A stretch of DNA of 64,000 nt. It comes from an uncultured Nitrososphaeria archaeon. Its GTDB lineage: Archaea; Thermoproteota; Nitrososphaeria_A; Caldarchaeales; Wolframiiraptoraceae. The notes below the pieces were generated by a model that saw nothing but the letters and a program-made list of their open reading frames with translations, ran no database searches and had not been told where the DNA came from. The position numbers were made by a program, and so were the translations under genes. Of this stretch, positions 1-64,000 are shown piece by piece (the first letter of the stretch is position 1; the number at the start of each line of letters is the position of its first letter). The stretch covers positions 511-64,510 of the forward strand of contig CAZZKR010000007.1 in NCBI GenBank assembly GCA_964655015.1, read 5' to 3'.

Positions 1-45
1 AGACCGTCAGCTTTGTAGTCATAGAGAAGCTTGGAGGTGATAAGG

Positions 46-480
46 TTGGCTAAAAAGTCCAGGGCAGTTGCAGCAGTAGGTGTTCTTGAAAGAAGGCCGA
101 ACATACCTAGGACAATAAACGTTGGAGCCCATGTCGTGTGCGCAGACAACTCAGGAGCGCGTATTTTAAAAATAATTCAAGTGCACGGTTATAAAGGCAG
201 ACTGAGGCGACAACCCGCTGCATGTGTAGGCGATTTAGTCTCTGTTACTGTTGCAAAAGGACCTATAGACCTCAGAAAGAAGGTCATGCAGGCGGTTATA
301 ATAAGACAGAAGAAGCCTTACAGGAGACCTGATGGTACTTGGATATTCTTCGAGGACACTGCCGCTGTTTTGATGACGCCGGATGGTGGGTTGAAAGGTA
401 CTGAGATAAAAGGTCCCGTGGCAAAAGAGGCGGCCGAAAGATGGCCAAGGATAGCGAATGCTGCAAGCATAATAGTGTAG
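46..480 (+). CDS. rpl14: 50S ribosomal protein uL14
   Basis: CADNSGA...VGD...[15 protein letters not shown]...FEDTAAV...[12 protein letters not shown] motifs. TTG at 46 follows GGAGGTGA (ORF track starts at 31). Confidence 0.97.
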
Positions 481-490
481 GTGATATGAT

Positions 491-865
491 ATGAAAGTTT
501 TATCAAAGAAACCAAGAAAACAAAGAAAGTTTTTGTACAACGCCCCGCTCCATAGACTATCTAAACTCATGTCGGCTCATCTTTCTCCTGAGCTAAGGGA
601 AAAGTATGGAAGGAGGTCATTCCCTGTAAGAAAGGGCGATACCGTTAAGATACTCGTGGGAGAGTTTAAGGGCGTTGAAGGAAAGGTAATAGGTGTTGAC
701 AGGAGAAGGCAGAGAGTGTTTGTCGAGAACGTCACGATAAAGAAGGCAGACGGGCGTGTTAAACCGAGGCCCATACATGTATCAAACGTGATGATAACCT
801 CGCTAAACCTTGAAGATAAGTATAGAAAGCAAGTCCTGGAGGCTAAACTGCTAAAGGAGGGGTAA
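491..865 (+). CDS. rpl24: 50S ribosomal protein uL24
   Basis: SKKPRKQRK...APLH...[16 protein letters not shown] motif; spc-operon position. Confidence 0.97.
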
Positions 866-871
866 AGCGGC

Positions 872-1591
872 ATGGGTCACTTAAAGAGGTATGCAGCTCC
901 ACGACATTTTAGGGTACCTGTAAAAGCCGCAAAGTTTACCGTCAAGCCCTCCCCAGGCCCTCATCCAGCAGATGAATGCATACCCCTCGGTATATTACTA
1001 AGGGACCATCTTAAATATGCAGAGACTATGGACGAGGCTAAGAAGATAATCAAGGAAAGGAAGATACTTGTGGATTGGAGAGTTGTAACGGATCACAAGT
1101 TCCCTGTCGGTCTTATGGATGTTATTTCGATACCTGAAACGGGCGAGCACTTCCGTGTCATACCAACATACAGGAAGGGTCTTAGTTTAATCAAGATACA
1201 AGAGGATGAAGCTAATTTCAAAATAGGAAAAATTATTAGAAAGATGCATGTAAACGGTGGTCATCTTCAATTAACGCTTCATGATGGAAGTAACTTCAGG
1301 TTTAAGGAAGTCGGGGCAGATGTTTTATCATACAAAACCGGAGATTCTTTTGTCGTATCCTTACCTGAAAGAAAAATTGTCAAATATCTAAAGCTTTCTG
1401 AGGGTAATTATGCACTCGTAATTAAGGGACCAGAGGGAGGGAAGCATGGCAAAGTAATCGAAATTAAGAAGGACGTCGCTTATCCTAATAAACCGACAGT
1501 CACACTTGATACCAAAGACGGAAAAGTAACGACCCTTCTCTCGTACGTTATGGCAGTTGGTGAGGATGCTCCTATGGTGAGTTTAGCATGA
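872..1591 (+). CDS. rps4e: 30S ribosomal protein eS4
   Basis: HLKRYAAP...PSPGPH...DHKFPVGLMDVISI; position between L24 and L5. Confidence 0.97.
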   Translation: MGHLKRYAAPRHFRVPVKAAKFTVKPSPGPHPADECIPLGILLRDHLKYAETMDEAKKIIKERKILVDWRVVTDHKFPVGLMDVISIPETGEHFRVIPTYRKGLSLIKIQEDEANFKIGKIIRKMHVNGGHLQLTLHDGSNFRFKEVGADVLSYKTGDSFVVSLPERKIVKYLKLSEGNYALVIKGPEGGKHGKVIEIKKDVAYPNKPTVTLDTKDGKVTTLLSYVMAVGEDAPMVSLA

Positions 1592-2130
1592 GTTTGTTGG
1601 AAGTTAGTAATGTGATGAAGCGGTTGAGAATAGAGAAGGTCACTGTCAATTGTTCGGTAGGTGAGAGTGGAGCCAAACTAGAAAAAGCAGCCAAGATTCT
1701 CGAAAGCCTGACTGGACAGAAACCTCAAATCAGAAAGGCAAAAAAGACCATTAAGGGATTCGGGATACATAAAGGTGAGCCGATAGCCCTCAGGGTTACA
1801 CTAAGAAAGCAGAAGGCCGTCGAGTTTTTGGCGAAGGCGCTAAAAGCCGTCAACAATACGCTCAAGGTATCTAACTTTGATTCTAATGGGAATTTTTCTT
1901 TCGGAATTAAGGAGCACCTAGACATCCCCGGTACAAAGTACGATCCCGCACTTGGAACAATTGGTATGGACGTTTGCGTGCATATTTCGAGGCCTGGCCT
2001 TAGAGTTTCTCTGAGAAGGAGGTCGAGGTCTAAAGTTGGCAAGAGTCACAGAGTAACACCAGAAGAGGCAATGGAATACATTAAGCAGAACTTTAACGTT
2101 AAGATAGTGGGTGAGGGGCATGAAGCATAA
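1588..2130 (+). CDS. rpl5: 50S ribosomal protein uL5
   Basis: IEKVTVN...GESG...GQKP...GNFSFGIKEHLDIPGTKYDP...GMDV. Confidence 0.97.
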   Translation: MSLLEVSNVMKRLRIEKVTVNCSVGESGAKLEKAAKILESLTGQKPQIRKAKKTIKGFGIHKGEPIALRVTLRKQKAVEFLAKALKAVNNTLKVSNFDSNGNFSFGIKEHLDIPGTKYDPALGTIGMDVCVHISRPGLRVSLRRRSRSKVGKSHRVTPEEAMEYIKQNFNVKIVGEGHEA

Positions 2131-2281
2131 ACCACCGAAGGAAAGAAAGTTCGGTAAGGGCGTCGTGAAGTGTAGGCGTTGCGGAACGACAGATGGTGTG
2201 ATAAGGAAGTACAAGCTCTACATATGCAGGCGTTGCATAAACGAAGTAGGTCCTGAGATGGGTTTCAAGGTTTATGAGTGA
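2120..2281 (+). CDS. rps14: 30S ribosomal protein uS14 (Zn-binding), 53 aa, below the ORF-track cutoff
   Basis: Hand-translated MKHKPPKERKFGKGVVKCRRCGTTDGVIRKYKLYICRRCINEVGPEMGFKVYE; CxxC...CxxC; lies between L5 and S8. Confidence 0.95.
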   Translation: MKHKPPKERKFGKGVVKCRRCGTTDGVIRKYKLYICRRCINEVGPEMGFKVYE

Positions 2282-2292
2282 GGCGAGCGTCT

Positions 2293-2682
2293 TTGACGAG
2301 GCATGACTTGATTTCGGGTCTTTTCACAACGTTGCAGAACAACGAGATGGCAAGGAAGAGGGAGTGCATTTACCCGGCCTCAAAGCTCATTGCGAACGTG
2401 TTAAAGGTACTTCAAAGACACGGTTACATAGGCGCGTTTGAATACATAGAAGACGGTAGGGGCGGAAAGTTTAGAATACAGCTCCTCGGTAGAATTAACA
2501 GGTCTGCTCCTATAAAACCTCATTTCAGTGTTCGAAAAGATGAGTTTAAAAAATGGGAAGAACAATACCTACCGGGCAAGGATATAGGCATCCTTATAAT
2601 AACCACACCAAAAGGGGTCATGTCACACATCGAGGCAAAGTCCCTTGGAATAGGAGGGAGACTACTTGGCTATGTCTACTAA
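2293..2682 (+). CDS. rps8: 30S ribosomal protein uS8
   Basis: PASKLI...GYIG.FEYIEDGRGG...LLGRIN...IITTPKGVMSH.EA...GGRLLGYVY. TTG at 2293 preferred over GTG at 2278. Confidence 0.96.
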   Translation: MTRHDLISGLFTTLQNNEMARKRECIYPASKLIANVLKVLQRHGYIGAFEYIEDGRGGKFRIQLLGRINRSAPIKPHFSVRKDEFKKWEEQYLPGKDIGILIITTPKGVMSHIEAKSLGIGGRLLGYVY

Positions 2683-3226
2683 GCTAGAGAGCCTTGAAGA
2701 AAGGATACAGATACCCGATGACGTGAAGGTGAGCCTAGAGGATTTTAGGCTCAAAGTTACGGGAAAACTGGGTTCGAATGAGTACGACTTTTCTCATATG
2801 GGCATAGGATTATTCTTAGATGGTAAGGAAATCGTGGTAAGGGTACTAGGTAATAAAAGGAGGTCAAAAGCGATGCTGGGTACTGCAGTATCCATTATTA
2901 AAAACATGCTAACAGGCGTTACGAAGGGTTTCACGTACAAAATGAAAGTCGTTGCTTCCCACTTTCCGATAAGTGTGAAGGTTTCAGGAGATGAGGTGAT
3001 AATCGAGAACTTCTTAGGTGAAAGATACAAGAGGCGGGCGAAGATTGTTGGTAATACTAAGGTTGTCGTAAAAGGCGAGGATGTGATAGTATCGGGTATA
3101 GACAAGTACGCTGTTGGACAGACCGCCGCTAACATAGAGAACGCCACGCGTATCAAGAAAAAGGACCCGAGGAAGTTCCTTGATGGTATATACGTATATA
3201 AGAAAATGGAGGGGCTTGAATCTTGA
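2672..3226 (+). CDS. rpl6: 50S ribosomal protein uL6
   Basis: GVTKGFTYKMKVVASHFP...IENFLGE...GQTAANIE...KDPRKFLDGIY. Confidence 0.97.
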   Translation: MSTKLESLEERIQIPDDVKVSLEDFRLKVTGKLGSNEYDFSHMGIGLFLDGKEIVVRVLGNKRRSKAMLGTAVSIIKNMLTGVTKGFTYKMKVVASHFPISVKVSGDEVIIENFLGERYKRRAKIVGNTKVVVKGEDVIVSGIDKYAVGQTAANIENATRIKKKDPRKFLDGIYVYKKMEGLES

Positions 3227-3693
3227 GCGAAGGATTACCTGAATCCCAAGAGGGAGCGGCCACAACGTCAACAGAAAGCACATCGGTTACAAGGAAGGCG
3301 GCAGTGAAGTTACCACTACGCGTAATAGAGCAAAGAAGAGAAAGGCCAGAGTTTGTTAGACAAGAAAGTTGGAGATATAAGCGACTGGACGAGGCGTGGC
3401 GCAGGCCAAGAGGTAAGGACAGCAGAATGAGGTTACAAAAAAGTGGCGCACCTCCTCTCGTTAAGATAGGCTACAGGGGCGATAAGGACTTCAGAGGGTT
3501 ACATCCATCTGGTTTTGAGGAGGTCTTAGTTAGTAGACCGGAGGACTTGGAGAATATAGACCCAAGTAGGCAGGCAATAAGGATTGCAGCCGGTGTTGGA
3601 AGACTAAAAAGGATTCGCATAGTAGAGGTGGCACGCGAAAAAGGTATAAAAATTCTAAACCCACCGCCGCAATTTAGGGAGGAAAAAATATGA
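3223..3693 (+). CDS. rpl32e: 50S ribosomal protein eL32 with a Ser/Thr/Glu-rich N-terminal extension
   Basis: RPEFVRQESWRY...WRRPRGKDSRMR...GYR...RGLHPSG. Confidence 0.96.
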   Translation: MSEGLPESQEGAATTSTESTSVTRKAAVKLPLRVIEQRRERPEFVRQESWRYKRLDEAWRRPRGKDSRMRLQKSGAPPLVKIGYRGDKDFRGLHPSGFEEVLVSRPEDLENIDPSRQAIRIAAGVGRLKRIRIVEVAREKGIKILNPPPQFREEKI

Positions 3694-4130
3694 GCCTTAC
3701 ACTTCAGAAAAGGCTAGCAGCGGAGCTCCTAAAGTGTGGTGAAAGCAGGGTTAGGTTTGATGAGGAAAGGCTTGAGGAGATAGAGGCAGCCATATCTCGA
3801 GAGGAAATAAAACGGCTAATAGAAGACGGTGCAATATACAAAATTCAGGAAAAGGGAATAAGCAAAGGAAGGTTACGGGAGCGGAAAAAGCGGAAAGGGC
3901 CAGGCAGTAGGAAGGGCGGAAAATATTCTATAATACCAAGAAAGACACAATGGATGTTGAAGGTCAGAGCGCAAAGGAAAGCTCTGAAAAAGCTTAGGGA
4001 TTCAAAGATGCTCGTGGAAGGTGCTTATAGAAAGGTTTACAAGATGGTAAAGAGTGGAGCCTTCAAGTCCGTGAACGCTATGATGGAATATCTAAAGCAG
4101 AATAAGCTGTTGAGGAGGGTTTTCGCGTAA
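3690..4130 (+). CDS. rpl19e: 50S ribosomal protein eL19
   Basis: LQKRLAAELLKCGESRV...SREEIKRLIEDG...GPGSRKG. Confidence 0.97.
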   Translation: MSLTLQKRLAAELLKCGESRVRFDEERLEEIEAAISREEIKRLIEDGAIYKIQEKGISKGRLRERKKRKGPGSRKGGKYSIIPRKTQWMLKVRAQRKALKKLRDSKMLVEGAYRKVYKMVKSGAFKSVNAMMEYLKQNKLLRRVFA

Positions 4131-4709
4131 ATGTGTGGTTGCGTAGCTCTGCTTAGACGTACACCTCCGAAAAGAAGGCGCATGGGTCTAACGAACTACA
4201 GGAAAAGGTTAAAGTTAGTAAAGTCAGGCTTGCCGAGGCTGGTTATCAGAAGGACGAATAGGTACATAATAGTTCAAGCAATCCAGAGCCTGGCCGGTGG
4301 TGATAAAACCTTAACGGCGGTAGTATCTAAAGAGCTTAGAAAGCTAGGTTGGAAGGGAGGGTTAAAGAACACACCTGCGGCTTATCTTACAGGACTTCTT
4401 GCAGGTATGAAGATGAAGGCATTAGGTATAAAGAAGCTTGTAGCAGACTTGGGCCTATTTTCAAAAGCATCTAGGCTATATGCTGTCATCAAAGGCGTAA
4501 TGGATGCCGGTATCGAAGTACCGGTTGGTGAAGAGGTGCTTCCCCCAGAGGAGCGCCTCAAAGGCACGCATATAAGGGAATATTTTGAGAAAGTTTCCCA
4601 AGAACCTTTTGCTAAAATTTTTACAAAAGTTGACAAGGAAGCTTATTCAAAGCTTGAGGAACATGTAGAAGAAGTTAAGCAGAAAATTCTCTCGGAGGGG
4701 TCGAAGTGA
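4131..4709 (+). CDS. rpl18: 50S ribosomal protein uL18
   Basis: RRR.G.TNYRKRLKL...PRLVIRRTNRYI...NTPAAYLTG; exact start uncertain. Confidence 0.95.
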   Translation: MCGCVALLRRTPPKRRRMGLTNYRKRLKLVKSGLPRLVIRRTNRYIIVQAIQSLAGGDKTLTAVVSKELRKLGWKGGLKNTPAAYLTGLLAGMKMKALGIKKLVADLGLFSKASRLYAVIKGVMDAGIEVPVGEEVLPPEERLKGTHIREYFEKVSQEPFAKIFTKVDKEAYSKLEEHVEEVKQKILSEGSK

Positions 4710-5326
4710 GCACGACAGAGTGGGTACCTAAAACAGAACTTGGTAGACTTGTACGGGATGGAAAAATAACATCCATAGATGAAATTTTTTCAAACCATTA
4801 TAAGATAACTGAGCCCCAAATAGTTGACATACTTCTACCAAACCTCGAGCAAGAAGTCTTGGACATAAAACTCGTCCAAAAGCAGACAGATGCAGGCGAG
4901 AAAAGAAGGTACAAAGCAATAGTCGTAGTTGGTAATAGGGACGGGTACGTTGGAATAGGGACAGGAAAGTCAGTCCATATCGTACCAGCCATAGAGAAGG
5001 CAATAAATCAAGCAAAGCTCAACATAATCCCGGTAAGAAGGGGCTGTGGAAGTTGGGAGTGTGCATGCAACGAGTTGCACAGCCTCGTAACGAAGGTTGA
5101 AGGAAAATGGGGGAGTGTGAGGATTGTGTTAATTCCTGCACCAAAAGGCTTAGGTATAGTGGCGGGCGAGATGCAGAAAGCCGTCCTAGAGATGGCAGGC
5201 ATAAAGGACTGCTGGACTAGGAGTTTTGGAGAGACGAGGACGACACTTTCTGTAGTCGGCGCAACATACATGGCACTCAAGAATACGAATAAAATAGTTT
5301 TGCCATCCCTCTGGAAGACTGTTTAG
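4706..5326 (+). CDS. rps5: 30S ribosomal protein uS5
   Basis: WVPKTELGRLV...VQKQTDAGE...VVGNRDGYVG...RRGCGSWEC...PAPKGLG. Confidence 0.97.
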   Translation: MSTTEWVPKTELGRLVRDGKITSIDEIFSNHYKITEPQIVDILLPNLEQEVLDIKLVQKQTDAGEKRRYKAIVVVGNRDGYVGIGTGKSVHIVPAIEKAINQAKLNIIPVRRGCGSWECACNELHSLVTKVEGKWGSVRIVLIPAPKGLGIVAGEMQKAVLEMAGIKDCWTRSFGETRTTLSVVGATYMALKNTNKIVLPSLWKTV

Positions 5327-5328
5327 GG

Positions 5329-5823
5329 GTGTATACTTTGGAGGTGAGTACGAGTACGTTTTTAGTGGTTAGAATAAAAGGCTCGGTCGGTGCGAGTGAA
5401 GAGGAACGTGCAACGCTCAAGCTACTGAATCTACCAAGGGCCAACTATGCCACGATCGTCAAGAATACGCCAAGCTATCTTGGCATGTTGAGGAAGGTTC
5501 AACATTACGTGACTTGGGGTGAGCCTACGCTAAAGACAATAAAGAGGCTCTTAATAAAAAGGGGCGAGCTAAGCGGCGGGAAAAAGCTCGACGAAGAACA
5601 GGTTAAAACCTTAGGATTTAACTCGGTCGATGAACTGGCCGAGAAGATATTCTCTGGAGAGGTTACGTTATCACAACTAAAAGAAAAGGGACTGAAACCT
5701 TTCTTCAGGCTGCACCCACCGAGAAAGGGCTTTAAACACAGTATTAAGAGGCCGTTCAAAGACAAGGGAGAATACGGGTACAGGGGCCAAGAAATAAACG
5801 AATTAGTGGTAAGGATGTCTTAG
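5329..5823 (+). CDS. rpl30: 50S ribosomal protein uL30 (long archaeal form)
   Basis: VVRIKG...TLKLLNL...GMLRKVQHYVTWGE...FRLHPPRKGF...GYRG..INEL; start may be GTG at 5344. Confidence 0.95.
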   Translation: MYTLEVSTSTFLVVRIKGSVGASEEERATLKLLNLPRANYATIVKNTPSYLGMLRKVQHYVTWGEPTLKTIKRLLIKRGELSGGKKLDEEQVKTLGFNSVDELAEKIFSGEVTLSQLKEKGLKPFFRLHPPRKGFKHSIKRPFKDKGEYGYRGQEINELVVRMS

Positions 5824-5831
5824 GGTACCGG

Positions 5832-5841
5832 TTTCCTTTTT
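5832..5841 (+). terminator. Oligo-T archaeal terminator candidate after rpl30
   Basis: TTTCCTTTTT 8 nt after the rpl30 stop, at the end of the r-protein operon. Confidence 0.45.
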
Positions 5842-5979
5842 GTTCGCATACAGACCCGGGCAGTATCGTGCGGGATTATTTACGTGTTTAACCCGTTAAT
5901 GAAGGGTTTGGGATAAAGGGTATATTAGGTGTGTCGTATACTCAATAGTGAAGTTTATGCGACTCAAGGTGTTAACTGT

Positions 5980-6708
5980 ATGTTGCGGATCGAAAATCTA
6001 ACAGTCGAAGTTGCTGGCAAGACCGTTATAAGAAATCTTACTTTAGAAGTCCCCAAAGGAGAACTACATGTTCTCTTCGGCCCTAATGGTTCGGGAAAGT
6101 CCACGTTAATTAAGACCATTCTCGGCTTCTCCAACTATAAGGTCGTTGAGGGAAGGATATACTTCAAAGATAGAGACATCACAAACATGCCTATAAATGA
6201 AAGGGTGAGGCTTGGTATAGGTGTCGTATTCCAGAATCCACCGGCGCTCAGGGGTGTCAAGTTAAAGGATCTTTTGAGCGGCGTTTTTGTCCAAGCGAAA
6301 GACGAATTAGGAAAACTCACTAAGGCGCTGAACTTAAATCATGAATTTCTCGAGCGGGACCTAAACGTCGACTTCTCAGGAGGTGAGATGAAACTATCCG
6401 AGATTCTCCAGCTGCTAGCCCAAAGACCAGATTTTGCGCTAATCGATGAGCCGGACTCGGGTGTTGATGTCGAAAATCTCGAGAGAATCGGGAAAATCCT
6501 GAATGAGTACTTAGCTGGGAGTACGGGTCTGCTTATAACTCACACAGGCCACATTCTTCGATACCTTAACGTGACAAAAGGTCATGTTATAATAAACGGA
6601 ACGATAGCATGCTCAGGCAATCCGCTCAAAATTCTTACACAGATACTTCATGAAGGTTATGGCTGGTGTGAAAAGTGTCTTTTAATAGGCAAGGGGGAAC
6701 TTCATTGA
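5980..6708 (+). CDS. sufC: Fe-S assembly ABC ATPase SufC (SmsC type)
   Basis: Walker A GPNGSGKST, FSGGE signature, DEPDSGVD, C-terminal C-x18-CxxC; ATG at 5980. Confidence 0.92.
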   Translation: MLRIENLTVEVAGKTVIRNLTLEVPKGELHVLFGPNGSGKSTLIKTILGFSNYKVVEGRIYFKDRDITNMPINERVRLGIGVVFQNPPALRGVKLKDLLSGVFVQAKDELGKLTKALNLNHEFLERDLNVDFSGGEMKLSEILQLLAQRPDFALIDEPDSGVDVENLERIGKILNEYLAGSTGLLITHTGHILRYLNVTKGHVIINGTIACSGNPLKILTQILHEGYGWCEKCLLIGKGELH

Positions 6709-7895
6709 ATGCCTCACAAGAAGACAGGCCACCAATGCTGAACTTAAGGGAATTCATTAGAGGCGTTAAAAAGTGGACACCCTGCCCCCTCACGAAGTTT
6801 CCTGATGATATTGTCGAACGCTCCCTTCAGGTCGGCATAAGACCTGATGAAAGTGATAGATCTGGTACATACTTCCAAATGGATGACGTACCCGTCTTTC
6901 ATGGGATTAAGAGGGCTTTTGAGGGGAAAGTCGAGATGGGGAGCATGAGGCAAGCGCTTCAAAGGCACGATTGGCTTAAGGACTACTTCTGGAAGCTCAT
7001 CGACAAGAGCGCTGACGAGTTTACAGAGCTTGCCGATAAAGATTGGGATGATGGCTACTTTGTTAGAATTCTCGAGGGGCAGAAACTAACATTTCCGCTT
7101 CAAGCATGTTTGTTCGTCGCGACTGACAGATTCAATCAAAACGTCCACAACGTCATAATCGCAGAGCCAGGTTCCGACGCGCAGATAATCACCGGTTGCA
7201 CAATCCATCCAAGTGTCAGTCGTGGTCTTCATGTTGGTGTTACGGAGATCTATGTCAAACGAGGCGCAAAGTTGACTTTTACTATGATACACAATTGGGC
7301 CCCTAAGTTTGACAGCAGACCTAGAACTGCTATCTTAGTCGAAGAAGGTGCCACGTTTATCAGCAACTACATCTGCCTGAGTCCCGTCAGAAGCCTGCAG
7401 ATGGATCCGGCGGCACATTGCGTAGGAGAGGGCGCTAGGGCTAGGTTTAACTCTATTCTCTACGTTAAAGATGAGAGCTATGTTGACGTAGGTGCGAAGA
7501 TAATGCTCAATGGTAAAGGTTCACGGGGAGAGATAGTATCCAGAGTAATAGCTACAGATAGTGCCCAAGCTTACTTGAGGGGATTGATCGTTGGAAGGAA
7601 CGAAGATGGCAAAGGACATATAGAATGCAGGGGCTTATTACTTTCAAATAAGGCCTCGATACATGCCATCCCGAGGTTGGACGCAGAAGTAAGGGGCGTC
7701 GAGCTGACCCATGAGGCGGCTATCGGAAAAATCGCGAAAGAACAGGTAGAATACCTAATGGCTAGGGGATTGTCTGAGGAAGAAGCGGAGGCTCTTCTCG
7801 TTAGAGGGTTTATGGATGTAAGCATATTCGGCCTACCAGCTACATTAGACGAGGAGATACGCAGAATAGTCGAGTCAGCCTCAAGGGCACATTGA
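6705..7895 (+). CDS. sufB: Fe-S assembly scaffold SufB/D family (SmsB type)
   Basis: PLQAC...NQNVHNVIIAE...ITGCT...ECRGLLL...LTHEAAIGKI...EYLMARGL; TTG at 6705 overlaps the sufC TGA. Confidence 0.92.
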   Translation: MNASQEDRPPMLNLREFIRGVKKWTPCPLTKFPDDIVERSLQVGIRPDESDRSGTYFQMDDVPVFHGIKRAFEGKVEMGSMRQALQRHDWLKDYFWKLIDKSADEFTELADKDWDDGYFVRILEGQKLTFPLQACLFVATDRFNQNVHNVIIAEPGSDAQIITGCTIHPSVSRGLHVGVTEIYVKRGAKLTFTMIHNWAPKFDSRPRTAILVEEGATFISNYICLSPVRSLQMDPAAHCVGEGARARFNSILYVKDESYVDVGAKIMLNGKGSRGEIVSRVIATDSAQAYLRGLIVGRNEDGKGHIECRGLLLSNKASIHAIPRLDAEVRGVELTHEAAIGKIAKEQVEYLMARGLSEEEAEALLVRGFMDVSIFGLPATLDEEIRRIVESASRAH

Positions 7896-7953
7896 TAGTT
7901 GGCCAAGCTCAACAGAAAAAGACTTAAATTGTATTCGGGAAAATATTCATGTT

Positions 7954-8553
7954 GTGGCTAGAAAGTACGTCCTTCCGGAGTTACCATACCCTTATAACGC
8001 CCTTGAACCTTACCTATCGGAAGAGATTGTAAGAGTCCATCACGATAAGCATCACCTAGCCTATGTGAATGGTGCAAACGCCGCTATCGAAAAATTGGAG
8101 AAAGCAAGGGCGATGGGTGAGGTGATAGACTTCAAGGCTGTAGCACGCGATTTATCGTTCAACCTGTCGGGCCACATACTCCACTCAATCTATTGGGAGA
8201 ACATGAGTCCGAGGGGTGGTGGAAAGCCGGGCGGCATCTTAGCGGACAGAATTGATAAAGACCTAGGCGGCTTTGAAAATTTTAAGGTGCAGTTGAGTTC
8301 CGTAGCCGCGACTGCTGAGGGGTCGGGTTGGGGCCTCTTGGCCTACGACTCCGAGGGCGATAGGTTGATAATCTTACAAGTTGAAAAACATAACAACCAG
8401 CTCGTTCCGGGTGCAGTCCCACTCTTGGTTCTTGATACATTCGAGCACGCCTACTATCTTCAGTATAAAAACGACAGGAAAGCATACATAGATGCGTGGT
8501 GGAACCTAGTAAATTGGAGCGACGTGGAGAGAAGGTTATCTAAGGTTTTGTAA
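7954..8553 (+). CDS. sod: Fe/Mn superoxide dismutase
   Basis: LPELPYPYNALEPY...HHDKHH..YV...GHILHS.YW...DTFEHAYYLQYKNDR..Y...WW. Confidence 0.97.
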   Translation: MARKYVLPELPYPYNALEPYLSEEIVRVHHDKHHLAYVNGANAAIEKLEKARAMGEVIDFKAVARDLSFNLSGHILHSIYWENMSPRGGGKPGGILADRIDKDLGGFENFKVQLSSVAATAEGSGWGLLAYDSEGDRLIILQVEKHNNQLVPGAVPLLVLDTFEHAYYLQYKNDRKAYIDAWWNLVNWSDVERRLSKVL

Positions 8554-8606
8554 AATATCCCAATTTTTTATTACGGGGTCACATGAGTGGACTTAATCGC
8601 GTTATC

Positions 8607-9140
8607 CTACTTCTTCGCCCTAACTTCTTCTAATGTTTTCTCGAAGATCTTGTAGGTTTCGTCATCGTAAAGGCAAAAGACAACCCGCTTGAGGTTCTTC
8701 GCCTCTTTTTCCAAGAACTCAACGACCGTCGGCACCATTATTCTTGCGCACCTCTCCTTCGGGAAGCCGAATATTCCAGTCGATATTGCTGGAAAGGCTA
8801 TGCTCTTCAGACCATATCGTTCCGCCAGTCTAAGGCTATTAAGTGTCGCGTCCCTTAGCTTCCTATCCTCGTCGCCTTCGCCGTATCTCGGACCGACGGC
8901 ATGTATCACGTACTTAGCCTTCAACTTGCCAGCACCTGTAATGACCGCACCACCTACCGGACAATAACCTATCGCGTCGCACTCTTTTTGAATCTCGTAA
9001 CCTCCTTTTCTGAGTATGGCACCAGCCACTCCCCCTCCCATCTTCAGGCTACTGTTGGCAGCGTTAACTATGGCATCCGTATCCAAATCCGTTATATCGC
9101 CCTTCACAAGCTCTATGCGTGGCTCAGCTTCGCATGTCAT
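8607..9140 (-). CDS. Macro-domain protein (ADP-ribose binding / O-acetyl-ADP-ribose deacetylase family)
   Basis: GDIT....DAIVNAAN..L.MGGGVAGAI...VIHAVGP...SIAFPAISTGIFGFP. Confidence 0.95.
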   Translation of the reverse strand: MTCEAEPRIELVKGDITDLDTDAIVNAANSSLKMGGGVAGAILRKGGYEIQKECDAIGYCPVGGAVITGAGKLKAKYVIHAVGPRYGEGDEDRKLRDATLNSLRLAERYGLKSIAFPAISTGIFGFPKERCARIMVPTVVEFLEKEAKNLKRVVFCLYDDETYKIFEKTLEEVRAKK

Positions 9141-9198
9141 ACCATCACCAAAATATTTACGATAAAGTTTAGGACAAAAAGTTTTCGGAACATATAGC

Positions 9199-9681
9199 TT
9201 AATGGTCTCCCCCTACTTTCTCAATTGCTTTTTTGATGGCTGTCACAGCATCTGATCTCTTTTTGAAGTAGTGTAAATGGGATGGACAATCGCAATCGGT
9301 CGAGCCCACACCAGCCAGACTATAATTCGCCATCAAGGATACCATGCGTGAGAGGGCACACTCTGTCCTCCTCATAGACGGCAGAATGCCTATAGCTACA
9401 ACTTTTGCAACCCGTTTGTTCAAAAGCCTGTCTATGTGCCAGTGAGGCCTTCTTCTGAAAGGGCCTATGTGACGAAGGAGTCTCCATCCAGCTTTTCCTA
9501 TGGCCGAGCCGGCGTAAACATAGTAGCCTGGTTCTAAGAACCTTGTACCCACGGAGCCGAACGTCACCTTGACCGCTTTGGATAGCCTAATCAACAGCAA
9601 GTAGCCGCCAGAAAAATCTCTTGAAATCTTCTTGACCTTTTTAGGATCGTACAATCCTAGATTAACCTTGAATTTCAACAA
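9199..9681 (-). CDS. GIY-YIG / Uri superfamily endonuclease (DUF123-like)
   Basis: GGYLLLI...PGYYVYAGSA...RH...HWHIDRL...GSTDCDCPSHL. Confidence 0.85.
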   Translation of the reverse strand: MLKFKVNLGLYDPKKVKKISRDFSGGYLLLIRLSKAVKVTFGSVGTRFLEPGYYVYAGSAIGKAGWRLLRHIGPFRRRPHWHIDRLLNKRVAKVVAIGILPSMRRTECALSRMVSLMANYSLAGVGSTDCDCPSHLHYFKKRSDAVTAIKKAIEKVGGDH

Positions 9682-9749
9682 GAAGTCCGATTGTCAACAA
9701 CTATTTTAAAATAACTAAACATTTACGGGCATAAGCTGCCAAGTATGGC

Positions 9750-10817
9750 TTAGCTGTTGGTAACTTTAGGTTTGAGTCGACCGAATCTTTTGATGTAAGA
9801 GAGTGGGTTTTTTATTTTACCACAAAGTCTGCCCTGTTCTATACATAAACCGTGCGTTTGCATCGTGCTGCATGAAGGTGACATGTACTTCGTCCTGCTG
9901 CCCCTCATGCCCGCTATGTGCTCAATCTGGTACCTCGTAATCTTCTCGTCAAAGTCGCTCCTGTTAGCGTAGATGCTTACAATGTCGTCCACATTCATGC
10001 CAATGTTAAGCAGAAAGGATGCGAATGCAAAGTTGGCAAAATGTGATAAACTTTCCCCTTTGGTGAGATTTTGGTGAAGTGCCTTCATGCATGGTGGCCA
10101 ACTACTTGGTGATAAACCGGAGGCGAGCGTCTCTATCTTATACTTTCTCGCAAGCAGTTTATCCTTCTGCTCCTTTATGAAATCTCGCATATAATCGGGC
10201 GGTCTAACGTTACCTATCGCTTTTATCCTTGTTATTATGTATCGCTCGATCGAGCTCCTCATCAGCCTTGCCAGCTCTCTTTGAGTTATGTAGACATAAC
10301 CATTTTCCAAATACCTATTGACAAGTTTCCACTCATTTGCGTTAAACTTGGATGCTTCTCTAAGGTAATCCATAAAATGTATCATAAGTTCGTAATCTCT
10401 ATCAAGCTTCTTTCTTACTCTCTTCAAGTCGAGACCCAGTTCTTCTGTAGCCAAAATCTCGACTATCTCCAACCGTTCCTTCGAGATGAGAGTTTCAGCC
10501 CTGATGGCCTCGGTTAGTCCAAATCTTCGCGATGCAAAATCATCGTCAAGAGCCGCGATCATGAATGTGGCTAATGGAAACGACAAAAGTTCGACCTCCA
10601 AGTCTCTATCCATAATGGCCCCTGCATCACCGACCTCATACGACCTACCACCTCTTTCTAACGCTTCCTCGACCCTAAATTTCGCCCTTTCATAAACTCG
10701 GGCGAATTCTGGATTCCCTAGACTTTCTATGTCTATACGAAGTGACGAAACGTAATCCTTGGCAGCCTTCGTGAAGGGATACTTCGCCATCATCTCAAGG
10801 CTTAGCAGGATGCTCAT
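9750..10817 (-). CDS. priL: DNA primase large subunit
   Basis: AKYPF...WKLVNR.L.NGYVY...PPCM...H...F...D....YQIEHIAG..G....Y..PSC..M...GLC. Confidence 0.95.
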   Translation of the reverse strand: MSILLSLEMMAKYPFTKAAKDYVSSLRIDIESLGNPEFARVYERAKFRVEEALERGGRSYEVGDAGAIMDRDLEVELLSFPLATFMIAALDDDFASRRFGLTEAIRAETLISKERLEIVEILATEELGLDLKRVRKKLDRDYELMIHFMDYLREASKFNANEWKLVNRYLENGYVYITQRELARLMRSSIERYIITRIKAIGNVRPPDYMRDFIKEQKDKLLARKYKIETLASGLSPSSWPPCMKALHQNLTKGESLSHFANFAFASFLLNIGMNVDDIVSIYANRSDFDEKITRYQIEHIAGMRGSRTKYMSPSCSTMQTHGLCIEQGRLCGKIKNPLSYIKRFGRLKPKVTNS

Positions 10818-10844
10818 TACCTTATTCTAACCTGAAGGACGTAT

Positions 10845-11429
10845 TTAAGTTCCCTTGGACCCTTGGGCCTCTATAGCACGTTGTAAAATATCGCGAAGGA
10901 GCTGGTCTTGCGAACTATTTAAAAACTCCTCCCAGAAGTGCTTTAAGGCTCTCTTGAGGTTGCTATTCTTTGTGTATCTGACGGCCTGCATGGCCCTTTC
11001 AAAACGGTCCAGCTCTTTTACAAGTTTCGCCTCGACCGTGGACTCGGTTTTGTATTCCTCCCATAACTCAAAATATTTTTTGGCAAGAGCAGGCGGTAAG
11101 AACGATAAGATGCGCTCCGTTGCCTTATGCTCTTCCTCCACGGACTTTTCGATGCCAAGTTTGGCCCTGTCTTCCGGTGTTAAATCACCGACTATCGACT
11201 CACAAAGGTCGTGTAGCAACGCTATTCTAACAGACCTTTCGGCATTAAGACCTCTCAGGTCAGCCATTACCATAGATAGCAAGGCTAGGTTAAAAGAGTG
11301 GTCTGCGACCGATTCAATCCTTTGTATTCCCTTCTTCATCCAACCCCGTCTCTTTATCTCCTTTAGAGTGTAAACATATTCTAGGAATTCCAACAACCGT
11401 TCCGGCTCGGGTTCCGATAAACTCATCAC
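10845..11429 (-). CDS. HD-domain phosphohydrolase (YfbR/HDDC2-like)
   Basis: LK...R.GW...ESVADHS...ALLHDLCE...GD...EA..VKELD..E. Confidence 0.9.
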   Translation of the reverse strand: MMSLSEPEPERLLEFLEYVYTLKEIKRRGWMKKGIQRIESVADHSFNLALLSMVMADLRGLNAERSVRIALLHDLCESIVGDLTPEDRAKLGIEKSVEEEHKATERILSFLPPALAKKYFELWEEYKTESTVEAKLVKELDRFERAMQAVRYTKNSNLKRALKHFWEEFLNSSQDQLLRDILQRAIEAQGSKGT

Positions 11430-11503
11430 CTATCACCTGTTCACCGGTTTTGGTTTCACTAAGACTTTTATAACAAACAAGAGCTAGAATTTTAGGCATA
11501 TAT

Positions 11504-11959
11504 ATGCTAGACGAGTTGGACTTGGCAATAATACGTGAACTGATTAAAGACGGAAGGGCATCCTACAGGAGCATAGCAAAAAAGCTCGGAATATCTGTCG
11601 CGACTGTGGCTTCAAGGGTGATGGCTTTAGAGAAAGATGGTATCATCAAAGGTTACACGGCCCTCGTTGATTATGAAAAGCTAGGCTACGAGATAACAGC
11701 CATAATAGAACTGACAATCTCTAAGGGGAAGCTAATAGAAGTTCAACGCCAAGTGGCTGAAAAACCTAACGTGAGTAACGTATACGATGTAACTGGCGAG
11801 AGTGACTCTATAATCGTTGCAAGGTTCAAGAATAGGGAGGAGCTTAATAAATTCGTGAAGTGGCTCCTCTCGATGCCTTATGTCGAAAGGACTCTAACGC
11901 ATTTAGTGTTGAGTATAGTAAAAGAAGACCCTAGGTACCCCTTGGGGGCTGAGGAGTAA
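11504..11959 (+). CDS. Lrp/AsnC family transcriptional regulator
   Basis: LDELDLAIIREL.KDGR.S...IA..LG.S..TV..RV..LE..GIIKGY HTH plus RAM domain. Confidence 0.95.
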   Translation: MLDELDLAIIRELIKDGRASYRSIAKKLGISVATVASRVMALEKDGIIKGYTALVDYEKLGYEITAIIELTISKGKLIEVQRQVAEKPNVSNVYDVTGESDSIIVARFKNREELNKFVKWLLSMPYVERTLTHLVLSIVKEDPRYPLGAEE

Positions 11960-12031
11960 TAGAAAGTATTTATCTTGCCCCTTTTGGTGTGTTATCGATA
12001 AACTTTCCTTAACGGATGGCCGGTGCTAGAG

Positions 12032-13015
12032 ATGGGCCATAGGAAGTACTCTGCGCCAAGGAGGGGGTCGCTGGCATTCTTACCTAGGGGCAGGGCTAGC
12101 CGCTTAGTTCCTAGGGTGAAGTATTGGCCTGAGTATGAAGGTGAGCCGAGACCTCTGGGCTTTTTAGCATACAAGGCTGGCGTAACTTCAGTTTACTATA
12201 TAGATACGACACCCAACTCTCCAACCCAGGGGATTGAAGTACAGAAGCTTGCGACAATACTCTCAGCACCGCCCGTGATCGTCGCAGGCATAACCCTCTA
12301 CAAGAATGAGGGAGGGAAGTTGGTCGAGTTGGTAAAAATATGGAGTAAGAATCTCCCTCCCGATATTAAAAGAAAGATACCCACGCTCAGGCCAAATGAA
12401 GATAAAATGTTGAGTCGCATAGAGGAGTTCAGGAAGGACGTATCCGAAGTCAGGCTGATAATAGTATCTCAACCTAGACTCGTCAGACTTCCTAAGAAAA
12501 AACCCGACATACTGGAAATAAAGGTCGGCGGTAACGATGTGCAAAAATGCTTAGATTATGCGCTCTCAAAACTTGGCAAAGAGTTGTCACCCTTTGAGGT
12601 ATTCCGAGAAGGTGAATTTGTGGATGTTATAGCAGTCACAACTGGGCACGGATTTCAAGGCGTAGTCAAGCGGTACGGTGTTAAGATACTGCCTAGGAAG
12701 TCCAGGAAGACAAAGAGGGGCGTCGGTGCTATCGGGCCTTGGAAACCATCATACGTTATGTACACCGTTCCCAGAGCTGGACAGATGGGCTTTCACCGTA
12801 GGACGGAATTCAACAAAAGGATACTCAAGATAGAAAGCGATGGAACAAAGCTCACACCGAAAAGCGGTTTTCACAAGTTTGGAATATTACGTAGTAGCGC
12901 AATAGTATTAGAGGGGAGCGTTCCTGGTACGCCAAAAAGACCCATCGTGTTAAGGATCGCGGCAAGGCCACCTACTCATCAAGAGCCGCCGCGTATCACA
13001 TTGATACAGGTGTAA
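12032..13015 (+). CDS. rpl3: 50S ribosomal protein uL3
   Basis: HRKYSAPRRGSL.FLPR...YKAG...DVIAVT.GHGFQG.VKR.G...PRAGQMGFHRRTE.NK. Confidence 0.97.
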   Translation: MGHRKYSAPRRGSLAFLPRGRASRLVPRVKYWPEYEGEPRPLGFLAYKAGVTSVYYIDTTPNSPTQGIEVQKLATILSAPPVIVAGITLYKNEGGKLVELVKIWSKNLPPDIKRKIPTLRPNEDKMLSRIEEFRKDVSEVRLIIVSQPRLVRLPKKKPDILEIKVGGNDVQKCLDYALSKLGKELSPFEVFREGEFVDVIAVTTGHGFQGVVKRYGVKILPRKSRKTKRGVGAIGPWKPSYVMYTVPRAGQMGFHRRTEFNKRILKIESDGTKLTPKSGFHKFGILRSSAIVLEGSVPGTPKRPIVLRIAARPPTHQEPPRITLIQV

Positions 13016-13019
13016 GCGT

Positions 13020-13853
13020 ATGAGTATCACATCTTCTTTGCTAATTTCCCAAAAAGGGCAAAGACCCAAGGTTCCGGTACTGAACCTTGAGTGTAAAGAG
13101 ATTGAGCTTGTAGAGTTGCCAGTGGTCTTTGATACACCGCCGCGTGAAGACTTAGTCAGAAGGGCATACATTCATTTGTTGACACATACCCTACAGCCAA
13201 AGGGCGCTTCGAAGGCTTCTGCTCACAAATATTCTGTGGAATCATGGGGAGCAGGCTATGGTATGGCAAGGATATCAAGGGTTAAAGGTGCCGGTACGGG
13301 AAAAGCAATGTCGGGCGGTTTTGTACCTTCCGCTGTTGGCGGCAGACCCACGCATCCACCAAAACCCGAGAAGAAAATTTACAAGAAGTTGAACAAGAAG
13401 GAGAAGCTCATAGCCTTGCTCTCTGCGATTGCTTTTACAGCAATACCAGATGCGGTAAAAGCAAGAGGTCACAAACTACCCGATAATTTGAAACTTCCGA
13501 TAGTCGTTACAGACGATATTGAGAACGTTAGCAAAGCAAAAGATTTGAAGAAATTCTTAGAACTGTTAGGCCTTAAAGAGGAACTAGAAAGGTGTGAGGA
13601 AAGGAAAATTAGGGCCGGAAAGGGAAAGATGAGGGGTAGAAGGTATAAACGTAGAGTCGGTCCGTTGATAGTGTGCATGAATGATAAAGGCATTAAAAAA
13701 GCAGCTTCAAGTATTCCTGGCGTTGAATTTACTAAGTTGAATGAATTGAGTGTACTACATTTAGCACCTGGAGCAAAGCCCGCAAGGCTTGTGATATGGT
13801 CGAAATCAGCACTACTATCCCTTGACTCAAAATTGGAAAAAATCTTAGCCTAA
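13020..13853 (+). CDS. rpl4: 50S ribosomal protein uL4
   Basis: S.ESWG.G.G.ARI.R...GG...HPPK...RAGKGKMRGRRYK...GP...LAPG..PARL. Confidence 0.97.
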   Translation: MSITSSLLISQKGQRPKVPVLNLECKEIELVELPVVFDTPPREDLVRRAYIHLLTHTLQPKGASKASAHKYSVESWGAGYGMARISRVKGAGTGKAMSGGFVPSAVGGRPTHPPKPEKKIYKKLNKKEKLIALLSAIAFTAIPDAVKARGHKLPDNLKLPIVVTDDIENVSKAKDLKKFLELLGLKEELERCEERKIRAGKGKMRGRRYKRRVGPLIVCMNDKGIKKAASSIPGVEFTKLNELSVLHLAPGAKPARLVIWSKSALLSLDSKLEKILA

Positions 13854-13884
13854 AGTTCAGAAAAAGGACAGAAGGAGTCAATAC

Positions 13885-15078
13885 ATGGAACAGCTGATCT
13901 TCTTAATCGTGACACTTGTAGCAATACTTATCGCGATCACCGTCTTCAAAATAAATATCGGAATATCTCTGTTTTTGGGCACCCTGTTATTCGGTCTAAT
14001 AAGTCAACCACTTCCCGATGTACTGAACACGATGTTTTTAACGCTCATTAATGAAACGACTGTTTTACTGCTAATAATCTCGATAGAGATCGTTTTCTTT
14101 GTGAATATTTACTCTGCTACAAAAATGATTGATGAGGCTCAGTCCTACCTCATAGGAAAGATTCGAAAACCTAAACTTATTGCCGTGATGATTCCTTCAT
14201 TCTTGGGCCTTCTACCCATAGCGGGTGGTGCCCTTCTCTCCGCACCATTCGTTGATAAGATCGGTAACGATCTTGGGCTAAGTAAGGGCGAGAAAGTTTT
14301 CATAAATGTATGGTATAGACATTCATTACTTTTTGCTTATCCAATGAACGACGCTCTCATACTTGCTGTCGCCTTAGCTTCCATTAAACTCTCGGATCTA
14401 ATACTGGTTTTGCTTCCCTCAATGCTCATAATGTTCGCATTTGGATATCCATTACTCATAAAAAGGAAAGGATGCACAAACGCAAAGTTTGTCGAGCAGC
14501 GCTCTAGTGGCGTGTCGCTTATCCCATTTATGTTAGCGGTCATTACTGCTACAGTTCTATCAACGGTCCTTAACATGGGATTCTACGGAATAGTCTTAGG
14601 GACTATGGTAGGTATAATTAGCGCATTGTTGATAGGCAGACCAAAGGGCACGAGTATCGTGAGGTCATTCATGGATAAAAGAATGTTAACGATAGCGCTC
14701 GTGCTTTACTCTGCCATGTTGTTAAGGGGATTTATCGCAAACACTAGCGTACCGGTATTGATTAATACACTTAGTCTTATGCTCCCACGGCTCATTATCG
14801 AGGTGTTGCTTCCATTCTTTTTAGGTTACATGTTAGCTTCGATATCCGGAGCCATTGCCCTTTCGTTCGTAACATTCGCAGCAGGGATGACACTAACCGT
14901 GTATGAGGTTGCTTTAATTTATGGCTCCGCATTTATAGGTTACACAGTTTCGCCGTTTCACCTTTGTCTTGTTTTCACAGCAGAGTATTTAAAAACCAAC
15001 ATCACGAGTGCTTACAAGTATATGCTACCTGCAGCTGCCGTAACAATACTCTCTTTAATCGCCTTAACGTTCATTTAG
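13885..15078 (+). CDS. DUF401-family multi-pass membrane protein (possible transporter)
   Basis: About 11 hydrophobic segments; GLLPIAGGAL.SAP, N.W.RH and SP.HLCL motifs. Confidence 0.75.
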   Translation: MEQLIFLIVTLVAILIAITVFKINIGISLFLGTLLFGLISQPLPDVLNTMFLTLINETTVLLLIISIEIVFFVNIYSATKMIDEAQSYLIGKIRKPKLIAVMIPSFLGLLPIAGGALLSAPFVDKIGNDLGLSKGEKVFINVWYRHSLLFAYPMNDALILAVALASIKLSDLILVLLPSMLIMFAFGYPLLIKRKGCTNAKFVEQRSSGVSLIPFMLAVITATVLSTVLNMGFYGIVLGTMVGIISALLIGRPKGTSIVRSFMDKRMLTIALVLYSAMLLRGFIANTSVPVLINTLSLMLPRLIIEVLLPFFLGYMLASISGAIALSFVTFAAGMTLTVYEVALIYGSAFIGYTVSPFHLCLVFTAEYLKTNITSAYKYMLPAAAVTILSLIALTFI

Positions 15079-15083
15079 CGTTA

Positions 15084-15650
15084 CTACCCTCTCGCACTTA
15101 ACATCCTAACCGATGAGATAACAACCCACGTTGAAATCGTTAGGGATGATATTAGTTCCGGAATGGCCACACCTTTCCACGGAAAGAGCCAAACCACTAT
15201 CGCCAAGACTGCCAACAATAGCATCATAATACCTATCGTTATCGAACGGGGATGGGAGATTAAGCTACATATCCCAAAGGCTATTAATGTTAGCGCTACA
15301 AAAACAAAGAACGCGACCGAGACGTAGTAGTGAATTATTCCTGCAGTCTCCGGAAAGAGCCCTACCATGAATAACGAGATTGTGCTCAGTGCATAGAGCA
15401 TAACACTGACCGCACCCAAAACGCCCCTATGAAGTCTTTTCAGACCTATTGCAAAAACGAGTGCCAAAACCGAAGATGACATTAACCCTAAATTGAATAT
15501 AGGGCCAGAGGGGTATCTCGCACCCAAATCGCTTAGAGCATTCTCTACCCAACTAAACCAAGGGGATACTGAAATGCTTAGCGCTATGGAAGAATATGCA
15601 ACCACAAGGCTTAGCAAACCAATTATTCCGAATACTTTTAGGTTGGGCAT
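15084..15650 (-). CDS. DUF998-family membrane protein
   Basis: PWFSW..NALSDLG...FN.GL...G.FPE...H..VS..FF; about 5 TM segments. Confidence 0.8.
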   Translation of the reverse strand: MPNLKVFGIIGLLSLVVAYSSIALSISVSPWFSWVENALSDLGARYPSGPIFNLGLMSSSVLALVFAIGLKRLHRGVLGAVSVMLYALSTISLFMVGLFPETAGIIHYYVSVAFFVFVALTLIAFGICSLISHPRSITIGIMMLLLAVLAIVVWLFPWKGVAIPELISSLTISTWVVISSVRMLSARG

Positions 15651-15775
15651 ACTATGAGGAAATATTAGGGAGGAATTAAATTTACTTACCTCCGAAGAAA
15701 TCTTAGGACTTCGTAAGTGGCCATTATACCAAAAAATAAGGTATTAATCAGTGCTATGTTTTTTCAAGGACAAAC

Positions 15776-16750
15776 ATGGAGTACATCGAGCTGGGGAAAA
15801 CCGGTTTCAAAGTCTCTGTAATAGGACTCGGTACTTGGCAAATAGGGACGAAACTCTGGGGATGGGGCACAGATTACGATGAATCTGATGCTATCGCTGT
15901 GATACACCAAGCCATAGATTTGGGAATCAATTTTATAGATACCGCAGAAATATATGGTGGAGGGAAATCCGAAGAAATCATTGGCAAGGCCATAGCTGAG
16001 AGAAGGGACGAGGTCTTTTTAGCCACGAAAGTTTGGGTCACTAATCTTTCGTACAACAAAGTTATCAAAGCTGCTGAGAGGAGTCTTAGGAGGCTAAGGG
16101 TTGATGTAATAGACCTTTACCAAGTACACTGGCCCAACCCTTTTGTTCCTATAGAGCGAACGATGAGAGCAATGGAAAGGTTGGTAAAAGAAGGAAAGGT
16201 GAGATGTATAGGTGTTAGTAATTTTTCGGTTAACCAACTGAAAAGGGCGCAAGAAGCACTTTCCTCGGAAGAGGTCGTCTCAAATCAAGTCGAATACAAT
16301 TTACTAAACAGAAAAATCGAGAAGGACCTGCTACCTTATGCTAGACGGGAAAAGATTACGATTATAGCCTATAGCCCCCTAGCTAAGGGCATACTGACTG
16401 GAAAATACGCTCCCGGAAACGTCCCTAGAGACATCCTGAGAAGAATCGACATCCTATTTTCCTCTGAGAACTTGAAAAGGGCAAATAAAGTCCTCGAAGT
16501 TTTGCATGAAATCGCTGAGCGGCGAGGTAAAGCTGTGTCACAAGTTGCCCTTAATTGGTTAATAAAAGAACCTACAATCATCGCAATACCTGGCGCAAAG
16601 AAGCCAACGCATGTAAAGATAAATGTTGGCGCTGTTGGATGGAAGTTGACTGAGGAAGAGGTAAAGAGAATAGACGAGGTGTCAAGTTCGTTCAAACCTG
16701 AAAGATTAAAAAGCTATCTCTCCATACCTTTTAGATTGTTTAGATTCTGA
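15776..16750 (+). CDS. Aldo/keto reductase
   Basis: LGKTG.KVS.IGLGTW...GINFIDTAEIYG.G.SE...DLYQVHWP...IGVSNF...NQVEYNL...AYSPL. Confidence 0.95.
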   Translation: MEYIELGKTGFKVSVIGLGTWQIGTKLWGWGTDYDESDAIAVIHQAIDLGINFIDTAEIYGGGKSEEIIGKAIAERRDEVFLATKVWVTNLSYNKVIKAAERSLRRLRVDVIDLYQVHWPNPFVPIERTMRAMERLVKEGKVRCIGVSNFSVNQLKRAQEALSSEEVVSNQVEYNLLNRKIEKDLLPYARREKITIIAYSPLAKGILTGKYAPGNVPRDILRRIDILFSSENLKRANKVLEVLHEIAERRGKAVSQVALNWLIKEPTIIAIPGAKKPTHVKINVGAVGWKLTEEEVKRIDEVSSSFKPERLKSYLSIPFRLFRF

Positions 16751-16802
16751 ATATTTTAAATAGTTAAATATAGTCGGCCAGTTGTATTTGTCGGAGTAAA
16801 GT

Positions 16803-17165
16803 ATGAGTGTAAAGGACGAAGACATACAGCGCATGTCACAAGCTTTGAAGTCTGGGGCAAAGTTGACGTCTGAAATATGCCCCGTATGTTCGAGTCCAAT
16901 TTTTGAAATAAAAGGGGAGCTTTGGTGCTTAAAATGTAACAAAAAGGTTGTTAAGATAAGAGAAGAGTCGGAGATCGCAGGCGCCGTATTGCCCTACATA
17001 TTAAATAATTTAAATGCGGCTATTGTTGAGAAATTGGAACAACTTTCTGCTACCCTCTTAAGACTTACAGACCCTTCAGAGATAAAGAACGTAGCCGATA
17101 CACTTTCTGTCCTCTTGGGAGTCCTTTCACAAAGTGAAAGCTTAAAAGAGAAATTGCGAAAATAG
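16803..17165 (+). CDS. UPF0148 / Sjogren autoantigen-like Zn-ribbon protein
   Basis: MS..L.SGA.L....CPVC.SP.FE..G..WC..C followed by a helical tail. Confidence 0.8.
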   Translation: MSVKDEDIQRMSQALKSGAKLTSEICPVCSSPIFEIKGELWCLKCNKKVVKIREESEIAGAVLPYILNNLNAAIVEKLEQLSATLLRLTDPSEIKNVADTLSVLLGVLSQSESLKEKLRK

Positions 17166-17477
17166 GTGTGAAGTTTTTAGAGTTCCCATGTCTTCGCTTT
17201 GTATTACAAAGATGTTCATCTTGTGTTTAAAGTTTGAGTATGCTATAGTATATATTGGCATTATGTGAAACCACGCCTGTAAGAAGTCATGGTTATGATA
17301 TGCAGCCATGTAACCAATTTCTGATTATTTTCGGATTAGTGAAATTCGCATTACCCATTTTTTGTATAAAATCTTTATTGTTAGATTGTATGAAGGGTCC
17401 GCCGATCTAATAGTTCATGTTTTCACAACATCATTCACAGACCTTCATGGACGTACCTTATACGTTTTCAGTCCACT

Positions 17478-17500
17478 TTCCATAGGAAATAAAGGGGTGT
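17478..17500 (+). promoter_or_regulatory. Origin recognition box ORB-1
   Basis: TTCCATAGGAAATAAAGGGGTGT resembles the archaeal ORB pattern TCCA-N3-GAAA...G-string. Confidence 0.85.
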
Positions 17501-17651
17501 CTAAATTTTTAGTTGTTAACTGTGAACAACTGATATTATTGGATTTTTCGCAAAAATAGTCGAAAATATGGGTTTATTTGTAGTTTGGACCTTTATATGT
17601 TCTCAATTTGTGAAGTTTTCATTATTTTATTGGATTTTACTGGGAAGGGAT

Positions 17652-17674
17652 ACACCCCTTCATTTCTCATGGAA
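17652..17674 (-). promoter_or_regulatory. Origin recognition box ORB-2 (inverted)
   Basis: Reverse complement reads TTCCATGAGAAATGAAGGGGTGT, 20/23 identical to ORB-1. Confidence 0.85.
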
Positions 17675-17825
17675 GTCAGGTTTTCATTCTTTTCTTCTTT
17701 GCTGTGCTCTATTCTTAACAACAGTAGAAAAATTTGTTGAAAAAAATAAACCAAGAAATTTTTTCATCTAATCTCTAAAGACCGTACAGAGAGTAACGCT
17801 TTGTTCAAAAGAAAAGTGAGAAACA

Positions 17826-19100
17826 ATGAACAGAGAGTCAGATTTCCAATGGAAGATATGGGGTGCCCGGCTAGACCCGTTATCCGACCTCCTATCCACC
17901 ACCTCTAAAAAAACAATATTTAAAAACAGAAACGTTTTGAGGTCGGACTATCTACCCGATAACTTGCCACATAGATGGGAACACATCAGGCAGCTGGGCG
18001 AGATACTTGCACCAGCGCTTAACAATGCTAGACCATCAAACGTCTTTATATATGGAAAGACAGGTACGGGTAAAACAGCTGTAGTTAAGTACACCTTCAA
18101 ACGTTTTAATGAGGAAACGCTTCGTAACAATCTACCGTTGAAGTTCATATATATCAACTGCCGGATGGCCGGTACGGAGTATCGAGTACTAACAGAGCTT
18201 TGTTCGGCAATAGGGCAAAAGGTACCCTTCACAGGTTTGTCAAAGGCTGAAGTATTCAACAGGTTCGTATCAGGTCTTTCATCATCTAATCTAATGGCGA
18301 TAGTTTGTTTAGATGAGGTTGATATTCTCGTTAAAAATTTTGGCGATGACTTGCTTTACGAACTCACAAGAGTTAATGAGTCCCTCAATAATGGACAAGT
18401 AGCCCTCGTCGGAGTTTCAAACGATTTGATGTTCAAAAATATGTTAGACCCTAGAGTGCTGAGTAGCCTAAGCGAGGAAGAGATAGTCTTCCATCCGTAC
18501 ACAGCCTCTGAACTCATGGATATATTGAGTGAGAGGGCTGCTCTTGCATTTAATGAAGGCACGGTTTCCCAAGACATAATAGCGCTATGCGCAGCGCTTG
18601 CAGCCGCGGAACATGGTGATGCTAGAAGGGCTTTAGATTTACTAAGGGTGGCTGGCGAGGTAGCAGAAAGGGCAGGAGCTCAGAAAGTTGAAGAGAAGCA
18701 CGTGAGGATGGCTCAGGGAATAATTGAAAGGGGTAGGATCTTTGAAGCATTATCCTCCCTCCCGCTACATAGTAAGTTAGTTTTACTTTCTGTGGTGCTA
18801 GCAATGAAAAACGGGAGCGAAATAACTTCAGGGACCTTATATACAATCTACAAAGAGTTATGCGAACTAATCGGTATAGAGCCATTAACAGACAGAAGAA
18901 CCAGCAGTCTATTATCAGAGCTGAACATGTTAGGGGTATTAGATTGTGAACTCGTGAGTCTCGGAAGATACGGCAGAACCAGAAAAGTGTTCCTTACGCT
19001 ACCTTTAGATGAGGTCGTTGGAGTCTTCGAGAAGGATGAGGTGCTTTCGAACATGTTAGGTTACGTGCCCGCTTCCCTTAAAAAACAACGTAATACATAA
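17826..19100 (+). CDS. cdc6: Orc1/Cdc6 replication initiator
   Basis: IYGKTGTGKT Walker A, CLDEVD Walker B, LDPRV.SSL, GDARRALDLL, C-terminal wHTH GRYGRTR. Confidence 0.97.
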   Translation: MNRESDFQWKIWGARLDPLSDLLSTTSKKTIFKNRNVLRSDYLPDNLPHRWEHIRQLGEILAPALNNARPSNVFIYGKTGTGKTAVVKYTFKRFNEETLRNNLPLKFIYINCRMAGTEYRVLTELCSAIGQKVPFTGLSKAEVFNRFVSGLSSSNLMAIVCLDEVDILVKNFGDDLLYELTRVNESLNNGQVALVGVSNDLMFKNMLDPRVLSSLSEEEIVFHPYTASELMDILSERAALAFNEGTVSQDIIALCAALAAAEHGDARRALDLLRVAGEVAERAGAQKVEEKHVRMAQGIIERGRIFEALSSLPLHSKLVLLSVVLAMKNGSEITSGTLYTIYKELCELIGIEPLTDRRTSSLLSELNMLGVLDCELVSLGRYGRTRKVFLTLPLDEVVGVFEKDEVLSNMLGYVPASLKKQRNT

Positions 19101-19136
19101 AAATTCTCTTTCTAGTTGTCAAAGGTAGAAACTTAG

Positions 19137-20609
19137 TTGTCGTCTTTGAACGATGATAGAAAAATAATCCTAATGGCTTTAAAGAATGGCTATCACTTAA
19201 CCGAGGAAGCTCTAGAAATTTTAAGAAAATCGGAAGACCCGGTTGGAACGTTAACTACAGTGATAGAGCACGTAAAAAAGACGGACCCACACCGCATAGT
19301 ACTCGATGCTGCACTTATAGAAATGTTCGTTCAACAAACGACAGGTTTGCAGGAATCCGCGCCCGTGTATGAAGAGGAGTCCTTTACATGTCCTGAAGTT
19401 CAAATTATCCAATATTATCCTGAGGACGTCATAATTGAAGGGCGCCTCGAGGAATTTTACAGGTACTTTCACAGCCGTTACATAAAGCTCAGAAAAATAC
19501 TCGAAGAAAGGGGTATCAAGTTCATGCCTTTATCTGAAATTATAAAGATGAGGAAAGACCAGGATGTGGCCGCCGCTGTTATGATATTAGATAAAAGGGA
19601 CACGGAAAAAGCCATAATATTTGAATGCGAAGACCCTTCAACAAGCACAACGGTCCTCGTTCCAAAGAAATCCGGAGACGTTTTCACAAAGGCTGAGATG
19701 GTGCTGGTTGATTGTGTGGTTGGTATGAGATTAAGAAAGGTCAACGATACAATTATTGTTCAAGACATCATACAACCGGACGTTCCAATAAATCAAAAAC
19801 ATCCACAATCAGGACCTGATGTATATGTCTGCATAATATCCGACATTCACATCGGAAGTAAAAATTTCCGAAAAGATCTATTCGAATCTTTTCTTGATTG
19901 GATAAACAGAAGCAGAGATGGTGAGGTTAAAAGAGTGGGGTATGTGATTTTATGTGGAGATTTGGTTGACGGCGTAGGTGTGTATCCTGGACAAGAAAAA
20001 GAACTCGAAGTTGTCTCAATAAATGAGCAATTCAGCATGGCTGCCAAATTTTTATCAGAAATTCCTGAACGTATTAAATTGATATATTTGCCTGGAAATC
20101 ATGAACCGGTTAGAAAAGCATTACCTCAACCTCCATTACCAGAAGTTTACAGGAAAATCTTAGAGAGTAAGCGTGAAGTGTCATTCATTAGTAATCCGGC
20201 AAAAATTTTAATAGGAAATAGACTTATGCATCTGTATCACGGCCAAAGTCTTGATGACCTAATTCAAACATTACCAAACGTCTCATATAGCACGCTAAAC
20301 GAAACCATAGGTAAAATTCTCGAAGTTATGCTACAGGTTAGGCACTTGGCACCATGTTACGGTCAGAATACGCCCATCTTACCGCTTGATAACGACCCCT
20401 TAGTTATCGAGGAGGTGCCAGATGTGCTTTGCACAGGCCATGTACATGTGGCCGGTGTTAAATCCTACAAAGGCGTGCTTCTCGTAAATTCTGGTTGTTG
20501 GCAGGAGCAAACATCATTCCAACAAAGCTCCGGTCTTAAACCGACAGTCGGGACTGCCGTGCTTGTAAACTTAGCTGATATGTCAACGAAGATAAAACTT
20601 TTCAGCTAA
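19137..20609 (+). CDS. polD1: DNA polymerase D small (exonuclease) subunit DP1
   Basis: ISDIHIGS, GDLVDGVGVYPGQ, PGNHE, YHG, RHLAP.YG, GHVH phosphoesterase motifs. Confidence 0.95.
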   Translation: MSSLNDDRKIILMALKNGYHLTEEALEILRKSEDPVGTLTTVIEHVKKTDPHRIVLDAALIEMFVQQTTGLQESAPVYEEESFTCPEVQIIQYYPEDVIIEGRLEEFYRYFHSRYIKLRKILEERGIKFMPLSEIIKMRKDQDVAAAVMILDKRDTEKAIIFECEDPSTSTTVLVPKKSGDVFTKAEMVLVDCVVGMRLRKVNDTIIVQDIIQPDVPINQKHPQSGPDVYVCIISDIHIGSKNFRKDLFESFLDWINRSRDGEVKRVGYVILCGDLVDGVGVYPGQEKELEVVSINEQFSMAAKFLSEIPERIKLIYLPGNHEPVRKALPQPPLPEVYRKILESKREVSFISNPAKILIGNRLMHLYHGQSLDDLIQTLPNVSYSTLNETIGKILEVMLQVRHLAPCYGQNTPILPLDNDPLVIEEVPDVLCTGHVHVAGVKSYKGVLLVNSGCWQEQTSFQQSSGLKPTVGTAVLVNLADMSTKIKLFS

Positions 20610-20629
20610 AAACGATTTAGGTTGCCTTA

Positions 20630-21454
20630 ATGTTTACTGGAAGCATGCACATAGGTTTCATGAATAATCCTTGGCTACCGGTGTTAGATGAGATTAAGTT
20701 TGCCATAGAGAACAAATTCGACTTTATAGAGATAACAGTTGAATACCCCGAGGCCATGCCAGAAAGGCTGTTGCCCCTTTGCAAAGAAATAAGGAATGCA
20801 CTCAGAAAAAGCGGGTTGGGCGTTATATGTCACGTACCTTGGTATTTTCATATGGCCCATCCTTATCCAAGCGTGAGGCTGTGTTACGTTTCAGAGACGT
20901 TAAACGTCATAGAGGTAGCAAGGTTTTTAGATGCGACCAAGATAGTCATTCATACAGAATTTGCTGAAGGGCTTCCATCAAAATATTTCGGGGAAAATCG
21001 GAACGAGATGATCCGAAACTTCTCATTAAGCTTGGATAATATAAAAGAGAAAGCGAACGAGTATGGTATGTCGATTATGTTGGAAAACACTGACGATAAG
21101 GCTGCAACACTTAGCGAGCTGATCTGGTTACTCGACTCAAAGAACATTAAGGCAACACTCGACGTAGGCCACGCATTCTCAAACTATCATGGTGACAATA
21201 AAGCATTAACGGACTTCATAAAGGCGCTTGGTAACAGGATAGGCCATGTCCACCTAAGCGACAACTTCGGCTCTGGAGACCTGCATCTGCCGATAGGTGT
21301 GGGTAGGATATGCTGGCGAGACGTTCTGTCTGAACTCAAAAATTTAGGTTACGACGAAAGCATCACTTTAGAAGTCCACTCACCAGATAGGGATTATTTG
21401 CTATTGAGCAGGAATAAGGTTCTAAGGATTTTACGAGATTTAGGTTCTGTATAA
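20630..21454 (+). CDS. Sugar-phosphate isomerase/epimerase (AP-endonuclease-2 TIM barrel) family
   Basis: LEN...LDVGHA...HVHLSDNFG..DLHLPIG.G.I.W...TLEV. Confidence 0.85.
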   Translation: MFTGSMHIGFMNNPWLPVLDEIKFAIENKFDFIEITVEYPEAMPERLLPLCKEIRNALRKSGLGVICHVPWYFHMAHPYPSVRLCYVSETLNVIEVARFLDATKIVIHTEFAEGLPSKYFGENRNEMIRNFSLSLDNIKEKANEYGMSIMLENTDDKAATLSELIWLLDSKNIKATLDVGHAFSNYHGDNKALTDFIKALGNRIGHVHLSDNFGSGDLHLPIGVGRICWRDVLSELKNLGYDESITLEVHSPDRDYLLLSRNKVLRILRDLGSV

Positions 21455-21564
21455 CAAACGATTTTTGAACATAACGATGAGTTTTATGCAACCATAGCGT
21501 AAAGAAGTATTGGTTTTTGTCTTTTCCGGCTACGTAATGTTGTTGATGAAACTGTCGTTTTGAT

Positions 21565-22707
21565 TTAAGGTGGTAAAAATATGAGCTTTTCTGGTGGTAG
21601 TATTTTGTTTATTTGGTTTGCTATGAGCATATACAATCCTCCCTTAAGCATTCTGAGCGGTGATAAACTTCTTTCTAGCTCCTCGTTCGAGGAGAACCTT
21701 TTCCTCTGCTTCTCTTTATTCGCCTCGATCTTCTTGACGACTTCCTTCATCAAGCTTTCGTATATCTTTACAGCCTCTAATCCTTCCTCAGCCTTTGTTA
21801 TGGCCTTTACGGCTAGACGTCCACTGAGGGCCGCATTGTCCATGCCGACGCCCCGATAGAGATCGACCAATCCAGCAGCATCACCGATCAACAATATTCT
21901 TCCTTCTCCCAAGTACACCGTGTCTCTCAATGTTGAAGAGAAACCCTCCCTCTTAACAACTTTGCCCCTAAGCCCATACATCTCCTTGACATAATTAAAG
22001 AACCTGTTAGCATACTCTAATGGATTCTCATTAGCGCCCGTGCCGATCACCCACATATTATCCTTCAAATAAACCCATGCGAACATTAGTGGGCAGAATT
22101 CTCGTTTGTAAAACATATATAGCGTATTAGGATCCAAGTTCGCCTCTCCAACAAAGTAATAGTTTATTGTCGCACCTAAGGCTTTTCTATCAAAGTCCTG
22201 CGGTCGCAATTTTCGCCTAACTCTAGAAAGCATCCCGTCAGCGCCGATAAGGTAACGGGTTTTAATCTCCTTATACTTACCATCCATTGAAACTTTAACG
22301 GTTATCTTACCTTCGCTTTTCTCATCAACAAAATCTACTAACGATGCATTATCGCAAAACTCTGCACCAGCATCCGCGGCGAGCGAGTTGAGCCAGCTGT
22401 CAAAGGTGGACCTCCAAAAGTTCAATATCTTCATCTTTCCCTTCAAAACCTCGTCCTTTGGGGTTATGATCTCCACCTTAAAGAGCTCGTTTTTACAAAG
22501 CTTGTCCTTTGGTATCTTCTCGCCGATAAGTCTCTCAAAATATTGAAACTGAATTCCAGAGCAGGGCTTGTTCCTAGGGGTCTTGTATTTTTCAAGCAAT
22601 AAAGTCTTGAAGCCCTTTTTTGCAGCAAACCTTGCGGCAATGGAACCAGCTACTCCACCACCAACGACGATTATATCATATTCTTCCATGCCTTTCACAT
22701 CAACCAA
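21565..22707 (-). CDS. Geranylgeranyl-reductase-like FAD-dependent oxidoreductase
   Basis: DIIVVGGGVAGS Rossmann, LEK..PR.KPC, LIGADG..S.VRR, LLIGDAAGLV. Confidence 0.8.
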   Translation of the reverse strand: MVDVKGMEEYDIIVVGGGVAGSIAARFAAKKGFKTLLLEKYKTPRNKPCSGIQFQYFERLIGEKIPKDKLCKNELFKVEIITPKDEVLKGKMKILNFWRSTFDSWLNSLAADAGAEFCDNASLVDFVDEKSEGKITVKVSMDGKYKEIKTRYLIGADGMLSRVRRKLRPQDFDRKALGATINYYFVGEANLDPNTLYMFYKREFCPLMFAWVYLKDNMWVIGTGANENPLEYANRFFNYVKEMYGLRGKVVKREGFSSTLRDTVYLGEGRILLIGDAAGLVDLYRGVGMDNAALSGRLAVKAITKAEEGLEAVKIYESLMKEVVKKIEANKEKQRKRFSSNEELERSLSPLRMLKGGLYMLIANQINKILPPEKLIFLPP

Positions 22708-22781
22708 ATTTGCAGAAAACCATGCCCATGTTATTAATTTTCAAATTTTCTGTCGTTTTTTCGGAGTAATGTTTATGAGGG

Positions 22782-23402
22782 CTACTCGCCAGTTACGATA
22801 TATTTTACGGCCTCGCCTATATAGGTGGCATGATCAGCTATTCTTTCCAAGTACCGCAAAATCAGTGCTGTAGCCATATCACATTTCTTTCCAGATGATG
22901 GGTTTTCGATTGCTTTCTTAACAAATCCTATGTAGGCCCTGTCAATCTCATCATCCATTAACTCTAGCTTTTTAGCTAATTCGACGTCTTTGTTTTTGAA
23001 AGCGATTACGCTTATGTGTATCATCTCGCATACCTTTTTGCCCGTTTTCTTGACTATTTCTTTATCACACTCGCTCAAATCACCAAACATGCTAAGAACT
23101 TGGGATATGTCATAGGCGTATCTGCCATACCTAAAGAAGCCGTATGCAATCTCCATACAGGAACGAATGTAGCGAAGATCACTCGCGACGGGTTGATATC
23201 TGGCAATCAGTTCCATGCTCAGCTCTGCCACCTCGCCCTCCAAGATACGCAATTGAGTAGATGTCTGAAAAACATCGTTGGAAACGTCGCGCCCACTCAC
23301 GTAACCCTCGATGGCCATTTCAACAACCTTGCTACTGATTGTTGCCATGTCCAATATCATGTTGGTGAGTTTTTCCAATCCCTCATCCAAAAGCCTCTTC
23401 AA
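22782..23402 (-). CDS. phoU: Phosphate transport system regulator PhoU
   Basis: IARYQPVASDLR...D.EID...RYLERIADHATYI.E; last gene of the pst operon. Confidence 0.95.
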   Translation of the reverse strand: MKRLLDEGLEKLTNMILDMATISSKVVEMAIEGYVSGRDVSNDVFQTSTQLRILEGEVAELSMELIARYQPVASDLRYIRSCMEIAYGFFRYGRYAYDISQVLSMFGDLSECDKEIVKKTGKKVCEMIHISVIAFKNKDVELAKKLELMDDEIDRAYIGFVKKAIENPSSGKKCDMATALILRYLERIADHATYIGEAVKYIVTGE

Positions 23403-24187
23403 ACCTTTACACCATCCAGAACCCTGCCTGTTATGAACAACTCCGTCAACTCGTTAACTGGAGACTTTAATACAGTTGCGGCAGGACCGAATTCTATCAA
23501 CTTGCCGTTGTAGATGAAAGCTATGAAGTCTGCTATCCTGCCCGCTTGGTCAACGCTATGCGTAACAGTTATGACTGTATATCTCTCCTTCAACCTAACC
23601 ATGAGTTCTTCTATTCTTTTTGTGTTATATAAATCGAGACCCGTCGTCGGTTCATCAAACAGTATAATCTCCGGTTCAAGTGCGAGTGCTCTTGCGATAC
23701 AAAGTCTTTGTTGTTGACCGCCGCTTAACCTCCATGCCGCCTCATTCAGCCTGTCTTTCACCTCATCCCACAGTCCAGCCTCTTTTAGTTTTTCTTCAGC
23801 CAGTCTTTCTAAGTTTTTTTTGCCCTTAGCTATACCGTTCAGCATAGGCCCTATTGTCACGTTTTTTAAGATTGAGAGGTGAGGAAACGGGTTTGGTTTC
23901 TGAAATACGTAACCCACCTTTCGTCTAAGGTATGTTGGGTCAAGCGTATAAGCATCATGAAACTTACCCTCTATACTAATCCAAACTTTCCCCGAGACTT
24001 TAACTCTTGGAATCAACTCAATAAGCCTATTAATGCTCCTTAACAACATGGTTTTTCCGCTACCTGAAGGTCCTATTATGGCGGTAACAGCGCACTTCGG
24101 AAAGTCTATACTAATGCCCTTAAGTACCTCTTTCTCATCTATGCTGACGCGCAAGTCTTTTACACTAACAGCTACTCCATTTAACAA
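23399..24187 (-). CDS. pstB: Phosphate ABC transporter ATPase
   Basis: GPSGSGKT.LLR.INR...VFQKPNPFP...LSGGQQQRLCIARALA.EP..ILFDEPT. Confidence 0.95.
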   Translation of the reverse strand: MLNGVAVSVKDLRVSIDEKEVLKGISIDFPKCAVTAIIGPSGSGKTMLLRSINRLIELIPRVKVSGKVWISIEGKFHDAYTLDPTYLRRKVGYVFQKPNPFPHLSILKNVTIGPMLNGIAKGKKNLERLAEEKLKEAGLWDEVKDRLNEAAWRLSGGQQQRLCIARALALEPEIILFDEPTTGLDLYNTKRIEELMVRLKERYTVITVTHSVDQAGRIADFIAFIYNGKLIEFGPAATVLKSPVNELTELFITGRVLDGVKV

Positions 24188-24190
24188 CCT

Positions 24191-25048
24191 CTACACACCT
24201 GTCCACGATTTTTTGGTAAGTCGCCTGGCTAAAAATCCAATCCCCATTATCAGTAACAGAAGGAAGAGGGATGCCGCCCATGCCTGGGTTTGCCACTCCT
24301 TAAATGGTGAGAGTCCATAGACGTATATAAGGACCGGTATAGATGGTGCCGGCTCCGTCCACCTACTGAACCAGAAGTTGCTGATTCCGTTACTGACTAT
24401 TATAGGTGCAGACTCCCCAGCTATCTTCGCAAGTCCTATCAGCACGGCAGTAACGACGCCGGCCTTAACTGCAGGCAGAAGTATCCGGAAGATGACTTGT
24501 CTACTCGAAAGGCCGAGGGCGTAAGCACCCTCCCTGATATCACTAGGTATTGTCAGGAACGCCGTCTCGACACTCCTAGCGACTATAGGTATCATAATTA
24601 GGGCTAGCGCGAACGATGCGGCGAAAGCCGCTGGACCTGTTGCTAGTATGCCAGTAACTTTCGACACTAAGAATATGTACGTGACGACTCCGACAAGTAC
24701 TGTGGGGAACTCGACTAAGATGTCACTCACAAAACGGGCCGCTTTGGCTATGAGGCTGTCTTTACGTTCGGCTAAGTATATGCCAGCGAGTATGCCCGTC
24801 GGAACACCTATTAAGAGTGCCAGACCTAACATGTAAAAGGAGCCTTGTATTGCGTGTCCTATACCTCCGCCCTCGATACCTGGTGGCCTGCCTATGTCCG
24901 TGAAAAACTCGATGGGCCTATTAACGATGTAATGCCCTCCTCTTATGATAGACTCAAAAAGTATCCAAGCTAATGGAATAATCAGCAATAAGAGAGATAG
25001 GTATGCCAAACACGTATAAAGCATGTCCCTAAACTTTTTTAGCCTCAT
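24191..25048 (-). CDS. pstA: Phosphate ABC permease PstA
   Basis: GGIGHAI.GS...GILAGIYL.E...REGAYALG...GESAP. Confidence 0.95.
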   Translation of the reverse strand: MRLKKFRDMLYTCLAYLSLLLLIIPLAWILFESIIRGGHYIVNRPIEFFTDIGRPPGIEGGGIGHAIQGSFYMLGLALLIGVPTGILAGIYLAERKDSLIAKAARFVSDILVEFPTVLVGVVTYIFLVSKVTGILATGPAAFAASFALALIMIPIVARSVETAFLTIPSDIREGAYALGLSSRQVIFRILLPAVKAGVVTAVLIGLAKIAGESAPIIVSNGISNFWFSRWTEPAPSIPVLIYVYGLSPFKEWQTQAWAASLFLLLLIMGIGFLARRLTKKSWTGV

Positions 25049-25953
25049 CTCATATACCCTCCAAGAAGTTTACTATATATCAACCTGGATGCGAGGACTG
25101 TTGATATCGAAATCAGAAAGAGGACTAAACCAAGTCCTATGAGGGCTGCGGCTTCAGTCCCCGTCGCCTCGGCAAAGTTGTTAATTATGAGTGTAGTTAA
25201 GGTGCATGCTGGCTCCAACAGGGAGATTGAAAAGCTACATGTGTTGCCTATTACCATGGAAATGGCCACGGCCTCTGCTATCGCCCTTCCAAGCGCCAAC
25301 ATGAGCGCCGCAAATATTCCTGGCTTAATGTAGCTTAATGCAATTCGTATGACTTCCCATTTGGTGAGCCCGAGCGCGTACGCCGCCTCTTTTATTTCCA
25401 TGGGCACTAAACGTAAGTTTTCTTTTATGACCGATACGGCGAAAGGTGTTATCATGTAGCTGAGCACGAGCGCCGCAGTCAGCTTATTATAAGCCGTCAA
25501 AGTCCTGGCTTGAAATATTGGCAAGAAACCCAGATTTTCTACCAAAAACTTGTAAAGCGTATTAGATAAGAATGGCCCTAAACTTAAGACTCCCCAAAGC
25601 CCTACGACGACGCTCGGAATCGCAGCTATCATATCAATAATCATTCCTAACCTTTCTGACAACCACTCAGGTAGTAGCTCGGACATAGCCACCGCTGCCG
25701 CTATACTTACAGGTGTGGTGATTAACAGCGCCAAGCCCGCTGTTAGTAAAGTGCCGTAAATAGCTTGAAGTGCGCCATACTTTTGTTCAGGCAAGCTCCA
25801 TTCTCGGCCTAAAATGAAATCTAAGAAGGAGAACTTTGAAAAGAACTCAGAAGCACCGTAAAGTTCTCCGAAGAAGTAGAACGGTAGAATAAGTATCAAA
25901 AATAAGGCAAAACTTCCCAAAAATATAAAAATGGTTTTTCTTACCTTGACCAT
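25045..25953 (-). CDS. pstC: Phosphate ABC permease PstC
   Basis: IYGTL...AAIPSVV.GLWG...EAAYALG.T.WE...LGRAI.E..A..MV.GN. Confidence 0.95.
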   Translation of the reverse strand: MVKVRKTIFIFLGSFALFLILILPFYFFGELYGASEFFSKFSFLDFILGREWSLPEQKYGALQAIYGTLLTAGLALLITTPVSIAAAVAMSELLPEWLSERLGMIIDMIAAIPSVVVGLWGVLSLGPFLSNTLYKFLVENLGFLPIFQARTLTAYNKLTAALVLSYMITPFAVSVIKENLRLVPMEIKEAAYALGLTKWEVIRIALSYIKPGIFAALMLALGRAIAEAVAISMVIGNTCSFSISLLEPACTLTTLIINNFAEATGTEAAALIGLGLVLFLISISTVLASRLIYSKLLGGYMR

Positions 25954-25968
25954 TCTGGTCGCAGCTCC

Positions 25969-27114
25969 TCACTTCCCTTGTATATAAGAAACTCCTTTCA
26001 GACCAATCTGCACCGCATTGTCCGGCAAGGGAACGTAGCCAGGTACGTCAGCAACGTATCTCTGTCCTTTCTCGTACACCCATGTTAAGAATTCACGCAA
26101 GGCTGCCGCCTTTTCGGGCGAGTTCTCGACGTATAGCATTACATAGCTAAAGCTCACGATGGGATATGCATCTGGACTCGGCGGCTCGAGCTTAATTAAT
26201 GAGACATCGCTCCAGTCGTCGAGAGGATCTGGCAAACTCACTTGCTCAATAACGGACCTAACTGCCTCCGTTACGCTTTCCATTGATGCGTTTACGAATT
26301 TGCCTGCTTTATTCTCTACTGCAGCGTGGGGCAGTCTGTTCAGTATAGCGTATGACAACTCCACATATCCTATGCTATACTGTGTATTCCTCACGGCCTC
26401 GGTAACGCCCTCGTTGCCCTTAGCGCCTATGAAGCGCGTCCTATCGGCCTCTTCGTCTGGAAGCTTGAATGATAGGTCGCTCGGGAACTTCCCATTACTA
26501 ACCTTTTCCAAAAAGCTCGTCCAGATGAAGGTTGTTCCGCTTCTGTCTGCTCTGTAGACAACGATTATCTCCTTGTCTACGTTACTAAGTTGCGGATTAA
26601 GACTTACTATTTGGGGATCGTTCCACCTCTTTATGCTCCCGTCGAAGATCTTTAGGAGGACCTCTTGTGAGAACTTAAGCTCGTCCACGCCTGGTATGTT
26701 GAATATCGCGACGACCGAACCTATGGTTATGGGTATCTGTATAACGCCTCCTCTGACACTTTTTAACGCCTCCCAATCGCTCCTCTTTAAGGGGGCGTCG
26801 CTGGCCGCAAAGTCCACAGCTTGCTCCTTAAGCTTTGCTATTCCCTGTCCGCTACCTATGCTTTGGTAATCAACACCGAAAAGACCCTTCTCTCTTTGAA
26901 ATTCATAGGCCCATTTTTGCATTAACGGATTAACGAAACTGGCTCCACCAGCCAAGAGTTTCTCTGGCCATCGAATAGTTGATGTCGGAGTCTGGGTCGG
27001 TGTTGTCGCTTCTTTTGGTATATTTAACGCAATTAGCGCTACCATAACAACGATTACGATGACAGCAATCGCGGAACCCAAGGCTACGGTTTTTGAGATA
27101 CCTTGCCTGTGCAT
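25969..27114 (-). CDS. pstS: Phosphate-binding protein PstS, N-terminal membrane anchor
   Basis: GASF..P...W...Y.SIGSG.G...DFAASD...YR.D.SGTT...IGYVE...YPI. ATG at 27114 preferred; the ORF-track extension runs through the AT-rich promoter. Confidence 0.95.
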   Translation of the reverse strand: MHRQGISKTVALGSAIAVIVIVVMVALIALNIPKEATTPTQTPTSTIRWPEKLLAGGASFVNPLMQKWAYEFQREKGLFGVDYQSIGSGQGIAKLKEQAVDFAASDAPLKRSDWEALKSVRGGVIQIPITIGSVVAIFNIPGVDELKFSQEVLLKIFDGSIKRWNDPQIVSLNPQLSNVDKEIIVVYRADRSGTTFIWTSFLEKVSNGKFPSDLSFKLPDEEADRTRFIGAKGNEGVTEAVRNTQYSIGYVELSYAILNRLPHAAVENKAGKFVNASMESVTEAVRSVIEQVSLPDPLDDWSDVSLIKLEPPSPDAYPIVSFSYVMLYVENSPEKAAALREFLTWVYEKGQRYVADVPGYVPLPDNAVQIGLKGVSYIQGK

Positions 27115-27221
27115 GCGTTTCCCTCGCCAGCCGCAGATACTTTTGCTGTATATATAGATTGTGAACCAAAAATATATTGAAATAAAGATATATATAGTGA
27201 AATATAGATACCTCTTATTGT

Positions 27222-28259
27222 ATGGAGCAAGCATACCTCAGAAAAATTCAGATGTCTGGCGGCTCAACGCTAATAGTTTCGTTACCAAAGAAATGGGTAA
27301 AGTTGGTCGGTTTGAAAAAACTTGACGAATTACTCATGGTTCCGCAGCCTGATGGTACGCTTCTCGTTATGCCGTATAAAAAAGGCATCACCAACGAGGC
27401 GTGCATAGAGTTCTCTTCTCAAACAACGGCTGATGAGATTGTCAGGGCCTATATATCCTACTACCTAGCAGGTTATGACACCATCAGGATAAGGTTCGAG
27501 AGACCCTTACCCGAGCTCGCTCAAAAGGTTAAGGACAGCATTAGGCGATGGCTTGTGGGTGTGGAGATAGTCGAAGAATCTTCGATTGATATGCTCACGA
27601 TGTGCCTCCCGATTCATGCAAATCTTCCGTTAAAGAATGCGATTGAAAGGATGGGCAGAATAGCATCCGCTATGCAAAAAGAGTCATTCGTGGCATTCGT
27701 GGAAGGTGACAAATCCTTGGCCCAAGAGATAGTTGCAAGGGATGACGAGGTTGACAGATTATACCACTTTATAGTAAGGCAGTTAAACCTAGCAATTTCC
27801 AATCCGCTTATACTGCTTTCTTTGGGGCTTTCCAGCAGGCAAGACTGCCTCGGTTACATGCTTGTCGCTAAAAGTATAGAGAGAGCAGCGGATCATGCAC
27901 TAGCTATAGCCGAATCAGTGAGCGCCTCAAAACTTAACAATTCTAACATTATGGATGCCATCGAGAAAGTCGGTAAACTTTCTAACACGTTATTCGAGGA
28001 TGCCCTCTCAGCATTATTGAAAGGGGACATCAAGCTCGCGAACGATGTTATAGTCAGGGCTTATGATTTAGTAAAGAAAATAGAAGATATCGAAGTACAG
28101 TTGTTATATCAAAAGCATAATGTGCCGCTCGCAATCTTGGTGAGGTCAGCGCTTGGTAATGTGAAAAGAATATCGGAGTATAGTGCAGACATCTCTGAAG
28201 TGACTGTTAACCTATCTGTTGCAAAGCCTAGGATGACGAGCGGCTCCCTTTCACCCTAA
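27222..28259 (+). CDS. Archaeal phosphate uptake regulator (AbrB-type N-domain plus two PhoU domains)
   Basis: RKIQ.SGGST..VSLPKKW AbrB motif; RDDEVDRLY, ER..DHA PhoU motifs; divergent from pstS. Confidence 0.92.
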   Translation: MEQAYLRKIQMSGGSTLIVSLPKKWVKLVGLKKLDELLMVPQPDGTLLVMPYKKGITNEACIEFSSQTTADEIVRAYISYYLAGYDTIRIRFERPLPELAQKVKDSIRRWLVGVEIVEESSIDMLTMCLPIHANLPLKNAIERMGRIASAMQKESFVAFVEGDKSLAQEIVARDDEVDRLYHFIVRQLNLAISNPLILLSLGLSSRQDCLGYMLVAKSIERAADHALAIAESVSASKLNNSNIMDAIEKVGKLSNTLFEDALSALLKGDIKLANDVIVRAYDLVKKIEDIEVQLLYQKHNVPLAILVRSALGNVKRISEYSADISEVTVNLSVAKPRMTSGSLSP

Positions 28260-29116
28260 AGTTCTGAAACGACTCTGTTCCTGATAGTCCCTATGTTCTC
28301 TATCGATACCTCTACGACATCCCCAACCATTAATAACTTGGGCTCAGGCTTCATGAAGTATCCAACACCAGCCGGTGTTCCCGTTGATATCATGTCGCCT
28401 GGCTCGAGAGTCATAACCATGCTCATGGAAGATACTATCTGGGGTATTTTGAACACCATGTTGGCCGTTGACGAATTCTGTCTTAATTCGTTATTCACTT
28501 TTGTGAGTATTCTAAGCCGATGTGGGTCAGGAATTTCATCTTTAGTTACAATCCAAGGACCGCATGGAGCAAAAGTGTCAAAACTTTTTCCACGAGTCCA
28601 TTGTTTGTCACCAAACTGTATGTCCCTCGCCGAAACATCATTCATGACTGTGTATCCGAAGACGTATTCCATCGCATCTTCTTCACGGATATTCTTACCG
28701 CGTTTGCCTATAATAACAACCAACTCACCCTCATAGTCGAGTTGCTTAACTATCTTCGGATAAACGATATCATCATATGGTCCTGTAAGGCTAGTCCTTG
28801 GCTTAAAGAATATTATCGGCTCGGCAGGTGGTTTCACACCTTGTTCTTCGGCATGATCAATGTAGTTTAAACCCAGGCAGATAATCTTGCCCGGTTTTGG
28901 AATTGGCGGCAGGAGATGAAATTTATCGAGAGGTTCGGCATATTTTTGAAATTTTTGCAAATCTTTCCTAAGCGCCTCTATAAGTGCCCTTTCAGCTATA
29001 AAATCTGTGATATCATCTGGAAGTTTGATACTTAGTGCATTTCTTCTAATGAGCTTACCATCTAAGACTATGCCGTAATCCGCTTCATCACCTATTTTAT
29101 AGCTTGCAATTTTCAC
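28256..29116 (-). CDS. Fumarylacetoacetate hydrolase family protein
   Basis: KIICLGLNY..H...P..FFK...LDYEGEL...NDVSARD...K.FDTF.P.GP...PGD.I.TGTP.GVG; start uncertain (29116 or 29155). Confidence 0.93.
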   Translation of the reverse strand: MKIASYKIGDEADYGIVLDGKLIRRNALSIKLPDDITDFIAERALIEALRKDLQKFQKYAEPLDKFHLLPPIPKPGKIICLGLNYIDHAEEQGVKPPAEPIIFFKPRTSLTGPYDDIVYPKIVKQLDYEGELVVIIGKRGKNIREEDAMEYVFGYTVMNDVSARDIQFGDKQWTRGKSFDTFAPCGPWIVTKDEIPDPHRLRILTKVNNELRQNSSTANMVFKIPQIVSSMSMVMTLEPGDMISTGTPAGVGYFMKPEPKLLMVGDVVEVSIENIGTIRNRVVSEL

Positions 29117-29289
29117 GAACCTAACACCGCATCCTAAAATCAAATAGTTATCCAATCTTAAACCTTTCCATTCAATTCTTCAATGGTAACTTGGATTGTA
29201 TAGCAAATGATGAAATAAGGGGCGTTGTCTGACAAATATAATTAATAATCGCCATCAAATCAATCAAGGCACTCAATAAATTGGAGCGA

Positions 29290-30021
29290 TTATATTCCCA
29301 AAAACTTTCTGAAGTTTTCAGCTACTATGTCTTCAACAACCTTCCTATCCATGCCCTTTACTTCGGCTATTATTTTCAATGAATTCTCTACCATTGGTGG
29401 CTCGAGTAGCACGCCTCTATATACATATGGTCCATCGCTTTCTGTTAATATTGAGCGTATATCCATTAGTCGAGCAACCTCTCTGTTTTTCTTTTGAATG
29501 GCCCCCATTGGGTTTATTGATACAAAGTAGCCGACTGACGAAATCTTTTCCAGCAGATTCAACGGGCCGGTATACCAATGAAAGAGTGCCCTAGGTACGT
29601 CATTTTTAAGGAGTATATCCAAAGCTTTCTGCCAGGCGTCAAGACAATGTAGGTTCATCGGTAGTGAATGCTCGGACGCCAGCTTAGCAAAAGTCTCGAA
29701 AACTTCTAACTGCCTATCAAAGGACGCTCTACCATAGCGTCTATCAAGACCAACTTCGCCGATGCACCTGACATCCTGCCTATCAATTAGCGTACAAACA
29801 TTTCTAATTTCCTCATCACTAACTTCTGAAAGCATCCAAGGATGAACTCCCACGGAGGGGAATACGTTATCAAATTTCTCACCCAATCTTAATGCTTCTA
29901 AACTCGTACGATAGTCCTCTGCGACCGCGATTATAGATATCGTTCTAAACCTTTCTGGGTCTTTAAAACCATAAAGATGAGCATGAGCATCTACTAACAA
30001 TTTTCTCGACATGTTATCCAA
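29290..30021 (-). CDS. tatD: TatD family nuclease/hydrolase
   Basis: DAHAH, GVHPW, IGEVGLD, LH, FHWY.G, LTESDGP. Confidence 0.92.
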   Translation of the reverse strand: MDNMSRKLLVDAHAHLYGFKDPERFRTISIIAVAEDYRTSLEALRLGEKFDNVFPSVGVHPWMLSEVSDEEIRNVCTLIDRQDVRCIGEVGLDRRYGRASFDRQLEVFETFAKLASEHSLPMNLHCLDAWQKALDILLKNDVPRALFHWYTGPLNLLEKISSVGYFVSINPMGAIQKKNREVARLMDIRSILTESDGPYVYRGVLLEPPMVENSLKIIAEVKGMDRKVVEDIVAENFRKFLGI

Positions 30022-30071
30022 AATAAACTTATATTTATACCGTGTGGTGATGGTTTTTTGTATAAAGTGTA

Positions 30072-30659
30072 TCAGCGATAGGATACGGCTTCGTTAAAAT
30101 CTTCGATGACTTTTTCGTCCTTTAACCTTTGAGCTGCCACTTCGCTGGCTTCCATCAGTATCTTTCTCACCTCTTCGTCATTGACACTTGGTTCAACTAT
30201 TGTATCGCTAACTGTTCCAATGCCATATATGGCATCCTCTACCGCCTCCTCTACTTCGCGTATGCTCCTCGAAGCATTCGGTAGTATTCCTGAGAGCTGA
30301 CCCTTAAGATCATCAAGCACGCCCTTGATCGGCGATATAACCTCGCGAAGCTCAGCTACATCATTAATCGTCTGGAGCCTATTAATTAACCCCTCAATGG
30401 AAAATTGGCTCTTCATAACAGTACTCATGGTCTTTCTCATATTTGATAACTCGTTTGCATAGACTATCGCCTTGTCTTTTTCGCTACTCATCAAAGACTT
30501 GACACAAGCCTCAAACAGTTCTTTACTCCTGGCCGAGTATTGATTTTGTCTTTGCTTAATTCTTTCACTTATCAGCGTAAGCTTCGTGGTAACTTCATTT
30601 AATTTATCTCTGAGGGGTTTTGGTGGGGGTTGTGACTTTTTACGTCTGAACAAATTCAT
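30072..30659 (-). CDS. cdvB: ESCRT-III / CdvB (Snf7) family protein
   Basis: LFE.CV..L......A..YANEL...RK......SQ..IE....RL.TI..V pattern; EEVRKIL.EA..VA C-terminal helix. Confidence 0.8.
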   Translation of the reverse strand: MNLFRRKKSQPPPKPLRDKLNEVTTKLTLISERIKQRQNQYSARSKELFEACVKSLMSSEKDKAIVYANELSNMRKTMSTVMKSQFSIEGLINRLQTINDVAELREVISPIKGVLDDLKGQLSGILPNASRSIREVEEAVEDAIYGIGTVSDTIVEPSVNDEEVRKILMEASEVAAQRLKDEKVIEDFNEAVSYR

Positions 30660-30761
30660 CAAGTTCACAAGTGTCCACACCTTAATGTTAGATTTAACGG
30701 TTTATGTGCAACGTCGCCACACATCTTATGCAGTAATATACGCAAAGAATTCATAGATACT

Positions 30762-32132
30762 CTAGTGACGCATCCCTTTTAGTACCCGTCTTACTATCTT
30801 CCAGACGCCGGAACCATACTGGATCGCTAACTTTGGCATGTTGATAACCTCCTCGGGCATACCGAGTAGCTTGGCCGCGACCCTTAAGATATGCTTTCGC
30901 GAATAACCCGTAACCTCTTTCTTAAGTTTTTCTTCAATAGGTATTCTGAAGGCACATTTGATAACTGCAGTATCAAGATATGGATAGACTGGTTCTACTG
31001 AGTTTGCAAGATACACATTATAATCTCGCTCTAAGTTCCTTTCATGTAGTTGTGAAAAATCTTTCAACAACTCCTCCCTGAGAAGTTTATAACCGCCTTT
31101 TTCCACAATCCTTTCATACCGTTTGTAACCTGCGAATATTTCATCAGCACCTTGGCCTACTAAAATGCGACTCAACTTTCTTTCTTTAGCCACTTCTAGA
31201 GCAAAATATAACGGTGCGCTAATAGAAACGTCAAGCGGGGCACGTCTCTCTATAATTTGAATGATATGCGGCAATGCTTCCTTAATTTCTTCTTCATCCA
31301 ACTCGCGTATGTTAACATGCAGCCCAAGCAACTCAGCAACTCTTTTTGCTCTCAAAACGTCCTTAGACATTGGAAGGCCAACACATAGAAGTTCCGGCTC
31401 TATACCTAAATCGTCTAGTATCTTTACTAAGATGGAGCTATCAAGTCCGCCTGAAAACAGTACGCCCACGTCCCTTCCTTTTACCATCTTCATGATGGAG
31501 CACCTCAAGGTTTTCAACAAAATCGATGCAATTTCTTGAGATGACCCAGTAAATGGTTGGAGTGTTCGAAGTTCTTCTGAGAGATTATAGGCCTCGTATT
31601 CTAGCAAACCGCTGCCATCTATAATGTTAAGATAGCCTGGTTTGAGTGATTTAATCTCTCGAAAACTGGCTGCTAAGAGTGCCTTCTGTTCAGTTGCAAA
31701 AGCATGACCTCTGTCATCCGATGCAATATAAAGCGGCCTGATTCCTACGGGGTCTCTCACGAGTATAACGCTATTATCATGCATTATGGCAAACGCATAG
31801 TTTCCATCTAGGTTTTTTATCTTGCTTGGTTCTCGAACTTTTATCAGGGAGAACAGTCCCTCACTTTTACACCGGCTTTCGAGATTATAGATTTCTCCGT
31901 CAAGCACAATAGCAGAATCTTGAAAAATTGAGAGAGTGGTCGAACATAGACACGTCTTTCCCTTCAATGCTATGCGGCCCAGCCCCTCAATTTCTTTTAC
32001 GTGGAAAAGATTACCGTCCACCCATAGGCTAAAGTCTGACCATCGATAACTAGTCGCCTTTAACATCCTTAAGGTTATGTCTACGACATCGACATCCTTC
32101 TTACCCACGAAACCTAAAAAAGGATTGAGCAG
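30762..32132 (-). CDS. Asparagine-synthase (AsnB)-like ATP pyrophosphatase lacking the N-terminal Cys
   Basis: DGEIYN, RDPVGIRPLY, LFSGGLDSS PP-loop, GQGADEIFAGY, P.LD. Start uncertain (CTG 32132 or GTG 32108). Confidence 0.8.
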   Translation of the reverse strand: MLNPFLGFVGKKDVDVVDITLRMLKATSYRWSDFSLWVDGNLFHVKEIEGLGRIALKGKTCLCSTTLSIFQDSAIVLDGEIYNLESRCKSEGLFSLIKVREPSKIKNLDGNYAFAIMHDNSVILVRDPVGIRPLYIASDDRGHAFATEQKALLAASFREIKSLKPGYLNIIDGSGLLEYEAYNLSEELRTLQPFTGSSQEIASILLKTLRCSIMKMVKGRDVGVLFSGGLDSSILVKILDDLGIEPELLCVGLPMSKDVLRAKRVAELLGLHVNIRELDEEEIKEALPHIIQIIERRAPLDVSISAPLYFALEVAKERKLSRILVGQGADEIFAGYKRYERIVEKGGYKLLREELLKDFSQLHERNLERDYNVYLANSVEPVYPYLDTAVIKCAFRIPIEEKLKKEVTGYSRKHILRVAAKLLGMPEEVINMPKLAIQYGSGVWKIVRRVLKGMRH

Positions 32133-32181
32133 ATCCTTCCCTCCAAGTTTTCGATAACATGAACTCTTTGCTGTTTACAAT

Positions 32182-32589
32182 CTAATAAATACCTACAACA
32201 CCGAGCGTTTGGTATCTCCTAAGAAACTCAATAACGAATGGCCTGTACGTGTAATAACCTTCGGCCGATTTATGTATGGTGGACAGGCCCAATGCCAATC
32301 TGAATGCCTCTGCTTCGTTCTTATCGCCCTTGATTATGTAAACTCCCTCCCCCAACTCTCTCCGTTTAATAAAAATTAGTGGAAGGGAAACGTCAAACCC
32401 TTTAGGAAGGGTCTTCTTAAACTCTTCCAACTCTCGTTTGTCAAAGTAATGCATTGTTCCGCCTACGGTCCTTACACAGGGCTCCTCTAAGTTCAAAAGG
32501 ACACTAAGGGGGACGGTATGGGCGGGTAACGACATGTTAACAATTCTAAGCTCATGCTTAAGCCACTCATCTAAGTCATCTGGGAACAT
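32182..32589 (-). CDS. DUF61 (UPF0216) family protein
   Basis: E...VN..LP.....L..LL....P.V....G..HYFD..ELE...LPL.F pattern. Confidence 0.75.
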   Translation of the reverse strand: MFPDDLDEWLKHELRIVNMSLPAHTVPLSVLLNLEEPCVRTVGGTMHYFDKRELEEFKKTLPKGFDVSLPLIFIKRRELGEGVYIIKGDKNEAEAFRLALGLSTIHKSAEGYYTYRPFVIEFLRRYQTLGVVGIY

Positions 32590-32645
32590 TTGTTTTCACA
32601 TACTTTTTGTCCATACTGTTCATTATAAGCTTACTACGACGTTGA

Positions 32646-32719
32646 TGGGGCCGCTGGGATTCGAACCCAGGACCTCGCGGGCCCGAGCCGCGAATCATAC
32701 CATGCTAGACTACGGCCCC
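32646..32719 (-). tRNA. tRNA-Pro (anticodon CGG), intronless, CCA not encoded
   Basis: Reverse complement folds: acceptor GGGGCCG/CGGCCCC, anticodon stem CGCGG/CCGCG with loop CT-CGG-GC, T arm CTGGG-TTCGAAT-CCCAG. Confidence 0.95.
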
Positions 32720-32765
32720 CTTACTAATCCAATTAGCTAACTAAAAGTTAAGTTTTCTGCCAAAT

Positions 32766-33272
32766 TTAGATCTTAAGTGTAAAACACGTGTACGTTGATG
32801 TAAGATTGACCTCTGTAAGTAACCAAAGTCTTTTGAAGACCCTTTCAAAATAATCCTCCCTTGCCTCCTCCCTGACCGAAATTACAACATCGTACATACC
32901 AAAGAGTTGATGTGCCTCCATTACATCTTCTATGCTTTTTAAGAAGGTATCCCAGAGCCTTGGTGCCGCAGGTCTCCTCAACTTCATAAATATATAGGCA
33001 CACTTCCTTATCTTATCTATGTCTTTTACCTCAAACGTCAGCCCGCCCTCTTCATTAACTATTAATGTGTTGGTGTCAATGACTTCGCTATCGTGAAGCA
33101 AATCCAGCACGGTGTTCAGTTGCCCTAATGAGGAAACCTCTACCTTACAAATCATGTCGTACGGTCCCCATATTAGATAAGCCTCTCTCACAAGACCTGA
33201 ATCCCTTACCGTCTTTAAGCTGTCTACGAGCGCGCTTCTTGTGCTTACAGACCCCAGAATGAACGCTTTCAT
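32766..33272 (-). CDS. Tandem Lrp/AsnC ligand-binding (RAM) domain protein without HTH
   Basis: Two repeats of A(F/Y)I....V.EA....G.YD...V; no N-terminal HTH. Confidence 0.7.
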   Translation of the reverse strand: MKAFILGSVSTRSALVDSLKTVRDSGLVREAYLIWGPYDMICKVEVSSLGQLNTVLDLLHDSEVIDTNTLIVNEEGGLTFEVKDIDKIRKCAYIFMKLRRPAAPRLWDTFLKSIEDVMEAHQLFGMYDVVISVREEAREDYFERVFKRLWLLTEVNLTSTYTCFTLKI

Positions 33273-33316
33273 GACAACTTAATCTTTTAAAGTATTATTT
33301 AATTTTCACCTTAAAG

Positions 33317-34081
33317 TTAGGTGGTCTCTATCCTAGGAGCTATTAGGTAGCCTAGCTTCCCTGATGGTATAGGAAAACTAAACTTGATAGGCTTGTTTGT
33401 CGAAAGCTCGATAGTGAGCTCTTCAGATAAGGTTTTAGCGGCTTTGATTATTTTCTCGACGTAATTTATACTAAAGTTAGCCCACACCTCTTTGTCAGCC
33501 TTTATCTCGTATACGGCAGTACTGGATTTACTCAGCTTTGTTTGAACGACCCCTACTTCACCTTTGGCCGAAAGTATGACAGCATCGGGGCTTATGGTGA
33601 ACTTGACGTAATCGCTTACTAAACTGCTATCTTCTATCGCATCAGCTATTGCATCTGTGTTAACTCTTGCAGCCGCCTCAAAGGTTAGGTTCGGGACTGC
33701 TGTTCTAGAGGTTACCGGCTCCAAAGTATTCATCGTGAAACTCCTCTCTTTTGAGCCAGCAACATCGCTTAATACAATTGTCAGTTTTTTCTTATCATTG
33801 TCGTACAATAGCGTTATGTTCTCACTCTTCTTAGCCCTCTTCAAGAATTTCAAAAGCTCAGTTATGCTAACGGTTATATTCATAGGTCCCGAACATACGT
33901 ATTCTTCAGCCGCACTCTTATCTAACTCGAAGTCGACCAATGATATGTGCGCAGGGTCCATTGAGACCATCTTTATGGAGTTTTCGTCTACTACAAAAGT
34001 ACCTTCCTCCACAACCGCGGATATCGCCTTAATCAGGTCCGCGAAATAATCAGCATTGGGTAAACGCATTCTAAACGACAT
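33317..34081 (-). CDS. pcn: DNA sliding clamp PCNA
   Basis: LIKAIS..VEEG.F...MDPAHISLVD...FS..Y...K...L....PI...F....G.L.Y.IAPRIE. Confidence 0.96.
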   Translation of the reverse strand: MSFRMRLPNADYFADLIKAISAVVEEGTFVVDENSIKMVSMDPAHISLVDFELDKSAAEEYVCSGPMNITVSITELLKFLKRAKKSENITLLYDNDKKKLTIVLSDVAGSKERSFTMNTLEPVTSRTAVPNLTFEAAARVNTDAIADAIEDSSLVSDYVKFTISPDAVILSAKGEVGVVQTKLSKSSTAVYEIKADKEVWANFSINYVEKIIKAAKTLSEELTIELSTNKPIKFSFPIPSGKLGYLIAPRIETT

Positions 34082-34251
34082 CAAAATTATTTAATATATC
34101 GTAATGTATAAGGATTTCCTGCATTCTAAATTTAAACATTCTAAGCATAATACTAACGAACAAAAAGACAAGGATGCGGTCTTGTACAAAACAGTTAGTC
34201 CAAAAGTGATTGTTACAAAAGATTTAAATCAAAAATTTTCTCGTAAAAATT

Positions 34252-35325
34252 ATGAAGCAGATGAGTGAGCAGCATTACCTTCGTGAACCCATTAGACCCA
34301 TCAGGCTTGATGAAAACATTAATCTTGCGGGTTTGATCGAGCAATTTAGATATACGTCCTATCAAAGTAGGAATCTTTACAATGCTTTTCATGTAATGGA
34401 GCTCATGCAGACGGATCCAGAGAGGCCGATAGTCTTTTTGACACTTGCGGGCGCGATGATTCCGGCCGGTATGAAGGGTGTATTGAACGAGATGATGAAA
34501 AGGAAGATGGTGGATGTAATAATATCTACCGGTGCGAACGTAACGCACGACGTGGTCGAGAGTCTCGGCTTTCCACACTATAAAGGATCACCTTATGTCG
34601 ATGATGAAGAGCTAAGGAAGGCTGGGATATGTAGAATTTATGACACGTTCCTTCAAGAAGATGGTTTCTGGAAAGAACAAGAAGTTGTCCTCAAGGTTGC
34701 AGAGAGAATCGGAGATAAGGTTTGTTCCAGTCGAGAATTTATTTACGAACTCGGAAAGGAACTCAGAAACCGTGACTCATTCGTAGGTTTAGCGGCCGAG
34801 CTTGGTGTGCCTGTATTCTGCCCGGCATTGAATGACAGCGATATAGGTATAGCGCTCACAAAATACTACGAAGAAAGACACGGCAAAGATGGATTTAGGA
34901 TAGATCCAATCAGAGACAATTATGAAATATTTCAAATATTCGTAAAGGCAAAGAAGACCGGTATAATAATAGTCGGTGGTGGAGTCCCGCGAAATTATGG
35001 ACAGCAGATACCAGTCATAGCGGAGGTTTTACTAAAAAAACCGGCCAAGCTTAACATGAAGCTCGGACACGAGTATGGTATACTCATAACCACTGATGAT
35101 CCAAAATGGGGCGGACTTAGCGGTAGCACTTTCTCAGAAGCAATATCATGGGGTAAATATTCAACCGAGGCACGTAAGGCAGAGGTTTATTGTGATGCGA
35201 CAATAGCCCTCCCACTTATAGTGGGTGCTATTATTCAAAAGATCGGCAAACAATTGGATACTAAACCAAGATGTAAGTTTATTTGGGAAGGTGACGTGCT
35301 TAAGGAGATAAAGTTTGAGAAGTAA
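34252..35325 (+). CDS. dys: Deoxyhypusine synthase
   Basis: LAGAM.PAG...ISTGAN..HD...PVFCPA..DS.IG...GGGVPRN...GGLSGST.SEAISWGK. Confidence 0.93.
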   Translation: MKQMSEQHYLREPIRPIRLDENINLAGLIEQFRYTSYQSRNLYNAFHVMELMQTDPERPIVFLTLAGAMIPAGMKGVLNEMMKRKMVDVIISTGANVTHDVVESLGFPHYKGSPYVDDEELRKAGICRIYDTFLQEDGFWKEQEVVLKVAERIGDKVCSSREFIYELGKELRNRDSFVGLAAELGVPVFCPALNDSDIGIALTKYYEERHGKDGFRIDPIRDNYEIFQIFVKAKKTGIIIVGGGVPRNYGQQIPVIAEVLLKKPAKLNMKLGHEYGILITTDDPKWGGLSGSTFSEAISWGKYSTEARKAEVYCDATIALPLIVGAIIQKIGKQLDTKPRCKFIWEGDVLKEIKFEK

Positions 35326-35480
35326 TTGATGAATGGCCAAACGTTATAGGACATCTCTCGGTAATTTTTGGATATTTTTGGTGTAAGTAGTTCGATAATT
35401 CAGCGGTATAATGCATAGTTTTATGAAGGTGTTATATGATGAATGGTTATTACCATCTACATGATTAAATAAGTTACCTC

Positions 35481-35903
35481 ATGAGCTTCAACAGACGTAG
35501 GGTTAAGCTGGAACTGTTTGACGAGAACGGAGATAAGGTTACGTTGATATTTGAGGGTAGGTTGACAAGAGATAAGATAATTCAACTCGCCGACTTCATA
35601 GAACTTTATGGTGGCGCTGAGGTTGCTCAACCGCAAGTTGTTGAGGGGAGCAAGCTTGTTAAAGTCATCAGACTCATTGAGCGGTACTTCCCATTTAGCT
35701 ACTTTTCTTCAAAAGAGATCCAGAGACTCTACGAGGCTGAGTACAGAGAGCCTATAAGCTTGAGCACGGCTTCGACGTATCTTTCGCGCCTAGCTAACAG
35801 AGGCATACTCGAAAGGGTTGGAGGAGGGAATCAGGTCAAATATAGGTTGCTTAGACCTTTACGCTCAGAGATAGGTGATGTTGAAACTGAAGAGTCGCCG
35901 TGA
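35481..35903 (+). CDS. Uncharacterised protein with C-terminal winged-helix domain
   Basis: FSS.EI...YE..Y.EPISLST.STYLSRL...G.L.R.G.....Y wHTH; small N-terminal beta domain. Confidence 0.7.
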   Translation: MSFNRRRVKLELFDENGDKVTLIFEGRLTRDKIIQLADFIELYGGAEVAQPQVVEGSKLVKVIRLIERYFPFSYFSSKEIQRLYEAEYREPISLSTASTYLSRLANRGILERVGGGNQVKYRLLRPLRSEIGDVETEESP

Positions 35904-35908
35904 TGTTA

Positions 35909-36589
35909 TCATGAAAATTTAGAGACCATCTCCCTGCAGAATGTTATTAGCTCTGTCAACGACTCAAAGGCCCTCCCTACGTCGCTGGGCTTTATCACAA
36001 TTATAGTGTCCGTGTAGCAACTAATTACCTCATCAATATTTATGCCCCTCCTCGATACTTGTTGTAAGATTGTTGCTATACATCCAGGGGTGCTAGATAT
36101 TTCCTTTGGACTCTTTACTATTATTGCTGCCATGTTTGCACTTTCGTAAATTATGTCTTTTGAAGGGAATTTAGAAACGATCTTTTCATGTAAGCTACTA
36201 TCGTACACTAGTGTGATCGTAGATAACCCCTCGAGAACCTGAACGAAACCTTTTTGATATCTAGACACGATACTCCTTGAAGCTTTAAGGAGTTTTGTAC
36301 TCCTCTTTAACGAGAGTCTTGCAACATCTGTCCTAACGTTGACCGTACTTTTTGCTATAATGTATGCAACATTAGGTGTTATCATGTTATAAGTTCCCCT
36401 TAACCTTTTTAACGTCGTAATTATAGTGTCTAAGCTAACCTCATCTCCGACCAACTTCTCAACTGTGGGTTTCAGAAGTCTTGCCATAGCAGATAAGTTT
36501 GCATAACCCCTTTGGAGGCTATCCTGGAGCGGTACGTCAACATCAATTAGGTATCTAACGACCTGAGCTATTGACCTATTTTGGTACAT
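35909..36589 (-). CDS. ACT-domain-containing protein
   Basis: N-terminal helical part (N.SA.AR.L) and C-terminal ACT (TPG......L....INI.E..SCYTDT..V); ATG at 36589. Confidence 0.75.
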   Translation of the reverse strand: MYQNRSIAQVVRYLIDVDVPLQDSLQRGYANLSAMARLLKPTVEKLVGDEVSLDTIITTLKRLRGTYNMITPNVAYIIAKSTVNVRTDVARLSLKRSTKLLKASRSIVSRYQKGFVQVLEGLSTITLVYDSSLHEKIVSKFPSKDIIYESANMAAIIVKSPKEISSTPGCIATILQQVSRRGINIDEVISCYTDTIIVIKPSDVGRAFESLTELITFCREMVSKFS

Positions 36590-36716
36590 ATTTGTCCTAA
36601 TTTTACCAAAATTGGGCATAATATATATTACGTGCCGTATTTTCCAGGATAGAAGGGTGTAATTATAACAAGCTGGCAAAATGCCCCTTCAGACCCGTTA
36701 CCCGAGGTGAAGGACA

Positions 36717-37820
36717 ACGTCACACAATAGGAAAAAAGCTCTACTAGTGCTTGAAGACGGAACAGTCCTACGTGGTGATGGGTTTGGAGCTTTAGGCGAG
36801 GCAATGGGCGAACTGGTTTTTAATACCAGTATGACAGGTTACGTGGAGGCATTAACAGACCCATCCTACGCTGGACAAATTTTGATGATGACTTATCCGC
36901 TTATCGGGAATTATGGTGTTTGTGATGAAGACTATGAATCAGATGGAATAAAAGTGGAAGGGTTCGTGGTTAGGGAGTTGTGCGAGACGCCCAGCAATTG
37001 GCGTTCAAAGAAGTCTTTATCGGAATTTTTAGAGGAGTACGGCGTTCCGGGAATTCAAGGTGTCGATACACGGATGCTTACAAGAAAAATTAGGATTTAT
37101 GGAACGATGAAAAGCACGCTTATAGTCTATGAGGGGAACGACGAGCCCAACATCGATGAAGTGATCGAGAAGACAAAGGCACAACCAGCAATAACTGAGT
37201 TGGACCTCGTAAACAAAGTTTCAGTTTCTAAGCCGACATTTATAGAGGGTGACAATGATTTGAACGTTGTTTTAATCGACTGCGGAGTTAAGTGGAGTAT
37301 AATAAGACTCCTCAAGAAAAATACAAACATAATTCTCGTGCCTTATAACACTCCAGCAAAAAAGATACTTGAATACGACCCTGATGGAGTTTTGATATCA
37401 AACGGTCCTGGAGACCCAATTAGGGTAAAAGAGACCATAAACACTGCAAAAGAATTGGTGGGGAAGGTAGTTCTTTTCGGCATCTGCCTCGGACATCAGA
37501 TAATATCGTTGGCCCTTGGTGCGAAGACATTCAAACTGAAGTTCGGTCATAGAGGTGCAAACCAACCGGTAAAAGATTTTGAAACTGGGAGAGTCTTTAT
37601 ATCGACTCAAAATCATGGTTTCGCGGTTACCAAAGAATCCCTCAAGGATGCTGGGCTGATTCTTACACAGATTAACCTAAATGATTACACGGTCGAAGGT
37701 GTGAAACATAAAGAGTTACCAATAAAGTCAGTCCAGTATCATCCTGAAGGAGGTCCCGGTCCTCATGACACGTATTTCTTCTTTGATGATTTTGTAAAAA
37801 CGATGAAGGAGTATAGATGA
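36717..37820 (+). CDS. carA: Carbamoyl-phosphate synthase small subunit
   Basis: [52 protein letters not shown]; start ambiguous (ACG 36717 or GTG 36747). Confidence 0.96.
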
Positions 37821-40800
37821 GTATGCCAAAACGTGAAGATATACGTAAAATCATGATAATCGGCTCCGGCCCTATTGTGATTGGACAGGCATGTGAATTT
37901 GACTACTCGGGAAGCCAAGCCTGCAAGGCGCTTAAAGAAGAAGGCTATGAGGTTGTGCTAGTAAACTCGAACCCAGCAACTATTATGACCGACCCCGAGA
38001 TGGCTGACAAGATATACATCGAACCGTTGACTCCCGAGGTAGTCGCGGAAATAATTAAAAAAGAATTGCCTGATGCTCTACTTCCAACACTCGGAGGGCA
38101 GACGGCTCTAAATATAGCGGCTGAACTTGCAGAAAGGGGCATTCTGGATGAATACGGTGTGGAACTTATTGGAGCAAAGTTGGAGGCTATAAAGAAGGGA
38201 GAGGACCGAATTCTTTTCAAAGAAGCTATGGAAAGAATAGGTCTGCCCGTTCCGAGAAGTTTTCCAGCATATTCTGTTGAGGAAGCGGTCGAGATAGCTG
38301 ATAAGTTGGGGTACCCAGTCATCATCAGACCTGCATACACTCTAGGCGGAACTGGTGGTGGAGTCGCATACAACAGGGAGGAACTGGAGCAGATAGTTGC
38401 CAGAGGTTTGAGTTACAGTCGTATAGGACAAGTTATAATCGATGAGTCCCTTATTGGATGGAAAGAGTACGAACTCGAGGTCATGAGGGACTTAGCGGAT
38501 AATGTCGTGATTATTTGTTCAATAGAAAATATGGACCCGATGGGCATACATACAGGTGATAGCATAACGGTCGCGCCGGCCCAAACGTTAACAGATAAAG
38601 AATACCAAGTTCTAAGGGACGCAGCAATAAAAGTCATACGTGAAGTAGGTGTTGAGACAGGTGGTTCGAACATACAGTTTGCAGTACATCCAGAGAACGG
38701 TCGTTTCATGGTTATAGAGATAAACCCCAGAGTTTCTAGGAGTTCGGCCTTAGCATCAAAAGCAACAGGGTATCCTATAGCAAAGGTAGCAGCGAAGCTT
38801 GCTGTCGGCTTATTGCTCGATGAGATTCCAAACGACATAACTAAGAAGACACCAGCATCTTTCGAACCAACGATAGATTACGTGGTAGTCAAAGTTCCCA
38901 GATGGCCCTTCGATAAGTTTCCCGAGGCTGATAAAACACTAACAACACAGATGAAGTCTGTTGGTGAAGTTATGGCAATAGGTCGTACTTTTGAGGAGGC
39001 TTTGCAGAAGGCAATAAGATCGTTGGAGATTGGGAGGTACGGTCTAGGAGCCGATGGAAAGGATGAGGAAATGCCTGATGTGAAGACCCTTCGCGATTAT
39101 CTCAGGATTCCTACACATAAACGGGTATTCTATATCAGGCATGCAATAAAGATCGGCATGAGTATTGACGAGATTTATGCGCTTACGAAAATCGATAGGT
39201 GGTTTATTCAGAAGATCAAGAACATAGTCGATATGGAGAACGAATTATCAAAGTACACGGTTGAAACTATTCCGAAGGAGGTGCTTCTTAAAGCCAAGAA
39301 GCTTGGCTTCTCAGATAGACAAATAGCATTTCTGTTAGGTACCGATGAACTCACAATCAGGGAGCTTAGAAAGAGGATGGGTATAGTGCCTGTGTATAAA
39401 ATGGTAGATACATGTGCGGCCGAATTCGAGGCAGAAACACCATACTACTATTCTTGTTACGATGATGAAGATGAAATACGACAGAGTGAAAAGAAGAAGA
39501 TAGTCATACTCGGCTCAGGGCCTAACAGGATTGGACAGGGAATCGAATTCGACTATTGTTGTGTACATGCTGTCAAGGCATTAAAGGAGGAGGGTTACGA
39601 AGTTATAATGGTGAATTGCAACCCTGAAACCGTAAGCACAGACTTCGATATTTCAGACAAGCTATACTTCGAGCCCTTAACATTTGAAGACGTGATGAAC
39701 ATAATTGAAAAAGAAAAGCCTGAAGGCGTAATCGTTCAATTTGGAGGTCAAACTCCCCTAAACTTAGCTATACCTCTGGAGAAGCAGGGCGTGAAGATTC
39801 TTGGAACAACTCCAGATGATATTGACAGGGCGGAGGACAGGAAGAGGTTTACTGAGGTTTTGGAAAAGCTCAAGATACCCCAACCGCCTTACGGAACGGC
39901 TATGAGCGTAGAAGAAGCAAAGGAGGTCGCCAGAAAACTTGGTTATCCCGTACTGGTAAGGCCCTCTTACGTTCTCGGAGGAAGGGCTATGGAGATAGTA
40001 TATGACGAAGAATCCCTAGTCAAGTATGTGAAAGAGGCGATAAAAGTTTCACCAGAACATCCGGTCTTAATAGACAAATTCTTAGAAGATGCCATAGAGG
40101 CCGAAATCGATGCAATCTCTGACGGAGAAAATGTGTATATAGGCGGTGTCATGGAGCACATAGAAGAGGCGGGAGTGCATTCAGGAGATGCTGCATGCGT
40201 TATACCGCCCTACAGTCTCAGCAAAGAAACGATCGAGACCATGATAGATTATACGCGCAAAATAGCGAGGGAGCTTCACGTTGTAGGTTTGATAAACGTC
40301 CAGTTCGCGATAAAGGACGGCAAAGTGTATGTGTTCGAGGCCAACCCCCGTGCCTCTAGGACTGTACCGTTTGTTAGCAAGGCTACTGGTGTACCGCTGG
40401 CAAAGATCGCAGCGAAGCTTATGGTAGGTCATCGCCTCAGCGAGTTTGGTCTAGGAGAAGTAGCAGAGTTAGATCATGTAGCAGTAAAAGAGGCAGTTTT
40501 CCCCTTTGCAAAGTTGCCTGGAGTAGACGTTGTGCTAGGTCCTGAGATGAAATCTACGGGCGAGGTAATGGGGATTGACAAAGATTTTGGAATAGCTTAC
40601 TATAAGGCTGAGCTGGCAGCGGATACGCGCCTGCCAACCGAAGGAAACGTCTTCATAAGTGTGAGGGACGACGAAAAGCTACGCATAATTCCAGTGGCTA
40701 AGAAGCTGAAGGAATTGGGTCTAAACATCTTGGCGACAAAAGGAACCGCAGAAGTTCTGGCCGCTGCCGGTATAGATGTTAAAATCGTACCAAAAATCGG

Positions 40801-41080
40801 TGAAGACCGTCCAGACATACTTGATTACATAAAGTCTGACAAAATAGACCTAATAATAAACGTCCCAAAGGGCAAAGGTTCCAAAGACGATGAATTCCAA
40901 ATAAGAAGAGCAGCGGTGGAACACAAAGTGCCATACATAACGACAATAGCAGCGGCTCAAGCTGCCGTTAAAGCGATCGAGAAGATAAAGAAGGAAGGCA
41001 CCTTTACCGTTAAATCATTGCAAGAATATCATGCTAAGCTACTCGTAAAAGAAAGCAAAAGTGTAAATCGTAACGCTTAG
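37817..41080 (+). CDS. carB: Carbamoyl-phosphate synthase large subunit
   Basis: [27 protein letters not shown]; duplicated ATP-grasp domains; MGS tail. Confidence 0.98.
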
Positions 41081-41818
41081 CTAACCCCGATACAGCTTTT
41101 TGAATGCCTTGTAGAGCGGTATCGCAACTGCTGTTCCTATTATCGACTGTCCAAGGTTCACAGGTATCTCAGCCAAAGCAGCGACGTTCAAAAAGAACTG
41201 CTCATACACGAAGTATCCCGAGACCATGAGAAGTCCGCCAAGGAGTAAAGAAAGTATTAACCAACCTTCGTAGCCTTTTTCTTTAACAACAAAGTAGACC
41301 GGCGTGGCTACAGCTGCGGCTGCCAAACCGATCCACGAGTAGGGTGCGATCGTGAAGATGAACGATTGCGCGCCTTCACCAATCGGGAATATAGAAACTT
41401 CAACCTCACCGACAAACAACATAACGCCTATCAGAAGTATGAGCACAAAGTACCCAGCAACGAGTGCATAAGACGCCACTGCAAGCTGCCATCCGCCCTT
41501 CTTCGGAGCTTTCTTGACAAGGTATCCGACAAGTGCCCCCTCGGCTGCCTTTATGAGTAATGTTGCAGGGGCATAATAGTAGTAACCTAGTGCTAAGTCA
41601 GCTATCATAGAACCTACGCCACCTGCAAATGCGGCTATTCCGGGCCCCATCGTGAGCGCCGTGAAGTATATCATAGTTTCACCCAAATTGAAGTAACCTC
41701 TGGTGGCTGGTACGTAAATGGATAGGACCATCGTGGCAACGGCGACTAGCGATGTAAAGACCGCTAACTTTGCTACGATTACGCTACGGCGCTGCATGCC
41801 AGAATTTTTCAAAAACAA
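41081..41818 (-). CDS. ECF transporter S component (substrate unknown)
   Basis: IYVPAT.GYFNLGE.MI...GG.GS..ADL..GY...AP.T..IK..EG...E.P.N..Q. Confidence 0.85.
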   Translation of the reverse strand: MFLKNSGMQRRSVIVAKLAVFTSLVAVATMVLSIYVPATRGYFNLGETMIYFTALTMGPGIAAFAGGVGSMIADLALGYYYYAPATLLIKAAEGALVGYLVKKAPKKGGWQLAVASYALVAGYFVLILLIGVMLFVGEVEVSIFPIGEGAQSFIFTIAPYSWIGLAAAAVATPVYFVVKEKGYEGWLILSLLLGGLLMVSGYFVYEQFFLNVAALAEIPVNLGQSIIGTAVAIPLYKAFKKLYRG

Positions 41819-41850
41819 AATATATAACCTTCAACCTACATATAGGTTGT

Positions 41851-43320
41851 ATGGGCTTCAGGTTTTCATGCGTGAGATGCGGCAGACATTTTGATAACAG
41901 AAAAAACCCGACTCGGTGTCCAAGCTGTGGCGGCCAAGCGCTTATCGAGTACGATTATGATCAACTTTCATCCACTATAAGTAGGGAGGAACTCGTTAAA
42001 ACTCCTCCAAGTATGTGGAAGTACTCGTTTCTCATACCACTCACGAAAGACGACTCTGTTGTGTCTTTGGGCGAAGGTGGTACTTTCCTCCAGAAAGCTG
42101 AAAGGTTAGGAGAGGAGCTTGGAATCAAGAACGTGTATTTGAAGAATGAAACGGTAAACCCTACCGGATCTTTCTTAGACAGAGGAGTTTCTCTCGAAGC
42201 AACGAAGGCAAAGAGTATGGGCTACCGCATCCTCAAGTGCGCGAGCAGAGGAAATTTGGGCGCCTCAGTCGCTGCGTATGCAGCAAAAGCCGGTTTAAAC
42301 TGCAGGATCTATACAACATTGGGCGTCGAGTTAGGTAAGCTTTATCAGGCCGTTGTCTGTGGCGCTGAGATAAACTTTGTTAAGACATACGACGATGCCC
42401 TTAAGGTTTTAGAGAATCCATACGAGGGAGAGTATATAATATCTGTGACGAACCCGTTTTTTCTTGAAGGAATAAAAACTACTGGATACGAGGTTTGCGA
42501 GCAACTTTGTTGGTCTCCTCCTGAGTTCTTCATCGTACCCGTCGGCGAAGGTGGACACTTATCGATGATATGGAAAGCTCTGAGGGAATTAAGCTATGTT
42601 GGGCTTATTGATGATGTGCATTCAAGAATGTTAGGCGTTCAGGCAAAAAGCTGCTCACCTATAGTTGAAGCATTCAGAAAGAATCTTGACAAACCTGCCA
42701 AACCTAAAGATTTTGGGATGACGTTCCACGACATAGCAGTCAGGCAACCTATGTTGGGAGAACTTTGCCTGAAAGCTTTAAGGGAATCAAATGGTTATGC
42801 TCTCGCAGTATCCGAGAATAAGATACTTGAAGCCACAAGACTTTTAGCCAAATGTGAGGGCATATTTGCCGAACCAGCCGCAGCCTCAACGATAGCAGCC
42901 CTTAAGGTTGCCCTAGAAGACGGAATAATAGAAAGATCCGATAAAGTTGTATGTATAATAACGGGTGCAGGTTTAAAGGATCCAGCAGCAGTCAAGAGTT
43001 TAATAAAGCACTCGGCCACGGAAGCTCCTATAGCACTTATGCTTGCATCCTCGTTAGATAATCGATTAGGAAGGACAAAGCGCTTAATACTAAAAATTTT
43101 ACAAAGACATCCAAGTCATGGATATCTTTTATGGAAAACTCTTACGCAAGAATTCGGTCTGACAATCACGTTACCATCAATGTACCAACATCTACAGGAA
43201 CTTTTGGCCGCCGGCTTAGTAGCGGTTGCAAACGAGGGAGGCCCATCGGAAAGAAAAAAGAAAGTTTATGTTTTGACGAAGAAGGGAGAAACAATTCTGT
43301 CATCAGAGTTCGTGACATGA
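41851..43320 (+). CDS. Threonine-synthase-fold protein lacking the PLP Lys, fused to a C-terminal PadR wHTH
   Basis: N-terminal CxxC/CxxC ribbon; SLGEGGT, NPTGSFLDRG (K to L), AS.GN, VPVG.GG, EPA.A, TG.GLKD; then HGY....L...YQHL..L...GLV...RK.Y.LT.KG. Confidence 0.8.
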   Translation: MGFRFSCVRCGRHFDNRKNPTRCPSCGGQALIEYDYDQLSSTISREELVKTPPSMWKYSFLIPLTKDDSVVSLGEGGTFLQKAERLGEELGIKNVYLKNETVNPTGSFLDRGVSLEATKAKSMGYRILKCASRGNLGASVAAYAAKAGLNCRIYTTLGVELGKLYQAVVCGAEINFVKTYDDALKVLENPYEGEYIISVTNPFFLEGIKTTGYEVCEQLCWSPPEFFIVPVGEGGHLSMIWKALRELSYVGLIDDVHSRMLGVQAKSCSPIVEAFRKNLDKPAKPKDFGMTFHDIAVRQPMLGELCLKALRESNGYALAVSENKILEATRLLAKCEGIFAEPAAASTIAALKVALEDGIIERSDKVVCIITGAGLKDPAAVKSLIKHSATEAPIALMLASSLDNRLGRTKRLILKILQRHPSHGYLLWKTLTQEFGLTITLPSMYQHLQELLAAGLVAVANEGGPSERKKKVYVLTKKGETILSSEFVT

Positions 43321-43363
43321 GTTTTGTCAAATTTATTAGCTGGTTTTCATCGAAAATAAATGC

Positions 43364-43912
43364 ATGAAGATTGTTGTGGCGATAACAGGGGCTTCGGGCG
43401 CACCAATCGCTGAAAGGTTGTTAGAAGTTTTGAAAGCGGGTAAGCACCAAGTTTACTTGATTCTTTCTAGGAACGGCGAAGCTCTCATCCGGACCGAAGC
43501 AAACCTAGAAAAGGTAAAATCATATGCAGACAAAATTTTTCGGGAAGACGAATTTGAGGCTCCACTCTCAAGCGGCTCTTTTTTCGTTGACGGAATGGTG
43601 GTCGTGCCGTGCTCCATGAAGACGCTTGCCGCAATTGCCAACGGTATGGAAGAAAACTTGATAGTAAGAGCGGCACTCGTCTCTCTTAAGCAGAGAAGGA
43701 AGCTGATTCTAGTACCGCGTGAAACACCTTTAGCCGAACCATACATTATCAATATGCTTAAGGCAACTAGGGCGGGAGCAGTCGTGTTACCACCGGTTCT
43801 AACTTTCTATCATTCACCGAAGACCATTCAGGACCTTATAGACTTTATAGTCGGGAGGATTTTGGAAATCCTCGGGATTGAGCATAATTTATACAAAAGG
43901 TGGGGAGAATGA
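43364..43912 (+). CDS. ubiX: Flavin prenyltransferase UbiX
   Basis: VAITGASG...SSGS...M.VVPCSMKTLA.IA.G...NLI.RAA...LK.RR.L.LVPRETP...PP...FY..P. Confidence 0.96.
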   Translation: MKIVVAITGASGAPIAERLLEVLKAGKHQVYLILSRNGEALIRTEANLEKVKSYADKIFREDEFEAPLSSGSFFVDGMVVVPCSMKTLAAIANGMEENLIVRAALVSLKQRRKLILVPRETPLAEPYIINMLKATRAGAVVLPPVLTFYHSPKTIQDLIDFIVGRILEILGIEHNLYKRWGE

Positions 43913-45207
43913 GGGATTTCCTGAGCGAGCTTGAGAGGGAAGGTGAACTCATTAACATCGTAAAACCGGTCTCGACAAAATTTGAGGCAGCCGCAATAAT
44001 GAAGAAGCTTGATGGGAGGCCCGTACTCTTTCACAAGATTAAGGAATGTGAAGGGTTCAGGTTAGCAGCGAACATCTGCGGTAGTAGAAGGATTTTAGCA
44101 AAGGCCTTAGGTGTGAGCGAGGACGCTATACTCAGGAAGCTGAACGATGCCATAGAAAACCCAAGCAGGGGCGAAATCGTCGATGATGCGCCGTGTCAGC
44201 AAGTAATCGAGAGAAATCCTGACCTAAGAAAATTTCCGTTCTTGATTTTCGGCCAACACGATGGTGGACCTTATACTACCGCCAGCATAATTATTGCCCA
44301 TGACAAGGAGTATGGTTTTAATGCAAGTTTCCACAGACTGATGCTTATAGGTAAGAACAGAGTCGTCGCTAGAATACTCCCAAGACATCTTGATGAGTTT
44401 ATACGCAGGGGCAATAGAAATGTTGCAATAACTTTCGGAAACCATCCTGCATTCATGATAGCGGCGGCCATTACTTGGAAGATAGGTGTCAGCGAGTTAG
44501 ATATAGCAAACTCGTTAAGGAAGATGAGATATGCGCGATGCGTAACGAATGAACTACTCGTACCCGCAGACTGTGAAGTTGTGATGGAGGGTGTTGTAAC
44601 AGATGAATGGGCAGACGAAGGTCCAATAATTGACATAACGGGTACATACGACGTTGTGAGAAAGCAGAGGGTAATTGAGATAGAGTGCGTAACTATGAGA
44701 CGTGACCCAATCTTCCAAGCAATATTGTTGGCGGGTAGCGAGCATAAAATCCTGATGGGCACACCGAGAGAAGCAACGATATACAAAGAGGTTGGAAAAG
44801 TTTGCGAATGTTTAGACGTTAGATTGACGCCTGGTGGTTGTAAGTGGTTCAATGCTGTCGTAAAGATAAGAAAAAGACATGCAGATGATGGAAAAAAAGC
44901 CATAGAGGCGGCATTTAGGGGACACGGTAGTCTAAAACATGTTCTCGTAGTTGACGAAGACATAAACATCGACGACCCGCTTGAGCTGGAATGGGTATTG
45001 GCGACAAGGGTGCAGATGGACAAGTGCCTAGTGCTCAAACCTAATGAGTACGGCTCTTCTTTGGACCCATCTGCTGACCAGTACACACGAAAGACATGCA
45101 AAGCTGGAATAGATGCAACATTGCCTTTAGACGCTGACCTGAAGCTCTTTAAAAAGGCCAAGATACCAGGAGAGGAAAGTATAAAGATTGAGGACTACAT
45201 AAAGTAA
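43909..45207 (+). CDS. ubiD: UbiD-family prFMN decarboxylase, probable anhydromevalonate phosphate decarboxylase
   Basis: FHRLM...E..MEG...EGP..DITGTYD...VVDED; sits next to ubiX and acnX. Confidence 0.85.
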   Translation: MRDFLSELEREGELINIVKPVSTKFEAAAIMKKLDGRPVLFHKIKECEGFRLAANICGSRRILAKALGVSEDAILRKLNDAIENPSRGEIVDDAPCQQVIERNPDLRKFPFLIFGQHDGGPYTTASIIIAHDKEYGFNASFHRLMLIGKNRVVARILPRHLDEFIRRGNRNVAITFGNHPAFMIAAAITWKIGVSELDIANSLRKMRYARCVTNELLVPADCEVVMEGVVTDEWADEGPIIDITGTYDVVRKQRVIEIECVTMRRDPIFQAILLAGSEHKILMGTPREATIYKEVGKVCECLDVRLTPGGCKWFNAVVKIRKRHADDGKKAIEAAFRGHGSLKHVLVVDEDINIDDPLELEWVLATRVQMDKCLVLKPNEYGSSLDPSADQYTRKTCKAGIDATLPLDADLKLFKKAKIPGEESIKIEDYIK

Positions 45208-45232
45208 CTAAAACTGCACAATCGTTGGTGTA

Positions 45233-46420
45233 ATGAAAATGTACCTTTCAAAAGAAGAAGAACGTATGCTAGTCGGAGAGTGCGGATATGCCGCGCAAAA
45301 AGCTATGGAGATACTCGTAGCGCTTGGAAAAATTTACGATGCTGAGAAGTTAGTTCCCATCACAAGTGCTCACATATCGGGTGTATCGTATGCTAACGTG
45401 GGCGAAGATGGGCTAGAGTTTTTGGAAGAACTTGCGTCTGATGGCAAAGTTCTCGTGCAGACGACACTTAATCCTGCGGGCATGGATTTGGACAGATGGA
45501 GTTTGATGGGCATTGATAGAGAGTTCGCGGAGAATCAGCTAAGGGTGATAGATGTATACAGAAGGATAGGTGTCAAGATAACGTGCACATGTACTCCATA
45601 CCTTGTTGGCAATGAGCCTAGAATGGGCGACCACATCGCGTGGAGTGAAAGCTCGGCAGTGGTTTATGCAAATTCAGTCATAGGCGCTAAGACAAACAGA
45701 GAGAGCGGAATAAGCGCTTTGGCGGCCGCGATAACTGGTAGGACGCCCTTTTATGGTCTACACCTCAAAGAAAACCGTCAGCCAACCGTAGAGGTTAGGG
45801 TACCACAACCAAAGGGGGCGTTTGAGTTTGCTTGCCTCGGCATAGTCGTCGGAAGGTTAGTCGGCGACGGCATACCTCTTTTCAGGGGTATGCTTCACGC
45901 TGAGCCAGATGAATTAAAGGCGTTGGGCGCGGCGTTGGCCAGCGTCGGCGGCGTGCCCATGTTCCACGTGGAAGGTATAACGCCGGAGGCTGGAGAGTAT
46001 ATAGATAGACCCATGGAGAAACTCACCGTTACAGAATCTGATATAATAAGTGTCAAAGAAGAGTATGCCAGCGAGGTGGATCCGGATTTGATATTCCTTG
46101 GCTGTCCCCATCTTTCACTTACAGAGCTTAAAAGGATTGCATCATTCTTGGCCGGGAAAAGGGTTAGAAAAAAGCTCTGGTTATGCTGCTCGAGGAGCGT
46201 CAAGCTGGAGGCAGATAGGCTGGGCATAACACAGGTTGTAGAAGCTGCTGGCGGTACGGTCGTATGCGATACCTGTCCGATAGTCGCGCCTGTAAAGGAT
46301 TTAGGGGTAAAAGCCATCGCTACGAACTCGGCCAAAGGAGCATGGTACTCAAGAAACTTAAACAATTTATGTGTGAGATTGCTTCCGACGGAAGAGTGCC
46401 TCAGGGAAGCGACCAGATGA
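45233..46420 (+). CDS. Aconitase X large subunit (DUF521), probable phosphomevalonate dehydratase
   Basis: AH.SGVSY...TTLNP...TCTPY...W.ESSAV..ANSV.GA.TNRE...GCPH.S...DTC..V.P...TNS.K. Confidence 0.9.
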   Translation: MKMYLSKEEERMLVGECGYAAQKAMEILVALGKIYDAEKLVPITSAHISGVSYANVGEDGLEFLEELASDGKVLVQTTLNPAGMDLDRWSLMGIDREFAENQLRVIDVYRRIGVKITCTCTPYLVGNEPRMGDHIAWSESSAVVYANSVIGAKTNRESGISALAAAITGRTPFYGLHLKENRQPTVEVRVPQPKGAFEFACLGIVVGRLVGDGIPLFRGMLHAEPDELKALGAALASVGGVPMFHVEGITPEAGEYIDRPMEKLTVTESDIISVKEEYASEVDPDLIFLGCPHLSLTELKRIASFLAGKRVRKKLWLCCSRSVKLEADRLGITQVVEAAGGTVVCDTCPIVAPVKDLGVKAIATNSAKGAWYSRNLNNLCVRLLPTEECLREATR

Positions 46421-46818
46421 ACGCTGTTTTAGAGTTAAGGGGTAGAGTCATAAAAGGGGGAAGAGCCGAAGGTGAAGCGTTAGTTTCGTCGCAACCGATA
46501 TCCTTCTATGGGGGCGTTGACCCTGATACGGGAATAATCAAGGAAAAGGGACATGAATTAGAAGGAAAAAGCATAGCTGGAAAGGTGCTGATCTTCCCGC
46601 ATGGAAAGGGCTCGACTGTCGGCTCTTACATAATCTACAGGTTGAAGAAAAAGGGCATGGCACCAAGCGCGATAATAAATCAGAGATGCGAGCCTATAGT
46701 TGCTGTCGGTGCGATAATAAGTGACATACCCGCTGTCGATTGTGTTGACACTAGCAAATTTAAGAGCGGTGACTGGGTAAAGATAGAAGACGGAAAAATA
46801 ATCGTGGAGCGGCGTTAA
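46417..46818 (+). CDS. Aconitase X swiveling small subunit (DUF126)
   Basis: G..EGEALVS..PISF.GGVDP.TG......H.L.G.SI.GK.L.FP.GKGST.GS; ATG at 46417 overlaps the upstream stop. Confidence 0.92.
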   Translation: MNAVLELRGRVIKGGRAEGEALVSSQPISFYGGVDPDTGIIKEKGHELEGKSIAGKVLIFPHGKGSTVGSYIIYRLKKKGMAPSAIINQRCEPIVAVGAIISDIPAVDCVDTSKFKSGDWVKIEDGKIIVERR

Positions 46819-47981
46819 AGCTCGCTTACGAAGAACTCCTCAATTTTTTCAGTAATGTAGCGTAATTCGTCGGTGCTAACTTTAGGATGCACTGGTAAGG
46901 AAAGCACTTCGTCCGAAGCCTCCTCGGATATGGGCAGCAAGCCCCTCTGGTAACCATAAAGTCCCATGTAGAGCGGATGTAAGTGAACCGGGGTTGGCCA
47001 GTAGACTGCTGTCTCAATACCGTTCTCCATGAGATACTTCTGTAGCGCATCTCTTGACTTTTTAGGCCCGCTCTTAACTCTTATTGTGTAAACATAATGT
47101 GACGGTTTAACGTAAGAAGGGAAAGTTGGGGTGACAACACCGGATATGCCTTTAAGATAACTTCCTAGGATTTCTGCATTTCTTGCTCTGATGTCATTCA
47201 GCCTATCAAGTTTCGAAAGTTGTACAAGACCAATCGCAGCCTCAAATTCCGTCATCCTATAATTTAGTCCCGGCATTACAGCCATATGCGCTTCTTCCTG
47301 ACCATGCGTTCTGAAGAGTCTGCACTTCCTAGCGTATTCGGCATCGTTGGTGGTTATCATTCCCCCCTCACCGGTCGTCATGTTCTTGCTGGCGAAGAAG
47401 CTAAAGCAGCCCATATGGCCAATGCTGCCAACCTTTCTACCTTTGTAGAGCGCTCCATGCGCCTGAGCAGCGTCCTCGATAACGATTATCCCCTTATCTT
47501 CGGCGATTTCCATTATGGCGTCCATCTCGGCGGGGCATCCGTAAACATGCACGGGTATTACCGCCTTTGTGTTATCTGTTATAGCATTTTGGAACTTTTC
47601 AGGATCCATGCAAAGCGTTACGGGGTCTACGTCCACGAATACGGGCTTAGCACCTTGGATGAGCACGACGTTTGCTGTGGCTACAAAAGTCATCGCAGGT
47701 ACTATGACCTCATCACCGTGTCCTATACCGCATGCTGCGAGAGCAGTATGCAGAGCTGCGGTTCCAGAATTCACAGCAATTGCATACTCAACACCTATGT
47801 ATGATGCGAACATTCTCTCAAAATCGCTGACCTTCTCGCCGCTACCGTGCCATGTGGTAAGCATGCCCGTTCTGAGAACTTCAGAAACCTCCTCTATCTC
47901 AACTTCATCGATTACGGGTTGATTTATTCGAATCTTTCTATCGATCAACTCTCTACGCCCCGAACGAGTACGTTTAAACAT
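46815..47981 (-). CDS. DegT/DnrJ/EryC1/StrS PLP aminotransferase
   Basis: A..NSGTAALH..L...GDEVIVP..TF.AT...IEDAAQAHGA...FSF..SKNMTTGEGG..G.NYRM. Confidence 0.93.
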   Translation of the reverse strand: MFKRTRSGRRELIDRKIRINQPVIDEVEIEEVSEVLRTGMLTTWHGSGEKVSDFERMFASYIGVEYAIAVNSGTAALHTALAACGIGHGDEVIVPAMTFVATANVVLIQGAKPVFVDVDPVTLCMDPEKFQNAITDNTKAVIPVHVYGCPAEMDAIMEIAEDKGIIVIEDAAQAHGALYKGRKVGSIGHMGCFSFFASKNMTTGEGGMITTNDAEYARKCRLFRTHGQEEAHMAVMPGLNYRMTEFEAAIGLVQLSKLDRLNDIRARNAEILGSYLKGISGVVTPTFPSYVKPSHYVYTIRVKSGPKKSRDALQKYLMENGIETAVYWPTPVHLHPLYMGLYGYQRGLLPISEEASDEVLSLPVHPKVSTDELRYITEKIEEFFVSEL

Positions 47982-48275
47982 ATAACACTCCCAAATTTAA
48001 GATGAAAGTCATGGTTTACAAAATTGTCAATCACGGCACCATCCCTTCTAGGAGGCTTTCTGGGCGACTCAATAATATGTGGGTATGTTCCACATGTTAT
48101 GGTGGTATTTTAATTCTACTTGATCAGGTAGGCACGACCAACGCCGCAACTTCGAAACTACATATGTGTCAAAACTCAATCATAAAATGAGAACCGAACC
48201 AATATGTCCCAATTTTTCAAAAACGAGTAACAATGCCGCTATTGAGAAATTTTAGTTAATGCTCTAGGACGTTGC

Positions 48276-48387
48276 TGTGACATCACATAACATCACTCAT
48301 ATATCACACATTCAGAAGTTTTAAGCCCTGCCCTTTAACTGGAAACTGGAGATGTATAGGAAACAAGATGACATCACGTAGCATCAA
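48276..48387. repeat. Helically phased ACATCAC-like heptamer repeats
   Basis: ACATCAC at 48280 and 48290, ATATCAC at 48301, ACATCAC at 48371, GCATCAA at 48381; 10-11 bp spacing within each cluster. Confidence 0.6.
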
Positions 48388-48484
48388 TGCTGGGTAATAC
48401 AAAAAGATTTTCGAGTCAACCGTCGCAGGAAAAATTATTAATCACGCGTATATAGCTCCAGTTTACAAAAGCGTAAACTAGGTG

Positions 48485-48874
48485 ATGCAATTGGATGCTA
48501 CGCTTCTTGATGAGATAAAACAGTATTGGGAGAATGACGTCATATTCAAGCTACTCAGCGAGAGGTGTTCCCTTACCAAGAAACAGCTCGAGACGCTACT
48601 CATAGAACTCTTGCTAGAAAGTAAGGGTGCAAAGCTTACGGTGGACGAAAAGGCAAAGCTCCGTGGGGTCTCGAAGGGCTCATTTTTAAGGACAAAGAAA
48701 CAGGCGATGGACAATATAACTAAGTCGCTTTACACCGTATTGCTGCTGGGTTACCTCGGGTTGTTCGAACTACCGACGTACTCTTGGTTCTTGCAGGCTT
48801 CTGAGACCCTAAACGGCAGGGACCCTGAAGCAATATCTAAACTGCTACTCATGCTTACGGAGGTTAAGAAGTAA
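48485..48874 (+). CDS. Uncharacterised protein, possible HTH
   Basis: Clean ORF after GGTG; LT..Q.E.L...A..RGVSKG.F.R...QA..N...S.YT..LLGYLG pattern looks HTH-like. Confidence 0.65.
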   Translation: MQLDATLLDEIKQYWENDVIFKLLSERCSLTKKQLETLLIELLLESKGAKLTVDEKAKLRGVSKGSFLRTKKQAMDNITKSLYTVLLLGYLGLFELPTYSWFLQASETLNGRDPEAISKLLLMLTEVKK

Positions 48875-48875
48875 G

Positions 48876-49319
48876 ATGGATGTGCTAGTCCTCATCTTTG
48901 TTGTGTTGTTTGTTACACAAACGATGATATTTTACGCTCTGCTACGCAAAGCTAGTGCGCATAGAGGAATGACGTCAAACCCCAGCTCCTATGACGCAAT
49001 CACGAATGAGCTGGCAAAGATAAAAGAAACACTCATTAGGATAGAAAACAGACTTAATGCGCCAAACGATGCCTCTAGCGTCCTTGAAAAAGTAGTTGAA
49101 GAGGATTTTAACCAAACATGCTATAGGGTATTAGAGCTTTTAAAAACCGAAGGGCCATCCTCATCTTCAGAGCTTAGCATTAAGCTCAGTAGAAGTCGTG
49201 AACACATCTCCAGAATTTTAAAGAACCTTTATATGAAAGGCCTCGTCACAAGGACGGGTAAGCCCTTTAAATATAGAATAACGGACAAAGGCCTTTCTTT
49301 TCTGGAGAATGCCGCATAA
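48876..49319 (+). CDS. Membrane-anchored winged-helix (MarR-like) protein
   Basis: N-terminal TM (VLVLIFVVLFVTQTMIFYALL), coiled coil, then VL.LL...GP.S..EL...L.RSREH.SR.LK.L...GLV.R. Confidence 0.75.
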   Translation: MDVLVLIFVVLFVTQTMIFYALLRKASAHRGMTSNPSSYDAITNELAKIKETLIRIENRLNAPNDASSVLEKVVEEDFNQTCYRVLELLKTEGPSSSSELSIKLSRSREHISRILKNLYMKGLVTRTGKPFKYRITDKGLSFLENAA

Positions 49320-49352
49320 GATTTTTTAGAAAGGGTTTAGCAAGATAGATTT

Positions 49353-49473
49353 GGCTTGCCGGCCATAGATGGGGGGAAACGCCCGGACCCATTCCGAACC
49401 CGGAAGCTAAGCCCCCATCGCGTGGAGGTAGTCTGGTGCGAGAGCCCAGGCGAGGGCCACGTGCTGGCAAGCC
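49353..49473 (+). rRNA. rrf: 5S rRNA, unlinked from 16S/23S
   Basis: GGCCATAG...GAAAC.CCCGGACCCATTCCGAACCCGGAAGCTAAGCCC core; terminal helix GGCTTGCCGG/CTGGCAAGCC; 121 nt. Confidence 0.95.
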
Positions 49474-49489
49474 ATTCTTTCTCATCTTT

Positions 49490-50980
49490 TTAGAGACTCA
49501 TCTGGAGCTGCAGTGTATGAATCGGTTTTTCATAAACCCTCCTGATACAACCTGGATCCGGCATCAAGTAGTCTCCGAAATATCCATAGGCCCTAGCCCT
49601 GCAACCTCCGCAAATGAACTTATACGTACACGTTCCACACCCGCCCTTCAGTTTTTTCCTATCTCTAAGCTCGTTAAGGACGCTTGAATTGAGCCATATT
49701 TCTTCGAATCTTTCATGCCTCAGGTTGCCAAGTTTTATGGGCATGAATACGCATGGTTGAACGTCACCTTCAGGGCTTATCGCCGCATAAACTCTGCCCG
49801 CGCCGCAACCACCAATGAATTCGGCGACTTCCGGCGTTATGCCCGGAATGTTTGCATAATGAGTCGTAGGAACTGCGAGCTCAACACACGGAGCTGTTGG
49901 ATTGATCGTACAAATTTCCTCCACGATTTTCTCCTTCATCTCGAGTCCGACCCTAGCAAACTGGGGCGCCGTTGTGAAAATTTTCAATTTTTTATTTTGG
50001 AGCATATTGAAAACCAGCCTTTTATACAAGTACTTCAGGATTTCCTCCCTTTCCTGCGGTGTTGGATCGTCTTCTAGGATTTTTGTGGCCCTGCCGGTCG
50101 GTATAAAATTGAAGCATATGAAATAATCTGCCCCGAGCTCTTCGACGAAGTCAACCATTTTTTGTATCTCTGATATGTTATGTTTGGTTACAGTTGTGGC
50201 AACACCTACTGTAACACCTTCTTCCACCAAATATTTGATTGCAGAAACCGCTCTATCCCAGCTACCGGGAATTCCCCTAAACTCGTCATGCGTCCTTGAG
50301 TTTATACCATCTAGGCTTATTTCTGCGTAATGAACGGTTTTGGCAAGTCTCTTGGCAACATCCCTTGTTATGAGTGTGCCATTTGAGGCAATCGTTACAT
50401 ACATGCCGTTATCTCTCGCACTCCCTGCGACTTCAAAGAAATCCTGCCTGACGAGCGGCTCTCCTCCTGAAAATGCAATAGAAGTAACGTCCGCATCCGA
50501 GAGTTCCTTAACAACACGAAGCGCCTCGTTTGTTGTAAGCTCTGCTGGTAAACTTGAACTGGCGTTTTGATAACAATGTTTGCATCTGAGGTTGCATCTA
50601 TTTGTAAAGTTCCAGACAACGAAGAGTGGCGCACCTGTGACGAAAGGTTTCGTTACGCCAAACCAAGCCAGACCCTTTATCGTCGAAGTCAGTCCCTTCC
50701 TCCAATATGATACGCTCAAAGCCTTGACCAACGCGTCTTGGTTAGCATTCAGTGCCTTCAAAGTGATAAAGGTAAAGAACTTGAGTGCAGAAACGATCGA
50801 TGCGCATGTAATGCACTTCTTTTGCTTAATACCAAGACATTCATCAAAAAATATGTCTATGGGTCTTTTACCGCATTTGCTGCATTTCTCCAGACTTTTC
50901 TTCAGTAGTGCCCTTGGCTGCGAACCCGAAAGAACAATACGCATGGCGTTGAAGCCAAGCGAAATCGGTATGCTACTCAT
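49490..50980 (-). CDS. Radical SAM/SPASM-domain protein with a Cys-containing N-terminal extension
   Basis: CNLRCKHC SAM motif; SPASM CGAG...PC...CGTC...CGGCRARA...DP.C; extra N-terminal CSKC and CITC pairs. Confidence 0.9.
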   Translation of the reverse strand: MSSIPISLGFNAMRIVLSGSQPRALLKKSLEKCSKCGKRPIDIFFDECLGIKQKKCITCASIVSALKFFTFITLKALNANQDALVKALSVSYWRKGLTSTIKGLAWFGVTKPFVTGAPLFVVWNFTNRCNLRCKHCYQNASSSLPAELTTNEALRVVKELSDADVTSIAFSGGEPLVRQDFFEVAGSARDNGMYVTIASNGTLITRDVAKRLAKTVHYAEISLDGINSRTHDEFRGIPGSWDRAVSAIKYLVEEGVTVGVATTVTKHNISEIQKMVDFVEELGADYFICFNFIPTGRATKILEDDPTPQEREEILKYLYKRLVFNMLQNKKLKIFTTAPQFARVGLEMKEKIVEEICTINPTAPCVELAVPTTHYANIPGITPEVAEFIGGCGAGRVYAAISPEGDVQPCVFMPIKLGNLRHERFEEIWLNSSVLNELRDRKKLKGGCGTCTYKFICGGCRARAYGYFGDYLMPDPGCIRRVYEKPIHTLQLQMSL

Positions 50981-51067
50981 CAGGCTATTACGAGATCTAG
51001 AGATAAAAATAAGTTTTCCATAGTTTTCAACGGTGAAAAATCTAGTAAAGAAGGGTTACGGAAAGAC

Positions 51068-51490
51068 TCAAATGACTATTATGTCTTCCCTAAGAAATTC
51101 TTCATTTTTCTTATCAAAAATCCATGCGGTAACCTCTTCAGGCCTCTTATCGCGTATGGAAACTATAAGGTAGCTCATAGAGGACCAAGCGACTTCTGCA
51201 TCATAGACAGACGGTCTTGCAGGATAATCGGGATGAGAGTGGTATATGCCGACAAGCATCAACCCGTGTCTTTCAGCATCCTTTTCCACGTTGTATATGT
51301 CTAACGCATCAACCATGTATCTCCTCTTTCTATCTCCCACGTAAACGTTTTTACATTTGACAACCTTAACGACAACTTTCCTTTCGTCTTCCCTTTTTCC
51401 TACTAGAAGTCCACAACATTCTTCAGGATAAGTTTCTAAAGCATGTTTGATAACTTCGTCCAGATTGATTTTGCTTATTATGAGTGTCAA
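51068..51490 (-). CDS. JAMM/MPN+ (M67) metalloprotease, Mec/JAMM1-like
   Basis: YPEECCGLL.G...GIYHSHPD..A.PS..D JAMM motif. Confidence 0.92.
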   Translation of the reverse strand: MTLIISKINLDEVIKHALETYPEECCGLLVGKREDERKVVVKVVKCKNVYVGDRKRRYMVDALDIYNVEKDAERHGLMLVGIYHSHPDYPARPSVYDAEVAWSSMSYLIVSIRDKRPEEVTAWIFDKKNEEFLREDIIVI

Positions 51491-51563
51491 TTCTTTAAAG
51501 AAGAAGAGGACAAGGCATTATAAAACGCCTTCGAGTCCAGATTATGTGCTGAGTTTAGAACAC

Positions 51564-52529
51564 TCATTTCCAGAAACATTCCTCAACGTACCTCTCGCCT
51601 CCATCCGGAAAGATGGTCACCAGCAAACCTTCCTCCAACTCTCCAGCTACTTTTAAGGTAGCGGCGAGTGCGGCACCTGACGATACACCAACGAGTATTC
51701 CCTCAATCCTTGCAAGCTCTTTAACCATCTCATAAGCCTCGCTTGTGGATACGCGTATGCGTATATCGCTAAAGTTCTCGTCGTATATCTTCGGCCTAAT
51801 GCTTGTATCCATGTGTTTTAATCCCTCGATTTTATGAAAGTGTGAATCTGGTTGAACCTCCACGAGCTTTATGTTTTGATTGAATTCCTTTAACTTCCTA
51901 CCGGCTCCCATGAGCGTTCCAGAGGTCCCTACGCCGGCGATAAAATGTGTCAATCTCCCCTTAGTTTGTTTGATTATTTCAGGACCTGTCGTCGTGTAAT
52001 GGGCCAGCCAGTTTGATTCGTTGTCGTACTGGTTCGCGTAAAAGTATGCCCTAGGATCTTGCTCATATAGTTCACGGGCTTTTTTAATTGCCCCGTCTAG
52101 TCCGTCCACAGGGTTTGTACACACGACCTCGGCTCCATAGGCTTTCATAATAGCAATCTTCTTAGCACTGATATTCGCCGGGACCAACAGCTTGCATCTG
52201 TAACCTAGGATCGTAGCAATCATCGAATAAGAAATTCCCATGTTACCGGAAGTGGCATCAAGGATTGTTTTGTCGGGTGTTAGAGCCCCATTCTTTATGG
52301 CACTTAGGATTATGCTCAGGGCAGCCCTATCCTTGACAGAGCCCCCTGGGTTAAAAAACTCAAGTTTAGCGTAAATCTTAACACCGTTCTTTATACCATG
52401 TTTTGCGGGTAGTTTTTCAAGTCTACAAAGAGGTGTATTACCGATGAGTTTTAGAAGTTTATCGTAAACTCTAAGATGTTGCGCCTCATAACCGGCTTGG
52501 ACCCATGAATTGTGTCGATTAATCGACAC
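51564..52529 (-). CDS. cysM: Cysteine synthase family PLP enzyme (CysM-like)
   Basis: IGNTPL...AKLE..NPGGSVKDRAA, ATSGN.G, NQY.N..N..AH..TTGPEI, GVGTSGT..G, GVSSGA, IFPDGGERY. Confidence 0.88.
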   Translation of the reverse strand: MSINRHNSWVQAGYEAQHLRVYDKLLKLIGNTPLCRLEKLPAKHGIKNGVKIYAKLEFFNPGGSVKDRAALSIILSAIKNGALTPDKTILDATSGNMGISYSMIATILGYRCKLLVPANISAKKIAIMKAYGAEVVCTNPVDGLDGAIKKARELYEQDPRAYFYANQYDNESNWLAHYTTTGPEIIKQTKGRLTHFIAGVGTSGTLMGAGRKLKEFNQNIKLVEVQPDSHFHKIEGLKHMDTSIRPKIYDENFSDIRIRVSTSEAYEMVKELARIEGILVGVSSGAALAATLKVAGELEEGLLVTIFPDGGERYVEECFWK

Positions 52530-52597
52530 AAAAGGTCAGCCACCCCTCTTTTACTAAGTTTACCCCTTACTGCTTAATAAACGTACGTTTAACTGGT

Positions 52598-52906
52598 TCA
52601 TCGTTTTTCGGCGGCTTTTTTGCCCCTCATTTTCATCTCTATCATGGCAATCTTCTTTTCACATTCGTTCACAACAAACCTTTTTCGTGAGAAGACAAAG
52701 TGAAAGGCAAGTCCGATGCCCCAGCCAAACAAGGGCCATATAAACCATATGGTTTGGGGAGATATGTAGAGGTTTATGAAGGCTAGAAAAATGTTGACTA
52801 TCACATATGCAACCAAATGTGATAGGAAACCCCGATTGGCCTCTTCCAGCTCAAAATCTATCCAAGCCCGCTTAAACTCTTCCAATATCTCTTCAGATGC
52901 ATTCAT
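52598..52906 (-). CDS. 2TM-domain small membrane protein
   Basis: F..HL..Y..VN.FL..INL......WF.WP..GWG.GL.FH motif. Confidence 0.85.
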   Translation of the reverse strand: MNASEEILEEFKRAWIDFELEEANRGFLSHLVAYVIVNIFLAFINLYISPQTIWFIWPLFGWGIGLAFHFVFSRKRFVVNECEKKIAMIEMKMRGKKAAEKR

Positions 52907-52979
52907 AATGTTAACATTAAAAATAACCTATTTAAAGCTGTCTTTTGGATGAATGAAAACCATTTTTCCTCGATTACTT

Positions 52980-54119
52980 TCACCCATACCCGAACTGATA
53001 GAGTATCATGGATGGGCTTAATATTTTTGCTTTAGTATGGGAAAGAAGCAAGAAGGCATCTCCTGGTCTTATGTTATGACTCATGCCTTCAACCTCAACC
53101 GCACCGTTCCCCTCCACAACGAAGCATATCAACTCTCTGTCCTGATTGGGCGGTACGTATTCTACGCAAACCTTAACTACGTCTTGGAATAGACGCATAT
53201 AATTCGGTGAGAGTCTTTCGTAGAAAGTTTGCTCAAAGCTCCTAACTTTTTCTAAGACCTTATAGAGGTCCCTCCCCCCGATATCGTCAATATTATCAAA
53301 ACCAGCATCGGGAAATTTTTCGTCAACTAGTTCTATATCTTGGACAAAATCCCATGGGCCAGTTTCCTTAGAACCACATATGAACACGAATGACGCTTCG
53401 CCTGCTCCTTTGTTTTTAAAACCATGCACTTGGCCCCTCTTTATGTAAAGAATGTCGGTCTGCGTGGTCTTACATACCTTGCCGTCAAGATAATGTAGCC
53501 CCTCAATATACTCTGGTAGAAAATGATGCTCATCGAGGAAATGGTGATAATGAAGCGGTGCCTCGCCCCTAACCTTAACGACGTAAAGGCCTATGAACTT
53601 GCTAGCAATTAACCTAGCAATCCGCAATCCAACTTTTTGATAGAGTGTAAAATGATATTCTGGGACATTCTTCCAATTAACTACGTATATGCCATTCCCT
53701 AGCGTGATTTGCTCGACCGCATTTACAAAATTTTCATAGATGTTTTTCAAGACAGCGCAATAATCCTTTGCAGAGGCTAGTCCATCCTCAACGAGTTTTA
53801 GGGCTTGAACGTATTGATGTAACATCGGGAAAATTCTGTGATCTTGATACACTTGATGATATCTTGCGGAGTGCAGCAAAGTAAGCCCCCTAAGAACCAC
53901 TTTAACATCTTGCTCGCAACCCCTTAGCTCACCAGCTTCCATCATTTTCTGGATTGAGCACATTATGGGTCTATATACATCAAGGCTCCTAAAAGCACTC
54001 ACGTAAAGTCTAGCATGCTGAATTTGGCTTTTTACAGGCTCCAATGTCCTAGTGTTTACAAACTCTTCCGCAGCCCTTACAGTATCTTCAAATTCTGCAG
54101 AAAACTTCATCAATATCAC
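52980..54119 (-). CDS. Helical N-domain plus tandem cupin-domain protein
   Basis: PLHYH....EH...G.....DILYI.RGQVHGFKN metal-binding cupin; second degenerate cupin VVEG.G....I.PGD. Confidence 0.7.
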   Translation of the reverse strand: MILMKFSAEFEDTVRAAEEFVNTRTLEPVKSQIQHARLYVSAFRSLDVYRPIMCSIQKMMEAGELRGCEQDVKVVLRGLTLLHSARYHQVYQDHRIFPMLHQYVQALKLVEDGLASAKDYCAVLKNIYENFVNAVEQITLGNGIYVVNWKNVPEYHFTLYQKVGLRIARLIASKFIGLYVVKVRGEAPLHYHHFLDEHHFLPEYIEGLHYLDGKVCKTTQTDILYIKRGQVHGFKNKGAGEASFVFICGSKETGPWDFVQDIELVDEKFPDAGFDNIDDIGGRDLYKVLEKVRSFEQTFYERLSPNYMRLFQDVVKVCVEYVPPNQDRELICFVVEGNGAVEVEGMSHNIRPGDAFLLLSHTKAKILSPSMILYQFGYG

Positions 54120-54163
54120 TATACCAGTCGTTGATTAAAAGTGTTCTATAAAAAATATAAGAA

Positions 54164-55054
54164 TCAATCAAACTGAACTTTTACGCCCTCTTCCCCACTT
54201 CTCACGATCTTCTCAAACTCTTGCATTATCTTCTTGGTTATCGGTCCAGGTACGCCGTCTCCGATTTGTATGCCGTTGATCTTAACAACCGGAAGTATCT
54301 CGGCTCCCGTCCCCGTCAAGAAAACTTCTGTTGCGGTAATTAACTCAAATGGTGTTATGTCCCTTTCTACGACCTCCATCCCAAGTTCACGTATTAACTT
54401 TATAATCCTTCTTCTTGTCACGCCGTCCAAGATGCCTGCGGTTGGCGGTGGTGTGGCTATAATACCATTCCTAACAATGAAGAGATTTGCCGCCTCCGCC
54501 TCCGAAACGAATCCTCTGCTATCAAGCATTATGGCCATATCGGCACCAGCTTCGATGGCCTCTAGCTTTGCGAGTATGCTGTTGAGATAGTTCAACGACT
54601 TGACTTCATGCGTCGTTGCTGCTACGGAATCTCTTCTCGTTGATGCTATGATTGCGGATATGCCTTTCTCTTTAGCGGCTCCACCCACCAGTTGTATCTG
54701 CTCGACTATGATTATTATGCTTGGTTTAGAGCACTTTCTGGGGTCTAGACCCAAGTCGCCCACGCCCCTTGTTACAACGAGTCTAATGTAGGAATTTTTG
54801 GCGCGATTCCTTTTGACAGTCTCAACGACTGCGGCTATCATTTCTTCCTTAGAAATGGGTATGTTAAGTTTGATGAACTTTGCCGAGTTGTATAGTCTAT
54901 CTATGTGCTCCTTCAGCAGAAATATTACTCCGTCGTAAACTCTTATGCCCTCGAAGACTCCATCACCATAAAGTAAACCGTGATCATAAACGGAAATTTT
55001 TGCTTCAGACTTCGGGTAAAACTTTCCATCGATATAAACTAGTGGCTCACTCAC
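54164..55054 (-). CDS. ilvE: Branched-chain amino acid aminotransferase
   Basis: DHGLLYGDGVFEGIR..G.....EH.DRL..SA...KSLNYL...E...AN.F...IL.G.TR...E.FLTGT..E..PV. Confidence 0.96.
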   Translation of the reverse strand: MSEPLVYIDGKFYPKSEAKISVYDHGLLYGDGVFEGIRVYDGVIFLLKEHIDRLYNSAKFIKLNIPISKEEMIAAVVETVKRNRAKNSYIRLVVTRGVGDLGLDPRKCSKPSIIIIVEQIQLVGGAAKEKGISAIIASTRRDSVAATTHEVKSLNYLNSILAKLEAIEAGADMAIMLDSRGFVSEAEAANLFIVRNGIIATPPPTAGILDGVTRRRIIKLIRELGMEVVERDITPFELITATEVFLTGTGAEILPVVKINGIQIGDGVPGPITKKIMQEFEKIVRSGEEGVKVQFD

Positions 55055-55126
55055 ATCCGTTCACGTATATTACTCCTCTCTCATGTTATATAAATTGTTA
55101 CGTTTTCTGCACACTCAAGAAACACT

Positions 55127-55864
55127 TTACATAACGCCTGGCGGTATGTCCGTTCTGGTTTTTTGTTGCTTGAACTCTTCAATTCTCTTAAGAGAGCTAA
55201 TGTAGAGTTCAACCTTCTTTGCCTGCTCTTCGAGCTTTGTATAGTCTAAATGCTCGATACCTAAAGCGGCAGAGAGCCTTTTCAACACTTCTATCGAAGC
55301 CTTAGGTTGTGCTATATCGGGTCTCTCTATTTCCCCAAGAAAACATACGCCTTCGATGTTACGTTGTGCTGCTAAGCCCAGCAATAGACCATTAAAACCT
55401 GTTATATACCCCTCTCCCCTCATTTTCTGGGCTCCATAGGATTCTATCTCCTCGTTAAGTCTAGCATCTGTTACTGCATAAAAAACTCTTGGTTCTGATA
55501 TTGAGACACCAGTATGTGCCGCTCCCAACGTGTATATTCTTCTAACACCTAAGCTGACTGCCAAATCTAACAAATCTTTACACAATTCATACAACATGTG
55601 TGGTTCTTGAGGTTGATAAAATCCGGTAAAGACAGCAAAATCTTTTCCGCCCCAATACAATCTGAAAGAAAATCTTTCAAATTCTATGAGAGAGTTTTTA
55701 TGAATTACATATGGTGGCATATAGTCCAATATCTCTGCTATTGGTTCCATCTTCAACTCCTCTATGAGATACGCTGCCGCAATGCCGCCTACGTTGCCCA
55801 TTCCAGGAAGTGCTGCGACCAGCGATTTTACGGTGACGCCCCTCTTCAATATGTTTACTTCCAA
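55127..55864 (-). CDS. PAC2-family proteasome assembly chaperone
   Basis: LPG.GNVG...A.YL......TLG......GEG.I.G.NGLL...A......G.C..GE......P.A...L. Confidence 0.85.
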   Translation of the reverse strand: MEVNILKRGVTVKSLVAALPGMGNVGGIAAAYLIEELKMEPIAEILDYMPPYVIHKNSLIEFERFSFRLYWGGKDFAVFTGFYQPQEPHMLYELCKDLLDLAVSLGVRRIYTLGAAHTGVSISEPRVFYAVTDARLNEEIESYGAQKMRGEGYITGFNGLLLGLAAQRNIEGVCFLGEIERPDIAQPKASIEVLKRLSAALGIEHLDYTKLEEQAKKVELYISSLKRIEEFKQQKTRTDIPPGVM

Positions 55865-55970
55865 GCCTGTAGTACGCCCTCCAGTAGAGACGGTATGTGC
55901 TCCTAATAGAGTTTGCCTAAGAGACGCTCAGCTAACGTTTATTAGAACCTTAGCTTATAAAGATGACGAT

Positions 55971-56303
55971 ATGGGAAAAAGGAAGATAGTGTCCGAATCT
56001 GACGTCTTAGAAGAAGTGGTGACACCGGGGCCTGGAGATGTTTATGGTGTTGTTGTGAAGATGTATGGGTATGATAGGGCTCTAGTAGAATGCTCGGATG
56101 GGAAGCAAAGATTATGCAGGATAAAGGGGCAGTTAAAAAGAAGAATCTGGATTAAGGAGGGAGATTTAGTACTGGTCAGCCCTTGGGAATTTCAACAAGA
56201 TAGAGGAGACATTTTTTGGAGGTTTACGAAGAATCAAGCGATAGAATTGGCTAAACAAGGCGCCTTGCCGGACTTTCTTAAAGCCAAGATAGAGGCTGGT
56301 TAA
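55971..56303 (+). CDS. eif1a: Translation initiation factor aIF-1A
   Basis: G.V..M.G.DR..V.C.DG..R.CRI.G.LKRR.WIKEGD.V.V.PW.FQ..RGDI.WR; ATG at 55971. Confidence 0.95.
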   Translation: MGKRKIVSESDVLEEVVTPGPGDVYGVVVKMYGYDRALVECSDGKQRLCRIKGQLKRRIWIKEGDLVLVSPWEFQQDRGDIFWRFTKNQAIELAKQGALPDFLKAKIEAG

Positions 56304-56327
56304 AGGTTTGCATGTGGTGAAGTTTTT

Positions 56328-57116
56328 CTGAGCTCTGATAAAATTGAGAAGAAACTTAGGAGAAGAGAATTCGAGGCAGACAAGGAACAAAGATACCTAC
56401 AAAAAAGATCAGAACTTGATGAAGTCTTGGAGGAGGTTTTTGATAGGCTTACACTCATGACGATTTATGATTTAATGAATGCCGGTGTGTTATTAGAATT
56501 TTATGGTGTAATTAGCGCTGGAAAAGAGTCGAGAATATATCTTGCAAAAGGTCCGGAAGGTTTCATGGCTGTAAAGATATACTTGATAACTAGTGCAGAG
56601 TTTAAGAAAACTAGGATGACCTACGTAGTGCATGACCCGAGGTTTAAAAGGATTCCAAAAGACTTCAGGGAATTCATATACCTCTGGGCAAGGCGCGAAT
56701 TTGGAAACTTGAAAAAAGCATATGAAGCTGAGGTTCCAGTGCCGAAACCATATTTTGTTGAAAATAACGTTTTGGGCATGCAATTCCTAGGAAAGGATGG
56801 GGTGAGGTATCCAACACTAGAAGAGGTCGAATTAGAGCCTAGCGATTATGAGAAGATCTATCCGCTAATTCTTGAGAATATAAAGCGGCTTTACCAGAAA
56901 GCGGGCTTGATACATGCAGATATGAGCCAATACAATGTATTCGTTACGGATACCTTATCAATCTATTTCATAGATTTATCTCAGGCAGTCCACACTTCGC
57001 ACCCTCTGGCCGAAGTGTTTTTAGAAAGAGACATAAGAAACATTACAAAATTTTTCGAGAAAAAGGGTATTAGCGTTAGACCTCCAGAAGAGGTCATCGA
57101 ATGGATAAAATCTTAA
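56328..57116 (+). CDS. rio1: RIO1-family Ser/Thr kinase
   Basis: EEVFD..T, IS.GKES..Y, AVKIY, W...EF.NL, LIHAD.S.YN, IDLSQAV...HP; start CTG 56328 or TTG 56427. Confidence 0.94.
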   Translation: MSSDKIEKKLRRREFEADKEQRYLQKRSELDEVLEEVFDRLTLMTIYDLMNAGVLLEFYGVISAGKESRIYLAKGPEGFMAVKIYLITSAEFKKTRMTYVVHDPRFKRIPKDFREFIYLWARREFGNLKKAYEAEVPVPKPYFVENNVLGMQFLGKDGVRYPTLEEVELEPSDYEKIYPLILENIKRLYQKAGLIHADMSQYNVFVTDTLSIYFIDLSQAVHTSHPLAEVFLERDIRNITKFFEKKGISVRPPEEVIEWIKS

Positions 57117-57124
57117 AAAAATCT

Positions 57125-58714
57125 TTACGTAACGCTCTCCTGTTCCTCTAATTTTACTTTCTCCATAATATCAGGAGTCACGCCCATCTTTTTCAGAAGT
57201 TTCGTGACATCCGGAGGCTCTTTTCTCTCTATAATCTCTGCTGAAAATTTTGCTATCTTCGGAAGGTACTTAGCATATATGCTCAATCTTTTTATCGTAA
57301 TAGTGCGTTTTTCGACCTTTATCAGATAATGCTTGAGAGCTCTAGCGCACTCCCTTATTGCGATAGTGAGTTCGCGCTCGATTTCCGGTCTGTCGGCTAT
57401 TGCCTCTTTGCCTACAGTCTTGTAAGGTACTTTCAGAGAACATATGTGTGTGATGACGGCTAGTGGTGCGATTTTCGGAACATTATAGTTATTCCAATCA
57501 ATTTTTTCAGATACTACCTTCCAAACGACGTCGGCCCTCTCATCGTAAAGGAGCGGTATCTTGTTCGCAAACCTGTATATTTGTATATTCTCACTCGGCG
57601 GTATCTTGCCACCATATGCTATTGCGGCCTCAACTATAAACGGAAAGCCGGAGTAAGATTGTGGCGGTCTTTGAACCACGTGGAGAAACTCTGGCATCAG
57701 TATTGCCTTAATGCCTGCTTCGAGCAATTCCTTGCCTATTGGACTTAGAGGTGTCGGGTCTGGTGCTCTGAATTTTTTATACCTTTTGATAGCCTCTACA
57801 AGTGCAGTAAGCTGATCATGAGTTAATTCTTTTGGATTTAATGTATGCGGAAGCCCAGCTAGTTCCAGAACCTCTTTGGCGGTTTTAGGGCCGACGCGCT
57901 GGAAGCTACCCGTCAAGAAGGATAAAAGGGTTTCAGACTTTGTTAGAGATATTAGCCGCTTCATGGTTTCTACATCAACCCCTACCGGATGTGGTAATGC
58001 CTCTTTTGGAGGTTCTGGTATTTTTTCAGCAACTCTTGGGAAGTGGTATAGTCTGCCCTTAGGATCAATGAAGGTTAATGAAGCATTCGGGTTTGCAATG
58101 GCAGTATTTCTGAAATACTCAACGATCTTTGCCTTGCTGTTGGTGTAATCAGCCTCAAGATAATAATCTATTAACGTTCCCCTCCAATTATCGTTATTTT
58201 TATGAACTTTATGGTCGAGCACTATGGGTTCATTCTTAATAATATCGATTCTTAAAACGAATTCATGTATATCACCATTTGTACATGATATGACGGTCAC
58301 TGGTCTGTTTGTTGTAATCTGGCCGTACAGTAGTGCCATTGTACCGCCAAGTCCGAAAGTTCCACGTGATTGACGGTATCCGTATTTACTTCCATAAAAC
58401 ACAGTCGCAAAAGCATGCGGTATGTGTTCCGCATCAACACCTATTCCATTATCCTTGACCCTCAGCCTGAAGATTTTAACGTCTTCGGAGCTCCCCTCAC
58501 CCACTTCTTGTAATTCGACGATTATTTCAGGCAAGATCCTGCCCACTTCACAGGCATCAAGCGAGTTTTCCACGAGTTCTCTGATGGATGTGTAAAGGGA
58601 ACGGCTGGGGTTTGTGAATCCAGCAATATCTCTATTGCGATAGAAGAAGTCGGCAGGTGATATCTTCTCGAACTTTACCTCTGCCAATTTTCTATCACCA
58701 TTCTTCGATTTCAC
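57125..58714 (-). CDS. top6B: DNA topoisomerase VI subunit B
   Basis: ISPA.FF.RN...AGF.NP.R.LY....EL.ENSLDA GHKL, DNG.G, SRG.FGLG, RFAN.IPLLY, P....GKE.IA. Confidence 0.97.
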   Translation of the reverse strand: MKSKNGDRKLAEVKFEKISPADFFYRNRDIAGFTNPSRSLYTSIRELVENSLDACEVGRILPEIIVELQEVGEGSSEDVKIFRLRVKDNGIGVDAEHIPHAFATVFYGSKYGYRQSRGTFGLGGTMALLYGQITTNRPVTVISCTNGDIHEFVLRIDIIKNEPIVLDHKVHKNNDNWRGTLIDYYLEADYTNSKAKIVEYFRNTAIANPNASLTFIDPKGRLYHFPRVAEKIPEPPKEALPHPVGVDVETMKRLISLTKSETLLSFLTGSFQRVGPKTAKEVLELAGLPHTLNPKELTHDQLTALVEAIKRYKKFRAPDPTPLSPIGKELLEAGIKAILMPEFLHVVQRPPQSYSGFPFIVEAAIAYGGKIPPSENIQIYRFANKIPLLYDERADVVWKVVSEKIDWNNYNVPKIAPLAVITHICSLKVPYKTVGKEAIADRPEIERELTIAIRECARALKHYLIKVEKRTITIKRLSIYAKYLPKIAKFSAEIIERKEPPDVTKLLKKMGVTPDIMEKVKLEEQESVT

Positions 58715-58787
58715 ACCACAAGTTCTGTTACAGGTTTGTTACGCAATTTGGGCATAGCGCCTATTTTATCTTTATCCCAGAAAAATC

Positions 58788-59384
58788 CTATAGTTTAAAT
58801 CCAGGTATAAGTTTTCCCGCTTTTCGCTTCCTAGCGTACTCATCAAGCATTTTATACACTGCACTGTGCGGCGAGCCGGTTATCAGTCTTATTACGGCTT
58901 CTTTAGCAGCTTCGACATCCTGAGGATCACCTATTATTGCCACGGTATCTCCATATATTGACACTAGCACATGAGCATTCTCCTCGATGATTTTTCTTGT
59001 TTTTCCTCCAGTTCCTATAAGTCTGGCCCTAACCCTAACCAAATCATTCACGTTCTTACCGATAAAATCCTCCAAATGTACAATGTCCAACACCACGTCC
59101 TCCTCAAAAAGTTTGAATGCTTTTTCCGGCGAAAAACCTCTCCCTATAGCAACTACGACGTCACGGGCCTTAAACATAGCTGCCGGATCTCCTCCTTCGT
59201 TTGGGGATTTTGCAAGCTCTATTGTCACCACTCCATCTTTGCTATCGACCGTGAGCTTCACACCTAACTTTTCCTCTATTGTCTTCTTAACGGAACCATT
59301 GACCCCTATCAATACGCCTATCCGGTCCTTAGGTATGGTCACTGTAAAGGTTCCGTGCTTTGGCTCCACGTTCTCAGGATACAT
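58788..59384 (-). CDS. KH-domain RNA-processing protein (Dim2/Pno1)
   Basis: IP.DRIGVLIG..G..K...V.AIGRGFSPE.A...R.RARLIG..GKTR.IIEE...G..H..VY. Confidence 0.93.
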   Translation of the reverse strand: MYPENVEPKHGTFTVTIPKDRIGVLIGVNGSVKKTIEEKLGVKLTVDSKDGVVTIELAKSPNEGGDPAAMFKARDVVVAIGRGFSPEKAFKLFEEDVVLDIVHLEDFIGKNVNDLVRVRARLIGTGGKTRKIIEENAHVLVSIYGDTVAIIGDPQDVEAAKEAVIRLITGSPHSAVYKMLDEYARKRKAGKLIPGFKL

Positions 59385-59447
59385 CCCGTTATTTTTCAAA
59401 AATTCTAGTATTATATAAACAACAAACTAATTTCTTCCTTTAGCGTC

Positions 59448-60188
59448 TCAGAAAACGACCTCTGTAGGAAATACGACGATCCCATCCTGTGTTATCTTAT
59501 AGGGTCTCGGCTGGGTGTCGTGATTCACGCCCCTCATCTTCTCGATTATGAAAGCATGGACGAGACTGCCAGCTCTAAAAAATCTTTGTAAAAGTATCAC
59601 GCCATGGGCAACGTACTCTTCAATTTGATACTTTCTTTCAGTTGATGAATGCGTAAGCTCTGAAATCATTAACGTCGTACAATTTAATGGAGCTATGCCC
59701 CGAACCAAGTCAATAATGGCCTCTCTCCTTTCCACCTCATCCGGGTACTGCAATATGAACGTCGAGAGTGTGTCTATAACGAGCCTTTTAGCGTTTATCC
59801 TTTCACACTCCTTTTTTATTTTTTCTATCAAAGATATGAGCTGAAATTCTTTGCTCCCAATGGTTATTTCGCCTAAACTAATGCTCTTTGTTATGAAACG
59901 TATTGGCGAAGCATCAATTATGGCAATTTTATTCTCCTTCTCTAATCTTTCTAAATCCCAACCAAACCTCAGCATGTTAAGCTTAACCATTTCAGGCTCT
60001 TCTTCAAGAAGTACTAAGATGCCATTTTCACCAAATTTAACAGCGCCATTGTAAAGAAACTGGACGCCGAGTGTTGTTTTACCACAACCCGGCGGACCGA
60101 GAACTAGTACCACATGCCCTTTTGGTATGCCGCGCCCCTCTAACATAATATCAATACCTTCTATGCCGGTACGGGTGTATGTTCGCAA
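59448..60188 (-). CDS. Single-domain KaiC/RAD55-family ATPase
   Basis: TGI.G.D.ML...G.P.G...L..G.PG.GKT...QFL..G...RLVID.LS...I.KMRG..H.....Y.IT..G. Confidence 0.9.
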   Translation of the reverse strand: MRTYTRTGIEGIDIMLEGRGIPKGHVVLVLGPPGCGKTTLGVQFLYNGAVKFGENGILVLLEEEPEMVKLNMLRFGWDLERLEKENKIAIIDASPIRFITKSISLGEITIGSKEFQLISLIEKIKKECERINAKRLVIDTLSTFILQYPDEVERREAIIDLVRGIAPLNCTTLMISELTHSSTERKYQIEEYVAHGVILLQRFFRAGSLVHAFIIEKMRGVNHDTQPRPYKITQDGIVVFPTEVVF

Positions 60189-60239
60189 AACTTATCACTC
60201 CATACAGTACACAATAAGTTGTTTTTTAACTTTTTTAAG

Positions 60240-60494
60240 CTATTTAACGCCGCCTCGCCTGCCTCTTTTGGTTGGTGCTTTACTATCGTCCTCCACGTAC
60301 TCCTTTTCGGCTGGATACGTCCCTGTCTTTTTGGATAATTCCTCAAGCTCCTTTACTGCATCTAGATCATCCACTTCAATCACTACTGGTCCGACGTAAC
60401 CACATGAGGCACATCGATATAACATTCCCGCATATCCACCCAAATATAAGTTAATTTTATCGCTTTTACACATAGGACATATTAGAGTTTTCAC
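60240..60494 (-). CDS. Small Zn-ribbon protein
   Basis: CPMCKS...GG..G..YRC..CGY.GP.V.E followed by a charged tail. Confidence 0.7.
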   Translation of the reverse strand: MKTLICPMCKSDKINLYLGGYAGMLYRCASCGYVGPVVIEVDDLDAVKELEELSKKTGTYPAEKEYVEDDSKAPTKRGRRGGVK

Positions 60495-60500
60495 ACATCA

Positions 60501-60944
60501 TCAGAACTCCTCTTTAATCGTAAGAAACGATGCACATGTCATGCTCTTGCCAACCCCCTCAATAGTCCTAAGCTTGTCTATGACGAGTTCACCTATTGAC
60601 TGTATTGACTCCCCTCTTACCTTCAAAAGTATGTCCCACTCGCCAGATATTAGATGAACTTCATGAACGTCGGGTAACGTTGCTATGTATTCACCAAGCT
60701 TTTTCTGGGAAATGTTCGCTCCCGGAAGAAAGGATATTAATACGAATGCCGTCGTTGGCTTACCGAGCTTCGAGTAATCTGGTATTACAGTAAATTTTTT
60801 AATTATCCCCTTGCTCCTTAGTTTCTTTATCCTTTCTTGAACAGTCGTCCTTGGCATGTTAAGCTTTATTGCAAGCTCCGAAATACTTTGACTAGCATCC
60901 TCAATAAGTTCATTTAATATTTTCCAGTCTTTTTCGTCCATCAT
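60501..60944 (-). CDS. Lrp/AsnC family transcriptional regulator
   Basis: MDEKD.KIL.EL..DA.....ELA..L.....TV.ERI.KL...GIIK.F; RAM domain H.ISGE.D; ATG at 60944. Confidence 0.94.
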   Translation of the reverse strand: MMDEKDWKILNELIEDASQSISELAIKLNMPRTTVQERIKKLRSKGIIKKFTVIPDYSKLGKPTTAFVLISFLPGANISQKKLGEYIATLPDVHEVHLISGEWDILLKVRGESIQSIGELVIDKLRTIEGVGKSMTCASFLTIKEEF

Positions 60945-61035
60945 CTCACTATAAAATAATATTAATGGTTGCTTTTGGTTCTTACTCCTATAATGTTTAG
61001 TGTTATTCATTAAAAGACGAATTAAGGTAAAGGTG

Positions 61036-61851
61036 TCAGCTGGTAGTGGAAGCTTGCGCCTCCTTCCAGATAAGTATTATTGCATATTCCCTAGGTATGC
61101 CCAAAGACTGCATAATGTTTTCTATGTTTTTTTGCAAAGATTCATCAACTCTTGGACCAAACTTCGCTCCATGCTTTTCTTTCAACTCTTCATAAAGTTT
61201 GTCAGCAAGCTCAGTGTACGCCGTTAAGGAGTAAATTTTTTTCGGCAAGTCAGTAACCATCCTGGCCATTTCTTCTAACTCTCTAATCCTCTTTTTCTTC
61301 TCGGAAAGTTCTTGTCTGAGAACTGTGATTTTTGTCTCTAAGCTTGCTTTAAGCTCCTGAGATACGGGAACGTTCGAACTTTCTTTATATTTCAGCGTAT
61401 CCAATTCGACGATCGAGATACATAAATCTGTCTCGATATTTGAAAACTCTGCCTCCAGTTTACTCTTAGCTGCATTAATTTTTTCAAGCAAGGATGCCGA
61501 CTCATTAATTATTTGCTCCCTCATCATGTTCCACCTTGATAATATCTCCTTGATGGTTGTTATGCTAATGTCCTGCTCCAGAAGCATCTTTTGGAATATT
61601 TGCTCCCGTATCTTTATCTCTTGTAACTTTGCCATGAGCGCATCATATCCTTCGAAAGCTTCTTTTACAACAGATGCCTCGAGGCCCTTAGATGTTACAA
61701 TACTCTCGGGCGGTTTTGTTTGAATTTTTGCCTCAATTTCTGGAGCGCTCACCTCAGGCTCTACTTGAGAAACCTCTTCTATTGCATCCTTCGCCATTTT
61801 TTCTTCCTTAAACTTTATAACTATCTTTTTCGGCATTATGGCTCCTCCCAA
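61036..61851 (-). CDS. Coiled-coil protein, possibly CdvA-like
   Basis: Disordered acidic N-terminus then long heptad helices; segment KMLLEQDISITTIKEIL resembles the CdvA-type L...G.IS..TY.E pattern. Confidence 0.55.
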   Translation of the reverse strand: MGGAIMPKKIVIKFKEEKMAKDAIEEVSQVEPEVSAPEIEAKIQTKPPESIVTSKGLEASVVKEAFEGYDALMAKLQEIKIREQIFQKMLLEQDISITTIKEILSRWNMMREQIINESASLLEKINAAKSKLEAEFSNIETDLCISIVELDTLKYKESSNVPVSQELKASLETKITVLRQELSEKKKRIRELEEMARMVTDLPKKIYSLTAYTELADKLYEELKEKHGAKFGPRVDESLQKNIENIMQSLGIPREYAIILIWKEAQASTTS

Positions 61852-61884
61852 CTAAACTTCGGTCTTTGAGGAATCAACACAATT

Positions 61885-62520
61885 TCATCCCTTCTTACTC
61901 GGTAAAAGTTTTTTGGTTTTGCTAAAAAACTTTACTATGTGATCGATATCAAGTATTTTGGCAGTACTAGTCTTTACGCTCTCCTCATCGAGAACGTCGG
62001 CTTTCTTGGGGATCAAATCAAGCATTTGGAGACCGATTAGTGTGCTTTCAAGGACCTTACGCCGCTGCAGACCAAGCGTGAACCTTACTGGCACAACCCT
62101 TTCATTTTTATCTATTCTAAACACACCGATCTTTAGATCCGAGACTTTCCAGCTGACGCTAAATTGTAGGGGGTCTATAACTAACGCAATGGCCTTAGGA
62201 AACATGGCTTGGTACGCTTTTTGCGTCTCGACATCGATGGGCGACATAAAGACGTCTAAACCCGGATGTGAATGATACCAACCAACTATGTATAGGTCCG
62301 GAAGGTTTTCCATTAGGACTTCAGCAACTAAGGCCATAACGCTCTCTTCGAGCTTAACGTATGCGGGCGTGCTTTGTTGGATACCAGTAACAGCATCCCA
62401 GACCTCAACAACGTCCGATACTACTTTTCCTACCATCAACCCTGCAACTTCTTGATTAATGTTACTAATAGAGTGATAAAGTATCTTACCAAGAGCCAGA
62501 GGATAAATGCGTGCCCTCAT
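61885..62520 (-). CDS. Rpn11-like JAMM deubiquitinase / pro-ubiquitin processing protease
   Basis: EV.GL.VG...VGWYHSHPGL.VFMS.IDV.TQ..YQ......A.ALV.DP, close to the eukaryotic Rpn11 pattern. Confidence 0.9.
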   Translation of the reverse strand: MRARIYPLALGKILYHSISNINQEVAGLMVGKVVSDVVEVWDAVTGIQQSTPAYVKLEESVMALVAEVLMENLPDLYIVGWYHSHPGLDVFMSPIDVETQKAYQAMFPKAIALVIDPLQFSVSWKVSDLKIGVFRIDKNERVVPVRFTLGLQRRKVLESTLIGLQMLDLIPKKADVLDEESVKTSTAKILDIDHIVKFFSKTKKLLPSKKG

Positions 62521-62715
62521 GGAACCTGCATATTAGTGTTTAGCCATATTAATTAATGTTTGAAAATAACTGATAAACTCGTTAGATAACATATGACGTA
62601 ATGCGCCCAACATATACGGGAATTTCTGGCGTTGTTTATGCGTAACCCCTAACCTTTTTAAAAAGTTAATACTTAAATACATTACAAATAGAGTGCCAGT
62701 GGGGGTTAAAGACTT

Positions 62716-62997
62716 ATGAAAATTAAGGTTATACCTGCGGTTGGTGGTGGTAGCCCTCTAGAATTAGAGGTATCGCCGAATGCAACAATAGGGGCAATTA
62801 AGGCTAAGGTTTGCGCGATTAAGAAACTTCCGCCAGATACTACATACCTAACCTACAAGGGTAGAGCCCTTAAAGAAACGGAAACGCTTACTGAATTAGG
62901 TATATCGGAGGGCGACAAATTGGTCATCATAACGAGAACAGTGGGGGGTGACGCCACTGGAAACTTATTCAGAATTACCCGAACCTCTATGGAATAA
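62716..62997 (+). CDS. Eukaryote-like pro-ubiquitin (78-aa mature domain ending TRTVGG plus 15-aa propeptide)
   Basis: Beta-grasp Ub pattern LEV.P..TI..IK.KV......P.....L.YKGR.LK....L.E.GI.EGD.L....R..GG; closely resembles Caldiarchaeum subterraneum ubiquitin as I recall it. Confidence 0.92.
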   Translation: MKIKVIPAVGGGSPLELEVSPNATIGAIKAKVCAIKKLPPDTTYLTYKGRALKETETLTELGISEGDKLVIITRTVGGDATGNLFRITRTSME

Positions 62998-63463
62998 GAG
63001 GTTAGCCGTAGAATATAGGTTGATGCAGGAGCGTGACCCTCCGTTATTTGATATAATTGACGGGGACTTGACACACTATATGGGCATAATAGTGGGCTCC
63101 GGGTATTATGAGGGTGGCTACTTTAAGGTAGAGATAAAAATACCAAGAGCGTATCCGTACGTGCCGCCAGATGTTATTTGGCATACAAGGATATGGCATC
63201 CTAATTTCACAGATGAGGTTCCTGCCAAAATATGCGAATCCATTTTTAAAGATGATTGGAGACCTGGTTTGTATCTCGTGAATGTCATCGAGGCTCTCCA
63301 GAATCTACTAGCCAACCCGAACCCGGATGACCCACTTAACTCGATAGCAGCTTATGAAATGAAGTATAAGCCCGACGTTTTTTTCAATAGGGTTAAGTAC
63401 TACATACAGCTCTATGCAACTCCAGAAAAGGTTTTTGATAAAAAGCTAAAGTGGCGAATGTAG
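62948..63463 (+). CDS. E2 ubiquitin-conjugating enzyme
   Basis: KRL..EY..M, Y.GG.F...I..P..YP..PP.V.W.T.IWHPN, catalytic Cys in KICESI, W.P, LL..PN.DDPLN. Confidence 0.95.
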   Translation: MTPLETYSELPEPLWNKRLAVEYRLMQERDPPLFDIIDGDLTHYMGIIVGSGYYEGGYFKVEIKIPRAYPYVPPDVIWHTRIWHPNFTDEVPAKICESIFKDDWRPGLYLVNVIEALQNLLANPNPDDPLNSIAAYEMKYKPDVFFNRVKYYIQLYATPEKVFDKKLKWRM

Positions 63464-63557
63464 TTAAAATTTTGTGCTTTCAATGGTTTTAACATGTCTC
63501 TTTTAAGCTTCAGCACTAAACGTTATTATACTGTTTAAATAAACCTTCAAGCTGCAA

Positions 63558-64000
63558 ATGGAGCCATATCTGCTGGAAAGATATGATAGGCAGATAAGAA
63601 TCAGTGGTTGGGACCAGTGGAAGGTCTCAAACTCAACAGTTTTAATAGCGGGCGTGGGTGCAACAGGTTGCGAGTTAGCAAAGAACCTTTGTCTTGCGGG
63701 AATTGGTAGGCTGATCTTGGTTGACAACGACGTGGTAGAACTCTCAAATCTTAACCGTCAAATGTTGTTTGATGATTCTGATATAGGCTTACCAAAAGCC
63801 ATAGTTGCCAGAGAAAAGCTTCAGAAGATGAACCCTTATGTTAAGATTGATGCCTATTATGAGGACTTAAGAAAGTTTGATGAATTTATACTAAAGGATG
63901 TGGACGTGTTTTGCTCTTGCCTAGATAACTGGGCAACGAGAAGATGGCTCAACTCGCTTGCCGTTGAACTTAAGAAGCCACTCGTTGACACAGCGATCGA
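63558..64000 (+). CDS. E1 ubiquitin-activating enzyme (partial, runs off the window)
   Basis: Hand-translated MEPYLLERYDRQIRISGWDQWKVSNSTVLIAGVGATGCELAKNLCLAGIGRLILVDNDVVELSNLNRQMLF...CLDNWATRRWLN; open to 64000. Confidence 0.92.
   Translation, partial: MEPYLLERYDRQIRISGWDQWKVSNSTVLIAGVGATGCELAKNLCLAGIGRLILVDNDVVELSNLNRQMLFDDSDIGLPKAIVAREKLQKMNPYVKIDAYYEDLRKFDEFILKDVDVFCSCLDNWATRRWLNSLAVELKKPLVDTAI

Follow-up and report, generated by a model that had tools for sequence, protein, structure and literature searches.

Gene Content and Domain Organization of the Locus

The gene analyzed here occupies positions 41851-43320 on the plus strand of a 64-kb stretch of archaeal DNA, herein referred to as the window, and encodes a predicted regulator of 489 amino acids (aa). 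The open reading frame starts with ATG, and Pfam matches together with an AlphaFold2 model divide its product into a zinc ribbon, a threonine synthase (ThrC) fold without the lysine that binds PLP, and a PadR-type winged helix. A divergent gene on the minus strand (41081-41797; 238 aa; PF07155, E 3e-25) encodes the PdxU2/HmpT-like S component of an ECF transporter and is the proposed regulated target. Its ATG at position 41797 is conserved in the alignment of six loci from Ca. Terraquivivens. The region between these two genes contains a conserved element, AAACAAAATATATAA (41813-41827, plus strand), and a 12-bp palindrome, CCTACATATAGG (41835-41846). Downstream of the regulator gene, after a gap of 43 bp (43321-43363), lies a mevalonate cluster (ubiX-ubiD-acnX) on the same strand, an arrangement found in all six Terraquivivens genomes. 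Orthologues of the regulator are intact in the five other genomes of this genus, with 77-91% aa identity.

All domains are encoded in one frame. The N-terminal zinc ribbon (41869-41928, plus strand) has the pattern C7-x2-C10 ... C23-x2-C26; its Pfam match, at aa 4-30, is weak, and all four cysteines are invariant in an alignment of 46 family members. The ribbon is also found in unfused archaeal ThrC proteins, for example L006, and was thus inherited from the enzyme. It is followed by a fold-type II PLP-enzyme domain, ThrC-like, at aa 71-372 (42061-42966, plus strand; PALP, PF00291, E 1.6e-61) and by a flexible linker at aa 386-405 (43006-43065, plus strand), which is variable in the family alignment and has pLDDT values below 50. 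The PadR-type winged helix-turn-helix at aa 413-483 (43087-43299, plus strand) matches positions 1-73 of the 75 in PF03551 with 41 bits at a cut-off of 27 (E 1.9e-10). Its recognition helix reads P-S-x-Y-Q-H-L, and the family keeps residues G424, Y425, Y445, Q446, and H447 without exception.

The AlphaFold2 model (mean pLDDT 85, pTM 0.77) comprises the ThrC fold, the disordered linker, and a winged helix at aa 408-484 with the order helix-helix-helix-strand-strand. The best Foldseek matches of this model are the solved threonine synthases 6cgq, 2d1f, and 2zsj (E ~1e-28, TM ~0.86 on the target), and identity to solved ThrC proteins is 35-37%. Sequence and Foldseek searches of the PDB found no structure in which a winged helix accompanies a ThrC fold.

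Proteins of this type are named threonine synthase by both NCBI and JGI. The regulator passes the TIGR00260 model for thrC (194.7 bits, cut-off 167.1) and scores 302.8 bits with NCBIfam PRK08197, whose cut-off is 303. Another NCBIfam model, the 'equivalog' PRK05638, extends over the PadR domain. For uncultured archaea, metabolic reconstructions may therefore list a threonine synthase that the genome lacks. Within the window, no separate intact thrC was found; PALP is encoded at one further site (51564-52529, minus strand), by a CysM-like gene.

Loss of the Lysine Residue and Fusion with the PadR Domain

The site of the PLP Schiff-base lysine is occupied by a leucine, Leu109, encoded by TTA at 42175-42177 on the plus strand. 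The codon is in frame, (42175-41851)/3 being 108, and the motif expected as NPTGSFKDRG reads NPTGSF-L-DRG. Two base changes separate TTA from AAA or AAG. The five other Ca. Terraquivivens genomes likewise have no lysine at position 109, and none of 119 close fused homologues has one at the PLP position. Leu109 is thus not a sequencing error. The sequence-only reading of this DNA had already noted the substituted motif, judged a single-base error unlikely, and described the complete in-frame PadR domain and the layout of the neighboring genes; these observations all held.

The family was collected in several ways. A contig search with the lone regulator protein as the query found five loci of the same genus and two unfused ThrC proteins, and the taxonomic breadth of the family was drawn from a metagenome scan and protein searches. 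For the analysis of covariation, 150 representatives at no more than 50% identity were used. In this set, the lysine is absent in 68 of the 70 PadR-fused proteins and present in all 74 full-length unfused relatives. Three further unfused sequences without the lysine are truncated fragments nested inside the fused clade. Loss of the lysine thus tracks the acquisition of the DNA-binding domain almost perfectly, and the family provides an apparent natural case of an enzyme turned receptor. This covariation bears out the earlier proposal of an enzyme repurposed as a one-component sensor.

The residues standing in for lysine in the fused representatives are diverse (I, L, V, M, R, or T). Such variety would fit a relaxed catalytic constraint on a pocket that is otherwise retained. 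A few fused proteins keep the lysine (L040, L048, L060, and L074; P0298 and P0299). These proteins also lack Arg204 and have the same ECF-S surroundings as the others, and they look like intermediates of the change from enzyme to receptor. No known fold-type II PLP enzyme can do without its Schiff-base lysine. We hold with high confidence that the protein is a non-enzymatic regulator rather than a threonine synthase.

Predicted Ligand Pocket

The roles given here to the pocket residues are presumed ones, assigned by analogy with ThrC and other fold-type II structures. Residues kept in all fused clades are F/Y108, D110, R111, G134, N135, S139, G232-x-G234, E341-P342, T371, and G374. Among these, N135 is presumed to contact O3' of PLP and T371 its N1, and the Gly loop is presumed to hold the phosphate. 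Three other positions, fixed or almost fixed in ThrC proteins with the lysine, are replaced. Position 133, in the S-T-G-N motif, is Thr in 10 of 12 unfused ThrC proteins and variable in the fused ones; position 204 is Arg in 9 of 12 and F, L, V, or A in the fused proteins; position 236, in the Gly-rich loop, is Asn in 10 of 12 and H, T, or L in the fused proteins. The Arg of N-P-x-R-x-E-G, the Thr of S-T-G-N, and the Asn of the G-N-x-G-N loop are residues that we take to bind the phosphate and carboxylate of O-phospho-homoserine, as in the structures from T. thermophilus and M. tuberculosis. Phospho-homoserine or threonine is therefore unlikely as a ligand.

Thus, the statement of the sequence-only reading that the other fold-type II motifs remain is valid for the positions taken as PLP contacts and fails for Thr133, Arg204, and Asn236. 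Of the ligands it had named, phospho-homoserine and threonine lose ground, and the leading candidate is still PLP or a related vitamer. That the ligand is indeed a B6 vitamer is put forward tentatively, at slightly under even odds.

The ECF Transporter S Component

The pairing of the regulator with an ECF S-component gene recurs across phyla. In clade 1, which includes the window gene, an S gene lies within 700 bp in the divergent orientation in 23 of 30 assessable loci. In clade 2, 20 of 22 assessable loci have it downstream, again within 700 bp and in the same orientation as the regulator. None of six loci with an unfused ThrC has an adjacent S gene. The occurrence of the pair in two unlike arrangements points to functional coupling rather than inherited synteny. 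Vitamin uptake, one of two targets suggested earlier for the regulator, is thus favored by a neighbor conserved across phyla as well as by the palindrome in the shared promoter region.

No adjacent S gene is present in 7 of the 30 clade-1 loci.

The sole relative of the window S component in the PDB is chain S of 4HZU (E 2e-7 with the single sequence). A profile built from 20 archaeal S components likewise matched only 4HZU_S among all PDB chains (E 7.9e-26). This chain is HmpT/PdxU2, the S component of an ECF transporter from Lactobacillus brevis, and its substrate is pyridoxamine (PMC4860826). The family PF07155 holds both PdxU and PdxU2 (PMC9997740). The archaeal partner belongs to the same family as HmpT/PdxU2, and of the six pocket residues named for that protein, four are conserved: the archaeal S components share Y120, N140, and Q143 without variation and have D or E in place of E41. 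The other two, H84 and Q87, are replaced by K and E, respectively, both invariant, so that the transported compound may be other than a B6 vitamer. A further difference from HmpT is an insertion of ~70 aa in many archaeal S components, including the window copy.

No gene for EcfT was found in the window, where only generic ABC ATPases are encoded (23399-24187 and 5929-6708); the energizing ECF module is presumably encoded outside it. Scans of the window with signature motifs also found no pdxS, pdxT, thiC, or pdxK/thiD, a result that is uninformative for a stretch of 64 kb.

The two substituted pocket residues bear on a different reading, with the same regulator and the same target, where the ligand and substrate would be a precursor of thiamine, i.e., hydroxymethylpyrimidine (HMP) or its phosphate, which are B6-like. 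HmpT, the only solved relative, was in fact first assigned to HMP; mass spectrometry, however, showed pyridoxamine and not HMP in the protein (PMC4860826). Clade-2 operons additionally contain a gene of the PurM superfamily, located after the S gene in 20 loci, whose best NCBIfam match is HypE (127 bits) and whose second-best match is ThiL, thiamine-phosphate kinase (96 bits, below the cut-off). For this gene, a role with a thiamine precursor fits at least as well as one with B6, but the gene is absent from clade 1, including the window. The origin of the sensor from a PLP enzyme, with N135, T371, and the Gly loop kept, also argues against this reading, as does the fact that archaea already possess a dedicated thiamine regulator, ThiR. 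We regard a thiamine precursor as improbable, and a B6-type substrate is preferred.

The Mevalonate Genes

Lipid-precursor synthesis was the second target suggested by the sequence-only reading. The mevalonate genes were considered as a possible regulon and rejected. Their adjacency to the regulator is confined to the genus Ca. Terraquivivens, and the recurrent neighbor clusters at 72 other fused loci include no mevalonate gene. The palindrome was not found upstream of ubiX, a region that has its own conserved TATA-like box.

These genes also enter into a reading, close to the broader proposal of the sequence-only reading, where the protein senses an amino acid or an intermediate of the threonine pathway (threonine, homoserine, O-phospho-homoserine, or serine); the ligand might form an external aldimine with PLP that is bound non-covalently. 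The protein would then control a transporter whose substrate is left unspecified and, within the genus, perhaps also the mevalonate genes, which follow the regulator closely on the same strand. The threonine synthase fold and the score just below the PRK08197 cut-off are in line with such a ligand, and regulators of the GabR type, within the MocR family, are established to sense amino compounds via PLP (PMC5320631). Against it stands the replacement of the presumed substrate binders Arg204, Thr133, and Asn236 in every fused clade; control of the mevalonate genes is further opposed by the loci and the promoter described above. An amino-acid sensor thus seems a poor prospect beside a receptor for a B6 vitamer.

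Candidate Operator and Promoter Region

The palindrome CCTACATATAGG, whose consensus in the family is CCTATATATAGG, lies 5-16 bp before the ATG of the regulator. It is conserved in all six Terraquivivens loci and unique within the window at no more than one mismatch. In clade 1, 25 of 35 loci have it in the 150 bp preceding the regulator, with three matches in ~423 kb elsewhere; from the density elsewhere, ~0.04 upstream copies would be expected. Some lineages have the symmetric T3C/A10G variant CCCATATATGGG, which supports recognition by a dimer. The palindrome is regarded as a candidate operator, and DNA binding by the protein is inferred.

Ten of the 35 clade-1 loci have no palindrome at this threshold of one mismatch. 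The palindrome was found in none of 33 clade-2 loci and none of three clade-3 loci; those clades must therefore use another site.

The conserved element AAACAAAATATATAA forms an invariant block in the Terraquivivens alignment and is a probable BRE/TATA element. Its center lies ~28 bp before the ATG of the regulator and ~26 bp from the ATG of the ECF-S gene on the other strand. In distant loci, the ATATATAAG element reappears ~8 bp upstream of the palindrome.

Being AT-rich and TATA-like, the palindrome could owe part of its conservation to promoter function. Taken further, CCTATATATAGG would be no more than a TATA box serving a bidirectional promoter, with the regulator binding elsewhere or not binding DNA at all. 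Its core, TATATATA, lies 43 bp from the start codon of the ECF-S gene, a workable distance if the mRNA leader is short. However, the flanking CC and GG are conserved across phyla and covary symmetrically between CCTATATATAGG and CCCATATATGGG, the 25 upstream copies compare with three elsewhere in ~430 kb of archaeal sequence, and a separate ATATATAAG box farther upstream is suitably spaced from the regulator's own start. A mere TATA box is therefore unlikely, and an operator is the preferred assignment. The regulator probably acts on its own gene as well as on the ECF S gene beside it.

Proposed Mechanism

Overall, the protein is interpreted as a one-component, autoregulating factor controlling a B6-type transporter, i.e., an archaeal analogue of PdxR built from other parts (rough probability 0.55). 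According to this proposal, the ThrC-derived domain would bind a phosphorylated B6 vitamer (PLP, PNP, or PMP) reversibly and without a covalent link and would also serve as the dimerization module. The residues presumed to hold the pyridine ring and the 5'-phosphate of PLP are kept, and the Schiff-base lysine and the presumed substrate-binding positions are gone. In the dimer, the PadR winged helices at the C-termini would bind the palindrome CCTAYATATAGG, located after the TATA box and ahead of the regulator gene, beside the promoter of the divergent ECF S gene. Occupancy of this operator would repress both genes, and vitamin uptake would be tuned to the intracellular level of the cofactor. 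Both repression and its direction are inferred.

A trigger enzyme, with the PadR domain added to a protein that still acts as a threonine synthase by another catalytic arrangement or has some other activity, PLP-dependent or not, would agree with the thrC score, with the database names, and with the few fused proteins that retain the lysine, but is very unlikely given the loss of an established essential residue in 68 of 70 fused proteins, its replacement by varied residues, and the missing Arg204 and unchanged ECF-S context of the lysine-keeping members.

The most specific form of the proposal is an archaeal B6 sensor in which loss of the lysine makes PLP binding reversible and which follows the pool of free cofactor and, via CCTATATATAGG, represses PdxU2-type uptake, a convergent reinvention of PdxR. 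This form is possible, with the odds leaning somewhat against it. Its family would extend over Aigarchaeota, Bathyarchaeia, Nitrososphaerales, other Thermoproteota, and Thorarchaeota, and, if it is true, thousands of 'threonine synthase' annotations are wrong.

Comparison with Known Regulatory Systems

In bacteria, pdxU, the gene for an ECF S component, belongs to PdxR regulons along with pdxST and pdxK, and regulators of the MocR family are reported to be absent from Archaea (PMC5320631). The regulator described here would work like a MocR protein, yet it is no member of the MocR/PdxR group. The likeness is that of a one-component regulator whose sensor is a PLP-enzyme fold without an enzymatic role, and the PdxR regulon with pdxU matches the pair of regulator and PdxU2-like S gene. 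The parts are different. MocR proteins combine a GntR-type winged helix, at the N-terminus, with a fold-type I aminotransferase-like domain, whereas here a PadR domain, at the C-terminus, is combined with a fold-type II ThrC domain. MocR proteins keep the lysine and bind PLP covalently, whereas the fused ThrC-PadR family has lost it.

Two archaeal regulators, ThiR (a ThiN-like domain with a DNA-binding domain) and RbkR (a riboflavin kinase with a winged helix), are reportedly covered by Rodionova et al. in a paper of 2017. Both are similar to the present family in that an enzyme domain from the biochemistry of the vitamin itself is joined with a DNA-binding domain, in a protein encoded beside genes for synthesis or uptake of the vitamin; their folds and vitamins are unrelated to those of the ThrC-PadR regulator.

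The sensor domain evidently descends from the canonical zinc-ribbon ThrC of archaea (PRK08197 type). This enzyme shares the zinc ribbon and the ThrC fold with the regulator (35-39% identity, TM ~0.86) and differs in having Lys109, Thr133, Arg204, and Asn236, in lacking a PadR domain, and in having no adjacent ECF S gene.

The fused proteins form a large, uncharacterized, enzyme-derived archaeal family. No description of a ThrC-PadR regulator was found in the full-text literature searched, in agreement with the earlier statement that no characterized regulator of this architecture was known; the article of Kaur and Subramanian (2017) on the ThrC zinc ribbon might mention the fusion. Regulation and transport of vitamin B6 are essentially uncharted in archaea, and a 2023 survey listed only three characterized B6 transporters in prokaryotes (PMC9997740). 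The family supplies a candidate regulator, a candidate operator, and a candidate transporter, and complete genomes may be searched with the palindrome for more members of the regulon.

The DNA-binding part resembles the PadR family in a winged helix-turn-helix scoring above the Pfam threshold and in a palindromic candidate operator over its own promoter, as in autoregulated PadR repressors. PadR repressors typically leave DNA upon ligand binding, whereas feedback on uptake would call for the reverse. Classical PadR proteins have ~110-180 aa, with an N-terminal winged helix and a C-terminal dimerization helix; here, the PadR domain follows an enzyme-derived module of 400 aa, which presumably provides both dimerization and ligand sensing.

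Domain Organization and Distribution of the Predicted Regulator Family

The product of the gene at 41851-43320 (+ strand; ATG start, 489 aa) belongs to a large, phylum-spanning archaeal family of predicted regulators. In these proteins, a threonine synthase (ThrC) fold without the Lys of the PLP-lysine motif is joined to a PadR domain, and the predicted partner is a PdxU2-like substrate-binding subunit (S component) of an ECF transporter. Regulators of one clade, clade 1, also have a defined palindromic candidate site. Thus, the repurposing of an enzyme fold in a putative regulator, proposed for a single gene in the sequence-only reading, is real and extends across phyla.

A PALP domain was found at residues 71-372 of the regulator (Pfam, E 1.6e-61) and a PadR domain at residues 413-483 (E 1.9e-10, over the gathering score), together with a weak N-terminal zinc-ribbon match. 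Codon 109 is TTA (42175-42177), resulting in NPTGSF-L-DRG instead of the NPTGSF-K-DRG of threonine synthases; two base changes separate it from a Lys codon. In the AlphaFold2 model, built with 46 homologues (mean pLDDT 85, pTM 0.77), a disordered linker (386-405) connects a ThrC fold to a winged helix at residues 408-484. Both the Lys-to-Leu replacement and the in-frame PadR domain noticed earlier are therefore confirmed. The top structural matches of the model are the threonine synthases 6cgq, 2d1f, and 2zsj (E ~1e-28, TM ~0.86 on the target), and no winged helix attached to a ThrC fold was found by this search among solved structures.

ThrC-like proteins with a PadR domain are herein referred to as fused, and ThrC without it as unfused. 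All of the 120 best homologues (90% clustering) have the PALP and PadR domains. They belong to Aigarchaeota, Bathyarchaeia, Nitrososphaerales, other Thermoproteota, and Thorarchaeota and, where named, are called threonine synthase. Lys was found in none of the 119 homologues with a readable motif, its site being occupied by Ile (62), Val (28), Leu (23), Met (3), Thr (2), or Ser (1). A metagenome scan yielded 80 further loci and three fused clades: clade 1 (NPTGSF[ILVM]DRG), which includes the regulator analyzed here; clade 2 (NPTNS[FY][RK]DR[CSA]), with proteins of ~466 aa mostly from Bathyarchaeia; and clade 3 (EPTGSY[LF]DRS), a small group. In a second search, Arg was found at the Lys site in 116 of 116 readable clade-2 sequences.

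A profile search over 1.84 billion representatives reached the boundary with true enzymes. Among its best 150 sequences, 68 of the 70 PadR-fused proteins with a readable site lack Lys and 2 have it; Lys is present in 74 of the 77 unfused proteins, the other 3 being C-terminally truncated fragments inside clade 1. Thus, in the test set beforehand, Lys loss co-varies with the PadR fusion, and the possibility that most fused proteins keep Lys fails decisively. A neighbor-joining tree recovers clade 1, clade 2, and the unfused enzymes as separate coherent groups, with the fused but Lys-containing representative P0298 basal in clade 2. This sequence belongs to a small Lys-keeping clade-2 subgroup (NPTNSFKDRS; metagenome loci L040, L048, L060, and L074, representatives P0298 and P0299), which has no conserved Arg204 and shares the same ECF S-component context; its members might represent an intermediate stage of evolution in which PLP is still bound covalently. 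Another Lys-containing ThrC-like group (NPTG[VAG]FKDRG, ~610-630 aa) has a C-terminal extension of ~200 aa other than PadR (loci L073, L075, L080, and L083-L086; representatives P0308, P0316, P0323, P0334-P0336, P0343, P0351, and P0372).

At the residue level, the regulator fails the defining tests of threonine synthase; despite the Lys loss, it passes the score cut-off of TIGR00260. Additionally, fused proteins, PadR included, align over the full length of NF004170 (PRK05638), a 442-position NCBIfam equivalog model that carries the name threonine synthase (41851-43317 in the window; 5995-7392 in the clade-2 locus L052, 371 bits against a cut-off of 421). This model seems to represent regulators and not enzymes. 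The TIGR00260 pass and the span of PRK05638 over PadR explain the uniform naming, and annotation pipelines probably mislabel the fused family systematically. No description of the ThrC-PadR architecture or family was found in the full-text literature searched, one ThrC zinc-ribbon paper lying outside its reach.

ECF S Component as a Predicted Partner

The divergent neighbor of the regulator gene, at 41081-41797 (- strand), encodes an ECF S component of the PF07155 family. Regulator genes of distant family members, one from a Thorarchaeota genome and one on a 455-kb metagenome contig, also have a PF07155 gene next to them. With an HMM of these S components and a distance of up to 700 bp, an adjacent S gene was found in 23 of 30 assessable clade-1 loci, nearly always upstream and divergent, and in 20 of 22 assessable clade-2 loci, directly downstream on the same strand. 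Near unfused ThrC, it was found within 700 bp in none of 6 loci. That the arrangement differs between the two clades argues for a functional link between regulator and S component, not for shared ancestry of gene order. Vitamin uptake, one of the two targets suggested earlier, is thus favored by the conserved neighborhood.

Among all PDB chains, the only match of the S component in the window is chain S of 4HZU (E 2e-7). The same chain is the only match of a profile of 20 archaeal S components (E 7.9e-26), which did not match RibU, FolT, ThiT, BioY, or PanT even at E 1. This chain is HmpT/PdxU2 of Lactobacillus brevis, from which pyridoxamine was extracted as the substrate (PMC4860826). Three B6 transporters are described in prokaryotes, and two of them, PdxU and PdxU2/HmpT, belong to PF07155 (PMC9997740). 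Of six named pocket residues of HmpT, archaeal S components share Y120, N140, and Q143 without variation; E41 corresponds to Asp or Glu, and H84 and Q87 are replaced by invariant Lys and Glu, respectively. It is pure speculation that an aldehyde vitamer, e.g., pyridoxal, might be held by the invariant Lys as a Schiff base. Many archaeal S components, including that of the window, have an insertion of ~70 aa between helices (alignment of S components, A4).

Clade-2 operons, of Bathyarchaeia type, are ordered as regulator, S component, and a 337-aa PurM-superfamily protein (AIRS/AIRS_C), found at 8017-9030 in L052 and in 19 other clade-2 loci (e.g., L038-L071). In NCBIfam it scores highest against HypE (127 bits) and ThiL (96 bits), reaching neither cut-off. 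This protein may act on the imported compound by modification or phosphorylation, and its gene bears on the choice between B6 and a thiamine precursor as the substrate.

Conserved Pocket and Predicted Ligand

Pocket residues were compared by alignment with solved ThrC and by a residue table over 84 proteins; residue roles follow those in fold-type II enzymes and in the ThrC structures of T. thermophilus and M. tuberculosis. F/Y108, D110, R111, G134, N135, S139, G232-x-G234, E341-P342, T371, and G374 are kept in every fused clade. K109, T133 (in S-T-G-N), R204 (in N-P-x-R-x-E-G), and N236 (in the Gly-rich loop) are replaced, being variable in fused proteins and invariant or nearly so in unfused enzymes. 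The earlier statement that the other fold-type II motifs remain thus holds for many pocket positions, but not for Thr133, Arg204, and Asn236. Invariance of the kept positions across phyla implies that selection maintains a conserved pocket. The kept residues presumably include the PLP contacts: Asn for O3', the T-G-x-G Thr for N1, and the Gly-rich loop for the phosphate, with an aromatic residue stacked on the ring. The lost ones we take to be those for holding the substrate phosphate and carboxylate and for catalysis.

Among candidate ligands, a B6 vitamer ranks first, at a probability of roughly 45%, and the phosphorylated form is the best candidate. This preference is based on the kept PLP-contact positions, the PdxU2-like partner, and bacterial precedent: PdxR is a PLP-fold regulator with pdxU in its regulon, and the MocR family to which it belongs is absent from Archaea (PMC5320631). 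An unlikely but arguable alternative is a thiamine precursor, hydroxymethylpyrimidine (HMP) phosphate, which is similar to B6 vitamers; HMP was the first assignment of HmpT, and the HypE- and ThiL-like PurM-superfamily gene of clade-2 operons points the same way. An amino acid or pathway intermediate, including the previously proposed threonine and phospho-homoserine, is disfavored, since the positions taken as substrate-binding are lost in fused proteins. A residual enzyme is likewise disfavored by the many different residues at position 109.

The regulator is classified as a putative enzyme-derived one-component vitamin or cofactor regulator. In function it would resemble PdxR/MocR as well as ThiR and RbkR, vitamin regulators of archaea that derive from enzymes, but it is not a member of any of these groups. 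It differs from PdxR/MocR in fold (type II versus type I), DNA-binding domain (PadR versus GntR), domain order, and the missing lysine.

Candidate Operator and Proposed Mechanism

The 53-bp intergenic region contains, in six Terraquivivens loci, invariant AAACAAAATATATAA followed by the palindrome CCTAYATATAGG (41835-41846 in the window), which is unique in the 64-kb window at up to one mismatch. The arrangement of ATATATAAG, ~8 bp, and CCTATATATAGG recurs upstream of clade-1 regulators in unrelated lineages, including Thorarchaeota. With CCTATATATAGG and the symmetric variant CCCATATATGGG both accepted at up to one mismatch, 25 of 35 clade-1 loci have a copy in the 150 bp before the start codon, mostly at -7 to -43, against ~0.04 upstream copies expected from background density. 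The remaining ~423 kb of these loci contain only 3 copies, each with one mismatch. One of them, in L025, seems to sit between the two divergent genes, 280 bp ahead of the regulator start. The others are in L009 (~11860, flanked by genes for a DJ-1/PfpI protein and an acetyltransferase) and L019 (~7880) and may mark extra regulon members. By upstream-region count, the motif is absent from clades 2 and 3.

In the window, the upstream TATA-like box is centered ~28 bp before the regulator ATG, consistent with a leaderless transcript, and, for the opposite strand, ~26 bp from the S gene ATG. A palindrome so placed would span the point where transcription of the regulator gene begins and lie against the TATA box shared by both genes, as is classic for archaeal repressor sites. 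That the palindrome is itself a mere TATA box is disfavored by its flanks, symmetry, and confinement to one promoter; the symmetric T3C/A10G variant would be tolerable to a dimeric DNA-binding protein and is not a need of a TATA box. The nearly invariant P-S-x-Y-Q-H-L recognition helix of the fused family fits a shared operator.

Dimerization is established for ThrC enzymes as well as for PadR proteins. A ThrC-type dimer could offer two PadR winged helices to the palindrome, and a ligand in the Lys-less pocket would alter DNA affinity via the linker. With an uptake component as the predicted target, it would be simplest if the cofactor-bound form repressed and the free form released; reverse polarity or activation is possible.

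Mevalonate Cluster and Other Neighbors

The window belongs to a member of Ca. Terraquivivens (Aigarchaeota/Nitrososphaerota lineage); its regulator is 91% identical to a Ca. T. yellowstonensis protein, and gene order is the same over >20 kb in five Ca. Terraquivivens genomes. A 43-bp gap separates the regulator gene from a compact cluster (43364-46818, + strand) of ubiX (43364-43912), a ubiD-family decarboxylase gene (43900-45207, overlapping ubiX by 13 bp), and genes for the large (45233-46420) and small (46264-46818) AcnX subunits. The small-subunit ORF as listed overlaps the large-subunit gene by 157 bp and matches its family from residue 57, the true start probably being a Met near 46432. 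The cluster corresponds to the modified mevalonate pathway of archaea, which makes the earlier label of a mevalonate operon reasonable. Regulation of these genes was rejected, as no mevalonate gene recurs among the neighbors of 72 non-Terraquivivens fused loci; the adjacency is a genus-specific coincidence of gene order. A TCAAATTTATTA block (43331-43340), ~25-30 bp before the ubiX ATG and conserved in all six Terraquivivens genomes (alignment of the ubiX upstream region, A2), is probably ubiX's own TATA box, which would make its promoter independent of the regulator gene.

Two further PLP-dependent enzymes are encoded nearby on the - strand: a DegT/DnrJ/EryC1-type aminotransferase (46815-47981) and a CysM/CysK-like cysteine synthase (51564-52529; 359 bits to TIGR01138, just below cut-off). 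Their presence is possibly a coincidence; an aminotransferase gene directly follows the regulator gene in metagenome locus L008. On the other side, the S gene is adjoined by the convergent carA-carB pair (36747-41080, + strand) for the small and large (1087 aa) subunits of carbamoyl-phosphate synthase, an ordinary housekeeping context.

Follow-up and report, generated by a model that had tools for sequence, protein, structure and literature searches.

A helical protein encoded directly downstream of the Rpn11-like deubiquitinase in Caldarchaeales, a candidate accessory of an archaeal ubiquitin system

Directly downstream of the Rpn11-like JAMM deubiquitinase gene in a 64,000-nucleotide stretch of archaeal DNA (the whole of which we call the window) lies a gene for an all-helical protein that belongs to a small family found in Caldarchaeales and that keeps its place beside the deubiquitinase gene in every carrying locus examined. 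We tentatively read this protein as a lineage-specific, non-catalytic accessory of Rpn11, made from the same transcript and acting as an adaptor or regulator.

Caldarchaeales are the order in which an archaeal ubiquitin system was first described, and the aigarchaeal cassette of Ub, E1, E2, RING and Rpn11 genes serves as the most closely studied prokaryotic model of how eukaryotic ubiquitylation arose. The cassette has been reconstituted from five proteins, with the gene for the helical protein lying outside those reconstitutions.

The ubiquitin cassette and its neighbouring gene

A eukaryote-type ubiquitin cassette (Table 1) occupies the final 3 kb of the window, and its ubiquitin and JAMM genes are transcribed divergently. 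Its make-up is like that of the cassette of C. subterraneum (Ub, E2, E1, srfp and a divergent Rpn11; Nunoura 2011, Hennell James 2017, Fuchs 2018). The JAMM protein is orthologous to C. subterraneum Rpn11, which has been crystallised (PDB 6FJU, E 2e-60), and has an intact metal site of the form E...HxH...S..D (QEVAG; GWYHSHPGLDVFMSPID), and its gene has a dN/dS of 0.06-0.10.

Table 1. Features of the window discussed in the text, in window coordinates
Feature	Coordinates	Strand	Basis
CdvB2-like ESCRT-III paralogue, 202 aa	30072..30680	(-)	PDB 9S97 'Cell division protein B2', E 1.8e-21, residues 20-189
Helical-protein gene, 266 aa, stop codon included	61036..61836	(-)	Family size, taxonomy, purifying selection
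Helical body, residues 54-266	61039..61677	(-)	AlphaFold2 pLDDT 75-98, mostly >90; pTM 0.68
Variable acidic linker, residues 11-53, predicted disordered	61678..61806	(-)	pLDDT 28-42
N-terminal basic-hydrophobic peptide MPKKIVIKFK	61807..61836	(-)	Family alignments
48-nt spacer, JAMM stop to helical-protein ATG	61837..61884	(-)	GGAGG; without a T run of at least 5
Rpn11-like JAMM deubiquitinase, 211 aa	61885..62520	(-)	Pfam JAB, E 8e-20
JAMM C-terminal tail, residues 192-211, ILDIDHIVKFFSKTKKLLPSKKG, basic amphipathic helix	61888..61947	(-)	Homologue-cluster comparison
Ubiquitin, C-terminal propeptide after RTVGG	62716..62997	(+)	Pfam ubiquitin, E 8.5e-13; orthologue alignment
E2 ubiquitin-conjugating enzyme	62948..63463	(+)	Pfam UQ_con, E 6.5e-28
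E1-like (ThiF) enzyme, truncated by window end	63558..64000	(+)	Pfam ThiF, E 2.8e-46

The longest open reading frame after the JAMM gene, 61036-61851(-), encodes 271 aa from a TTG 33 nt past the JAMM stop, and the initial annotation had given the gene this length and gap. Its placement stands, but its start and length have to be revised. Homologues all begin with MPKK, and a GGAGG at 61844-61848 lies 7 nt upstream of the ATG at 61836, so that this ATG, rather than the TTG, is most likely the start, giving a protein of 266 aa and a gap of 48 nt instead of 33. The same GGAGG is present ahead of the gene in Terraquivivens relatives. Measured with four Terraquivivens orthologues, the helical-protein gene has a dN/dS of 0.07-0.13, near that of the JAMM gene, from which we take it to be a real gene under constraint. 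In the window, the two reading frames are in the same frame, with a TGA and a TAG between them.

A family confined to Caldarchaeales

The family is small. A word-indexed search returned 13 clusters at 90% identity, and an exhaustive phmmer search of 1.8 billion representatives returned only 14 clusters at 50% identity. A profile search reaching past Caldarchaeales yielded nothing new, the extra sequences all being from Caldarchaeales. By phmmer and profile search, the family is confined to Caldarchaeales (Aigarchaeota) genomes, the closest being those of Candidatus Terraquivivens species (Caldarchaeales/Aigarchaeota). In a MAG labelled C. subterraneum, a family member adjoins the Rpn11 gene (consecutive tags EYH45_00970 and EYH45_00975).

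Named members are entered as ‘hypothetical protein’ or under the automatic labels ‘MerR regulator’, ‘chromosome segregation ATPase’ and ‘barstar’, for which no support was found in profile scans or in the fold search. That the protein is a DNA-binding transcriptional regulator, as the MerR label implies, or an SMC-like chromosome protein seems to us barely credible: the automatic names come from one source, and an Lrp/AsnC gene follows in some genomes, but HTH, MerR and SMC models all stay below threshold (Pfam, NCBIfam, PADLOC) as coiled-coil noise, the ATPase head is absent and the predicted fold has no winged helix. At the sequence level, the MerR and SMC assignments are effectively refuted.

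Term searches of the three studies of the C. subterraneum cassette (Nunoura 2011, Hennell James 2017, Fuchs 2018) brought up no mention of the helical-protein gene, and in Nunoura et al. the CDSs flanking that cassette are given as hypothetical proteins only. Likewise, full-text literature searches on Aigarchaeota with Rpn11 or CdvA yielded no description of the gene. The protein would thus stand for an undescribed and unnamed family and, should our tentative reading hold, for a JAMM accessory non-homologous to the known ones.

A conserved pair with variable flanks

Genomic context was taken for members across the whole family and for six genome representatives. In all distinct loci that carry it (15/15), the helical-protein gene is the next gene 3' of the JAMM gene and shares its strand, with a spacing between the two of -4 to +50 nt across these 15 loci. 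The pairing is kept in members that share as little as 23-27% identity with the window protein, and 4-nt overlaps of stop and start codons, seen in loci L012, L014 and L016, are retained at about 25% identity.

The genes on either side of the pair vary. On the downstream side, they include those for Lrp/AsnC, lysyl-tRNA synthetase, a DNA methyltransferase, a beta-CASP nuclease and ChsH2 or, on the opposite strand, ribosomal protein S7. On the upstream side, a divergent Ub-E2-E1 block is found in L001-5, L016 and L022, whereas unrelated genes take its place in L012 and L014/15 and a RING-domain gene does so in L018/19. Because the flanks change while the pair stays, we regard the two-gene pair, not the whole cassette, as the conserved unit. 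The initial annotation had asked whether the gene flanks Rpn11 in other genomes and keeps its link to the ubiquitin operon. The former was borne out in every carrying locus, and the latter extends to the Rpn11 gene throughout but to the Ub-E2-E1 block in only some loci.

Context look-ups that start from the helical protein favour recovery of the pair, and three JAMM homologues were therefore looked up directly. For one of them, a TM-tailed JAMM protein (L022), the helical gene again lies downstream. The other two (L020 and L021) belong to an abundant clade of 207-209-aa JAMM proteins; Ub and E2 genes are present at both loci, and L021 also has E1 and RING genes. Downstream of these two JAMM genes lies rpl21e-rpb4, and no copy of the helical gene was found within 4 kb. 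The helical protein would therefore be an accessory in part of the order only, neither universal nor essential to the system.

Overlapping stop and start codons and an SD motif before the ATG are typical of operon-internal genes in archaea. The SD motif in the window and the overlaps in relatives lend indirect support to co-transcription of the JAMM and helical genes.

A functionally unrelated helical or structural protein could also have come to sit next to the JAMM gene simply through inherited gene order, an explanation that we find rather unlikely. The family is restricted to one order, one Rpn11 clade does without the protein, and in Terraquivivens the pair lies inside a longer series of genes read in the same direction (Lrp, Zn-ribbon, KaiC-like, Dim2, Top6B) that share no evident function, all of which would suit a passive association, as would the absence of a predicted contact between the two proteins in an AlphaFold2 pseudo-fusion built on a shallow unpaired alignment (see “A proposed accessory of the deubiquitinase”). 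However, both flanks have been rearranged repeatedly with the pair left intact, and overlaps that outlast such sequence divergence would scarcely be expected unless co-expression were selected for. Part of the adjacency, which is seen within one order, could still be inherited synteny.

Sequence plan and predicted structure

An alignment of 18 members reveals a four-part plan of N-peptide, acidic stretch, helical body and C-terminal helix. The N-peptide follows a pattern of two to three basic residues, three aliphatic ones (I/V) and then one basic residue; in distant members it reads RKRIIIRRR or RRRIVIRRR, with arginines in place of lysines. It is found in all members once the starts of L014 and L011, which had been called or matched without it, are re-read, and a search for the motif in the other proteins of the window gave no second meaningful carrier. 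The stretch behind it is acidic, with a pI of 4.6 for residues 13-53. Conservation in the body is concentrated in the patch LPKKI..LT.YTE and in the very conserved C-terminal helix GIPREYAIILIWK, and E135, E167, Y251 and A252 are invariant (18/18 members).

The AlphaFold2 model has residues 1-53 disordered, five long helices (predicted at 47-87, 92-153, 160-205, 208-245 and 249-265) and zero beta strand. The initial annotation had described a coiled-coil protein without a PRC-barrel. The missing barrel and the all-helical character are upheld by the model, but the helices are predicted to pack as an antiparallel bundle rather than an extended coiled coil.

The N-peptide also bears on the idea that the protein is not a subunit of the enzyme at all but its dedicated substrate, a ubiquitin receptor or a ubiquitin-regulated target, which we consider improbable. 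Either its N-peptide would pair with the conserved acidic beta-2 strand of ubiquitin (PLELEV), as a SUMO-interaction motif does with its partner, or the neighbouring enzymes would modify and recycle the protein. The aliphatic triplet beside charged flanks resembles a beta-augmentation motif, and the linkage to a ubiquitin-system gene is conserved. The beta-2 strand, P[LIV]EL[ED]V, is invariant in 8/8 aligned orthologues, but ubiquitin is just as conserved in the clade without the helical protein, which amounts to no co-variation, and Pfam scans gave no UIM, UBA or CUE matches. Moreover, the lysines of the N-motif become arginines in distant members (RRRIVIRRR), which speaks against a conserved acceptor site and leads us to favour a contact based on charge, whether its partner is an acidic protein surface or anionic lipids.

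Relation to CdvA and ESCRT-III

CdvA is encoded together with cdvB and cdvC, and its helical domain is Pfam PF18822. The initial annotation had seen a CdvA-like pattern in the helices of the window protein and a possible link between ubiquitin and ESCRT. Neither CdvA nor PRC was matched by the window protein in an hmmscan against Pfam-A (E <= 10; PF18822 expected in the library), and neither is among the 25 families with most member matches listed when the 18 members were scanned against Pfam-A. Pfam matches of the helical protein are limited to sub-threshold coiled-coil families. The PDB profile search returned coiled-coil noise, with prefoldin beta as the best natural protein (E 0.005), and Foldseek against the PDB gave zero matches at E <= 0.001, the best 50 matches listed being generic helical bundles with E of at least 0.013 and a TM-score of at most 0.4. 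With no CdvA similarity found by Pfam scan, PDB profile search or Foldseek, membership of the helical protein in the CdvA family is not supported, as judged from its sequence and predicted model.

The best structural and profile matches, namely AhlC/ClyA-type soluble forms, HlyD, SMC coiled-coil fragments and prefoldin beta, are generic helical-bundle resemblances that reflect helix packing only, not homology. A very remote resemblance to CdvA of the ‘helical hairpin’ kind, a topic of Makarova et al. (PMC11188069), is still conceivable. ESCRT-III/PspA/Vipp1 was likewise rejected as a candidate family, with no Snf7 match and no such chain among the best 50 Foldseek PDB matches.

According to PMC5840170, CdvA has an N-terminal PRC barrel followed by a long helical domain, then an unstructured region and, at its C-terminus, the E3B strand, by which the winged helix of CdvB is completed. 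With the CdvA of Sulfolobales and Thaumarchaeota, the helical protein shares a long helical domain and an unstructured stretch with a short beta-prone peptide, and both proteins occur in TACK lineages having CdvB and CdvC. The helical protein differs, however, in having neither a PRC barrel nor a match to CdvA models and in its reversed order of domains: its C-terminus is without a conserved unstructured peptide, the conserved peptide being N-terminal. Furthermore, it lies beside Rpn11 in all carrying loci examined, and cdvB/cdvC neighbours were not seen there.

An orphan CdvB is present in the window, as the initial annotation had noted, and it matches CdvB2 (Table 1); its Pfam Snf7 match (E 2.5e-5) is under the cut-off. 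The gene is 31 kb from the helical gene and unlinked to it. The length of this paralogue and the span over which it aligns leave no room for a winged-helix domain.

We consider it very unlikely that the helical protein acts as an analogue of CdvA, recruiting CdvB/ESCRT-III to the membrane or coupling ubiquitin signalling to division in Aigarchaeota. PMC3082918 reports CdvB and CdvC in C. subterraneum and no CdvA, and the peptide-tether-helices layout is a reversed echo of the CdvA architecture (PMC5840170), but no CdvA family is listed in the Pfam scans, the PRC barrel is absent and the best 50 Foldseek matches contain no ESCRT-type fold. The CdvB2-like gene does lie inside the window, but at such a distance, and its product is too short to offer the winged helix that CdvA binds. 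A basic-hydrophobic N-terminus and the membrane-type tails of Rpn11 (see below) are compatible with a membrane location; a Snf7/Vps4 gene, on the other hand, occurs in 0/13 related loci with gene tables, and the proposed link between ubiquitin and ESCRT finds no backing there.

Rpn11 C-terminal tails and the membrane

A TM-like segment, defined as a 19-residue window with mean hydropathy above 2.2 (observed 2.7-3.2), ends the protein in 14 of the 120 clusters of JAMM homologues. The remaining clusters have a conserved basic amphipathic C-terminal helix, e.g. IVKFFSKTKKLL or SVIKKFKEKL, with a best 14-residue helical hydrophobic moment, taken within the last 30 residues, that averages about 0.57. 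Exchange of a TM anchor for an amphipathic helix at the very C-terminal end is typical of membrane-targeting sequences, as in MinD and FtsA. From the sequences of these tails, we infer that Rpn11 may bind membranes through its C-terminus. According to Fuchs et al., the C-terminal helices of Rpn11 are dispensable for catalysis (PMC6043591). Rpn11 near the membrane would fit a broader idea of contact between the ubiquitin system and membranes; an ESCRT link was not found.

A fuller membrane reading can be drawn up, to which we assign a low probability. Rpn11 of Caldarchaeales would be a membrane-proximal deubiquitinase, tail-anchored through a TM helix in some lineages and a basic amphipathic helix in others, and the helical protein its dedicated scaffold, with a tethered basic-hydrophobic N-peptide that binds membrane or ubiquitin, together forming a primitive, non-homologous counterpart of AMSH-STAM or of Rpn11 in the lid. 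On the same reading, the pair is possibly the missing membrane adaptor in a group that has CdvB and CdvC and is without CdvA. As a separate observation, the TM or amphipathic tails of the Rpn11 proteins partnering the family hint at a membrane location.

A proposed accessory of the deubiquitinase

Survival of the pair through rearrangement of its flanks, the overlaps, the SD motif and the similar constraint on both genes argue for co-expression and joint function with Rpn11. The initial annotation had offered, as a fallback, that the protein is a substrate or adaptor of the deubiquitinase, and this remains the best reading. The function of the helical protein is predicted from gene order alone, and we give its accessory role a little less than an even chance.

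In eukaryotes, JAMM deubiquitinases generally pair with non-catalytic partners (Rpn8, CSN6, Abraxas, STAM). If it is an accessory, the helical protein would likewise be a dedicated, co-expressed and non-enzymatic companion, as in Rpn8/Rpn11, CSN6/CSN5, Abraxas(KIAA0157)/BRCC36 and STAM/AMSH. Long helices abound in it, as they do in Abraxas and the lid subunits, and could bundle with the C-terminal helices of the enzyme. An MPN domain is absent from it, and neither its sequence nor its fold is detectably similar to Rpn8, CSN6, Abraxas or STAM. An MPN-minus partner of the Rpn8/CSN6/Abraxas type was rejected, the JAB/MPN match being absent and the fold all-helical. In contrast to the eukaryotic systems, moreover, the archaeal enzyme is active without a partner (PMC6043591), and recombinant CsRpn11 is described as active by itself in PMC5654768 and PMC6043591.

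The read-through translation of both reading frames was folded as a single-chain pseudo-fusion (AlphaFold2, shallow unpaired alignment). In this monomer model, built from a shallow unpaired alignment, pTM was 0.50, both domains were confident and no contact between them was predicted; pLDDT stayed at 26-50 in residues 153-211, the C-terminal region of the JAMM protein, and in residues 229-276 of the fusion, where the N-tail of the helical protein lies. In the MAFFT alignment of the pseudo-fusion, the short N-motif tends to land on the similar JAMM C-tail ‘IVKFF’. No natural fusion of JAMM and helical proteins was found in the databases searched with phmmer and profiles.

As we envisage it, the helical protein and the Rpn11-like enzyme would be made from one transcript and work together. 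The helical body would serve as a structural or assembly part, and the N-peptide, carried on an acidic flexible tether of about 40 residues, would act as a short docking motif, reaching an acidic surface of ubiquitin, of the enzyme or of a substrate, or else the membrane. Given the TM or amphipathic C-termini of Rpn11, the pair may act near the membrane.

Implications

Should the helical protein not bind Rpn11, it would be no more than a hypothetical protein specific to one lineage. If the membrane-type C-termini of Rpn11 are confirmed, they would point to membrane proteins as the natural substrates of the enzyme. As a sixth gene, coupled to Rpn11 across most of the order and, in some loci, by overlapping stop and start codons, the helical-protein gene is a candidate specificity or localisation factor of the ubiquitin cassette. 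If the protein truly binds Rpn11, JAMM deubiquitinases would have gained non-catalytic partners of their own before eukaryotes arose, along a path that has nothing to do with MPN-MPN pairing.

Gene organization around the JAMM gene

The gene for the Rpn11-like JAMM deubiquitinase opens a run of co-directional genes spaced 6-73 nt apart; it is followed, in order, by those for its all-helical partner protein, Lrp/AsnC, an 84-aa Zn-ribbon protein, a KaiC-like ATPase, a Dim2-like KH protein and Top6B, an order shared by two loci of relatives, L003 and L004. The window also encodes a second JAMM protein, of the prokaryote type (Prok-JAB, E = 1e-23); its gene adjoins a cysteine-synthase-like gene, and the protein is unrelated to the Rpn11-like enzyme.

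Coordinates of the features discussed, in the window and in loci of relatives (L-numbers)
Feature	Location	Strand
Run from JAMM gene to Top6B	window 57125-62520	-
Junction of JAMM and helical-protein frames	window 61852-61887	-
Rpn11-like C-terminal tail	window 61888-61947	-
Prokaryote-type JAMM gene	window 51068-51490	-
Ubiquitin gene	window 62716-62997	
Helical-protein start region	L014:5241-5312	
207-209-aa Rpn11-like clade	L020:4001-4995; L021:4001-4981	
Three further conserved genes	L001:1023-2983; L003/L004:168-2119; L021:1-1378; L022:1-1464	

At the junction in the window, the JAMM and helical-protein reading frames coincide, with only TGA and TAG between them, and in L003 the JAMM frame extends into an overlap with the next start. 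Because the two frames differ in the other relatives, nothing suggests programmed read-through of the pair. In L014 and L015 the deposited calls begin the helical protein too far downstream, with a Leu codon; in L014, a GTG at 5241, overlapping the JAMM stop by 4 nt, restores its conserved RRRIIIRKK motif. P0192, a 126-aa JGI protein, joins the first ~114 residues of the helical protein to the last 12 of the neighbouring JAMM protein (QLIARLVWWRAR), a chimera that probably either arose by misassembly or represents a deletion variant.

The helical partner gene is absent from one abundant Rpn11-like clade (207-209-aa products), where rpl21e-rpb4-DUF655-ksgA lies downstream in its place. The loci of this clade looked at here, L020 and L021, carry ubiquitin and E2, and L021 additionally E1 and a RING gene.

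Ubiquitin and its neighbourhood in relatives

Past E1 and the small RING protein, in a region that the window stops short of, relatives carry three more conserved genes: one directly after the RING gene (103-116-aa product) and a divergent one (277-281 aa), both without a Pfam match, and one for a RING-domain protein (231-243 aa). All three also occur in a locus without the helical partner. Across the window, L001-L003, L016 and L020-L022, ubiquitin is nearly invariant through RTVGG, followed by a highly variable C-terminal propeptide of 0 to 21 residues. The propeptide is missing in L016 and L021, so not all lineages require pro-Ub processing by Rpn11.

C-terminal tails of the Rpn11-like proteins

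Rpn11-like proteins end in a transmembrane helix in 14 of 120 clusters; the alternative end in the group is a conserved basic amphipathic helix. This observation on the two kinds of tail draws on the window, on loci L002, L011, L017 and L022 and on homologues P0124, P0139-40, P0143, P0152, P0165, P0169-75, P0178 and P0180-81. The literature consulted contains no mention of such membrane-type tails. Transmembrane or amphipathic, these predicted tails suggest that the Rpn11-like deubiquitinase of this group may be membrane-targeted.

Follow-up and report, generated by a model that had tools for sequence, protein, structure and literature searches.

The locus at the right-hand end of the DNA studied here raises the question of whether a hot-spring archaeon encodes a whole ubiquitylation cascade of the eukaryotic type, or a system that merely resembles one in its parts. 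The original prediction had placed there a beta-grasp protein with an internal RTVGG, an E2 with HPN and a catalytic Cys, an E1 with the motifs RYDRQ, GxGxxG and SNLNRQ, and a divergent Rpn11-like JAMM protease 195 bp away, and all four were recovered with these features. The stretch analysed, called the window below, is 64,000 nucleotides long, and residues 148–396 of E1 as well as both RING genes lie outside it. These were taken from near-identical metagenome contigs: four public contigs, assembled independently and sharing 99.9% identity with the window, were used to read beyond position 64000, and all four carry the full E1 gene and both RING genes. Positions outside the window are given on one of them, L001, whose coordinates are converted into window coordinates by adding 52947. 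Genes for ubiquitin (Ub), E2, E1, a RING E3 and Rpn11 were found, forming an apparently complete cluster of a Caldarchaeales archaeon. We are highly confident that the Terraquivivens-like host, a member of the Caldarchaeales (Aigarchaeota), carries here a eukaryote-type ubiquitylation system that is chromosomal, was inherited vertically and is gene-for-gene orthologous to CSUB_C1473–C1477 of Candidatus Caldiarchaeum subterraneum (C. subterraneum).

The rightward series of genes starts with pro-ubiquitin (62716–62997, plus strand; 93 aa), which matches the Pfam families ubiquitin (PF00240, 8.5e-13) and Rad60-SLD and no ThiS/MoaD family in Pfam at E values up to 0.01. Its PDB matches include the C. 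subterraneum ubiquitin structures 2mqj, 6fj7 and 6fnn (E values of 8e-39 to 4e-38), and eukaryotic ubiquitin can be aligned with residues 12–78. Mature ubiquitin comprises residues 1–78 and ends in RTVGG, a motif shared without change by 17 Caldarchaeales loci; the I44 position is occupied by Thr46, the same as in C. subterraneum. A tail of 15 aa (DATGNLFRITRTSME) follows. The GTG start codon of the E2 gene at 62948 overlaps the second Gly codon of the GG, giving a Ub/E2 overlap of 50 nt, so that the entire tail is coded within the E2 gene in another frame. Among the 17 loci the tail varies from 0 to 15 aa, lacks conservation and is found only where the Ub and E2 ORFs overlap. The pro-Ub tail is a by-product of the gene overlap, and since it is missing where there is no overlap, "maturation" by Rpn11 would be required in some lineages only. 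The motif also has a practical consequence for proteomics, because Arg74 in RTVGG is a trypsin site that would leave the remnant TVGG instead of GG, and standard diGly enrichment would fail.

The E2 gene (62948–63463, plus strand) encodes a UBC-fold ubiquitin-conjugating enzyme of 171 aa (Pfam UQ_con PF00179, 6.5e-28), and no alternative start codon was found between the GTG and the UBC core. The HPN motif is located at residues 84–86, the putative catalytic Cys96 is the sole cysteine of the protein, and the loop-4 pair P70-Y71 is conserved. Eukaryotic E2s give the best PDB matches, with the UBE2K alignment (1.9e-25) running through the active site. Loop 7 reads W-R-P-G here vs W-S-P-S in most relatives; in the C. 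subterraneum E2, a PS-to-AA mutation alone had no visible effect (PMC5654768).

The ubiquitin-activating enzyme E1 begins with an ATG at 63558 (63558–64000, plus strand) and is cut by the window end after 147 of its 396 residues, and the full gene was read from L001 10611–11801. The Pfam ThiF match reaches 2.8e-46 for the 147-residue fragment and 1.7e-61 (208 bits) for the full protein, and a C-terminal ubiquitin-fold domain covers residues 315–378 (Pfam 2.9e-06). The motifs RYDRQ, GVGATG and SNLNRQ are located at residues 8, 32 and 63. The reading past 64000 that the original prediction had proposed, in search of an E1 catalytic Cys and a small RING gene, revealed both. Cys182, in the sequence AECTL, is invariant in 32 orthologues, and its counterpart in the alignment with yeast Uba1 is the catalytic Cys motif PLCTLR. 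Two CxxC pairs, C164/C167 and C307/C310, are invariant as well. The best PDB matches were Uba1 (1.2e-40) and UBA3 (9e-33), and the alignment with Uba1 extends to the CTL active-site motif. E1 probably acts as a homodimer of a single ThiF-type adenylation domain.

The small RING gene, srfp, is located directly after E1 and outside the window (L001 11779–12009, plus strand; 76 aa; CPICASEINEGVATTTCPHCGTIGHKVCFDSWLSIRNACPIC), and its product matches Pfam zf-RING_2 (PF13639, 4.2e-10). The Cys/His spacing, C-X2-C-X11-C-X2-C-X4-H-X2-C-X10-C-X2-C, is identical to the spacing published for C. subterraneum CSUB_C1477 (PMC3082918), and an N-terminal KIVVG..G.W segment is kept across the Caldarchaeales together with the full RING motif. 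The contact residues comprise the Ile of CPIC, the Trp of FDSW and a Lys past the last Cys; equated by motif, these would be the counterparts of I30, W58 and R69, which were mutated in PMC5654768. The public gene calls of six contigs omit srfp, a gap that we attribute to its TTG start overlapping E1. This E1/srfp overlap is 23 nt long, and the srfp stop codon shares an ATGA with the start codon of the next gene, cc103.

On the other side of Ub, in the opposite direction, lies the gene for the Rpn11-like JAMM/MPN+ metalloprotease (61885–62520, minus strand; 211 aa; Pfam JAB 7.9e-20). Its best PDB match is 6fju, the Rpn11 of C. subterraneum (E value of 2.1e-60 over residues 1–186), and the Rpn11 proteins of yeast and human come next at about 1e-19. 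All JAMM residues, Glu24 and H83-S-H85-x7-S93-x2-D96, are kept, and the protein is predicted to process pro-Ub and to serve as a deubiquitinase. The intergenic region between the divergent genes (62521–62715) is exactly 195 bp long, up to the Ub start codon at 62716, and both promoters are presumed to lie within it. It has A/T-rich blocks resembling TATA boxes that are conserved in the window and in two related loci, L002 and L007: TTTAAAAAGTTAATACTTAAATAC precedes the Ub ATG by about 50 nt, and CATATTAATTAA is near the Rpn11 start on the other strand. GGGGG is found 10–14 nt ahead of the Ub ATG. A search of the 334 window ORFs of at least 40 aa gave one occurrence of the HPN..Cys pattern, two of the JAMM motif and none of a RING pattern, which indicates that the match of the cluster is not due to chance.

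An arrangement of JAMM, ubiquitin-like and E1 genes is common in archaea (PMC6043591), and the cluster could be read as a prokaryote-type SAMP/Urm1-like system, with a beta-grasp sulfur carrier or E2-independent modifier, a MoeB/ThiF-type E1 and JAMM trimming. The E1 core lends itself to such a reading: in single-stretch PDB comparisons it scored 117 bits against UBA3, 103 bits against E. coli ThiF, 93 bits against MoeB and 91.5 bits against the active adenylation domain of Uba1, and the two CxxC zinc motifs, a MoeB-like pair, are kept. Since UBA3, ThiF and Uba1 score so closely, the adenylation core alone does not sharply separate this E1 from sulfur-carrier E1s; it is set apart by its Cys motif, its ubiquitin-fold domain and its partner genes. 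The modifier belongs with ubiquitin and Rad60-SLD rather than with ThiS/MoaD, a canonical UBC E2 and two RING proteins are present, and E1 has the eukaryotic CTL Cys and lacks a rhodanese domain. A small Prok-JAB protease of the SAMP type is encoded separately, elsewhere in the window at 51068–51490, and no cross-reaction occurs between the two systems of C. subterraneum (PMC6043591). We consider the SAMP/Urm1-like reading very improbable.

Could the genes instead be recognisable remnants of a cascade that no longer works? Several features might be taken as signs of decay: the window end falls inside E1, srfp is missing from the public calls, the Ub tail of 15 aa is unusually long, and loop 7 of E2 is unlike that of most relatives. 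However, intact versions of all ORFs are present in the four independent assemblies (99.9% identity) and in two more (96.5%), every catalytic residue is retained, and the srfp ORF, with its full RING motif and conserved N-terminal segment, was merely overlooked by the gene callers. Protein identities among the window species, L002 and L007 are 82–96%, against 83% for the DNA in the comparison with L007, a pattern indicative of purifying selection. There is very little chance that the system is decaying or non-functional.

The genomic setting is that of a core chromosome, as the original prediction had stated. Genes for ribosomal proteins, primase, Cdc6/Orc1, PolD, PCNA, carAB, 5S rRNA and TopoVI-B surround the cluster in the 64-kb window, in which no integrase, transposase or defence gene was found. 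The nearest genome is that of Ca. Terraquivivens tengchongensis, with 92% amino-acid identity in E1 and 83% DNA identity over the locus; the host order, the Caldarchaeales, is also the order of C. subterraneum. Another reading considered was that of an antiviral conjugation system, of the type of Bil/Bub or CBASS Cap2/Cap3, located on a mobile element or in a defence island. Like the window cluster, those systems encode Ubl, E1, E2 and JAMM proteins together, Bil operons having the same list of components (bioRxiv 10.1101/2023.09.26.559546), and their JAMM enzyme reverses isopeptide conjugation. A PADLOC scan (PADLOC 2.0.0, 2023, which may lack Bil/Bub models) returned E1 matches to the CBASS "E1-E2" models of up to 66 bits, weak matches of the JAMM protein to JAB models and coiled-coil matches, with none for Ub, E2 or the RING proteins; an identity as a defence system was rejected on this basis. 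A mobile or viral origin was likewise rejected after a scan of the IMG/VR viral collection, in which the only relatives were giant-virus E1s with no more than 37% identity. The anti-virus reading is extremely improbable: the PADLOC matches are limited to the generic adenylation domain, the only similarity shared, and stay far below the Pfam ThiF score; Bil and CBASS are antiviral, sit in defence islands, lack RING E3s and often have fused E1/E2 proteins divergent from the UBC and Uba families; E1 and E2 are separate genes here, with no cyclase or effector gene nearby, unlike type II CBASS, in which a fused E1-E2 protein (Cap2) adjoins a CD-NTase and an effector; and the position and gene order of the locus are conserved across an archaeal order, beside an aminoacyl-tRNA synthetase gene.

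For the eukaryote-type ubiquitylation system, a mechanism can be proposed in which two divergent promoters in the 195-bp spacer would drive Rpn11-cc266 leftward and Ub-E2-E1-srfp-cc103 rightward, both being putative operons. The 93-aa pro-Ub would be cut after Gly78 by the Rpn11-like JAMM protease. E1 would then adenylate Gly78 and take up Ub as a thioester on Cys182, and its C-terminal ubiquitin-fold domain would bring in E2, to which Ub would be passed on Cys96. The srfp protein would activate the charged E2 for transfer of Ub to substrate lysines, and a second, membrane-anchored RING protein encoded further downstream would probably do likewise. Rpn11 would also strip Ub from conjugates. 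Cleavage of pro-Ub, an E1/E2/E3-dependent cascade and deconjugation have been demonstrated for the C. subterraneum orthologues only (PMC5654768, PMC6043591), and the activities of all proteins of the window copy are predicted ones.

The layout had been recognised from the beginning as that known from C. subterraneum, with Rpn11 divergent from Ub-E2-E1-srfp (PMC5654768), and the comparison bears this out in gene content, motifs, orthology and synteny. The same five genes occur in the same order and orientation, with overlapping genes, in CSUB_C1473–C1477 (PMC3082918, PMC5654768, PMC6043591). Rpn11 and Ub match the structures solved from that species, the RING spacing is identical, pro-Ub has a tail past GG, E1 has a C-terminal Ub-like domain, and a "second E3" is nearby (PMC6043591). 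There are also differences: the genus is another one, the window E1 being about 46–53% identical to Caldarchaeum-type E1s, the pro-Ub tail has 15 aa vs nine, and loop 7 of E2 has RPG and not SPS. The biochemistry was done on the C. subterraneum proteins. The window copy is a new instance of this already reconstituted and solved system, and adds little to what has been published on the cascade, the Rpn11-Ub structure and the Aigarchaeota-wide presence. The original prediction had called the system rare in prokaryotes, which holds across prokaryotes but not within this lineage, where it is the rule: it was reported in 6 of 6 Aigarchaeota bins studied (PMC6053391), and our own scan recovered it from about 15 GTDB species representatives.

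Compared with eukaryotic ubiquitin/NEDD8 cascades (the E1s Uba1/UBA3, UBC E2s such as UBE2K/UBE2D, RING-H2 E3s such as RNF13/RNF38/Ark2C, and proteasomal Rpn11), folds and catalytic motifs are shared, and the best non-archaeal PDB match of each component is eukaryotic. The likeness includes the E1 Cys in a CTL motif, the E1 ubiquitin-fold domain, the E2 HPN and catalytic Cys, and a basic residue in the linchpin position after the last Cys of the RING. In contrast to eukaryotes, the genes are arranged as a putative operon, E1 has a single adenylation domain, a length of 396 aa and MoeB-like Zn CxxC pairs, and Rpn11 is free-standing, without Rpn8, a proteasome lid or Ins-2 (PMC6043591). Ub has Thr in the Ile44 position and no Lys at 48 or 63, and the RINGs of the cluster are C4HC3-spaced. 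In the Asgard loci of the same scan (L022–L033), eukaryote-like Ub, E2, E1 and sometimes RING genes are also grouped; however, their E1s are only 31–35% identical, the gene order is different, several E2/UEV genes are often present, and published work ties the Asgard Ub clusters to ESCRT genes. Outside Asgard archaea, no prokaryotic system comes closer to eukaryotic ubiquitylation than this type.

The conserved neighbourhood suggests that the ubiquitylation unit may extend beyond the five genes published so far. The gene cc266 (61036–61836, minus strand) follows the Rpn11-like gene, on its strand, after a gap of 48 bp, and co-transcription of the two is probable. On the right, outside the window, srfp is followed by cc103 (L001 12006–12317, plus strand), cc307 (L001 12314–13150/13237, minus strand), both encoding helical proteins, and the second RING gene, encoding a putative four-TM RING E3 (TM-RING; L001 13287–13982, plus strand). 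Across the Caldarchaeales loci with sufficient flanks, the nine genes form a conserved block, cc266-Rpn11 / Ub-E2-E1-srfp-cc103 / cc307 / four-TM RING E3. The order cc-JAMM / Ub-E2-E1-srfp-cc103 / cc307 / TM-RING-aaRS is kept even in loci whose E1 is just 46–59% identical, including the genus Caldarchaeum. Next to Ub-E2-E1, srfp-cc103-cc307-TM-RING occurs or is missing as a single piece, and no equivalent of the cc103/cc307/TM-RING part was seen in the Asgard loci L022–L033. An aminoacyl-tRNA synthetase gene adjoins the cluster across the order, as do PhoU and tRNA-intron endonuclease genes in many loci.

The 266-aa cc266 protein has no Pfam family above threshold, and Pfam gave only sub-threshold coiled-coil noise on cc103, cc307 and cc266. 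The AlphaFold model of cc266 shows a bundle of four long helices with a pLDDT of about 95 over residues 55–265 and a disordered N-terminal segment of 50 aa, for which Foldseek returned only generic long-helix proteins (AhlC, HlyD, SMC arms) with TM scores of at most 0.4. Orthologues of cc266, with the conserved motifs MPKKIV and IPREYAxxLWK, adjoin the JAMM gene in L007, L018, L020 and L088. A weak match to S. islandicus CdvA (rank 44, E value of 0.41) was not counted as evidence. The Asgard link between Ub and ESCRT prompted an ESCRT-I-like interpretation of cc103, cc307 and cc266, which was rejected for want of a match to the Vps23, Vps28 or Vps37 families. In the TM-RING model, the RING domain (residues about 170–231) is predicted with confidence and finds matches in RNF13, RNF165 and RNF38, and the four-helix membrane part has a pLDDT of about 50, at which a fold assignment is not possible.

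We tentatively suggest, as an idea with rather less than an even chance of being right, that TM-RING is a second, membrane-bound E3, for which the three helical proteins would serve as adaptors, regulators or native substrates. If so, these proteins and the cascade would together make up an archaeal membrane-associated ubiquitylation module. The searchable literature mentions "a second E3 protein" only in passing (PMC6043591), and the four-TM RING E3 and the three helical proteins are the first candidates for native substrates or partners of the system. A homology search with a word-index prefilter found at least 9 relatives of TM-RING and at least 13 of cc266, mostly unnamed or annotated as "hypothetical". 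The labelled exceptions among these relatives were two "RING finger" proteins and one "MerR regulator".

The ubiquitin locus at the end of the window was defined by ORF listing and direct reading. A reverse-strand gene encodes an Rpn11-like JAMM protease (61885-62520; 211 aa; Pfam JAB/MPN, 7.9e-20), and a divergent spacer of 195 bp, the same spacing as in the original prediction, separates it from three forward-strand genes. These encode Ub (62716-62997; 93 aa; Pfam ubiquitin, 8.5e-13), E2 (62948-63463; 171 aa, GTG start; Pfam UQ_con, 6.5e-28) and E1, which starts at an ATG at 63558 and runs past the window end (Pfam ThiF, 2.8e-46, with 147 residues inside the window). Every motif predicted for the beta-grasp protein, E2, E1 and the JAMM protease was found by direct reading: the JAMM motif as Glu24 plus H83-S-H-x7-S-x2-D; HPN at residues 84-86 and Cys96, the single Cys, in E2; RYDRQ, GVGATG and SNLNRQ at residues 8, 32 and 63 of E1; and RTVGG in Ub up to residue 78, followed by DATGNLFRITRTSME. 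When the 334 window ORFs of at least 40 aa were all scanned, the HPN..Cys pattern turned up once, the JAMM motif twice and the RING pattern in none. The co-occurrence of these motifs at the ubiquitin locus is not by chance. The centre of the spacer (62560-62640; GCGTAATGCGCCCAACATATACGGGAATTTCTGGCGTTGTTT) is nearly identical among the window and the public loci L002 and L007, with 83% identity elsewhere, and could serve as a binding site for a regulator.

An exact look-up of the E2 protein returned 19 public contigs. Compared with the window, contigs L001, L003, L004 and L005 were 99.86-99.96% identical over 4-11 kb, and L002 and L006 were 96.5% identical. In L001, whose coordinates become window coordinates by adding 52947, reading beyond 64000 gave a complete E1 of 396 aa, in which residues 9-307 make up a ThiF domain (1.7e-61) and residues 315-378 a ubiquitin-fold domain. 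Across 32 aligned Caldarchaeales orthologues, C164/C167, C307/C310 and Cys182 ('AECTL') are invariant; the two pairs are a MoeB-like zinc site, and in a PDB search the Cys182 stretch pairs with the catalytic-Cys motif of yeast Uba1, 'PLCTLR'. Directly 3' of E1, the small RING finger gene srfp (L001 11779-12009, forward strand, about 64726-64956 in window coordinates and just outside it) begins at a TTG and shares its first 23 nt with the end of E1. Its 76-aa product, CPICASEINEGVATTTCPHCGTIGHKVCFDSWLSIRNACPIC, matches zf-RING_2 (4.2e-10), and its spacing, C-X2-C-X11-C-X2-C-X4-H-X2-C-X10-C-X2-C, is identical to that given for CSUB_C1477 by Nunoura et al. (PMC3082918). The upstream TTG start is supported by the N-terminal 'KIVVG..G.W', which is kept throughout the order. 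The public gene tables of all six contigs L001-L006 leave srfp uncalled and have a 204-bp 'gap' there. Because full E1, Cys182 and srfp were found in near-identical contigs, a truncated E1, an absent Cys and an absent E3, which had been named as grounds against the system, do not apply.

Comparisons with Candidatus Caldiarchaeum subterraneum showed that the Rpn11-like protein matches the sequence of the crystallized C. subterraneum Rpn11 (E 2.1e-60), with eukaryotic Rpn11 next (~1e-19), and that Ub matches the C. subterraneum Ub structures (8e-39 to 4e-38). The best solved relatives of E2 (UBE2K, 1.9e-25) and of E1 (Uba1, 1.2e-40; UBA3, 9e-33) are eukaryotic. Several residues that proved important when mutated in C. 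subterraneum (PMC5654768) have equivalents here: P70-Y71 for the loop-4 Pro-Tyr of E2, Thr46 of Ub at the place of human Ile44 and, in srfp, the CxIC Ile, the Trp and a basic residue following the last Cys. Loop 7 of E2 reads W-R-P-G, whereas most relatives have W-S-P-S; the loop-7 PS-to-AA mutant alone was without visible effect in C. subterraneum assays (PMC5654768). Homologues of Ub, E1, E2, E3 and DUB were reported in six of six Aigarchaeota bins (Hua et al., PMC6053391). Given the matches to the known system, the kept residues and the earlier Aigarchaeota report, the locus is orthologous to that system, comes from the same order and does not represent a new kind. The initial observation is confirmed, and its reading as eukaryote-type ubiquitination is supported.

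A Bil/Bub or CBASS-like defence system was not supported: PADLOC matches were generic E1-domain matches of at most 66 bits, with none for Ub, E2 or RING in a release (2.0.0) that may lack Bil models, while the genes show a core context and synteny across the order, and their IMG/VR relatives are giant-virus E1s only (<=37%). That the cluster is a decayed remnant is contradicted by ORFs intact in six assemblies and by the conservation of all catalytic residues. The adenylation core of E1, not decisive alone, gave single-stretch scores of 117 bits to UBA3, 103 to ThiF and 91.5 to the Uba1 active domain, and a SAMP/ThiS-type system is excluded by the ubiquitin-family modifier, UBC E2 and RING proteins, and by the CTL-Cys and ubiquitin-fold domain of E1. 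A separate small JAMM, probably of SAMP type, lies at 51068-51490.

Mature Ub (62716-62949, forward strand) ends in R74-T-V-G-G78, and the trypsin remnant on modified lysines would therefore be TVGG (+314.16 Da), not diGly. The lysines of Ub are at 2, 4, 29, 31, 36, 37, 48, 53 and 68, none of which aligns with human K48 or K63. The GTG start of E2 shares bases with the second Gly codon of the Ub GG (GGG GGT GAC read as G GTG AC), so the whole 15-aa Ub tail is encoded in the E2 gene in another frame (overlap 62948-62997). RTVGG was invariant in 17 of 17 Caldarchaeales loci (within L001-L088), in which the tail has 0, 6, 7, 8 or 15 aa with sequences unrelated between lineages. A tail was found only in loci whose Ub and E2 ORFs overlap, and Ub ends GG-stop wherever a spacer parts the two genes. 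Between the three closest genomes, 1 of 19 positions differs in the E2 N-terminus and 2-4 of 15 in the overlapping tail. Judged from this small sample, the tail appears to be carried along by the gene overlap, and would be tolerated because Rpn11 removes it.

The remaining leads at the locus are only the conserved genes beyond the published five. In L001, cc103 (12006-12317, forward strand) has an ATG overlapping the srfp stop in ATGA, and the convergent coiled-coil gene cc307 (12314-13237, reverse strand) probably has its true start at MGFLGG, for a product of 279 aa like those of L002 and L007. TM-RING (13287-13982, forward strand; 231 aa; zf-RING_2, 1.8e-09) encodes four predicted transmembrane helices, followed by a C-terminal RING that shares the C4HC3 spacing of srfp, and cc266 (window 61036-61836, reverse strand) lies downstream of Rpn11. 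The order cc266-JAMM / Ub-E2-E1-srfp-cc103 / cc307 / TM-RING-aaRS was found in L007, L009, L010, L015, L016, L018 and L088/L089, the last from a Caldarchaeum sp. in which it is kept though E1 is 46% identical; the cc266 homologue of L015 and L016 was found elsewhere in the locus. In the same loci (L088 for the last), TM-RING orthologues of ~230 aa lie just upstream of the aminoacyl-tRNA synthetase gene. Throughout the order, cc266, cc103 and cc307 lie beside the ubiquitin genes, and their products carry conserved motifs; none of the three could be assigned to a family or fold. The cc266 model is a confident four-helix bundle, for which no specific structural relative was found; in the TM-RING model, the RING (pLDDT ~88) matches the RING domains of RNF13, RNF165 and RNF38, and the membrane part is unreliable.

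Ub, E2 and E1 are also clustered in L017 and L019-L021, including named Calditenuaceae MAGs, with a 78-aa Ub ending exactly in GG. Adjacent srfp, cc103, cc307 or TM-RING genes were observed in none of these four loci, the two checked have unrelated genes after Ub-E2-E1 (PALP, Y-family polymerase, exosome subunits), and only L020 has a JAMM gene next door. Fuchs et al. (PMC6043591) mentioned 'a second E3 protein' beside the C. subterraneum operon, and the searchable literature yielded no account of either its membrane anchor or the helical proteins. Roles of the extra conserved proteins as adaptors, regulators or substrates are speculation.

The closest named E1s are those of Ca. Terraquivivens tengchongensis (92% aa; 83% DNA identity across the locus) and Ca. 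Terraquivivens tikiterensis (88%). MAGs labelled Caldarchaeales, Aigarchaeota or 'Nitrososphaerota' supplied hundreds of E1 homologues with 46-60% identity, and Asgard E1s are 31-35% identical. The code of one source sample marks it as an enrichment from Great Boiling Spring. The setting is core chromosomal, as initially described: genes in the window include a ribosomal protein operon, primase, Cdc6/Orc1, PolD, a pst transporter, PCNA, deoxyhypusine synthase, carAB, 5S rRNA, eIF-1A, RIO1 and TopoVI-B, and no integrase or transposase was found within its 64 kb.

Several other genes in the window were observed. The second, small JAMM protease (51068-51490, reverse strand; 140 aa; Prok-JAB, 1.1e-23; HSHPDYPARPSVYD) has genes for a PALP enzyme (51564-52529) and a radical SAM/SPASM protein (49490-50980) as neighbours, and is probably a SAMP-type protease coexisting with the Rpn11-type one. 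An Lrp/AsnC gene (60501-61010) lies two genes past Rpn11, and between the Lrp gene and that of a KaiC-like ATPase sits a Zn-ribbon ORF (60240-60425, reverse strand; CPMC...CASC; called at 61 aa, or 84 aa if the longest start is used), which is kept in L007. A PAC2-family protein (Pfam proteasome assembly chaperone family; 55127-55864, reverse strand) is encoded 6 kb from the Ub locus and, farther off, 30072-30680 (reverse strand) gives a faint Snf7/ESCRT-III Pfam match.
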